Assembly: GCA_013115125.1 (NCBI GenBank)
Contig: JABANN010000357.1
Coordinates: 1-35,842 of the forward strand
DNA: 35,842 nucleotides
Reading direction: 5' to 3'
Origin: Perkinsus olseni
Taxonomy: Eukaryota
Shown: one piece after another, positions 1 to 35,842 of the stretch
Position numbering within the stretch: position 1 is the stretch's first letter
Layout: every line of letters starts with the position of its first letter
Made by a program: the position numbers and the translations under genes
The notes under the pieces: generated by a model
What the model was told of the DNA's origin: nothing
What the model saw: only the letters and a program-made list of their open reading frames with translations
The model's database searches: none

Positions 1-1140
1 GACGAAGATCGACCTAAGCTCGGAGTTGAGGTTTCGGCAACACCCGGGAATGAAGGATTTGTAACGCCCCTAGCGGGAAGTGGCGCTTCAAGCTTGGGCT
101 CTCAAGTACCGAAGAATCCGAATGCCATCGCCGCGAAGGTGTTCCTGCCAAAACTGAAGGATAGATTTCGGTTTCGGGAACATAACGAAATGGTTGGCAT
201 TGTCTTCTATGAGGCGGGGCTTGGTACTTCAGATAGTCAGGGTAACTTCACTGCGACGGTGCCTCAGACGATATTGGTAACCAAGTACCTACAGAGTCTT
301 GAGAGTGTCACCGAGGTGTATGAGCGTGCTATGGACGTCGCCCTACAGACCAAATATCGCTGGAGAGAGATGAGCGATATACTCAACCAGGCCTTTGGGG
401 ACCGGGTCGCGATGCGCACCGAAGTCGCGCGCCGACTCCGAGACCTGAGGTTCCGAGGATTTCAGCATGTCGACGACTTCACCCACCAGATCACCATCAT
501 CACCAACATGTGGATGGCGGTCTACTCGTCAGGGTTCAGTGAGTCGCGTTACCTCGTGGCTAGCTTCCTTGCCAAGTTACCGTCCGATACTCTGGAAGGG
601 GTGGTTAATGGCATCTTGCGGGAGGTTCCCAAGGAGGGTGCTCCGATCTGGGAGGATTATGTCCAGCTTCATAGTACGGCACCTGCTCCGAGATTAGCCC
701 CCTCTTTTGATCTGTGCGAATCGATTAGGTCTGCCTGTAAAGTTGCGGAGGTCACTCATCATCTGCAACCCAAACCATCAGCAGATAGGGTTCGTCAAGT
801 CTCGGATAATCAAGGAGCTTTCCGCCGTGGACCCACTATTACTGAGTGGGCTTCCAAATTTCCCGAAGGGTCGGTAGTGTACTTCCGCACTGATAAGCCG
901 GTCTCTCCAGAGGTTCTCCGCAAGACCTTCAACGGTCTGGGCGCCAGGGAGGTGCGCGCCCACGTTCATAAGCGTGGGCACCGGTTTGGTTTCGCGGCCC
1001 TCAACAACGGAGCCGAAGCTGCCAAGCTGATCCAGAACGGTGTGCCTGCGAGTTCTGATGGGGCGAACCAGGGTCTCCAGATCCGTACATTCGTCCCCGG
1101 AGGCACTCGCGGGAGGCTGCCTATGAAGTCGGGAAACTAA
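1..1140 (+). CDS. gag: Gag-like protein (5' partial) with a C-terminal RRM-like segment
   Basis: Frame 1 is open from base 1 (DEDRPKLGVEV...) to TAA 1138-1140. It has a capsid-like helical stretch (RWREMSDILNQAFGD...RRLRDLRF...VDDF) and lies directly upstream of pol. Confidence 0.8.
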   Translation, partial: DEDRPKLGVEVSATPGNEGFVTPLAGSGASSLGSQVPKNPNAIAAKVFLPKLKDRFRFREHNEMVGIVFYEAGLGTSDSQGNFTATVPQTILVTKYLQSLESVTEVYERAMDVALQTKYRWREMSDILNQAFGDRVAMRTEVARRLRDLRFRGFQHVDDFTHQITIITNMWMAVYSSGFSESRYLVASFLAKLPSDTLEGVVNGILREVPKEGAPIWEDYVQLHSTAPAPRLAPSFDLCESIRSACKVAEVTHHLQPKPSADRVRQVSDNQGAFRRGPTITEWASKFPEGSVVYFRTDKPVSPEVLRKTFNGLGAREVRAHVHKRGHRFGFAALNNGAEAAKLIQNGVPASSDGANQGLQIRTFVPGGTRGRLPMKSGN

Positions 1141-1175
1141 TTGCGGTTCCATCTCCGAGAGGGGGTGGTGGGGCC
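1131..1175 (+). promoter_or_regulatory. Programmed -1 ribosomal frameshift signal
   Basis: Slippery heptamer G GGA AAC (1131-1137) is in gag phase just before the stop. A hairpin CCATCTCC-GAGA-GGGGGTGG (1149-1168, extendable to 1145-1175) follows. The -1 frame is stop-free into the pol ORF. Confidence 0.85.
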
Positions 1176-4100
1176 ACTACTACTAACGATCACTGTGGAC
1201 TGGTTGATCCATGTGACTACGTTTCTGTACCACTTCACTCTTCTTTGCATGATGATCAAACCCCTCATACTGCCAATTCCAGTGCAAGCTGTGATACTTG
1301 CTTTGATTCGTCCAAGAATTGTATTGATTCTTCATCTGTCTATGCATATGAGTATTCGAAATCGTCATCAAACCCCCAAGACCAGGTAGACCCAGATAGA
1401 CCTTTACAGGGCGCATTTTTGGATACTAGTAATGAATCCCCCTTAGTTGGTCCACCTTTCGACTCTGAAATAGATTGTGTGAATTATGGCTCATCAGGGC
1501 CCTTACCGGAAATCGTATTATCCGGATCTCTCGATAACCACAATGTTCAGCTCATTGTTGATTCTGGTGCCGGCTTCTCTTACATCTCTAGAGTAGATGG
1601 GGAGCGTATGAAGTTTACTCCTCGCAAAGCAAGCTCAATAGCCGTCAGAGTCGCCAATGGGGAGCAGGTTCAGGTTTCGGAGGTTCTCTGTGGACAGTTG
1701 TCTCTAAAAGACTCCAATGAGGAAGTCGTAACTTCCCCTCAGGCGTGTGAGATTCGCATCCTACCAATCTGTAGCAGTGTAGGCAGCTCACATGTGCCGT
1801 CTATCCTCTTAGGACGGGATCTTCAGCGGTCCTTCAAATTGGTTATCGATGGTGGCGAAAGAGTATTTTTATCCGGCGTCTGCATATTTGATGCTCAGAT
1901 ATCACGTACAGAACCGTCAGCATGTTCCTACGTGCACGATTATCTGCGATGCATCGAGCCGGCTCCATTACCTGACTTGAGGGTAGCCCAACCGTCGGCA
2001 GACTCGTTTGTCAACTTACCATGTCCCGCGAGTGCTACCCGTCCTCTCAAAGAGTTGTGTGAGAGTCTATGCACTGCTGTACCATTCGGCCCAGACGACC
2101 GAGGATATTCTTCTGAACTCCGATGCTTGCCAGAAGGCGAGGTACCTTTCCCTCCGGGACAACGGTATGTGTGGGCTATTTGCTCTCCGTCGTTACCTAA
2201 ATCCCTGTCCATTCGTCACTACGCCCATCGCCTGTATGAGAAGCTCTGTCCCGAAGCACGGACCTTACACAAAGAGCTGATTGAGGGATACGTTAGTCGC
2301 GGCCTGTGGAAGCCGACAGCAGACGTTCCCCCAGGCTATGCTGAGGGTGAAGTATTCATGGTGGGTGGTCCTGGTAGTGGTGCTACTTCAAGAACGGCAT
2401 GCAAAGGGCGCCTCGTATGCGACCTCAGGGAGACTAATGAGAACCTTCCGCCATCGAGCACATGTACCTTACCCGTTGTCACAATAATAGCCGCTCTGAG
2501 GGCAACTTGCCCTCCGCTAGTGGTCACCGCTGATGTGCACAGCGCTTTTTACATGCTACGGTTGTGCACTTCCTTCCATGCGTCTTCACACAATACTTCT
2601 GCCGATACCAGGGAGACCCGATCATCGTCATCGGTAGTGTCATCAGGCCATTGTCCTCATGACCACCATAAATGTCTCCCCGGCTTTGCATTACATTGCG
2701 GCGACGGAGGGAAGTATCTATCTCATCGGGTATGTTTTGGATGTTTATTTGGTCCCGAGTCGCTTGAATGCTCACTCGGACGACAAATCCAATCGTTTCG
2801 CACTTCACCTATCTGCAATTTGGTGTCAAGTGGGATAGCACACTTTGTCGATGACCTCTTGTTACATTTCGCAATCGAGGATGCATGTAAAATTGTATTC
2901 TTATTATCAGTATTATTATGCTATCTATCCCTGTGTGGATTTGCAATCTCTATTCTTAAATTTGCTATCCTAGTGCACCATTCCGTACACTCCCAGGCGG
3001 CGTCTCTACATACCTACGTCCGGGAGTCCATGCCGGTGCTGGGTGTTCTGCTCTCGTATGACCAGGAAGGACTCGTGGTGGATTGCAATCGTCGACCGGG
3101 GCTTGAGAAGGCCAAACGATTGTTAGAAGCTGAATGCTGGTCACGTCAGACAGTTTACCGCATTGGTGGCGCTCTGGGCGTAGATAAGGCGGGCTTACAT
3201 GCTGAGATCAAGCCGTTATGTGATGCTGCGCGAAGACTGTTCGGACGTATTCCGAGAAGTGTACCATGGACTACTATGTTGAGTGACGGAGATCTGACAC
3301 CGGCGCAACGAGAGTGTTGGCAACATATCCGTGAACAGATGTTGGCCTATATTGATGAGGGTCTAAAACATCCATGTCATCACGGCACCCCAATCCTATC
3401 GTCTGCGACACCCCGATGCTTGGTTCTACAAACGGATTCAAGTGGGTCTGGTGGTGGATACTACATTTATATTCTTCTTCCTTCGGGTGAAGAAGTCCCC
3501 TTGGTGACAGATAGTTGGATATGGTCTCCCCGACAAGCTCGGTATCATTCAAATCGTCGCGAACTCCTCAGTCTCTTTCGTGGAGTTGCCAGTACCGCAC
3601 GAATACTTCAACAACTACAGTCTACTCAATATCAGTCATGTAAGCCACTAGACAAATGGTTGAAGTTGGTTATAGAGTGTGATAATGCTGCTTCCGTTCG
3701 ATGGTGCCATACTACAGCTTCTACACTCAAGGTGACCGCGGTCGAGAGGGACGCCATTATTCGGTTGGTTGGGGCGCTTGGCACTCAACTTCACTCCATT
3801 AAGGCTTTGGTCCCTTATGAGATTCGCCACTTGCCGGGGATATCTAACACAAGGGCAGACGGGTTGAGCAGGGTTCTTGAAGCGCCCATTACTGGTTCCT
3901 CGGCGACCATTCACTCCTTGTTGCGGGCCGTCATTGCGGAGGAGACCACTTCCTCCGAAAAGCAGAAGAAGGGACTCTTCGAAACGGCCGAGGAGATGCA
4001 TGCCGAGGGCGAGCGCGATGCCGATACCGATTGGTGCTGTGATGGGTGCCCTGGGCATCTTCTGCCATCTCCAGAAACCAATGCTATTTATGAGGATGGT

Positions 4101-5558
4101 GTTCGTCTGGTGGAAGAGTGTCTTCCTTTTGTCACGCCCGAGATACAGACAACTGCATTCGTTGACAACTGCTGTTTAACCAGAGATGTATCTTCGGTGG
4201 ACTCTCCATCTCCGAGTTGCCCGCTGGTACGTCGTCTGAAAGAATGCAGCTGGGGGGCGGGGGGTATGTTCTATATGGTTGCGGTTATGCGGTGGTGCCT
4301 TAAAACTTGGAAGACCCTGTCCCAAGACCCTAACTCTACGGCCTCTATTGATTACCCTACGGTATGGGATCGTTCTGATCTGCTGGTGATCGTACGTAGT
4401 GATCAACACAATTACCCTAACGTACCTCCTTGTAGCGAGGTAGGTCGTGGTACGGGACCATATTTTCGAATTGATAGTGTTGTTCACCTTCGATCGGCAG
4501 GACCAACGGGGATTGTAGAGTATAAGCCTTATGTCTCACCGTATTTGCGAGATATTCTCCTCCGAGATATTCACCGTTCCAATGACCACTGCTCTCCTTC
4601 TTATGCTCGTTCCCAACTCCTTACAGGGTATTGCAGTACCCGGGTGACGATAGCTGCTAGACAGATTTGTAGAAAGCAGTGTTCTCTATGTATTCAGTTC
4701 GCTCGTAAGGCTAAATGGACTCTACCGGTCGGGGGGCCGATGTTCGATATTCGTACGCTCCTTACATCACCATCTTATCGGCCTTATGAGGCCATCGGTG
4801 TCGATTATGTCACTGTTGAGGGGATTAAAGTAGTAAGTTTTTGTTGCGTGGCAACACGCCATATGACTCTTATTTATACTCCCACTGAGTCGACGTCGGG
4901 CCTTATAATGGCGTTCCAGGAATTTATGATGCTCTGGGGGACTCCTCGCATAGTCCTGAGTGACCGAGCGTCGTACTTTAAGAGCGTTCTGTGGAATCAG
5001 TTCCTCAAAAGTCACAATATTCTATCCTGGTTGAACGCCTCTGTGGCTCCGTGGGAGGGATCGTACTATGAAAGACTGCATGGCATCGTAAGGACTATCT
5101 TAAGGCCGATGCTCTTGATACCTTATACTCGTCGGATGCTCCGTGAGTTTGATCCTCGCAGTGTCCAAGATGTTCGTTCGCTGCGGTTGCTGTTGTTAGA
5201 GGTATCTCTGCTGTTGAACACTCGCCCGCTCACTATTGATTGCGAGGACGGGGTTATCACTCCCGACTCTCTGGTACAAGGATATACTCGGTCTACGTCT
5301 AGTACCTCTTCACCGAGTCCCATTGTTGAGACGGGTGATGCTGTACCGCCAGCACCAGACTGTGTTGGTGCGGCGGCTGTACCTATAAGTCCTCCTGCTG
5401 CAGTCCTTCCTTCTAGAGGACCTGATACTGCTCCGCGTCGGGTGGCGGCTGTCCGTAGGGTGTTCCTGGATTACCACTTCCGCCGGTTGAAGGAGCGTAG
5501 TAACGCTCAGTTTCATTCTAACGGGCATTGGTTCTCCCGTGTTCATCCAAGCCGCTAA
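1137..5558 (+). CDS. pol: Pol polyprotein: aspartic protease, reverse transcriptase, RNase H, integrase
   Basis: PR: LIVDSGAGFSYI...ILLGRD. RT: GRLVCDLR, ADVHSAFY, FVDDLLL. RH: LQTDSSGSGGG, RRELL, ECDN, HLPGISNTRADGLSR. IN: HRSNDH...CSLC, GVDY, LSDRASYF, APWEGSYYERL, LNTRPL. Confidence 0.93.
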   Translation, partial: LIAVPSPRGGGGATTTNDHCGLVDPCDYVSVPLHSSLHDDQTPHTANSSASCDTCFDSSKNCIDSSSVYAYEYSKSSSNPQDQVDPDRPLQGAFLDTSNESPLVGPPFDSEIDCVNYGSSGPLPEIVLSGSLDNHNVQLIVDSGAGFSYISRVDGERMKFTPRKASSIAVRVANGEQVQVSEVLCGQLSLKDSNEEVVTSPQACEIRILPICSSVGSSHVPSILLGRDLQRSFKLVIDGGERVFLSGVCIFDAQISRTEPSACSYVHDYLRCIEPAPLPDLRVAQPSADSFVNLPCPASATRPLKELCESLCTAVPFGPDDRGYSSELRCLPEGEVPFPPGQRYVWAICSPSLPKSLSIRHYAHRLYEKLCPEARTLHKELIEGYVSRGLWKPTADVPPGYAEGEVFMVGGPGSGATSRTACKGRLVCDLRETNENLPPSSTCTLPVVTIIAALRATCPPLVVTADVHSAFYMLRLCTSFHASSHNTSADTRETRSSSSVVSSGHCPHDHHKCLPGFALHCGDGGKYLSHRVCFGCLFGPESLECSLGRQIQSFRTSPICNLVSSGIAHFVDDLLLHFAIEDACKIVFLLSVLLCYLSLCGFAISILKFAILVHHSVHSQAASLHTYVRESMPVLGVLLSYDQEGLVVDCNRRPGLEKAKRLLEAECWSRQTVYRIGGALGVDKAGLHAEIKPLCDAARRLFGRIPRSVPWTTMLSDGDLTPAQRECWQHIREQMLAYIDEGLKHPCHHGTPILSSATPRCLVLQTDSSGSGGGYYIYILLPSGEEVPLVTDSWIWSPRQARYHSNRRELLSLFRGVASTARILQQLQSTQYQSCKPLDKWLKLVIECDNAASVRWCHTTASTLKVTAVERDAIIRLVGALGTQLHSIKALVPYEIRHLPGISNTRADGLSRVLEAPITGSSATIHSLLRAVIAEETTSSEKQKKGLFETAEEMHAEGERDADTDWCCDGCPGHLLPSPETNAIYEDGVRLVEECLPFVTPEIQTTAFVDNCCLTRDVSSVDSPSPSCPLVRRLKECSWGAGGMFYMVAVMRWCLKTWKTLSQDPNSTASIDYPTVWDRSDLLVIVRSDQHNYPNVPPCSEVGRGTGPYFRIDSVVHLRSAGPTGIVEYKPYVSPYLRDILLRDIHRSNDHCSPSYARSQLLTGYCSTRVTIAARQICRKQCSLCIQFARKAKWTLPVGGPMFDIRTLLTSPSYRPYEAIGVDYVTVEGIKVVSFCCVATRHMTLIYTPTESTSGLIMAFQEFMMLWGTPRIVLSDRASYFKSVLWNQFLKSHNILSWLNASVAPWEGSYYERLHGIVRTILRPMLLIPYTRRMLREFDPRSVQDVRSLRLLLLEVSLLLNTRPLTIDCEDGVITPDSLVQGYTRSTSSTSSPSPIVETGDAVPPAPDCVGAAAVPISPPAAVLPSRGPDTAPRRVAAVRRVFLDYHFRRLKERSNAQFHSNGHWFSRVHPSR

Positions 5559-5724
5559 GTCCATTGTGCCAGCACGCATTTTGGAGGCCTACCCGGCGCG
5601 TGATGGGGTCGTTCGTCGATATAAGGTGAGATTCCTTCGGAGTGATCATGAAACAGTGATCAGTCATGCTAATATTGCTGCTGCTTCCCCGTGGGAATCC
5701 TTAGTTTCCGATGACGATCTGTGA
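5491..5724 (+). pseudogene. Integrase C-terminal tail (Bel/Pao DUF5641-like) in the +1 frame relative to pol
   Basis: IGSPVFIQ...PARILEAYPARDGVVRRYKVR resembles the Bel/Pao VGDxVL...GRIxEVxPGxDGxVRVVxV tail but is out of frame with pol. Confidence 0.7.
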
Positions 5725-5799
5725 TTCGTTCCGGTCCTCTCTCTACTGATGTATTTCTCTTTATTTCTGTTATATAGCCTGACTGATCAGGGGGGCGTA

Positions 5800-6049
5800 T
5801 ATTGATGCTCGATCAGTTAGTTTGGTAGAGATTGTCTCCCTCTGTACATGCGTGCAGATGGTCTCCTGTGCTAGCGTGCTATTGTGCTAGCGTGGGATTA
5901 TTATGAGCCTTGAGTATTGAGCGTCGATAGCTGTTAATTCCGTAGCCATCTTGGCTCAAGGTCTCAGTGTACGTTTGGTTGACGCATCTCTCCAGCTATG
6001 TCGGGTCGTGTTGACTCCAGTAACCACCCAGAGGCATCGAACAGCAACA
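5800..6049 (+). repeat. 3' LTR (~250 bp)
   Basis: Follows the PPT. Start TATTGATGCTCGAT matches the reverse complement of the end, TGTTGCTGTTCGAT, at 11/14 ungapped; the LTR ends ...CAACA. Homology to a host paralogous locus begins at 6050. The 5' LTR is outside the window, so there is no direct-repeat confirmation. Confidence 0.72.
5939..5960 (+). ncRNA. Spliced-leader exon (Perkinsus/dinoflagellate type) with GT donor, embedded in the LTR
   Basis: TCCGTAGCCATCTTGGCTCAAG fits DCCGTAGCCATYTTGGCTCAAG (Perkinsus SL ACCGTAGCCATCTTGGCTCAAG) and is followed immediately by GT at 5961-5962. Confidence 0.9.
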
Positions 6050-6462
6050 CTGCTGGTGTGCAGCTTGCTTCGATCCCACGTGATTCTGAATGTCTAACCC
6101 CGGCACGAGTCGTCGTCGACTATAGTCAAGCATGCGATTCAGGAAATAGTGATCAAATGATCACCGATTGCGGAAGAGAATACTGGAAGGCTTGTATTAT
6201 GGGAGTTCATCAATCTTACGACCGTGAGACAGTCTCGTTGAGACATACGTTTCATCTACTGCGCCGAAGAGTACATCAGAGGGCTCGGGATTTGCTGCCG
6301 AATGCCCCCTTGATTCGAGAAACCCGGTGGTAACGGGACAGCCGCTAGCCGGTGAACGTGATATCGACAGCACCTCGTCATCAAGCGCACAGCTATTTTG
6401 ACGAGCAAAAAACTCAACGTTACAACTGGAGGCGAAAGAGCCTGCCGGCAGCCGGCGACAAC
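6050..6462. repeat. ~400-bp dispersed repeat, copy 1 (paralog of 12936-13330)
   Basis: Colinear shared blocks: CTGCTGGTGTGCA, ACGTGATTCTGAATGTCTAA, AGCCGCTAGCCGGTGAACGT, CGTCATCAAGCGCA, AAAACTCAACGTTA. Confidence 0.9.
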
Positions 6463-6832
6463 TGCGTCTTCCTCGTTTCAGATTTTCCGACACCCACAGA
6501 GAGAGTTAGCGGTCGCTCAAGGACCTCAACACTGGCGCCGCTGAAGAATAAAGTTCGTATTCTTTGCTGTGCGGCGCCAGCGCAAGATTCAGCCGCAGCG
6601 TTTCATCTTGTGATATGCTCCGAGAATTTCTAGCTTAGAAATTCTAAGCACGTGGGATATCGACTCTTGATCCGTTCCTTTGCGCATTCGTAAATGGTTA
6701 CAACACAGCAGGCTAATTTATGAGCTCCGTCGCTCAAACAAAATGCTATCTGGAGCTGTGGACCGGCCTTATCTTTACGCGCAGTATCACCTCAGACTTT
6801 CAGGTTGAGTCTTTTCTTCAGTCTTCTTCGCC

Positions 6833-7445
6833 ATGACCGATACCGGTGTAGATGCTTCTTGCCTAGTAGCCTACAACAGCTTCAAGCAGAATCGTGACAA
6901 GAGGTGGTCTCAGGTTAGACTTTAGAGTCTCGATGTAGCCGACCTTTGTCAGGTACATCGTCTTCAGGGCCAATGATTATGATCAAGTCGTCGTAGCCTC
7001 CGAGGGTGGCAGGGATAAGACTTACACTGATTTTATGGACGTACCAAGAGGACTTGCCGATGCCGATACGATGCCTCTGCTCCGTCTCATTGTAGTCTAC
7101 GTTCTTGTTTGTAGGCCATCGCTGACGAGAGAGAGCCCGGCTATGGCGTTGTGGACTTCAAGCCCGAAGGGTCTGAGGAGGTACGTCGTGTCTACCTGCG
7201 CCTCTCCCGATTTCTTTGGATCAGGAGAAAACGTTGCTCCTTCTCTGGGTGCCTGATTCCTGTATTATGAAGAAGAGGATGCTGTAGGATGCTCTCTGTT
7301 CCCGACGATTTTCATCCCACCCGCCTTTAGGCTGGTGTCTCTGGAACAGACGATGCAGCGCTATTTTGAGGGAACTCACAGAGTAATCACTATTCGTGAT
7401 CTTAGTGAACTGGTTCCGGAGTCCGTCTCGAGACAATTGCAATAG
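6833..7445 (+). CDS. Actin depolymerizing factor/cofilin-like protein, 5 exons
   Basis: Spliced product: MTDTGVDASCLVAYNSFKQNRDKRYIVFRANDYDQVVVASEGGRDKTYTDFMDAIADEREPGYGVVDFKPEGSEEEKTLLLLWVPDSCIMKKRMLLVSLEQTMQRYFEGTHRVITIRDLSELVPESVSRQLQ. ADF motifs RYIVF, YxVxDF, WxPD...KRML; four GT-AG introns. Candidate trans-splice acceptor CTTTTCTTCAG at 6811-6821. Confidence 0.85.
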
Positions 7446-9423
7446 TGTTAATATCTGTCACTCATCTACCATACACGATTGTTTCTACGTAAGAAACTTT
7501 TTGTGCTAATCTGCTACCACCATGATGTCCCCTTCGACAGTGCTCTATGATTCTCGCGATTGCAAGTGCATCTGTGTGAACGTCTTTTCATACGAATGGT
7601 GATTACCAACGCTTGTCCCTGAGAGTTGTGTGACAATGGTAGTGCCTGCACGAGCGCGAACCTAGCTTCTCCCGAGTGAGCCATCGATGGCCGCGTGTGC
7701 ATTCTAAGATCCCCGCAGCGACCTACCCCAGTCAACCTTAGTCACTCGTTGCGATCCAACAACTAACCTACATTCTGAATAATGCAATAAATTCGAGAGT
7801 GCACTCAGTGGGTACTACCCACTGAGTAGAGGGAGCAAACATCCTCCGGCAGTCTAAGACAGAATACACCCGAGTGCCCGGTCAACCACAGTACAACTGC
7901 AAACTCGTTAACTGTATGTTTCGCTCCGCAGGAGTTAGGCGCGGTTCGGCCGGTATTCCTTGGGCTGTCCAAACGTAAATGCCCAGGTTGGGCATTTATG
8001 GTTCGTGTCAGTTTTCTGACAAGTTGTCAGGAAATTCAGTGACTTGTCTACTACGACGGTTATCACAAGGGCTCTAAGACAAGTCGTAGCCCGCTCATCT
8101 ATAGTGTCCTCGGACCTTAGCGCTGCCACGTGAACCCTTCACTAGAGTTCTTACATCTTCGTGATGTGTCTGCATTTGCTGCTTCTGTTTACTCCGCTTG
8201 TAGTGTTTAGATACGTGAATAGTGTAATACGCACTTAATACGCAATAAATAAATGAATTTACTCTGTGCATGTTATGCCTGTGAGTGGCGCCAGCCTGGC
8301 GCCGCCTGGTGAGCCTCGTGGAAATCGAGTTATCTTGGTGGCATTCATGATGTGCACTGTCGCATCAGCCTTCCGCCGCTGTTGGGTCTATCAAGTGTAT
8401 CGGATGCCTTTTTCATGGATAAAAGTGAGGTTTTGTTGTTCGTCTACTTCCCGTACTACGATGATAACGGGTTTTTGGAGGGGCGACGGAGGAACTCCAG
8501 AGAATATTTTCCCATATCCTCCCCTTCCCTCATTAGCTAAACAAGATCAAAACGGCATTCAATGCAAGAATGACCGGAGGGAAGGAAATGCATCGACCTG
8601 ATCATAGACGTCGAGTTTGATCGTCCCGGTGGCATTCCACCGTCGGAGGAATGGGTCGAATCGTTCGTGCTTGGCAACACGAACAGATTTTTGAGATTAT
8701 TACGCGAGCACAAAAAAGATTTAAGAGAGTCGAAGAAAAGTCGCAGTATTTAACCCTTCCATTATGCTCATCACGAAGTTCATGTTGACGGGAGATACTG
8801 TTAAGTTGAACGTGTTGAATTCCTCCGCTACGCAGATTGGCTCATCCATACGCATTCGATCGGAGCCATGTTCTGGAAGAGGCGCACACTGAAACTGCGG
8901 GGACTGGGGGAAGAAGACGAATATGGCACACCTGAAGAGGGTATCACGTGCCTCTGTTGAGGACAACAGGCAGGGAAACAACGCCGGCCCGTCTGCAGGC
9001 GTCCGTGGTCCGTGCTGGCGTCCCGTCGTCCGTGGTCTCCACAGGACCACTCCTCGTGACTGCCGTGCACAAATTACCACTCCAGAAGTTAGTATCGTAA
9101 CACAGCTAGAACTAGCATCATCAGCGGAAACCACTAGGTTGGGTAGTGGCATACTACCTTGTGTGACTACGTCCCCTGCCGCGATGGTTTCACCATCAGT
9201 AAAACCTACGGCCTTCCTTACACAGGGCTCATTATCTCGAAAATCCCCGAGCAGGTCGAAGTGGGGCTTCCAAACGTTTCGGTTTTCGCGAACACCGACA
9301 CAAAAAACACGAGGAGTCCGCCGTGTCGTTCCTGTTGTTCTATCATCCGTGTTATGCTAGTTCCTGTCGATTAGAACTGGATTTCTTAGCGAACCACGCG
9401 GAAAAGGTTGGGATAAAAATGGG

Positions 9424-12400
9424 ATGAAGACGTCAAGAGAGAAATCCGTTGCAGCGTTTGAAACCAATGGCAGTGAACATGTAGAGATTTCTTGCGCGAT
9501 CTATACTAATCTCATGGTGAAAGTGACAACTCCAGTAAAGAAACAGGAGAGTCTCTCCCCCGAGACGACAGCCGACGTCGGAGACAGCAACAACGGCTGC
9601 ATGGTACGACAACAGCTAGCGACCCTCGGGTTCGGTGCCGAGAAGATGAAGGCGGGCAAGAGGTGAGGAGGTTCATGTCCGGAATACCTTCTGTAAACAT
9701 TTTGATTGAGAATGGCTGATCTGGAACACAAAACCCAAGCTTGCCATCTGGAATTCAATCTTTCATCTGCTGTCTTTCCATCATCCGCCACTTAGCGTAG
9801 CTTCAGCGTAGCTCCTTGTCGAAGCAAGATAAAATCAGTTGAATATACGCCACAACGAGCTCCCTCTAATATGAACATACTCTGAGTTTACTAGTTTCCA
9901 TGCTGATTGTCAATCAGGGATTGATAGGCTTGACGTTGACTCAGCTTTCAGGTTGATGATAGAGCGTAAAAAAGTAGCGAACCCTAATTGAATGGAAGTA
10001 TTGAATCTTTCCATTAAAGCCTGTGAACACTGTAGTAGTGCTCACGCATAGTGCGCAGTGGTATCGCGATTACTGATGACTCATGAATCGTCTACAATTG
10101 AGGGGAATCAGCTCGTCATTTAGTGGCCTGCATGTTGACATATAGTCCTGGTAGGTTTGCAAAGCGCACAGTGTGGGTGTGGAGAGAACTACGGCAAGAC
10201 GCCCTCGCAGCAGCTCTGCGTCATCTCACCAGAAGTGAGATCCCGAGCATAGTACTGGTCAACAAGCTACAGAAGATGCCAGAGTTTGGGAGCAAATGTG
10301 GACTGGTCACGGCGGTGCGGAGGAGCCTTGAATCGCGATCAGCAGGGAAAGAATGCAGCTGGTTGCCGGAAACATACATCTTGCCTGAAGTGAGGACCCA
10401 CAGTCACCACGATACCACGGAACGTTCTTTTCAGGAAAACAAATCGGCTTCAGGGGCGGTGATGAGGTCGACAGAAGAGACCTGCTGGATCGTGAAACCC
10501 GCTTCGTTGAACAGGGGCATGGGCATAAAAGTAAGAAGTTGATGCTTCGCGGAGGGACAAATTCTTGGCAGAAATCAGCATGATCCTTTTCTTGATGGGG
10601 TGACTGAGGCCTCAGCGTTAAACGTACAGCTAGGGTAATTGGTCTTGTGAGCATCTTATAGTGAAGTTATATAGAAGCGCCAGACGCACGGTGTGAAAGT
10701 CCCTAGGGAGAGTCCCCAACAACTTCCAATGCGGCACAGGGCAAACGATGAGATCAATACATAGATTTATATAATGTAGAATGTGAATATTATATAGTAT
10801 ACCCTCATAATAGGGTCTCTCCGTAGTTCTCGGGCTTGTGATACGACTTGCGACCTGGCCATGATAGAGAACGGTGATTATCACCGGGTGATACCATCAG
10901 ATACTCGATCGGAAGAGTTCACTGGAGTATTTGAGAAGACCTCCACAGGGCCGATCCCCCAAGGGAGTCATTCAACGATATTTGAGCGAACCACTTCTCC
11001 TGGATGGCCGTAAATGTGATCTTCGAATGTATCTGCTGATAACGAGGACAGAGCCCTTGAAGGTGGGGCAGCACGATGGCTTCTGAACTACCGCGCTAGA
11101 TTGTCACGCAGGCCTACTTTGCCCGAGGGTATGTACGGCGTACCTTGGCCAAGTACTCTGAAAACATCTCTGATCGGCCAGCGCATCTGACGAATCAAGC
11201 GGTGCAGAAAAAGCTCGGAGGTGACTACGAAACTCGCAAACAGGAATCAACGTGGTAATCACGGCTGCTTGAGGAGCTCCCGCCTGATTTTTTGCAGGAG
11301 TATCCTTCAACTCTGCGAATACCTAGCATCAACCTCGCCGGGTGAGGGGGGCGACGCTGACTGGTGGTTCAATTCCTGGTACTGTTCTGAGTTTGAACCC
11401 ATCGTGATGGAGATGGCCACGGTCACATTAGATGGAGCTCGCAGTTCCTTAGTCAGGCAAGGCTACTCCTCACTCTTGTCATTCGCTCGAGTGACATTAG
11501 CAGGTCGGTAGTGCAGCGAAAAGCTGGTACCGTTCTCGGAGGAGAATTCTTCGGGTACGACGTTCTCCCTGGAGCTGATCTGAGGCCGTACCTCCTCGAG
11601 TTCAACTCCAATCCAGCGATCTTCACCAATACTGATATCCTTCAAGAAGTGGGTGCCTCTTCTAAGCCCGCGATTTTTACATTTTTTTCTTTCGCTTTTG
11701 GATAATGCCACATTAATTTGAGTGTTTCCAAATTTCTCGAATCGTGCCAAGTAGATCTTCGTGGAGCCCAATTTGAAAGGACTTTTCTGAAATCGAGCAC
11801 AAGTCGACTCAACAACTAGAGTAGAGAGGGCCGAATACTTCCACACACATCGTGTTCGCGGTGAGCAGTCTAATTCGTGGTAGAAATAATACCGCCTCTG
11901 TCCAAAGTTTACTTCAAGATGTTATAAGTCAAGGTCTCAGGTGCAATGTGCCATCACATAATTCCTCGGGGTAGGTATAAGTTATTTTGCCGTAGCCATT
12001 GTAGTACGATGGCACAAGAACGAGCCCGAACTGCTCATCGTTATATTTTTATTACGCACTGTTCCGGCAAGACTGCAAGTCGATGTTCGAGCGGCGATCT
12101 GGAGTAGCTGCAAAATCCCATGAAATTTCGATCGCTAGAACGCTGGAGCAACCTGGATACAACGAAAGGGAAAGTGATTTGTCCAGCAGGTCGCTGTGCA
12201 ATCCTTTAGTCGCAGCGGTTCGTTATTCGTATCTTGTGGTACTCACCAGCGAGTTCACTCAGGTGATCCCTCCCCTTATCAAGGAAGGTGTCCAGCTAAT
12301 CGAGAGTGATAATCATGTTGGACCAACTCAGTTGTCTCCCAATCTTTGGCATCTTATAGTTGATGACCAAACAGGATACGTTTTCAAGCGGCGTGGCTGA
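9424..12400 (+). CDS. Tubulin-tyrosine ligase-like (TTLL family) protein, multi-exon; start codon uncertain
   Basis: Motifs VGDSNNGCMVRQQL, WLPETYIL, WIVKPASLNRGMGIK, IQRYLSEPLLLDGRKCDLRMYLLI, FFGYDVL...PYLLEFNSNP across GT-AG exons; stop at 12398-12400. Confidence 0.88.
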
Positions 12401-12857
12401 AGCTCTGTTTGACTTGTTGTGTTGTGTGAGATGCGAAACTCATCTTCCACGGAGGAAACTGGACATCGATACATAAAAAGGATACATGTCTCACAGGCAA
12501 AGACCTCTAGTCCGTAGCATGTTCATTTCATGCACTGCATGACAGACCCGCAGCTTGGTAGCACGCCTGCCGTGTAACGTGCGCGGATAGACGCCTATGG
12601 AATTGCGGACACATATAGTGTCGCTCGTTCTACTACCACAGATGACGGATGCAGTCAGAATTCGTTTGCGGTGCGTGTTCTTTTTCGGGAGGGTTTTTAT
12701 CGTGGAATTGGTGAGGTCTGGAGGTCGATTCCTCGCTCGGTTCTCGAACTTCAGGCCCGCAGTCAACTGGATCTCGCCTTATGATGGGAGTCTTATCTTG
12801 CCGCTTCTTAGAAGCGGTTTCACGGCTCCACAGGGAATTTAGAGGAATCATATAATA

Positions 12858-12930
12858 TGCCCAGACCCAGGATCGAACTGAGGACCTCCTGACCTTCAGT
12901 CTGGCGCTCTCCCAACTGAGCTATCTGGGC
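12858..12930 (-). tRNA. tRNA-Phe(GAA)
   Basis: GCCCAGATAGCTCAGTTGGGAGAGCGCCAGACTGAAGGTCAGGAGGTCCTCAGTTCGATCCTGGGTCTGGGCA, a 73-nt cloverleaf with one A-A mismatch in the anticodon stem. Confidence 0.92.
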
Positions 12931-12935
12931 TGAAT

Positions 12936-13330
12936 CTGCTGGTGTGCAAGCTGCTTCCATCCGACGTGATTCTGAATGTCTAATCCGGCACTACGAGCCG
13001 TCATCGACGATAGTCAAGCGTGCGGGTATCACCAATTGCGCTAAGGAACATTGAGATGCTTCTATTATAGGAGTCGATCGATTGATCAGCTCATTCGACT
13101 ATGAGACAGTCTAATCGAGGCCTACGTGCTATATACTACGCCGAAGCGCACATGTAAGTGATCAGGACTTACTGCCGCTTGCCCTATCGATTCGAGAGCC
13201 CGGTGGTGACGGGAGAGCCGCTAGCCGGTGAACGTTATATCGGCAGCACAACGTCATCAAGCGCAGCGCTCATTCGACGAGAAAACTCAACGTTAGAACA
13301 GGAGGCATGAGAGCCTGCTGGCGCGCAACT
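12936..13330. repeat. ~400-bp dispersed repeat, copy 2 (5' flank of tRNA-Phe)
   Basis: Colinear homology with 6050-6462; separated from the tRNA-Phe 5' end by 5 bp (TGAAT). Confidence 0.9.
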
Positions 13331-14188
13331 CATACGACCGGCTGAAGGTTCGAAGAACACCGACTGAATGTAGCTCCATGCGATAACTCGCGTCAAAGTC
13401 ACTGGTAAATTGATGGTCGGATCGCTCTCTCCTTGCGCACCCGCTGCCTCCGTATAGCTTGAGAAGATTCGATGCGGGGCTCAGGAAGTCGGCTCGTAGG
13501 ACTCGCGATGAGAAGACAGTAGTTGAAGTCATTACAAAGCCGGCATGAAAGCGTGGGACTGAAGCTCTTCTGTTGCAGCTGGGACTGTTCAGAGACCGCA
13601 ACTACTACCAGCTGACAAACCTAACGCGGGGTGACATACGTGCACACAGCACGCTTAACGTCAAGCCGCTTCTCTCTGGGAGAAGTTCGTCTCATTGGGA
13701 GTTGTATCTTGTGAGAAGAGAAAGCGCTTCAGTGAGAAGAGTCTTCTCACTGAAGCACTTTCAGCGATGTTTGAGATGATCTCAGGCGCCGCGGGTCGGT
13801 TTGCCCATGCATCGTGGGAAACATCGACCGCATCAGCGCTCGAACAAGCACAACAGCACAGCAGAACAGCAGATCGCTGCGCTACGAACGCAGGTTATGC
13901 GTAGCAATCCGTCCGCACAATCCTCGCTCCTGTGAATGACTAATGATGTCCTTTGTCGACGCGCAAGCACAGTGGGGCAGCGCCATGTCGGAAAGGCGTA
14001 ACGAAGAGATTATCCAAGTAAGAGAGTCTCGATTTGGGACGGGCATGGGTTCCAGTGAATCTTGGGGTTGAAGAATGCCTTGTGTGCCACAGGCCTACGC
14101 CTACGTGAGCTCGGCTACGCCCGCACAAATTTGATTCGGATGTGGTGTGGTGTGCGGCACATCGGACGGAGTAGCTCTCGGTCCATCC

Positions 14189-15363
14189 ATGATCATGAGC
14201 GTCCTCGTTTTCTTCACTTTCATCGCTCTGTTCGGCGAGTCCTGCGGTGAGAAGCTAATCAGAGTTGAAACCATCTACTCTAAGCCCGCAGCCGATGCGA
14301 CATGGGCCGAACTCCTTGGTATCGTTTGGGTTGACTTCCAACCTGTTAAAGCCGTTGTCGACACTGGGGCCTGAGCTCAAGGCCCAGTGTCACTGTGGCA
14401 CACTTACTCCTTCTTTCTGTGGAAGGAGTGGTATGATAGAGTTGCTCCAGGAGGCTGCGATGGAGTCATCTATGGCTGCTACGGTTGCTCCTCAGCCGAG
14501 TGTCAGCAAGCACCTCGCAAGACTTTCAGGTATCACAATGGCAAGGAAGTGACCTTGTTCCCCCACGTCGGGGTGGTGTTGTTCGACGTCAACTGTGAAC
14601 GCTTCGTAACCCCTCATGTGACTTTCGGATTAGTCGTTGGACCGAAGAACAGACCCTGGGTTTCGCTTGGGCTCTCGCTCAAGAAAGTCGCCAGTGAACG
14701 GTATGTACCTCTGATGGACCAGCTTCTACCACGTAAGGGTTTCGAGGGTCTCATCGATAAGAAGGCATTCTCGTTCTATCTGGACGAGGGAAGCCTCCGC
14801 GGCGAGCTCATACTCGGTGTTGATGATGAGAGGAAGCACGATGGTGCTCTTGAATACGTCGAGGCTATCCACCTTGACTTTGCCCCGCCGGGCATTAGTA
14901 TAGCCGGCTTGGGCATCGGGAATGATTCGAAGAACCGAATCGAAGTCACGTCGACGTGGCACGTCGAGGACGATGGGGAATGACACGTCGACGACGTGTC
15001 GAGTGTGGCGTTCCTGGACACGGGCTCGAGCAAGATGCACGTACATGAGTCCCTCAAGCCGCGAGTACTCGCCCTCCTTCAGAGCGCTGGCACCAAGGCC
15101 GTGGTTATCAAGGAGTCTGGGTCCTTCATCGTCGCCTGTGAAGACGTGAAATACCTGCTCTCAATCACTTTTTTCATGAAGGGTTTGCAAGCCGATGAGT
15201 CTCTGTCCATGTGTTTCCCGATGCCCTGAAAGGGGAGCGACCAGATGGCAGCTGTGTGTTGGCGCTGGCCTTCGGTAAAGTGTGGTATCTTGGGTTGCCC
15301 ACGGTCGTCGGGAAATACGTCTCGGTGAACGAAACTCGCATCGGTTTGGGCAAGGCGAAATGA
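14189..15363 (+). pseudogene. Pepsin-like (A1) secreted aspartic protease pseudogene
   Basis: Signal peptide MIMSVLVFFTFIALFGESCG; both catalytic motifs (AVVDTG, AFLDTGSS); FSFYL...GELILG; C-terminal WYLG...RIGLGKAK. In-frame TGA at 14372 and 14981 and a frameshift near 15199. Confidence 0.85.
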
Positions 15364-15817
15364 TGGAGCGTCTCCAAGGCTGCATCCAGCCATTTTTCAT
15401 ATTTCTCACATCAGTTCGCTACGTCATTACTACATAACACGTCATAAGTCGCCCTGAATGGCTATAACAATAAAATCACGAGAGGTCCGGGAACGTGGTC
15501 CTCAGAGCCGTCTAAAAAATCTGTTCTGAGCGCCTATGATAATGAAATCATCGAGGTCGCAAAATGCTGCCTCTAAAAATAGCAGGAATATATCTTGCTG
15601 GTATAAGCCTGCTCATCCGTCAATCATCTTCATCCTCCCTGCAAAGGAACGGGAAGATTCTGCACCACCAATCACGACGCTTGGGCTTCCACTCGAATGT
15701 GGTGAGCTGGGTTCGCTTAACGACCTGAGAAGCACGATCGCGATCAATATAGAAATAGTATACAACGATGATAAATAAATCTATGGAGATGAAAATAATA
15801 TTGGTAACAGCGGCAAT

Positions 15818-17426
15818 CTAGACACTCCCTACACTGGATATAGTGTCCTTATTCACGACGTTGACGAAGATCCTGCCACTTGTACGGTCCTCGCGGACTG
15901 CCAAACCGGCTTCTCTGGCAACATTGTACCTGACAAAAGTGCGCTTTACCTGTACGCCCAGAGCGGAGCCCATTGTGGAAAAATTGCTAGCTCCGTCTTT
16001 GAGGCGCTTTCTTGCCACACATCAACGACACGAGGTCAGTGGGTCGATTCTTGACTTACCCATCACGTCGCTGGACATTGAGTATGATGTCGGGGGTGAG
16101 TGCGCCACCAGAAGCCAGGGCCTCCTGGAGCTCCTCCTGGGTGATGTAGGCGATGATCATAGCGTCGACACCGGGCCTAGACAGACCATAGGTGAACTCT
16201 GTGGTGCTACTTACCGTCTGAAGAGAATCATAGTATCACCATCACTGAGCTGGGCCACGTCGGTGAGTTCATGTTGTCCAGGAAGCTGAGGAAGGGGCAA
16301 AAGTACGACAATCGAGGGGCGGGCTGCTGTCCGAGGGACCAGCCAGTCCGGCAGGACATCTGTAACAACCCAAGAGGGATAGAATAATGGCGAAGGTAAG
16401 AGAGAACGACAGCGCGAGCTTTCTAGAGTGAGTGGGGGTTACCTCCACATAAAAGCGTTTCACGGTTCTTCCATCGTATGCGAAACCGAGGAATACCACA
16501 GTTACCGAACTTCGTGGTGGCACCACGCCGCGACCACGAGGACAAAACATGAGTAGAGAACCACGAGGGAGAACATCCGAATCTGAGCACAACGCTGGTG
16601 GCGAGCGCAGCTGCCAGGACCCACGTTCACACTGGACGCTGAGAATCGCCTCTGGGGCCCTGTCTGAGGGACATTCATGGAAGATCTCGGAAATCTCCAT
16701 GTCTTGGCTCCGTCTTGACTCGACTCCGTCGGGGAATCTGAAAGTAATGAGCCCAGGGAGTCAGTGGAGGATCGCCTTACTTCAACACAGTCCGAGGCTT
16801 CTCATAGCTAACGATCAAATCACCTGCGCCACCACCTTCATAAGTGCCTTCGACAGCCAAGCCTTCAGCATCGCCTAAAGAGAACAGTAGGACCAGAAGG
16901 CCACTTAACACGGCCTGAAGTCGCTGCATGATGACTCACCTTCGCTGGATCTATACCGTATAATTTTGCCGTTGGTGTCATACATAGGGTCTATGGTGGC
17001 TTCACGGATAACAAAGCGGTCACCGACGGTCGGCGAGGCCGTCATTCGTATGAATACTCTGAATAACGACTACAAAGTTGCTGGTAGCCAGGGCTTATCT
17101 TAACGATACTCACCCTCTGTCGCTGATGGCGAGGAGTTGAAGGCCATCAGGTGAAGCGAGGAGCGAGGAAAGGCCGCGGAATCGCGTTCCACTAGGATCG
17201 TCCGCGTCCCTGAGCTCTAGGGTCTGCACATGCTCCAGCGTGCCTGAGGTTGAAATGCTTGCAGAACACTAAGCCGGTGAATTTGCTCACCATGAGGGGT
17301 ATCGAAGGAGACCTCTGTGTCTTCTCTCCAGAAGGGGACGCTCCTCTGATCAAGATTCACAACGTCACCCTGGCCGGCCACTAAGCCGAAGAGAGCAGCC
17401 AACGAGAAGACAGAGGCAATGAGCAT
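15818..17426 (-). CDS. Hypothetical secreted protein, multi-exon
   Basis: Signal peptide MLIASVFSLAALFGLVAG; successive short exons bounded by GTRAG donors and YAG acceptors; last exon ends ...VNKDTISSVGSV*. No family recognised. Confidence 0.6.
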
Positions 17427-17794
17427 GGATGTACTGTCAGCTGAACGTGGAAGAGAATCGGACAGGACGTCGCAACTTCATGGAGCTTATGGAATCATCG
17501 TGTAACACCGTATGGATCAAGCTCATGGAAGCGGTAGTAGTATCAGCGACACAGCCCGTGTCACCACTAGATCGTACTGGCTGATAACCAGTACAGCCAG
17601 TGGCTGTAGGGCAGAGCCTGTAGCCCTGTTCCGGGGTGTCGTTCAGATTGATAATCACGGCGAAGTCAACATCCTTCGAGCGGCTACGCATGCATCACAT
17701 TGTGGCTGTTCGGGGAAGCCGGAGCGCCGAGAGACCCGGGCAGAACGCGAGTTGTGGTTGTAGCCCGTTATGAATGGCCATGTTGTCTGGGATG

Positions 17795-17899
17795 AGCAAT
17801 AGTATACCATTAGGGAGGTGCTGGACAACATAGCAATAGTATACCATTAGGGAGGTGCTGCTGGGCAGCATAACAATAGTATACCACTAGGGAGGCGCT
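17795..17899. repeat. Tandem repeat, ~37-40-bp unit, about 2.7 copies
   Basis: Core A(G/A)CAATAGTATACCA(T/C)TAGGGAGG(T/C)GCT occurs three times in tandem. Confidence 0.9.
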
Positions 17900-19683
17900 C
17901 GTCGGTTCGAGCTTCATTCTTCCTGCGTCTGACTCTAAGAATCTTAGAGGCCTGCTCTTTGAGCCGAGTCCGATCGAAGCCGCAGTTGTGGTACTTCAAG
18001 TAGATGCTGCGCAGAATCCCAACCATCAATGAGCAACTCGCCGGTCGAAGCACGCGTGCGCTAAGCGTTGACCGCTATGCGCACGTGTCAGAATCGACGA
18101 GAGTGTGCGCTCGGGAGACAACATCGGGGCACAGCACGACCAGCAAACCCGTCGCGGAGCGATTCAAGGTCGCTGCCTCGATGCCCCAGGTTGAGCATCG
18201 AATCAGTCCATCGCTATCGTAGATACTGTGTCAAGGACCACGTGTCACCATCAACGACGATTGAAGACACCCTCGACAGGTCACCTGTTACCATTGCCCT
18301 CGAGATGGATGTGCGCGGCTCCGAGCCCTGGCTTCCACTGCCATACGAGCCGACTCCTGCATCTCTCTGCCTGGAAATCAGTTGAAGGAAGCTCAAGACC
18401 CCCGCAGGCTTCTTTCAAGCGATTGTGACGTAGCTACAGAGTGTTGTTCCTCGCCAGGTTATAGATGCCCTCGAGAGATAGATCAAAGCAGGCTGTGTCA
18501 CGAGAGAAGGCCAAAGAAGGGCTTCCCATTCAAAGTCGCTTGTCTTGAAAGGTATCCATCAGGGGCAGGCGCGGGTTGTTGCGAGGCTCTCAACCTGGAA
18601 TCCAGGCCTTTCGAGTAACCAGCTCGATCCAGGTCCTGGATCAAGCTGGTTACTTTCAGGCGGCTCGCTCGCCACCAGGAGGACGCTGGAGTTTTACCCC
18701 GTTGCGTCGAACGCTAGTGTTAACGATAACACAAAGCGATATGCCCTTAAGTACCGCTTTTGCGCGTGGAACGCGAAATGTGTTATACACAATGGGTGTA
18801 AAACGCGTGATGACTTCGCGCTGTTACGTACGAGACTCGCAAACTTTTTTCAGCGGGGTCTCGCGTTGTGAAAGCTGATACTCTCCCGACTACAAATCCA
18901 ACAACAGAGGTCTGCATCTACGTGATAACTATCACAGCCTATACCCGTGTGTTGGTGGCTCCGGGTGGCGTTCTTGAGGGTTTCAACGCGTTATAACACG
19001 TGCTGATGACCTCTTGAAAAAACGCGTCTCTGCGTTTTATACTGGCGCTAGCAGCGCTGCGCTACCACGCAAAGTGGGATGGGTAGGCGACACCACGTCG
19101 CGGTTTTCGCGTCGCGCGTGAAACTGCTTTACATATTTTGTCGCCGAACCTCTGCTGTACCAGAACACCACAGGCAATTTGATAGCGGCAAATCTCAGGG
19201 GAAGGAGATTCTCCTTAGGAGTGCTCATGAATTTCACCTCATACCTCTCACAGCACGAAATATACAAGACGTGAGTTCTTCACGTACATCCGAACTGGAA
19301 CACAACAAACTTGGTTGCATCAAGTACCGAACGGCGGGACATAGGAATGACTGGAGCGTTCGAACCTCGAACCCGGGTAATGGGTGACGTACTGCAAGAT
19401 GCTCCAGAAGCGACATCAATCTCAATCTCGTCGAACTTATTAGACGGCAGAAGTGCTGTTTTTTCGAAAAAAAGTTGATCGAATATGTTCTTCCCCACGG
19501 TGGCATAATGTACAACGACATGCTCTAAGGACACCGGGAGATAGGAAAAACCTGAGGAGGTCTCCCGAGAAGCGACGGTCCTTTTTGCGATCCCAGGTAA
19601 TCAGCCTGCACACCTCAACGAAAGAGCTCGCGAATAACAAATTCGAAACTTCAAGTCATAGGAGTGATAGCGCGGCACTTAAT

Positions 19684-21190
19684 TCACAAGTCGTGCTCCT
19701 TCCCGGTGGTGAATACTCTACAGCAGGGAGCTCCTGAGAGAACGGCAGCGTGAATCACCATGGGCGAGTCATCGAGAAGAGCCCGTTGAACCTTACAATA
19801 GTAAATATAACAGCTGTATTCCCAGTATGGTTGAGGAAACAATCTGCAAGCTGGGCGGTGAAAAGAGGGACCTGGGTGGAGCGCACCACAAGGATTTCCC
19901 AGCAGTATCTGTCGCAGTAAGCGGTCGATTCTCACCAGGTTGGTCTCCTTTATCCCAAGCCGTTTGAATCTCTCTTTGCTGGCCACACACCTCAGTCTCT
20001 GAGGTATGGCCTCCGATATCTGCACATCGAATCGGTCAGACCGACCGTTCTTATGCTTGCGACCGTGTACTCACCTTTCTGTTGAAGGAGAGGTCGAGCA
20101 TCTCTAGTTGATTGCAGTTCTCCAGGATGCTGATCACACCGTCGTCGCTCACTGATCGGCATCTGGACAGCTTCAACCGTCGAATTGGCCGTGGCAGACT
20201 TTTCGCAAGGAGCGACAAGCCTGCGAAAGGCTCAAAGCTCGAACTTCCGTACGGTCGTCTTGCACATTCACCTGCATCGTCGATTGATGTATCAGACAAG
20301 TCGAGGAACTCCAACTCGCCCAGACTCGACAGCGCCGACACCAGTGCCTCCGAGGAAGAGGACCACCTAACACGACCGTGGAGGCGACACAGTGGTCAGC
20401 CCAGTTCCAGCTCACCCGCTCAGGTTTAGCGACTTCAGACTAGTCAGCTTGCTGAGATTGTCCGGCGATGGGCACTCACCTTCCGGGTTGGACAGGTCGA
20501 GTCGCAACTGACAGACGATGTCGCTTCCTTGCAGAACAGGAGACGTCATACCAGGGATGCATGCAAGCGGTCGGCTATCATGTCAATGCCGCACTGCCCG
20601 ATCTTCCCCATGTCCAACCTCGGCAGGGAGACCTCCCCCAGGCAGGAGGGTGAGTCCCTCAACGACATGGTGATGTTGGAGATGCTCTCTGTCGTCATAC
20701 TCGAGGTGAAGCGACGGCGGAGGGCTCCTAGGGAGTTGATGGGCGGAGCCCAGCTAGTGATGGAGGTGTCCCACCAACGCGGATTGTCTTCAACTTTTTG
20801 CAGTTTCGCCGAATACCGGCGAATGTCGCATCCGCAGCAGCCAGAGGAATATCAAACAAGTCGATATGGGAGAGAACAGCACACCTACGAAATTGAGAAC
20901 ACTCAAACAGCGGCTCCGGTAGCTCAGTCGGTAGAGCGCGTGCCTTTTACGCACGTGATCGCGGGTTCGAGCCCCGCCCGGAGTGTTTCGCGCAGCTACC
21001 TCTTCATGAACATGTTAATGGCTTTCCCGGTTAACTTCCCACATCCTCTTAGACAGACCTGCGTGATATGCTTGTAATATTCACTGCTGGGCAGCTGAGC
21101 CATTCGGATGAGCATCTCAGGTAGTAGCGTGGTGAAGTCAGCGAGTACCACACGACAGACTCCACGCCGCCGACGGAAAGTCGTCAAACT
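19684..21190 (-). CDS. Leucine-rich repeat protein (RNI-like/cysteine-containing LRRs), multi-exon; 5' exons may extend to the ATG at 23118
   Basis: Spliced LRRs: ITQVCLRGCGKLT, LSHIDLFDI, CKKLKTIRVG, LLRLDLSN, LKSLNLSG, LEFLDLSDTSIDD, IRRLKLSRCRSVSDDGV, CNQLEMLDLSFN. Confidence 0.8.
20913..20985 (+). tRNA. tRNA-Lys(TTT)
   Basis: GCTCCGGTAGCTCAGTCGGTAGAGCGCGTGCCTTTTACGCACGTGATCGCGGGTTCGAGCCCCGCCCGGAGTG, 73 nt; perfect anticodon stem CGTGC/GCACG around CT-TTT-AC. Confidence 0.93.
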
Positions 21191-23118
21191 GCAAACCGCA
21201 CCGCACTCTCGGACCGGTACGTCATCTTTGACTCACACAAACTCATTGGTGATTGGCTTGTTTCCACCACCGATTATCCTCAGCTGGTTGCTGCCGTTGA
21301 AGGTTCGCACTAAATGCTCGAGGCGAGCGCAGGTGAGCCCCAGAGACCCGAAGGGAGCTGATGATCACCAGAAGTAGTGAGGACTGCGGTCAGCGCGTGA
21401 GGACCCTCGTACAGGAGTTGATTTTGATCTCTGGAGGAATGTGCTCTAATACAATCTGAAGTACTTCATCAGGCAGGCCGTTGAGCCCACGCGAGCCATC
21501 TCCCGCAGATGAAAATTCTCGCGGCTCGATGGCGCCCTGAAATGCAGATATCGGAGAGGCCCCCAAACGAAGAAGTCCTCACCTCCTCTTTCGGCTTCAA
21601 CTGACCAGACTGTGGCTGAGGTTTACTTAACCGGTGCCCCTCCGCGCTGGCTCGCCGCTTCGCTGCGTCATTCCCATCGACCTGGTCTTCTAATTTCCGT
21701 TTGACTGTTGCGGCCGATGGGGCCTTGCACTCCCGCAGCCACCGCGTGAAGTGGGCCAAATCTTCAGGAGAAGCGTCCCGGAGCATTATCTTGATAAAAT
21801 CTCATTCAACCGCAATCAACACGGGCGAGTCTTTCACCGTGTCTCCATTCCGGTGCATCAGAGTTACCTTCCCATCAGACATGAATCTGGAAGGCGACGG
21901 GCGGTTCGAGCTATCCATTCGCCAGCGTTGAGCTCACCGATCCACTAGGCGACTGAGCTCCGCCACTGGCATCGCTATCTCCCTCACAAAGCCGGTGACC
22001 TCAACCCAGCATCCCGTGGGACCCGACCTCGGACTATCTGACAAAGAGGCCAATCAAAGACGTTGTCCCTCCGATATTCCCGACACGGACCTTTCCAGAA
22101 TTTAACTTCGGATACGGAACCTGCTGAGGGGTCTCTCTTCAACTGCTTGCCCTGGGCTGTTGTGACCGAGGAGCCGCACCGGAACCTGATTGAGAGCTCA
22201 GACCTCGGAGTCCTCGGCGGAACGCAAATTAGATCATACCCGCTCTTCTTTATCTTCCTGTGACCCTCTGAGAGCCGCGTTGGCAAGGGGGCCTTTCGGG
22301 TCTCCTTCAATTTCCTCTCCATTTGGAACGACGGCGACTTGCCGCTCGTGCTTGTCGCAGTACCTTAGGCCGCAACTTAGCGCTATTCCTCCAGTCCAGG
22401 GTCAGATTGATTGAGTCCGACATCCTCCGAAGGATTTCTCGCCTTGCTTCCAGTGACAGTATGAAACAGAAGGCCCAGCAAGAAGCAGTAGGTGATCTTA
22501 ATCCCATCAGATGTCTCACGAATCCATAACTCAGAGCACCGTTACACACCTTTGGGCATCACCCTCGGCTGCTGCACCCATGTGTCCTTGACAGCTCCTC
22601 TGATCCCAGGTTGTATCACACTACTGAGAGCATTCATTTGGGACAACAACGAACCTGTCAGCAAGACTGCCGTCCTTGTCTAATGCGCATCAATTCCCAT
22701 GTAAAGAAGCAGGCAAAAATCCGTCGTGGAGATGATCGAAGGGGGAGAGGTGGAAAGACGCAAACGTTTCTGCGCTCAAGCCCCACTAGACTATTCGGCA
22801 TAGGGTGAGGCGGCCGTTACAACGACTCTTCGGAACGGACTCAAAGCCACTCAAGAACGTTACTGATCCCACCTCTGCGGAGGACCTCTCTGTTCTCCTT
22901 CCGAGCTTCCTCTTCTTGTTGCTCGGCAGCTGAAACTCACCAGTAAGGAGACTCAACGTCAAGAACGAGGTCTTATGCCCACTCATCTCTGTCAATTTCA
23001 CATCGCCTTCGTCTCCCCTCTCCTTCACGCCGATCCCCTTCCGCCGCAAGAACGCTCCCAGCCCGGGCTGCCGGGCATCAGATCCCTCCGAGGGCCGAGA
23101 GGAGGAAGAGGAGGACAT
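21190..23118 (-). CDS. Hypothetical multi-exon coding region (probable N-terminus of the LRR gene, or a separate gene)
   Basis: ATG at 23118 (MSSSSSSRPSEG...LGAFLRRKGIG) and several exon-like ORFs with splice signals. The full exon chain was not resolved. Confidence 0.4.
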
Positions 23119-23409
23119 TATCGAAGCACACGGGAGCTACACTAATGTGAGGATGTTTCAATGTTGATGTTGTTGTTGTAGTTGTAACTCAATAAGCACT
23201 GTAAACGACACTTGGGGAGTTATCCAATCTAACAGCTAGTACTCGCGTACCAGTTCATCACCTGAAGGGGGGAGCACAGCAGAGATCAACTCGTGAATCA
23301 AAGAGCAAGAAATACTACTCGAAAAAGAGATCGCACCACCATGACACTAGCTCCCTCATCGTGAAACAGTTGGGAGCAGATAACTACAGATTCGAGCTTT
23401 CCATCCGGA

Positions 23410-23995
23410 AGAGCACCACCTTCCGGTGTGTAAAGACTACTGAATCAGGCGGGTATCCTGTGGATATTATCCACCGCCCGCAGCAGGTCACTCGGCAGGC
23501 ATGTGTCAGAAACTCTCCTTTCTCATTGAGGGGCTGCAAAGGGAAGTGTGATCGCTTCCCTTCGGTAACAAAGCCGATATTCAGATGGCCACTACAAACA
23601 TCGTGAGTACACCGCCCCGAAGTCTCCGAGTCGACGACTTTATCCGTGTGATCATCAGAGGTCATCGGTGGCAGCAGACAGTATTAAACCAAGCGGCGAG
23701 GTGACCCTTCTGGTATCAACATCAACTCTTCTGCATGCTTCATTGTGCCTGACACCTCTCCGGCGGCTGCAGAGATCTCAGACAAGCAAACAAGGGGGAG
23801 CGCAGCACACCTGCCAGAAAATAAGGCCAGTTTACTCTATACCCCGGTTGCTCATCCCGCAGACTGCGGGAGCGCGCTGCACGTGCCTTGTGCCCTTCGA
23901 GTCAGCCCGTGTCGACTCGAGCCTCTTCAAGAGTGTTTCGTATCGCTACCTCTTCATGAGTATGTTGATCTTTTCCACGTTGAACTCTCCCGGGC
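23410..23995 (-). pseudogene. Decayed duplicate of part of the LRR gene, including a degenerate tRNA-Lys (+ strand, ~23842-23935)
   Basis: 23931-23991 aligns with 20981-21040 (GAGTGTTTCG....GCTACCTCTTCATGA..ATGTT). CAGCACACCT and CACCTTCCGG are colinear. CCCCGGTTGCTCA resembles the tRNA's CTCCGGTAGCTCA. Confidence 0.7.
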
Positions 23996-24249
23996 AGGCT
24001 TCTCGGAGCCGTTCAGGCAGAGTGTCGCAGTGGGATGATGATAGTTGTTCGTCAATCTCCGCGGGACCTATAATTTAGTCAATGACATTGACGGAACAAT
24101 CAGCCCCGCCATCGCATTTTCCTTCTAACGAGACCCTGGAGATGGTCCAGTGGTCAACCAAAGACGACCGTAAGGCACTCGACCCAATTCTAACTCAGGC
24201 CCAGTTGCGAAATCACCACAACAAGCATGAAATAAAAAGCTCGCTGCCA

Positions 24250-25450
24250 GTTACATCTGCGCTACAGTCACTGTAGTACAGTCACAGTGGGAAGCTGCGC
24301 CCCGGATGCATTGATGATCCATCTATCGTTGTGGCCGGATGGAGCCGACCTAGCCTTCTCGACCTCTTCAATGGCTGAGGTATCACTAAGACAACCTCGC
24401 CTCGTACGACACACTTGAGGTTCCATGTTACTGTGATAAAATTGCACCCGTCGGAGCCTCCTAGCCAGACTCCACGGTAGACTCATTCAGTTTGTAGACC
24501 GCTCCAGACGTCTACAGAGTCGTACAGTCTTCGTCAAGAGCGCAGAAGGCCTTGACGACTGCATTGAACCGGTCCTGCAGTACCTCAGCGTCCGGGATGA
24601 TTCTGCGGACGTATTTGCTCTTCTCTTCCTTGGTGAGTTTCGCAGCTTACCCTAAGGTCTCCCTGGCCGCGAGAACGGCGTTCACGTCTTCCGCGCACTC
24701 GATGAAGAAGACACGGCTCAAGTCACTGCAGAATCAGTTGTATAAACTGTGTCCATGAGATATCGCCCCGATATTATCGGTTACTATGATATGAAGAGAA
24801 TCGAAGCGAGACCTAGATCCACAGGGAGTCGGCTCATCACCGAGAATTGAATTCTCAGGACTTTCACAACGGATGAATTGAATTTCTCCACTAAGGTAAA
24901 GACTCTCTACTGAAGAGCTCGCTGAATAGCCACTCATTCTGCACCGCAACGTTACGAAATAGTCCAGCCGGCGCGAGACTCTCGCGGCGAGAGAGCACCG
25001 AGCCTCGTGAGAGGATGTTGAACTGTCCGCTTGGGGTTGACTATGGACTCCTCCGAGACCCCTCCCACTTGAAAAGTATCGCCAGTTCCACCGCACATCC
25101 ATCACAGAAATCACGGGTTGGACCGGAACCAGTTCGCTGACTCAATTGGCGCAGCGCATAACTCAGACTAGTCATACTTGTGCCGCAGACGTCCAGCCTG
25201 GACGCCCGGACGCACCCTGGACGGTCAAGGATGTATGGGAGAGAAAGTTCCGAGTATAACAGGAACGCCGGCATGCACTGCAAGACATCATTGGGTTTAC
25301 TGAAAAACGATAAACGTGTTGCTGTTGAGCACGATAGTATGTAAAGACGGCCTGGCAGGCGGGCGCGTCATCCGCTACACTTGCGGCCTCGCTTCCCGAA
25401 GCCCTTCGTACCGGGTCTCCGCTTGGCTGCACCTTCCTGAGCGCTGTGGC
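24250..25450 (-). mobile_element. Decayed DDE transposase remnant (resembles DUF6729-associated/Zisupton-like proteins)
   Basis: Ordered fragments with stops and frameshifts: AVFTYY, TSMTSLSYALRQLSQR...FCDGC, RFDSLHI...HSLYN*FCSDLSRVFF...EDV, KYVRRIIPDAEVL...F, RRGCLSD. Family assignment is from memory of motifs. Confidence 0.5.
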
Positions 25451-26367
25451 CTCGCGGTGCCCGCCGTGTGCAACTCCGGCACGCCTGTTGCCACTGTGGG
25501 AGTTTCACACGAGTAACTAGGAGAAATGTGGTTGAGCCCTACCTGAGAAGTTCACATCCCACCAGGTTTCATCCAGCCTCCGTGGTCTGAGGGACAGCGT
25601 CAGAAGCGTTGCGTAGCCGAACTCCCTGGTGCCGCTCAAAGCTCATGAAACCTAAGACGGAAAACTGAGCACCTGAACGAGGTGTCCTATGGAGCTTGTT
25701 CACTGACATAATCAGCATGCTTACTCAGGCGATGGTCCAACAGCAAATTCGAAACTTTAGGTCATAGGAGTGATAGCGCGGCACTTAATTCGCACTATAG
25801 GAGCGACCGAAGGAGGGAAGAGACGCAACACTTTCTTCGGTCAAGTCACACTTCACGATTCAGCAGTCTATTAGGCATAGGCTGCGCCTCGCGACCGTCT
25901 TGGTTCGTAAATTTAAAACAGGGATGAAGGCCATCTGTATTGCCTAAAGAATACCCAAAACGCGAGCTTTCAAATAGCATGTGGCTCGGAAGTTCAATCA
26001 GCATAGTGGTAGAGAAGTTACCCGAGTAAGAGACGCACAAAAAAGCACGAAACGGGAAGCTCCCCTCGCGTCGCAATCATCGTGAAACACCGCACGTCAG
26101 GTCGAAACAGTCACGAATGTATCTGGGAGGGCAAAAAAAATATGGCCATCATCCCATCCCTCCCATCATCCCCTCCCACGGTGGGAGTCCCACCCGCCAA
26201 ACTATCCTCCCTTGGTTACGAAGAACAACAGGATTCGGCCAGAATGAAACTTACGTGAGAACTTAAAATACCGTAATCTACCATAGAAAATATCAATTGT
26301 TATCAGTCAATTTATAACGTTCATGCGGGACGCCCAGGTAGGGCACCCTTAAGGCACCCGACCTCAG

Positions 26368-29300
26368 TCAAAGCCTCGCCGTTAAACCCAAGCTGGATCT
26401 CTCTGGTGGTCGTGGCGATGACAAGGTTCCCCTCGGGCTGCCGTCCGAATGTGTCGAACTAAGCCGTCTTCGAGTCATACCAACAATTTCTTCCTCGTTC
26501 AGAGAGGCAATGCGAGCGCTGTTTTCCGAGCCAGCGTGGTTCTCCCAGAGGCCGCCAGCACTCGCCTCAGATGAATCATCAGATGACATCCCCTCATCTC
26601 CTGACCTCCCATCTTCGACCTCGGTAACCATGGCATGCGACAGTGATAAAGATTCCCCATAAGAGCCTAACGTGAAAAGCGGCCTACCAAATCGATCAGC
26701 AGGGCGCGCGCTACCTCTATAGTCCCTCTTCTTGCTCGCTTTGCGTTCCTTATTGATGTAGTAAGTGGTCATCAGCCCCTTGCCCTTTACTTGCATCACG
26801 CCTCTACAGGTCAAGTCGAAGCTGTCTCGCACCTCGTTGGCCGTATCCTCCGAGCAGTGCACGCGCATCTCAGTGCCGTGGGATTCCATCCTGATCAAGA
26901 GTCAAGATAGATTCTTCGCAGCGCGTTACTCAAGCACGATGAAAGGTAGACGATACAACCATGAGGGATGGACGTGGTTTTTAGGGAGATTCTTTGATCT
27001 GTAAGAAATTCCCAGAAGGAACTGAATTACGCTGACGACGGTAGACTGGTGACACATAGTGAGCAGGAATTTTCGAAGCGTATTGGACGCATGACCATTC
27101 AGTGCAACGGGCCGTGGTGGAACCGTTACGTATCGAGTTCGATCCCATCATGTGACCAGTAGGGATGGCCTTCCTCACCTCGAGGCTGTGTTGACGCAGT
27201 CTCCCCAGACATCATAAATGAATTTCTTCCGGCCAATCACACCAGCGACGCAGTGGCCCGAATGGATACCAACTCGTATCCTCAGCGGGTGGCCCAGCTG
27301 ATCCACGAGGTTGCCGTCCTCCACTTTGGAAGGGTCCTGCAGGGCCTGACGATGACAAGAGCTGTAGACGCCATGGCTCACGTAGTATCGAGAGCAAACC
27401 AGGCTAATGGTTGGTTGTGGAATTTCGTGGCGCGCGACATGGGCTCTGTTCGTTGCCATCGCGATGGATAACACCGTTCGTTTAACACACAAAAACCCCG
27501 GGAATTCCCAGTCCATCAGCTAACTGATATTTGCGAGCTACTAACAGCGTCAGTATGACGAATAGACTTCTGAATGTTGCAATTAAAAAGTAATTCCTCA
27601 TTGACGGTTATCGCAGAGAAAACCACTACTTTGAAATTAGATCGAGTACGATACGACCACTACTGTAGCTCACATCGATCATCATGAGGCCCATCCTGGC
27701 CGTAGCATGGGCATGCATCGGATTGTGTCGTGGCAGACCGGCAGCAGCCATGTACGCATCGCCAATGGTTTTTATCTTCTCCAACCCGCACTCCTCCGCG
27801 ATATCGTCAAACAGCGTGAAGAGTTCATTCAGTAGTTGGACGAGTTCCTCCGGTTCGATGCTCGATCCAATAGCGGTAAACGCCACCACGTCAGAAAACA
27901 AAATCGAGACTTGGTCGTAGGCCTCCGCAAAGCCCATCGCCATCTGTCGTGTTAGTAGAGTGCCGCCTTCCGTTGGCCCTCCTTGTACTTGTCTCAGCTG
28001 ATCGTCTTGTATGTCTTTGAGTTGTTGGATGATTGGTAACGGCAATACATTCATGAGCAATCGCTCTGACCGGTCTGACTCCGTCGCAAGAGTCATCGAA
28101 AGGACATAATCCTTCCTCACCAGCAGTTCAAACATGTACCGAATCGTCGCCAAAACAGCGGTGGGAGCGACTATGATAGCGACACTCCGTAAAGGTTCGT
28201 GAAAGAAAATAGACTGCTCGAAAGGGTACGTCCCCAAGGCGATCCAACGCGCCGAGAAAAGGAAGGCCAGAAGGTAGACACTGAGGTAGAGAATGTGGAT
28301 GAACCTGAAAGCCACTATGGTAACAAATTGTATCCGGTTTGTCCATAGTGGATAGTACCACGATTCACAACGGTACTATCTACTATGGATATTTCCCAAA
28401 ACGTTTGAGATAGCACGCGGACATGTAACCGTGCGGGATCGTCGCGTCACGGCCATGCGAGAAATTCCGCCACAAAGAAACTATCGTCGAGTGAACGCGT
28501 TTGTAGGAGGCACGGCGGAGAAGGCCGCGTAGCGATAGCTTTCGGTGGCCTGTAATGCTTCAAGACCCTCGGGAACAACGGGAAATCGGCGGAGCGATGC
28601 TGTGAAAACGCCCACCTTAGTTTGAAGAGGACTATTGAGAAGGCCATAAGGACACTATAGGTGAGAGCTTCTTGTAGGGGCCAAATATAATACTTCAGAA
28701 TCTGATGAAAAACGGCAAGCATCGACACCGCGCCACGAAAATGGCATGGCAGACAATGACGAGCAACTGGAATGCCGAGGTCCTCCAAATACCAACTTTT
28801 CCCGAAATCACTATAAATCTTACCAAGGGGCTCCAGTACATCCAGAAAAGAACAGCGCTGCCAGAGAGAGCGGCCAGGAGGAGTTGAATGGGAAAGTAGT
28901 TCTCAACGAACCATAGAGAATCCGCCAGGAAGATGACCTCGATCTGAGAAGGAGAAATGTCATCCGCAGGGATCGATCCCGGGACCTACTGATAGTTTCA
29001 CGATAGCTGCAAAGAAGAATAGTGCCGTGGGCTCAGTCATGATGACACGGACGAAGGTGACGCTAGGATGGTTCGATCGGAGTATTTCATATTGAAGCCA
29101 GCAATAGAGGACAATTAGACAGGCCGTCAGAAGGAAATACCAATATGGGTACCTCCGCGCCCTCTCCGCGAAATGCACCTGAGAACAGCTAAGCCAGTAC
29201 TTTACCAGGTTTGACAGTCGAATGACCCGGGTTCGATCCTACCTGGAAGCCTTTCTCCAGAGAAGCATCATCAGCAAACTCCAGCGTAAGCCAATGCGTC

Positions 29301-30106
29301 GGCTGCCCAAAGGCCCTCCACATCGTTTCTCTTTCCAACTTCGTGTACTGAACCTGACCGACGGCAGCCACCATCAGGCCGAGGGACAATTCTTCCACTG
29401 ACCGCCCAACTCACGGCCGAAGGTCCATACTATCCCCACTCCCGATTAACATTAAATTGGGGATCCGGTAATACTTTTATGATACGCGGCCATAATCGTG
29501 CGTGAAATACTCACATTTGTCAAGTTTTACACGCACGGGCCCGCGCTCCGGCGAGGCTAGTATTTATATAAAGGAATGTCCACTAGTTGGCTAGAATTTT
29601 ATGATCAGGTTTGACTTATAAATATTGGTAAAAGATCGACATGTACCAGTACTAGCACCGCGCACTGGCAAAGGGCGGCGGCTTCGACGCGTATGGCGAG
29701 CGGTCAGGATTCCTGCAGTGCACTGGGAGTTCGAGGACGTCTCCGATACCGCATCGAAAATTAAAGGAATTTCGTGGCGCGCGAAAAAACACAGACTCAC
29801 CTCACGCCACGCCTTCGCCGATCCACTAGTTTCCGATCCAAGCATGAATCTCAGCCTCCACGGTATGAATGGCCGTATGCGGCGATACTTTCTATCGCTC
29901 AATACAGACAACCTACGACGTGAATAATACCCTCGCCAGGGATCGAACGCACGACCTTCCCTACTGAAGCTCATTCGACTTCAGGCACTCCTTCACGATA
30001 CATCTGCTTCTATACCTGATATTCCCCATGCTCCACCGTCTTGCCGGCGGCGGCTGATGGCCGGCCGTCGTTGCTGCTGCTCCGATCGGCGAGAACTAAA
30101 GACCAT
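26368..30106 (-). CDS. Membrane-bound class III nucleotidyl cyclase, probably adenylyl; multi-exon, 5' end uncertain
   Basis: [80 protein letters not shown]. Several hydrophobic TM-like exons lie upstream. The K (EKIKT) and D (YDVWG) residues are the adenine-specifying pair. Confidence 0.92.
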
Positions 30107-33100
30107 CTCTACCGAAGCGGATGTCAAGAGCGTCCAAGGACAGTATAAGGCATGCAACTCGAAGGCACACAGCGTCCGGGCGCACGTAGTGAGCCAACTC
30201 CAGAGACGATGAGGGTAGAAGCGATCTTCTGTTTGGCTGGTAAAGGTTGATAAACGTTTCACTTGTAATGGTATAATCTACCATTTCAGACGTGTGTTAT
30301 TCCGTGTCCACTCAAAAAAACTCCAGAGACGATGGGAAGGAAGCACGAATATTTTCTTGCCAACGGAACAAATGCCCTAATACTGGTCACCTGTCCGATC
30401 TCAGCGTGCATGCGTGCGGGTCCTGCACTTCCCACACGATAGCGCATAGTATGCGCCGCATACAGCGATCGTATAACCCATATGAAAAGGCACACGATGG
30501 ATCCAGATGAAAATCGTTTCGCGTTACTCAGAGACTCCGCCTTTCATAAATGCACAAATTAAATGGCTCCCTCTCGCCAAAGCGTATGAAACTCCACCCC
30601 GGGGGACGCATGACAGTTTCCCATAAGCCCCTACCCCTCCCGCCGTTATCGGCATCATGCCGCCCACAGCTATGGGAACATCCATCCCCTCTCCAGCAGC
30701 TATCGTCTGCGCCAGTCTTGGCGTCACTGAAAACCATTCAGCGCTCACTTGCGAGCTGCAAAATAGTGGCAGGCGGTACGCGGACAGAATTGCTTCTTGA
30801 GAATTGATGAAAAAATTTTCATCTACTCTCGTGTAATCTTGCAAGTCGTCACTCCCGGCAATCGCTCCACTAACTTCTTCAACATTTTACGCTCATTCAG
30901 TATCTTCGCTCAGTCCTCACGCGAGAGTATGAGCTCTGGTAAAATGACGAGCCCAGGGACCAGAACATTCTAAGGACCCATCAATGGGGCCATCACGAAG
31001 CCTCAGACGCCTCCTACTCTATTGCATTTCCTCAGCGCACTGGTAATCACCTTCCCGACGTAATGACCGACCTTCTTCCGGCGACCATAACTGAGTCGAT
31101 GCAGGCTGCATTTGGTTTAGCAAAGTTCTACTCCCTCTCGGCGTCAACTTGCCCCCTGGGGTCAGCTGCCCTACCATACTCGTGTCCTTCGCATGCTGGT
31201 ACTCCTCTGTGTTGAGGCAGGTGAAACTGAGAACAGCAAGAGACTCTTGGGCTTCAGGGAACGAATTAGTCGAATGATGGGGGCCGAGTCATTCCGAATG
31301 ATACACTGGATGCCAAATCATACTAATATTATCCATACAGTACTGAGAAGTAGCACTACTACTATTCCCTCAACCACGAGTACCACAACTTTCGCTACTC
31401 CTACCACTACTTTTCATGAACGACCCGAACGGCGGCGAGCAATCCGCGATGAGTGAGAATCGACCTGTCATATTACAGCAAGGTCGCTAGAAACTCCGAT
31501 AGGGTGTCCTCGAGGATGCCCTCGTCGATACAAATCTTTCCGGAGTCCTGCCTTAGTGAACGGTGACGATCAACAGAGGACTCGGTGGCGGCGAGGACGC
31601 CGGGTCCCTGAACCTACGAAAAGTTCTTGTCAGGAACACACATACACGGAATAGAGCTGACGACCTTCAAATTCTCAGTCACCGGATCATCCGGTCCGGA
31701 TGCTCAGCCACAACGAAGTGGTGGTGAAACCAACCTCAAGAACTACCACTGCTTCCCGTGCAACGGCGAGCTTCCAGTCCCCTCGAGAACAACAAATTCG
31801 GGAAGCCTCAACGGGATTGGCTCCTGTGAAACTCCTGGCTTCCCTCCTAGTAACCTTGTCGCTGTCTTTCCAAAGTATTAAGAGTAGAGACCAGTGAACA
31901 GTAATATTAGTACACTGGAGCAACAATGGTGACCATTGTTAAGCTCCCAGCTCAACAATAGACTGTTCCGTTAATGAAGACATAAGTCACCCGACGCCGA
32001 GAGTTTTCCACACACGGCCCGAAAGCTCGCTGATTTCGGAGAAAAACTATGTCCTGGGCGAAGAACTAGGCGTATACTGGCAGTCGTCTGGGTGATACCA
32101 AAAAGTAGGGTTATATATTGTACTCAAAGAATACGATAGAGACTATGTTGTACTTTCTGGGACTTGTACTCTCTCATCCCTCTGGCGGTTGTAATTTGTG
32201 AATACCAAAAAAAGCCAATCAGTTCACCACCGAAACTATTGCCACATCCCCCTCGTGTCAATTACCTTCTCTTCATTCTCCAGAGGACCCACATCATCAC
32301 TGCGTAGCTGCTCCGTTAAACCGTTCCGTGTCACTTGTCTTTGCACCAGATCCGCGTCGTGCTCTTCTATCGCTTTCACCAATTTCTTTATACAGCCGAC
32401 GCAGAAGGAATGTATTTGATTCTCGGTGCCCTCGACACAGAGGAGGAGGAGCTCATCAGTCACCCCGCCACCAAAGACATCCCAGCAAAGCTCTTGCAGG
32501 CGGCTGCTCATCTGACGAGACCGCCGATGGAGCACTCGATTGAGAATATCATCTCCAACTCCACCTGAGGGACGGAACACTCGTCGCGATGGCCGAGAGA
32601 ATAATGACCTTATAATTTCTCAAGGGAATTCTACACACTTCGGAGGTGATCAGAAACTCCACTATGCCTCTCGAAATAATTCCGGCGCCTGGTAGACGAG
32701 ATACGCACGCAAACCGACGAAGTACAATCTGAACGTCGTACGCGTACGCCTCTAAGACCTAGTGGAATGATCCAAAAGCTGTTACAGCGAGAAAAGTTCG
32801 GATTCCCGCGAGCGAATTACTACTTTGAAGGAGAAGGAGAAGTTATATGACCTAAAAGACGATTGAAGGCTTCGACCGTTGTTGAAGGTTTCGACTTTCT
32901 CAACTTTACTGGTGCCCCCACGAAGGAATTTCCCGCACTTGGAACCTTGGAAACTTCGAGAAAGATACTCTTATGTTTCCAGCGCAAAGAGCGATTCACC
33001 GCCCCCCCGATCCCTAGTCGTACTGTGTTCGTGAGATCCTCGACGGCGATTGGTGAGAATTGATAAGTTCCTTTGATGGTGGTCAGAAGACGCTTGGCTC

Positions 33101-34199
33101 TGAGCGAAAGAGAGAGACGATTCTTATACTATCACACACGCAGGCAGAGCCACTCATTTCCGCGAACCATCCCATCGCCTATGTGCCTGGCCAAATGGGC
33201 CTGCGTCACCTAAGGTTGCTTTTCTCCTAACGAGCTGAGATTTGACACTCATTCAAAACTCCTCAGCGTCGGCATTCACGATACCTATTTCGCCACCTAG
33301 CGGTTGTTATTGTTATTATTCTCGGCTTGACAGAGAGGGGGGTCTATCGAACGGCTGTTCTACGAGATAATACGGGAGCCCAAGATCATTCCCGAAATTC
33401 ATTTCCTGCGCAAAAAGCGAGCTTAGAATGGACCATGATTGTGAAATTAGTTCAACCAAGATCGCAGGAGCATTTGAGTCCACCCAGTTGCACACTAGAC
33501 CTCTACTGAGTTTCCGGCATTGCTTCAGGGGGTTAACCCAGTCCTCGAAGCAACTTTAATACTCAGGTAAGATCTAATGAGTACCATCTATCACTCTAGA
33601 TAGATGTTGTTGATGTAGATACACCTAGATAGATGTAGAAGGGCTTGTTTAAAACCTCCAAGGCCACTGTACCCTCATTAACCACTGTACAGCGGAGGGT
33701 GATCAAGTAAGTACTTTACAGTGCTACCCTTCGAGGGGATATGCTTACACCAATGCTCGCTCAACCCGGATTCTACCAACTGTTTTGTTCCCCTGCGAAC
33801 GAGGAAGATTCGTTCCGAGGCGAACAAGTTCGAAGTTACGAAGGTGTAATAATAACCCCTCCCGCGGTTACTGTTTCCATTACCTTTGCCACTGAGCCCC
33901 TCCCCGAGCCGCTTCCTCTCCTCGAGCTTTTCCCCTCTTCCGAGCTAAGAGTATGTCTTCTGCATTGAACTGATGGTAGCGTTAGGACAGTCGAGGTTTC
34001 CACTTGTGGTGGAATAGACATTAATAATCAACTACAGCGACTTCTCTGAACGATGCCATTGACAAGTCCAAGTCTTGAACTTCAAGACCCAGAGAAAATC
34101 CCGCCGGGAGAGTTTGGAACTCAGAAATGTTCAAATTGCGAGGTTCCAGCTCACCAGCATGCACGTGAAACAGTTATGTTTTAACTCAACTCAGGCATT

Positions 34200-34720
34200 A
34201 CTGCCGGATATTACAACCTCAGAGCTTATCGCCGTTACATACTGTACGATACGGTCAAGTGGGCCGTGGGTAGGCATGTGAAAAGCTTCATTTTACAACG
34301 CAAGGGAGCAACAAGAGCCGTACGCAACATCTCCTCGGTGGGGTGGAAAAGCATGGTGAGTAGCCAAACTCTTCCATCCGCACAAATCTATACTAGGTTT
34401 CAACTTGAAACTTTCAAGTATGAAGCGCAGAGTTCAATGCAAGGGTGCTAAGATGGAATCTGGTCCTATTTCGGGCGAGCGCTACTACGTACAAGAATGC
34501 TGCAATTTGCAACATGTATCGAAACTTGGAATCTTGCTAGTGGCACGCATGCCATAAAGAGTAGGAGAAGTCTCAATGTTAGGCTTAGAGTCTGAACTGC
34601 AAAAGTCTTTGGAGCTGTAAGTGTGAAGAAGTTCCTTGCAGTTCCTTAAAAAAACCACTGAGAATCTCAGTCTGAGATCTAATACTATGCGCGTCGTACA
34701 TTGTACTATGGCTGCGTTCA
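34200..34720 (-). mobile_element. Possible highly decayed hAT transposase C-terminal fragment
   Basis: LDLRLRFS, then LFHPTEEMLRTALVAP and, after a frameshift, SFS...T*PYRTV..DKL, resembling the hAT dimerisation motif FPxxxxLLxxxLTxP...ERSFS...LRSTM..RL. Confidence 0.35.
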
Positions 34721-35099
34721 CTATGAGGGACCCAACTTGAAGTCAGTGTTGGCGCCAACTTGAAACTTTCAAATTGAGACTTAGTCAACAGTAAGGTGGA
34801 AACTGTTGAGTCGCTCTCAGGGCCTGAGACTGAGGCTGAGAGCCTTAGCCGGTGCCGCGGAACTCCTTACCGCCATGTGGTGACAATAACACGACACTAA
34901 GATCTCCACGAGTTACTCGGAATGACTCTAATCAAGTTTCTGTAGCGGCCGGCTACTAGCGGGCGATCTTGAAAGACGTTCTACCACTAGGCCTCATCAG
35001 GGCGGCCCCGAGACTCATACAACACAACAATCAAAGACAGAGGATACATAATCAACAGCCGTCATGCGGATCGTGAATTACATCTTCATTCTTCGACCT

Positions 35100-35698
35100 T
35101 TAACCTTCTTGCGGTACCTGAGGAGGAATATCAAGTAAAACAAAACCATCACCAAGAGCATTTAAAACGATTTCTTCCTCAGCCTTGTCCACCCTCCAAA
35201 TGGTCATGTCCTCCTTCCCGTCTTCGACCGCCAGCGTCAGATCACTAACCTTAGAAGAAGAAGCAGGAATGTCCACCAACTCCTGCACAAAGCTAGACGA
35301 GTCTAAATCCGAATAGACTAACCACCTCCCATCGGCCATACCTTCTCTGTGGGTGGCCAACCCAGACTTACCTCTACCACCAACCCGCCTAGGCTCCCGA
35401 CCGCCGTGCTTTTGGCACAGTTGCCGGGGGCCTGGGCGGGCAGCGGTGGTGCAGCCCTCCACAGTGCATCTCCTCCCTCCGCCGTGGGCCTTGCAAAGAT
35501 CGCTGCTGCCCACGGCGCTCTTCGTGCAGTTTGGAAACTTGCACCGACGACCACCTCCGTGGCCAATGCAGTGCGAGCTTCCGTCGCGAGCCTGAAGAAC
35601 GAGAACAGTTTATGGTACGAACCTGAGTCGCAGTTGCTTACCTGCTTTAGGCACCCATGAAATAGGATGCGTTGTGTCGTGTGTTGCATCAGTCCCAT
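35100..35698 (-). CDS. HGGG-repeat Zn-finger protein (WRKY19-like C-x4-C...C-x2-H repeats), spliced; 5' end uncertain
   Basis: GCLKQ|ARDGSSHCIGHGGGRRCKFPNCTKSAVGSSDLCKAHGGGRRCTVEGCTTAARPGPRQLCQKHGG, with a GTAAGC...TTCAG intron. Confidence 0.8.
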
Positions 35699-35842
35699 AT
35701 CTTAGCTCCGAGCTATGCTCAGCTATAGCACCATTCATAGTTGTAAATACTCATACTACTTATACTTCCGTAACTCCCCTTTGTTACGAAGTCTCTAAGT
35801 GCTAACTGGTTGTAGTGTTGGTTATCTTACATTTTGGTGCCC

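What the first reader, a model, noticed from the sequence alone, without database searches (positions are those of the whole stretch)
5939..5967. LTR retrotransposon carries the host spliced-leader exon plus its 5' splice donor inside the LTR
Seen: a complete 22-nt TCCGTAGCCATCTTGGCTCAAG followed by GT, ~140 bp into the 250-bp LTR, in the sense of gag-pol. Known: this is the leader trans-spliced onto Perkinsus/dinoflagellate mRNAs. Retro-copied relict SLs are normally followed by 5' UTR, whereas SL RNA genes are followed by GT. Inference: the element captured an SL exon or SL RNA gene and uses it at its U3/R boundary. Its RNA could then start with a genome-encoded SL and be handled like mature host mRNA without trans-splicing. 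Alternatively each LTR is a mobile SL-donor gene. This differs from trypanosome SLACS/CRE non-LTR elements, which insert into SL genes.
Basis: partly seen in the sequence, partly recalled or inferred. Interest (0 to 1): 0.92.

Follow-up and report, generated by a model that had tools for sequence, protein, structure and literature searches.

The report
Host spliced leader inside retrotransposon LTR
A jumping gene of the shellfish parasite Perkinsus carries, inside its terminal repeat and just ahead of its first gene, a built-in copy of the short leader that the host splices onto its own messenger RNAs, so the element's RNA may look like a finished host message.

Summary
TCCGTAGCCATCTTGGCTCAAG+GT lies at 5939-5962 inside the 250-bp 3' LTR (5800-6049) of a Ty3/gypsy-like element, in the sense of gag-pol. 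The window is probably a whole Perkinsus olseni contig. The 22-mer equals the published Perkinsus leader except for nt 1 (T, not A).

New here:
- The gag ATG (5998) lies inside the LTR, 37 nt after the leader.
- Sibling copies, including 5' LTRs that run on into PBS and gag, keep the leader at the same place.
- A P. marinus gene model even translates it (SVAILAQGLS).
- Primers published in 2011 for unexplained "SL-like" genomic sequences match this LTR exactly. Those orphan sequences are therefore LTRs.

The leader is not an SL RNA gene. After GT there is no intron similarity, GGTC replaces the conserved GGTA, and no T-run terminator follows. Sister families have AT, TG or CG after the leader. 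Published 3' RACE and Northern blots for this class were negative.

Best reading (0.58): a DNA-encoded, relict-type leader fixed at the head of the element's 5' UTR, probably at the U3/R border. Transcription from 5939 rests only on weak contig hints.

Verdict: new variant of a known kind; interest 0.6.

The parts
1..1140 (+). gag ORF, cut at its 5' end by the start of the contig (379 aa; about the first 100 aa are missing)
   Evidence: 77% identical to the 481-aa P. marinus protein P0001.
1131..1137 (+). Candidate -1 frameshift slippery site G GGA AAC, just before the gag stop codon (1138-1140)
   Evidence: The pol frame is open from 1059 and overlaps the gag end in the -1 frame. Function inferred.
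1059..5558 (+). pol ORF, domain order PR-RT-RNaseH-IN (Ty3/gypsy order), very divergent
   Evidence: Pfam: aspartyl protease above its cut-off; RT_RNaseH and rve below theirs. Motifs DSGA, FVDD and an HHCC-like pattern at residues 168, 596 and 1172 of the frame from 1059.
5789..5797 (+). Polypurine tract AGGGGGGCG, ending 2 nt before the LTR
   Evidence: Read directly from the sequence.
5800..6049 (+). 3' LTR, 250 bp, multi-copy. A TG lies at 5803-5804 and the LTR ends in CA at 6048-6049
   Evidence: Depth step and loose ends at 5800 and 6048-6050 in DNA runs X1 and X7. Homology of the flank to its paralog starts exactly at 6050.
5815..5816 (+). AG acceptor inside U3 to which a leader tail (GCTCA+AG) is joined in one contig of the RNA run
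   Evidence: X6 loose end before 5815: adapter followed by GCTCA. One contig only.
5899..5904 (+). TATA-like TATTAT, 40 nt upstream of the leader
   Evidence: Motif only; function not tested.
5939..5960 (+). DNA-encoded spliced leader, T-initial, 21 of 22 bases equal to PmaSL1
   Evidence: Kept in sibling contigs and in P0004.
5961..5962 (+). GT after the leader: specific to this family, not a conserved donor
5939..5967 (+). Candidate R region (leader plus 7 nt): possible RNA 5' end at 5939 and 3' end at 5967
   Evidence: Weak. In RNA run X6 two contigs stop at 5967 and one starts at 5939, with depth 1900 against 490. In DNA the matching contigs have depth 531 against 509 and the first ends at 5968. 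Contigs cannot prove RNA ends.
5961..5997 (+). 37-nt 5' UTR between the leader and the gag ATG, with no upstream ATG
   Evidence: The ATGs in the LTR are at 5805, 5848, 5858, 5903 and 5998.
5998..6049 (+). gag start codon and first 17 codons (MSGRVDSSNHPEASNSN), encoded in the LTR
   Evidence: P0001 starts MSGRVDTRERQEAPDIN-IVATAAGS. The loose end behind 6049 continues in frame as IVATAAGS.
6062..6193 (+). Host gene next to the LTR: acceptor AG at 6062-6063 joined to a leader tail, then exon 1 at 6064-6193. The intron 6194-6481 follows.
   Evidence: X6 contig with CTTGGCTCA before 6062 and a junction from 6193 to 6482.
6050..6449 (+). Flank with a 73%-identical paralog at 12936-13322. The paralog begins 5 nt from the 5' end of tRNA-Phe (12858-12930, minus strand).

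Best explanation
The 22-mer is a built-in, inherited part of the LTR of a multi-copy Ty3/gypsy-like retrotransposon family of Perkinsus. The family has sister families in P. marinus. The leader sits at the head of the element's 5' leader region: LTR base 140, then 37 nt of UTR, then the gag ATG, which itself lies in the LTR. The reading frame continues through the LTR end and the PBS. The 22-mer is a DNA-encoded, relict-type copy of the host spliced leader, not an SL RNA gene. Most likely an SL-capped (trans-spliced) element RNA was once reverse-transcribed, and the leader became fixed at the U3/R border. It has been passed on since as part of the LTR (inferred). The gag-pol RNA therefore carries the host leader sequence in cis. 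Probably transcription starts at or very near 5939, and RNA is cleaved and polyadenylated about 7 nt after the leader in the 3' LTR. The leader would then be the core of the short R repeat (inferred, weak hints). The GT that follows is a family-specific accident, not a maintained donor.
For: Shown:
(1) The leader lies inside a multi-copy LTR bounded at 5800 and 6049.
(2) In the 139 bases 5800-5938 upstream of the leader there are 4 ATGs. Between the leader and ATG 5998 there is none.
(3) ATG 5998 is the gag start. Of the 4 gag homologs found, 2 carry an N-terminus and both start MSGRVD. LTR-to-PBS contigs continue in frame as IVATAAGS, as in P0001.
(4) P0004 residues 2-11 equal the translation of 5939-5968, so a P. 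marinus 5' LTR has the T-initial leader plus GTCTCAGT.
(5) One search lists 31 variable places between 5837 and 6019. Only 2 fall in the leader, both in one divergent contig in each DNA run. None falls at 5939, 5961 or 5962.
(6) The three 'SL-like' primer and probe classes of PMC3101222 Table 1 (L1-like, L2-like, S-like) all align to this LTR from the leader to the gag start. L2-like F1 and F2 are exact; L1-like F1 matches 22 of 24; the shortSL1 probe matches 16 of 18 over ATGTC..GTCGTGTTGAC. Leader, short UTR and gag ATG are thus shared by several families.
(7) It is not an SL RNA gene.
(8) The element is expressed. In run X6 the internal depth is 2212 against 25-66 in the flank, while DNA gives 82 against 91. 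X6 is shown to be RNA by a GT-AG intron junction.
Hints:
- X6 contig ends at 5967 and 5939, with a depth ratio of 3.9 against 1.04 in DNA.
- One contig diverges exactly before 5939 and one exactly after 5960.
- A TATA-like motif lies 40 nt upstream.
Against: - Nt 1 is T in every laid copy, but the published leader and SL RNA genes of P. marinus start with A. Neither a simple retro-copy nor a gene capture explains this.
- The leader of P. olseni itself was not seen.
- One multi-copy subfamily has two substitutions in the leader, at 5951 and 5955.
- The density of variable places in the leader (2 of 22) is not clearly below that in U3 (20 of 102) or in the downstream part (9 of 59). Constraint on the leader is therefore not proven within this species.
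- An RNA-library contig of run X12 runs unbroken through the whole LTR into gag.
- One X6 contig shows a leader tail joined at 5816|5817 in U3. Some LTR-containing RNAs therefore begin or are processed upstream of 5939.
- Contigs cannot map RNA ends. A contig start at 5939 is also expected from the T/G variation at 5938.
- Placing a leader inside an LTR requires a non-homologous first-strand transfer. That step is inferred, not shown.
- The window's own 5' LTR is not available, because the contig begins inside gag.
Confidence: 0.58

Rival explanations
1. Passive fossil. The leader was copied into an ancestral LTR once and is carried along neutrally. Element RNA starts elsewhere, for example by read-through from upstream with host trans-splicing at the U3 acceptor 5816|5817. 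The encoded leader is then just internal 5' UTR sequence with no role.
For: A leader tail is joined at 5816|5817 in RNA run X6, and the X12 RNA-library contig crosses the whole LTR. One subfamily has 2 substitutions in the leader. The density of variable places in the leader is not significantly lower than around it.
Against: An RNA starting at 5817 would carry three upstream ATGs (5848, 5858, 5903) before gag, while none lies after 5939. The leader is intact in sister families whose spacer sequence has diverged, and in P. marinus as well as in this contig. The 5816|5817 junction is expected anyway, from processing of the 3' LTR part of full-length RNA.
Confidence: 0.25
2. Captured SL RNA gene or mobile SL donor. 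The LTR carries an SL mini-exon with its 5' splice site, and each LTR supplies leaders to other RNAs in trans.
For: A full-length leader followed by GT. The exon-internal candidate Sm site (ATCTTGG) is intact, as read against PMC3101222.
Against: Real L- and S-type intron primers align only over CTCAAGGT, 8 of 26 bases. The donor motif is GGTC, not the conserved GGTA, and no CT4-7 terminator is present, since the LTR has no run of 4 or more T. Sister families have AT, TG or CG after the leader. PMC3101222 reports no clear 3' RACE or Northern product with primers that match this LTR exactly. Nt 1 is T, not A. No Rfam family matches.
Confidence: 0.06
3. Cis-acting promoter plus mini-exon cassette. 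3' LTRs and solo LTRs start transcription at the encoded leader. The GT at 5961 is spliced in cis to the trans-splice acceptor of the next host gene (here AG 6062-6063). The product looks like a trans-spliced mRNA.
For: The geometry is right: leader plus GT, then 103 nt, then an acceptor that is used and carries a leader tail in RNA run X6. A precedent exists in Echinococcus, where a solo-LTR transcript is spliced in cis to an ancestral trans-splice acceptor (PMC4558846, passages).
Against: The X6 contig shows only the last 9 leader bases, so cis and trans splicing cannot be told apart. GT is not kept in sister families. A paralogous acceptor at 12936+ sits next to a tRNA gene and has no LTR.
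Confidence: 0.1

Closest known systems
Relict (DNA-encoded) spliced leaders of dinoflagellate and Perkinsus retrogenes ('mRNA recycling')
   Same: A host leader written into DNA and directly followed by a short 5' UTR and a start codon. Presumed origin by reverse transcription of a trans-spliced RNA (passages of PMC3229502, PMC7245778 and PMC3101222). In 48 environmental contexts of the same 21-mer, the base before it was T in 35.
   Different: Here the leader is inside the LTR of an autonomous retrotransposon and is replicated with it, in both LTRs and in many copies. It is a single full-length copy with no truncated tandem relicts; 15 of the 48 environmental contexts had those. None of the 57 environmental loci matched this gag or pol. 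None of the 10 longest downstream ORFs was a retroelement.
'SL-like' genomic sequences of P. marinus (Zhang et al. 2011, PMC3101222)
   Same: The same sequences. The L2-like primers match 5945-5972 exactly, and the L1-like and S-like classes are homologous as far as the gag ATG. The T-initial base, the missing intron and the absence of a small RNA were already reported.
   Different: In the passages I read, the paper treats them as non-functional SL RNA-like sequences 'arrayed in tandem repeats'. It does not link them to LTRs, gag or a retrotransposon. Its figures and supplements were not available to me.
SLACS / CZAR / CRE site-specific non-LTR retrotransposons of trypanosomatids (recalled, not tested)
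   Same: A retroelement physically associated with the spliced-leader sequence.
   Different: Those elements insert into SL RNA genes. Here the leader is part of the element itself. The element is LTR-type, and its flank is a protein-coding gene and probably a tRNA neighbourhood.
Host trans-splicing of retrotransposon RNAs: C. elegans Cer1 (PMC3315495) and Hydra transposable elements (PMC12220107)
   Same: Retroelement RNAs that bear the host leader at the 5' end (passages).
   Different: There the leader is added by trans-splicing and is not encoded in the LTR. In Cer1 only the spliced 2.4-kb RNA carries it, not the 8-kb genomic RNA.
Echinococcus ta-TRIM solo LTRs spliced in cis to trans-splice acceptors (PMC4558846)
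   Same: An LTR placed upstream of a host trans-splice acceptor, with a GT in the LTR able to serve as donor.
   Different: No leader sequence is encoded in that LTR. Cis use of the GT here is untested.

Membership tests
Ty3/gypsy-type LTR retrotransposon | Long terminal repeats bounding the element | tested here: met
   Only the 3' LTR (5800-6049) is in the window. Its multi-copy nature and its 5'-LTR context (LTR end, then PBS, then gag) are seen in contigs of 4 runs.
Ty3/gypsy-type LTR retrotransposon | pol domain order PR-RT-RNaseH-IN | tested here: met
   Motifs DSGA at 168 and FVDD at 596, and an HHCC-like pattern at 1172. Pfam places RNaseH at 726-822 and rve at 1179-1259. RNaseH and rve score below Pfam's cut-offs, and RVT_1 was not detected.
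Ty3/gypsy-type LTR retrotransposon | PPT before the 3' LTR and a tRNA-complementary PBS after the 5' LTR | tested here: inconclusive
   The PPT is present at 5789-5797. A PBS-like TGG... starts 3 nt after the LTR end in loose ends. It matches neither tRNA of the window: 7 and 9 of 19 bases.
Ty3/gypsy-type LTR retrotransposon | Target-site duplication | not testable with these tools
   The 5' flank lies outside the contig, and no genome is held.
Perkinsozoa / dinoflagellate SL RNA gene | Leader exon identical to the trans-spliced leader | tested here: inconclusive
   21 of 22 bases match. Nt 1 is T, against the published A of P. marinus. The leader of this species was not seen.
Perkinsozoa / dinoflagellate SL RNA gene | Conserved G|GTA donor and an intron like the L- or S-type SL RNA | tested here: not met
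   The site reads G|GTC. Intron primers align over only 8 of 26 bases, CTCAAGGT.
Perkinsozoa / dinoflagellate SL RNA gene | Poly-T (CT4-7) terminator giving an RNA of about 80 nt | tested here: not met
   The 250-bp LTR has no run of 4 or more T. PMC3101222 reports no clear small-RNA product for this class; that was not tested here.
Relict spliced leader from retro-copied trans-spliced RNA | DNA-encoded leader directly followed by a 5' UTR and a start codon | tested here: met
   The leader is followed by 37 nt with no ATG, then the gag ATG at 5998.
Relict spliced leader from retro-copied trans-spliced RNA | Truncated tandem relict copies beginning after the AG at leader nt 6-7 | tested here: not met
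   A single full-length copy: 1 match in the window with up to 3 mismatches.
Relict spliced leader from retro-copied trans-spliced RNA | The leader marks the 5' end of the retro-copied RNA | tested here: inconclusive
   Only contig-level hints that RNA begins at 5939.
SLACS/CRE-type SL-gene-specific retroposon | Insertion at a fixed site within SL RNA genes, with non-LTR structure | tested here: not met
   This is an LTR element. The leader is internal to it, and the flank is a host gene.

The most novel reading that the evidence does not exclude
The R repeat of this LTR is essentially the host spliced leader. Genomic RNA would begin exactly at the encoded leader (5939) and be polyadenylated 7 nt after it (5967) in the 3' LTR. 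The same 22 bases would then serve two roles. They would disguise the element's RNA as a matured host mRNA, for leader-dependent cap handling, export or translation, without trans-splicing. They would also provide the homology for first-strand transfer. As a by-product, 3' LTRs and solo LTRs would be portable cassettes of promoter, leader mini-exon and GT. These could splice in cis to host trans-splice acceptors such as AG 6062-6063 and yield mRNAs that differ from trans-spliced ones only at leader nt 1 (T vs A).
Probability: 0.2. Interest if true: 0.85.

Novelty: new variant of a known kind. Interest (0 to 1): 0.6.

Why it matters
- It gives a concrete identity to the more than 100 unexplained T-initial 'SL-like' sequences reported in the P. 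marinus genome in 2011. At least the three classes probed there are LTRs of a gypsy-like retrotransposon group, with the leader just upstream of gag.
- It would be the first case I could find of a host spliced leader carried as a heritable part of an LTR. Seven full-text searches found none.
- In organisms whose mRNAs are marked by a leader, an element that encodes the mark itself offers a natural test of what the leader sequence does for an mRNA, as opposed to the act of trans-splicing.
- It also bears on how reverse transcriptase activity and leader-tagged RNAs interact in the lineage where 'mRNA recycling' shaped genomes.
- For annotation, leader hits in Perkinsus genomes should not be read as SL RNA genes or retrogenes without checking for LTRs. 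Gene models such as P0004 wrongly translate the leader.

Tried and rejected
- No whole genome is held for this window, so the window's own 5' LTR and a genome-wide census could not be obtained.
- Earlier findings of the scan were not open.
- No second LTR copy or leader copy exists in the window.
- The pol search among proteins of 790-2515 aa gave nothing at E<=1e-10. Pol has no PDB sequence match at E<=0.01. Gag has no Pfam family at E<=0.01.
- The metagenome scan for the 21-mer gave 57 loci. None belongs to this element family: tblastn with gag and pol gave 0 of 57, and the LTR matches only over the leader itself.
- L038, which has two leader-like hits 7.3 kb apart, has no LTR pair.
- The 10 longest ORFs downstream of environmental leaders (10 of 48 contexts tried) showed no retroelement domain.
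- Viral-contig scans with gag and with the 21-mer were empty.
- A permissive Rfam search of 5700-6200 gave only a chance snoRNA hit, E 8.5.
- The RNA fold of 5939-6049 is no better than shuffles, z -0.01.
- The PBS candidate does not match the two tRNAs of the window.
- In DNA run X7, bins 5605-5790 had no cover. This is not interpreted.
- Assembly artefact was rejected. The leader-bearing LTR is seen in contigs of 4 runs from 3 studies and in P. marinus proteins and primers.
- The idea that the T at nt 1, and the G that most copies have at 5938, are reverse-transcription signatures of a modified first base and of the cap was considered. It could not be tested.

Full report
**1. The observation**

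The string TCCGTAGCCATCTTGGCTCAAG is at 5939-5960 on the + strand and is followed by GT. It is the only match in the window even with 3 mismatches, and none of 100 shuffles gave a match. The published P. marinus leaders are ACCGTAGCCATCTTGGCTCAAG (22 nt) and a 21-nt form lacking one T (passages of PMC3101222 and PMC9399869). The window copy therefore matches 21 of 22 bases and differs only at nt 1.

**2. The setting**

- The window begins inside a retrotransposon. A gag ORF occupies 1-1140 and is open at its 5' end.
- The pol frame is open from 1059 to 5558 and overlaps gag in the -1 frame. A G GGA AAC heptamer lies at 1131-1137, just before the gag stop.
- Pol is very divergent. Pfam gives a protease above its cut-off, and RT-RNaseH and integrase below theirs. 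RVT_1 was not found.
- The motifs DSGA, FVDD and an HHCC-like pattern lie in the order PR-RT-RH-IN, which is the Ty3/gypsy order.
- No protein of 790-2515 aa matched pol at E<=1e-10, and no PDB sequence matched.
- An NCBI protein named Perkinsus olseni sits on a contig of exactly 35,842 bases, the length of the window (P0036). The window is therefore probably a whole contig of that species, broken inside the repeat. No genome was held.

**3. LTR limits**

After the pol stop comes a polypurine tract (5789-5797), followed by the repeat.

Contigs of two DNA runs, one run marked 'RNA?' and one RNA-library run were laid on 5450-6350 at 80% likeness. All 4 runs were laid, with 23, 23, 17 and 1 contigs; 25 of the 64 pieces were listed.

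- Summed depth in the DNA runs is about 82 up to 5790, 900-5300 within 5791-6038, and about 91 from 6101 onward.
- Loose ends cluster before 5800, where the flanks vary, and behind 6048-6050.
- The flank from 6050 has a 73%-identical paralog at 12936-13322, and the homology starts exactly at 6050.

The LTR is therefore 5800-6049 (250 bp). It has a TG at 5803-5804 and ends in CA.

**4. What follows the leader**

In fact a UTR does follow.

- The ATG at 5998 opens MSGRVDSSNHPEASNSN up to the LTR end.
- Four gag homologs were found among 7208 candidates. The two that carry an N-terminus both have MSGRVD. P0001 (P. marinus, 481 aa, 77% identical) starts MSGRVDTRERQEAPDINIVATAAGS.
- The loose ends behind 6049, which are other copies running on from the LTR, read TAGTGGCGACAGCGGCAGG... 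In frame this gives IVATAAGS.

So gag starts in the LTR, 37 nt after the leader, and reads through the LTR end and a PBS-like TGG stretch. No ATG lies between 5939 and 5998, while four lie in the 139 bases before the leader. I recall that Ty1 gag also starts in its LTR, but I did not check this.

**5. Sibling copies**

- P0004, a second P. marinus gene model, begins M-SVAILAQGLS-L-MSGRVD. SVAILAQGLS is exactly the translation of 5939-5968. That copy therefore has the T-initial leader plus GTCTCAGT upstream of gag in its 5' LTR. The spacing is shorter (11 nt by the model), through either a deletion or a modelled intron.
- In the laid contigs, 31 variable places are listed between 5837 and 6019. 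Only two (5951 and 5955) fall in the leader. Both belong to one divergent contig in each DNA run, with depth about 556 of about 5600. No variant reaches 5% at 5939, 5961 or 5962.
- Most copies have G rather than T at 5938.
- One contig diverges exactly before 5939, one exactly after 5960 (there the leader is followed by CG), and one at 5970.

Even so, the density of variable places in the leader (2 of 22) is not clearly lower than in U3 (20 of 102) or in the downstream part (9 of 59).

**6. These sequences are already in print, unrecognised**

PMC3101222 reports more than 100 genomic sequences with the leader but no recognisable intron. It says 'most started with T', 'arrayed in tandem repeats', with variable downstream regions. 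[quoted passage not shown]

Its Table 1 primers link those sequences to this LTR:
- PmaSL-L2-like-F1 and F2 match the window exactly at 5945-5966 and 5951-5972.
- The L1-like primer aligns at 22 of 24 bases, with AT instead of GT after the leader.
- The LongSL2 probe aligns at 18 of 19 bases with a 2-nt gap.
- The S-like probe aligns at 16 of 18 bases over the gag start ATGTC..GTCGTGTTGAC. The S-like primers place a 21-nt leader followed by TG.

All three 'SL-like' classes are thus homologous to the stretch of this LTR from the leader to the gag start. They represent sister families with the same layout of leader, short UTR and gag ATG.

I found no paper that links a DNA-encoded leader to an LTR:
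- Full-text searches.
- Passages read: PMC9911081, PMC4558846, PMC3315495, PMC12014239, PMC3942190, PMC5776459, PMC7245778, PMC3229502 and PMC12220107.
- Figures and supplements were not available.

**7. Not an SL RNA gene**

- PMC9399869 states that the GGTA donor motif and a CT4-7 terminator are conserved in Perkinsozoa SL RNA genes.
- The LTR has GGTC and no run of 4 or more T.
- Primers for the real L- and S-type introns align only over CTCAAGGT.
- Rfam gives nothing.
- The fold of 5939-6049 is no better than shuffled sequence.

Together with the published negative small-RNA tests, this makes the 'mobile SL-donor' reading unlikely.

**8. Background from other organisms**

The 21-mer occurs in 57 metagenome contigs, in 48 distinct contexts.
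- The base before it is T in 35, G in 5, A in 4 and C in 3; in one the contig ends there.
- It is followed by GT in 3 of 48, about the chance rate, and by CC in 15 of 48. Most of those 15 look like the start of a truncated relict leader.
- None of the 57 loci matches this gag or pol.
- None of the 10 longest downstream ORFs is a retroelement.

DNA-encoded T-initial leaders are therefore common in related environmental organisms. The LTR-borne form was seen only in Perkinsus.

**9. RNA evidence**

Run X6 is RNA. One contig joins 6193 to 6482 across a GT-AG intron, and leader tails are joined at AG 6062-6063 and at AG 5815-5816.

Depth in X6 is about 2212 inside the element and 25-66 in the flank. 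DNA gives 82 and 91. The element is therefore strongly represented in RNA.

Contig ends differ between RNA and DNA:

| Source | Contig through U3 and leader | Depth | Contig from leader to LTR end | Depth |
|---|---|---|---|---|
| X6 (RNA) | ends at 5967 (two LTR variants) | 1900 and 211 | 5939-6049 | 490 |
| X1 (DNA) | 5837-5968 | 531 | 5943-6049 | 509 |

I recall that these contigs are built from 31-base words, and the 30-base overlaps between pieces agree with that. On that basis, the RNA-specific break one base earlier fits RNA 3' ends at 5967. The missing bridge word 5938-5968 fits 5' ends at 5939. R would then be the leader plus 7 nt.

This is only a hint, for several reasons:
- Contigs cannot show RNA ends.
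- A contig start at 5939 is also expected from the T/G variation at 5938.
- 39 pieces were not listed.
- The X12 RNA-library contig crosses the whole LTR into gag.
- The junction at 5816|5817 shows that some LTR-containing RNA is processed upstream of the leader.

**10. Reading**

Shown:
- The leader is a heritable part of the LTR.
- It lies at the head of the gag 5' UTR.
- It is shared by sister families and by two Perkinsus species.
- It is not an SL RNA gene.

Inferred:
- It was fixed when a leader-bearing element RNA was reverse-transcribed. This needs a non-homologous first-strand transfer.
- It now forms the start of R, so the element's RNA carries the host leader in cis.

Unexplained:
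- Why nt 1 is T in all copies when the P. marinus leader starts with A. Continuous refreshing by trans-splicing with an A-initial leader should leave A-initial copies, and none was seen at 5% or more.

**11. Verdict**

This is a new variant of a known kind: a relict leader that resides in, and spreads with, an LTR. It also re-explains a published puzzle. Interest is 0.6. It would be higher if mapping of RNA 5' ends shows that the leader is the transcription start and the R repeat.

Noticed in passing
window 6050-6449 vs 12936-13322; tRNA-Phe 12858-12930 (-): The DNA right after the LTR has a 73%-identical paralog. The paralog begins 5 nt from the 5' end of a tRNA-Phe gene. The element may therefore sit a few bases upstream of a tRNA gene, a Ty3-like target choice. 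The 5' flank lies outside the contig.
   Followed up: partly
window 6062-6481: A host gene starts 14 nt after the LTR. A leader tail is joined at AG 6062-6063, exon 1 is 6064-6193, and the GT-AG intron 6194-6481 is removed in a contig of RNA run X6.
   Followed up: partly
window 5815-5817: One contig of RNA run X6 shows sequencing adapter plus GCTCA joined at AG 5815-5816. This suggests that a trans-splice acceptor inside U3, about 15 nt into the LTR, is used.
   Followed up: partly
window 1059-1140: The gag and pol frames overlap in the -1 frame, and a canonical X XXY YYZ heptamer (G GGA AAC, 1131-1137) abuts the gag stop. This is a likely -1 ribosomal frameshift site.
   Followed up: partly
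window ~900-1040 (gag C-terminus); P0001 residues 402-446: The gag C-terminus resembles an RRM (KRGHRYGFATF; Pfam RRM_1 E 0.009, below its cut-off; UniRef calls P0001 'RRM domain-containing'). No zinc knuckle was noticed. That would be an unusual nucleic-acid-binding module for a gag.
   Followed up: no
window 1245-5555: Pol has no homolog of 790-2515 aa at E<=1e-10 among the 7999 candidates scored from the 5.8-billion-protein set, and no PDB sequence match. This retrotransposon lineage is very divergent or poorly annotated.
   Followed up: partly
L001-L057 (metagenome contigs): The Perkinsus-type leader core (with TCTT) is DNA-encoded in 57 environmental contigs. It is mostly T-initial and is often followed by a truncated relict leader. 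L044 (A + leader + GTACAAG..., later TTTTTGGGG) looks like a genuine SL RNA gene of an unknown relative.
   Followed up: partly
window 19633-19688 vs 25739-25794; 20967-21036 vs 23917-23986: Two further short direct repeats, 91% and 73% identical. The second overlaps the 3' end of tRNA-Lys (20913-20985). Unexplained.
   Followed up: no
window 10132-10539, 14387-14980, 26371-28315: Host gene fragments: tubulin-tyrosine-ligase-like, eukaryotic aspartyl protease, and adenylate/guanylate cyclase exons. The NCBI model on this contig is named 'Nitrogen permease regulator 2', which does not fit the cyclase domain.
   Followed up: no

What the first reader, a model, noticed from the sequence alone, without database searches (positions are those of the whole stretch)
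6040..6075. Element appears inserted at the 5' end of a tRNA-Phe locus (possible tRNA-targeted integration)
Seen: the flank from 6050 (CTGCTGGTGTGCA...) is homologous over ~400 bp to 12936-13330. In that paralog the same point lies 5 bp from the 5' end of tRNA-Phe (12930, minus strand). Known: Ty3 and some Dictyostelium elements target Pol III start sites. Inference: this locus is a second tRNA-Phe unit interrupted at about -6 to -10. This predicts a tRNA-Phe and a CTGCT-like target duplication left of the 5' LTR. I know of no such targeting for a Bel/Pao-like integrase.
Basis: partly seen in the sequence, partly recalled or inferred. Interest (0 to 1): 0.7.

Follow-up and report, generated by a model that had tools for sequence, protein, structure and literature searches.

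The report
Retrotransposon beside a likely tRNA-Phe gene
An intact jumping gene in a Perkinsus-like parasite genome ends exactly where a duplicated tRNA-Phe upstream region begins, which suggests it inserts at tRNA gene start sites, but the tRNA on its far side lies outside the window and could not be seen.

Summary
Window 6050-6467 is homologous to 12936-13340 (304 of 394 ungapped columns identical; blastn E 5e-68). The homology starts at 6050 = 12936. In the paralog that point lies 5 bp from the 5' end of tRNA-Phe(GAA) (12858-12930, minus strand). Public contigs confirm that 6049 is the last base of the LTR: in three runs 6049 is followed by 308 letters, opening with a primer-binding-like TGG, and then by window base 1.

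The element is about 6.6 kb with open gag and pol frames. Its pol 3' half is at single-copy depth. Its closest proteins are from Perkinsus. Its integrase is nearest to Bel/Pao integrases.

The 5' LTR lies about 560 bp before the window, no genome is held, and the contig tables were cut. A tRNA-Lys unit in the window was duplicated with both flanks, so duplicated tRNA units occur here.

Best reading (about 0.45): insertion 5-10 bp upstream of a second tRNA-Phe gene, directed by the Pol III complex as for Ty3. Rivals: a chance insertion, or a repeat boundary with no tRNA. If true, it is a new lineage and host group for a known strategy.

The parts
1..1140 (+). gag-like ORF, open at the window start. 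The window begins inside the element, 308 bp after the 5' LTR.
   Evidence: Translation (379 aa, no Pfam hit). Read by eye, it resembles the N-terminal part of the P. olseni polyprotein P0003. The 308-letter gap comes from the joint.
1059..5558 (+). pol ORF of 1499 aa without a stop, in the order protease, RT, RNase H, integrase. It overlaps gag by 82 nt in the -1 frame; the frameshift is inferred.
   Evidence: Weak Pfam hits: Asp_protease_2 at residues 156-223 (2.7e-6), RT_RNaseH at 788-884 (1.3e-3), rve at 1241-1321 (1.2e-3). DSGAG and FVDD motifs are visible. Columns invariant across 16 family members include an adjacent D-D pair, an H-H-C-C set and two further D, with one E nearly invariant; I read these as the RT and integrase catalytic residues.
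5789..5795 (+). Polypurine-like run (A followed by six G) just before the 3' LTR.
   Evidence: Sequence. The function is inferred from its position.
5800..6049 (+). 3' LTR of about 247-250 bp. The end at 6049 (...CAACA) is firm. The start is approximate: 5800 from contig breaks, with the first TG at 5803.
   Evidence: the internal contig of X1 ends at 5829, the flank contigs start at 6020/6021, there is a joint 6049->1, and loose ends follow 6049. No other LTR copy lies in the window.
6050..6054 (+). CTGCT, the first bases of the flank and the putative right-hand copy of the target-site duplication.
   Evidence: By position only. The left-hand copy could not be seen.
6050..6467 (+). Copy A of the ~400-bp non-coding unit, paralogous to the upstream flank of tRNA-Phe.
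   Evidence: No common open frame, and mismatches by codon position are 33/24/33. No Rfam match except one chance-level hit, RT-5 at 6572-6631, E 3, 16.5 bits against a gathering score of 45.7, which lies outside the unit.
12858..12930 (-). tRNA-Phe(GAA), intact. It is a multi-copy gene in the organism's read data.
   Evidence: In one search the depth bin 12713-13166 is 3244 in X1 and 999.5 in X6, against about 91 for single-copy flanks.
12931..12935 (+). 5-bp spacer (TGAAT) between the tRNA 5' end and the start of the homology.
12936..13340 (+). Copy B of the ~400-bp unit, the 5' upstream region of tRNA-Phe.
   Evidence: The first 40 columns next to the tRNA are 88% identical to copy A.

Best explanation
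An intact LTR retrotransposon of about 6.6 kb inserted into the immediate upstream region of a second, paralogous tRNA-Phe unit. Its integrase is Bel/Pao-like and its host is Perkinsus-like. The integration site lies between about -5 and -10 from the mature 5' end of the tRNA, roughly where RNA polymerase III starts transcription. The element would stand head-to-head with the tRNA, its 5' LTR next to the tRNA 5' end.

The most likely mechanism is tethering of the pre-integration complex to the Pol III initiation complex (TFIIIB, TFIIIC or Pol III), as for Ty3. In a genome with abundant tRNA genes this gives a safe landing site.

Shown: the element's anatomy, the exact LTR end, the paralogy of the right flank with the tRNA-Phe upstream flank, and the 5-bp offset. 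Inferred: a tRNA-Phe left of the 5' LTR, the target duplication, and any targeting mechanism.
For: - The homology starts exactly at the LTR end (6050 = 12936) and runs about 400 bp.
- 6049 is confirmed as the LTR end by contigs of three runs.
- The junction itself is carried by contigs that span 6020/6021 to about 9080 with 0 differences, in X1 and X6.
- In the paralog that point is 5 bp from the tRNA-Phe 5' end.
- tRNA units are duplicated with both flanks elsewhere in the window: tRNA-Lys 20913-20985 has a decayed copy near 23840-23935.
- The 40 columns nearest the tRNA are among the best conserved of the unit, at 88%. This fits a constrained Pol III upstream region.
- The insertion looks young compared with the 23%-diverged duplication. 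The frames are open, and the pol 3' half (4087-5448) has a depth of about 82-95 in X1 against about 91 for the flank.
- A random landing in the 10 bp upstream of one of the 2 tRNA genes in 35.8 kb has a chance of about 6e-4. This is my own rough arithmetic.
- tRNA genes are an established transposon target in this genus: Dada DNA transposons insert in P. marinus tRNA genes, with more than 500 copies of five tRNA types (PMC3706591, passages and section 13 read).
- The position fits known Pol III-start targeting. [quoted passage not shown]
Against: - The tRNA-Phe, the 5' LTR junction and the target duplication were never seen.
- Only one insertion is available, and no other LTR copy lies in the window.
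- The joints and loose ends listed include no link from about 12935-12940 to the LTR start. That table was cut (5 joints and 183 loose ends not shown), and such contigs would be only about 70 nt long.
- Other tRNA-Phe copies have unrelated upstream flanks that diverge at 12932 or 12938. The ~400-bp unit is therefore not a general tRNA-Phe flank.
- The copy at locus A could have lost its tRNA, as the tRNA-Lys paralog has decayed.
- Every known tRNA-targeting LTR element is Ty1/copia or Ty3/gypsy (PMC5911963 table), so there is no precedent for this lineage.
Confidence: 0.45

Rival explanations
1. A tRNA-Phe gene is present on the far side, but the element has no targeting mechanism. The insertion landed there by chance, or survived there because tRNA-proximal intergenic DNA is harmless in a gene-dense genome (a survival filter).
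For: There is only one insertion, and the family is low-copy: the pol 3' half is at single-copy depth. tRNA genes are very abundant, with 2 in 35.8 kb, a high tRNA-Phe depth, and more than 500 copies of five types in P. marinus (PMC3706591). The window holds host genes close by: TTL, an aspartyl protease and a guanylate cyclase. The finding was picked out by a reader looking for oddities.
Against: Landing within 10 bp of a tRNA start has a chance of about 6e-4 per insertion at this tRNA density (my arithmetic). A survival filter explains nearness to a tRNA gene but not such precision.
Confidence: 0.2
2. There is no tRNA on the far side. The ~400-bp unit is an independent repeated segment, such as an old solo LTR, another transposon remnant or a small duplicated intergenic block. 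Its own left boundary is at 6050/12936. At locus B it happens to abut tRNA-Phe, and at locus A it abuts the element.
For: The unit has a defined right end as well, with no homology beyond about 6467/13340 by blastn or tblastx. It is non-coding. In X9 a short stretch around 13286-13334 is at high depth (525 against about 50-60), so part of the unit is repeated in another isolate. Other tRNA-Phe copies lack the unit.
Against: It requires the unit's boundary to coincide to the base with the LTR end. By eye I found no TG...CA ends and no flanking duplication. The window holds only two copies. The bins over the unit's 3' part are at single-copy depth in X1 and X6 (6357-6810: about 91; 13167-13600: 88-90), so it is not a young dispersed repeat.
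Confidence: 0.25
3. The LTR/flank junction at 6049/6050 is an assembly chimera.
For: The window begins inside a repeated element. This suggests an assembly break at its left end (gag region depth 425-850).
Against: Contigs of X1 (6020-9086) and X6 (6021-9071) cross the junction with 0 differences. However, they carry only 29-30 bases of LTR, X1 may be the source of the window, and X6 belongs to the same study.
Confidence: 0.03

Closest known systems
Ty3 of Saccharomyces cerevisiae (Ty3/gypsy), which integrates at the Pol III transcription start site
   Same: An LTR element with pol in the order PR-RT-RH-IN. [quoted passage not shown]
   Different: The integrase is nearest to Bel/Pao, not Ty3/gypsy. 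The host is an alveolate. The tRNA, the target duplication and any interaction with TFIIIB are unobserved here.
DGLT-A of Dictyostelium and the fungal Ty3/gypsy elements Tj1, Tyl3, Ylt1, Tyl6 and Beta/Tca8
   Same: LTR elements that insert a few to about 30 bp upstream of tRNA genes in compact genomes. These are independent origins of the same strategy (PMC5911963 table; PMC6101501 abstract; PMC5006619 passages).
   Different: All are Ty3/gypsy. DGLT-A sits 13-33 bp upstream and uses its RNase H and integrase N-terminal domain to contact TFIIIC subunit Tfc4. Neither 'Perkinsus' nor 'alveolat' occurs in the text of PMC5006619.
Dada DNA transposons of Perkinsus marinus
   Same: The same genus and the same class of target: multi-copy tRNA genes (PMC3706591).
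   Different: Dada elements are DDE DNA transposons that insert at fixed sites inside the tRNA sequence. This element is an LTR retrotransposon that lies outside the tRNA, upstream of it.
Bel/Pao LTR retrotransposons
   Same: Integrase similarity: 24 of 42 more distant integrase-region relatives carry Peptidase_A17, DUF5641, DUF1758 or DUF1759. The nearest named Atlas clusters carry DUF5641 on 26-45% of their members (score 0.91-0.93, 152-156 shared features; a lead only).
   Different: 0 of 16 members of the element's own family hit any Bel/Pao-specific Pfam model. They give weak hits to RT_RNaseH or RT_RNaseH_2 instead (7 of 16 each). From recall, Bel/Pao elements are described mainly from animals. 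My searches found no tRNA-targeting Bel/Pao element.

Membership tests
LTR retrotransposon (autonomous) | gag and pol with protease, RT, RNase H and integrase | tested here: met
   Frames are open. Pfam hits are weak. Candidate catalytic residues are invariant in 16 relatives.
LTR retrotransposon (autonomous) | Two long terminal repeats, a primer-binding site after the 5' LTR and a polypurine tract before the 3' LTR | tested here: inconclusive
   The 3' LTR end at 6049 and a continuation beginning with TGG three bases after it are seen in contigs. A purine run lies at 5789-5795. The 5' LTR itself is outside the window and known only through collapsed contigs.
LTR retrotransposon (autonomous) | Target-site duplication of 4-6 bp | not testable with these tools
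   The left junction is outside the window. There is no genome and the contig tables were cut.
Pol III start-site-targeting LTR elements (Ty3-like behaviour) | Insertion within about 20 bp upstream of a tRNA gene | tested here: inconclusive
   Inferred only from paralogy of the right flank with the tRNA-Phe upstream flank. The tRNA at this locus was not seen.
Pol III start-site-targeting LTR elements (Ty3-like behaviour) | Family-wide enrichment of copies at tRNA or other Pol III genes | not testable with these tools
   No other copy lies in the window. No relative with a usable locus was found in the collections.
Pol III start-site-targeting LTR elements (Ty3-like behaviour) | An element protein binds TFIIIB, TFIIIC or Pol III | not tested
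   No such computation or experiment was run.
Ty3/gypsy (Metaviridae) | RT and integrase group with Ty3/gypsy, with gypsy-type integrase C-terminal domains | tested here: not met
   There is no SH3_Tf2-1 or chromodomain hit in 16 family members. Distant integrase relatives are mostly Bel/Pao (24 of 42). Only 2 gypsy-type proteins, P0120 and P0130, were seen among the 20 scanned.
Bel/Pao | Peptidase_A17 (Pao-type PR/RT region) and DUF5641 after the integrase | tested here: not met
   0 of 16 family members hit these models at E up to 1. Only the more distant relatives do. A motif of the form LNTRPL...ITPD after the integrase core resembles Bel/Pao from recall only.
Bel/Pao | Integrase closer to Bel/Pao than to other superfamilies | tested here: met
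   phmmer hits beyond the element's own family are mostly Bel/Pao. The Atlas lead agrees. No tree was built.

The most novel reading that the evidence does not exclude
A deep-branching, Bel/Pao-related LTR retrotransposon lineage of Perkinsus (Alveolata) has independently evolved Ty3-like integration at the Pol III start site of tRNA genes. This would be the first such case outside Ty1/copia and Ty3/gypsy, and outside fungi and Amoebozoa. It would share the tRNA-gene niche with the Dada DNA transposons of the same genus.
Probability: 0.35. Interest if true: 0.75.

Novelty: new variant of a known kind. Interest (0 to 1): 0.45.

Why it matters
Targeting of Pol III genes is the textbook example of a transposon finding a 'safe haven'. 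It is known to have arisen several times, but only in Ty1/copia, Ty3/gypsy and L1-type elements of yeasts and social amoebae (PMC5911963; PMC5006619). A case in an alveolate parasite, in a lineage whose integrase is nearest to Bel/Pao, would add an independent origin. It would allow a test of which Pol III factor is contacted this time. It could also offer a natural site-directed integration tool for Perkinsus. Separately, a Bel/Pao-related family shared by three Perkinsus species and by many unnamed metagenome proteins bears on the distribution of that superfamily.

Tried and rejected
- **Whole genome.** None is held.
- **Earlier notes of this scan.** Nothing for this genome, this sequence or these words.
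- **Contig lay-down.** It confirmed the LTR end. It listed no joint or loose end linking tRNA-Phe to the LTR start.
- **Relatives with genomic context.** Single-protein scans found no relative in metagenome contigs, viral contigs or genome contigs. For P0003 in viral contigs, one stretch encoded a relative but no locus was returned.
- **19-mer from the unit's conserved core.** It gave 6 metagenome loci that share only 19-21 bases, so they are chance matches.
- **22-mer from the LTR.** No match in genome contigs.
- **Called ORFs that read across an LTR boundary into flanks.** The 29-aa piece at the LTR start was too short for the tool. The open frames there are only 35 and 38 aa. The 43-aa piece at the LTR end found nothing among proteins of 23-76 aa.
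- **The unit as a known RNA.** No Rfam match except one chance-level hit outside the unit (RT-5, 6572-6631, E 3).
- **The unit as coding.** Rejected.
- **The unit as part of the LTR (LTR running to about 6467).** Rejected, because contigs leave the window sequence at 6049.
- **A larger duplication including neighbouring genes.** Rejected.
- **A 13-letter motif from another tRNA-Phe copy's upstream flank.** It is not in the window beyond chance level.
- **Literature.** Searches listed no paper on Perkinsus LTR elements at tRNA genes or on tRNA-targeting Bel/Pao elements. One search failed on term format.

Full report
**What is at the coordinates.** The window opens inside an LTR retrotransposon.
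- A gag-like frame runs from base 1 to 1140 and is open at the window start.
- A 1499-aa pol frame runs from 1059 to 5558 without a stop. It overlaps gag by 82 nt in the -1 frame.
- Pfam gives only weak hits, in the order protease, RNase H-like, integrase core.
- Across 16 relatives the invariant columns include an adjacent D-D pair, an H-H-C-C set and two further D, with one E nearly invariant. I read these as the RT and integrase catalytic residues.
- After pol come a purine run (5789-5795) and a stretch that ends ...CAACA at 6049.

**The LTR end, checked independently.** I laid the contigs of four public runs on window 1-13600 (runs).
- In X1, X6 and X13 a contig passes from 6049 through 308 other letters to window base 1. 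In X13 this is one 6387-letter contig with 0 differences. It is permuted, as expected when the two LTRs collapse in a word graph.
- Loose ends after 6049 in X1 and X6 begin with a TGG three bases after the LTR, like a primer-binding site.
- The right-flank contigs start at 6020 (X1) and 6021 (X6), 29-30 letters inside the LTR. The internal contig of X1 ends at 5829.
- So 6049 is the LTR's last base and the LTR starts near 5800-5803. The element is about 6.6 kb, and window base 1 lies 308 bp after the 5' LTR.
- The pol 3' half (4087-5448) has a depth of about 82-95 in X1, against about 91 for the flank. This copy is therefore single. The gag/protease part and the LTR have extra, diverged copies.

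**The homology.**
- From 6050 the flank matches 12936 onward. The repeat finder gives three blocks at 81-88%. blastn gives E 5e-68. 304 of 394 ungapped columns are identical.
- A profile of the two copies finds only these two in the window, at 6050-6467 and 12936-13340.
- The left edge is sharp.
- tRNA-Phe(GAA) occupies 12858-12930 on the minus strand. The homology therefore starts 5 bp from the tRNA's 5' end, and the unit is the tRNA's upstream region.

**What the unit is.**
- It is non-coding: the two copies share no open frame, and mismatches fall 33/24/33 over codon positions.
- It matches no Rfam family. The only hit nearby is a chance-level one outside the unit (RT-5 at 6572-6631, E 3).
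- It does not continue to the right, by DNA or by translated comparison.
- By eye I found no TG...CA ends and no flanking duplication.
- The depth bins over its 3' part are at single-copy level in X1 and X6, so it is not a young dispersed repeat.
- Its 40 columns nearest the tRNA are 88% identical, among the best conserved of the unit.

**A parallel case in the same window.** tRNA-Lys (20913-20985) has a decayed paralog near 23840-23935 with homologous flanks on both sides. Small duplications of a tRNA gene together with its flanks therefore occur here. One copy of such a pair can also decay.

**The missing half.** The prediction of a tRNA-Phe and a short duplication left of the 5' LTR concerns DNA about 560 bp before the window.
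- No genome is held.
- Scans of the three collections found no relative with a usable locus or only chance matches.
- A search for called ORFs crossing an LTR boundary found none.
- The lay-down tables, cut to their best-supported rows, list no link between the tRNA and the LTR start. The expected contig would be only about 70 letters long, because both the tRNA and the LTR are repeated. Its absence from a cut table therefore means nothing.
- Other tRNA-Phe copies do exist with unrelated upstream flanks, diverging at 12932 or 12938.

**Identity of the element.**
- The closest proteins are partial Perkinsus entries: 98% (P. olseni), 85% (P. marinus) and 75% (P. chesapeaki). A full-length P. olseni polyprotein is 36% identical.
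- The exhaustive search gave 507 proteins at E up to 0.001.
- I scanned 18 of the 150 listed hits plus P0003 and P0004. Family members gave only weak RVT_1, RT_RNaseH, Integrase_H2C2 and rve hits.
- 0 of 16 aligned members hit a Bel/Pao-specific model.
- I then scanned 42 of the 150, chosen because their match lay in the integrase part of the query. Of these, 24 carry Peptidase_A17, DUF5641, DUF1758 or DUF1759. None carries a gypsy-type integrase tail.
- The protein Atlas also puts the integrase nearest to clusters with DUF5641 (score 0.91-0.93; a lead only).
The family as a whole is a deep, unclassified branch. I built no tree.

**How it most likely works.** The simplest account of a homology that breaks exactly at an LTR end is that the element inserted into a once-continuous paralog of the tRNA-Phe unit.
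[quoted passage not shown] Pol III starts about 10 bp upstream, and Ty3 inserts at that start (PMC5911963, passages including its table).
- At 2 tRNA genes per 35.8 kb, a random hit in such a 10-bp window has a chance of about 6e-4 (my arithmetic).
- tRNA genes are very numerous in this genus and are already used by Dada DNA transposons (PMC3706591, passages and section 13).
- I therefore favour tethering of the integration complex to the Pol III initiation complex, at a confidence of about 0.45 for the whole chain.
- The rivals are a chance or selection-filtered insertion beside a real tRNA (0.2), a repeat boundary with no tRNA behind the element (0.25), and an assembly chimera (0.03).

**Comparison with what is known.** All tRNA-targeting LTR elements tabulated in PMC5911963 are Ty1/copia or Ty3/gypsy, from fungi and Dictyostelium. 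PMC5006619 does not contain the words 'Perkinsus' or 'alveolat'. DGLT-A uses a different contact from Ty3 (abstract of PMC6101501). My searches listed no paper on Perkinsus LTR elements at tRNA genes or on tRNA-targeting Bel/Pao elements. That is a limit of those searches, not proof of absence. I read no supplementary files.

**Verdict.** If borne out, it is a new lineage and host group for a known strategy.

Noticed in passing
window 23840-24000, compared with 20880-21040: A decayed paralog of tRNA-Lys(TTT) with homologous flanks on both sides. ARAGORN and Rfam no longer call it a tRNA. It shows that small tRNA-plus-flank duplications occur here and that one copy can decay.
   Followed up: partly
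window 1-6049; proteins P0005, P0006, P0008 and P0007-P0092: The element belongs to a deep LTR-retroelement family shared by three Perkinsus species (98%, 85% and 75% identical fragments) and by many unnamed proteins at about 30% identity. Its integrase is nearest to Bel/Pao, a superfamily that, from recall, is described mainly from animals.
   Followed up: partly
window 1-6049 in run X13: One permuted 6387-letter contig carries the whole element with one LTR at depth 31, while the flanks reach only 2-5. The run's kind is unknown. This could mean strong transcription, extra copies or one-LTR circles.
   Followed up: no
window 380-639, 729-2391, 2644-2814, 4052-5326, and 5350 joined to 11: Contigs of X1 and X6 at roughly 2.5 to 7 times single-copy depth (229-653 against about 91) skip or rejoin parts of the element. 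One joins 5350 to base 11 through 7 letters. These look like deleted or rearranged relatives of the element.
   Followed up: no
window 9741-9776: A segment of about 36 bp is bounded by loose ends in many contigs: 8 before 9741 and 4 after 9776 in each of X1 and X6, and 15 before 9741 in X9. It is a short multi-copy sequence of unknown nature, just upstream of a tubulin-tyrosine-ligase-like gene.
   Followed up: no
window 12855-12935: tRNA-Phe is highly multi-copy. The depth bin is 3244 in X1 and 999.5 in X6, against about 91 for single-copy DNA. Contig breaks suggest the copies share only the gene plus about 3 bases downstream and about 5 upstream.
   Followed up: partly
window 10102-11702, 14375-14980, 20054-20395, 26371-28375, 35103-35609: Host gene fragments by Pfam: tubulin-tyrosine ligase, eukaryotic aspartyl protease, leucine-rich repeats, adenylate/guanylate cyclase and a WRKY19-type zinc finger. 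The region is gene-dense around the tRNA genes.
   Followed up: no
window 7803-7827, 13720-13762, 14360-14391: Short palindromes of 25-43 bp at 87-96% self-complementarity, picked up by blastn. One lies about 400 bp beyond copy B of the unit.
   Followed up: no
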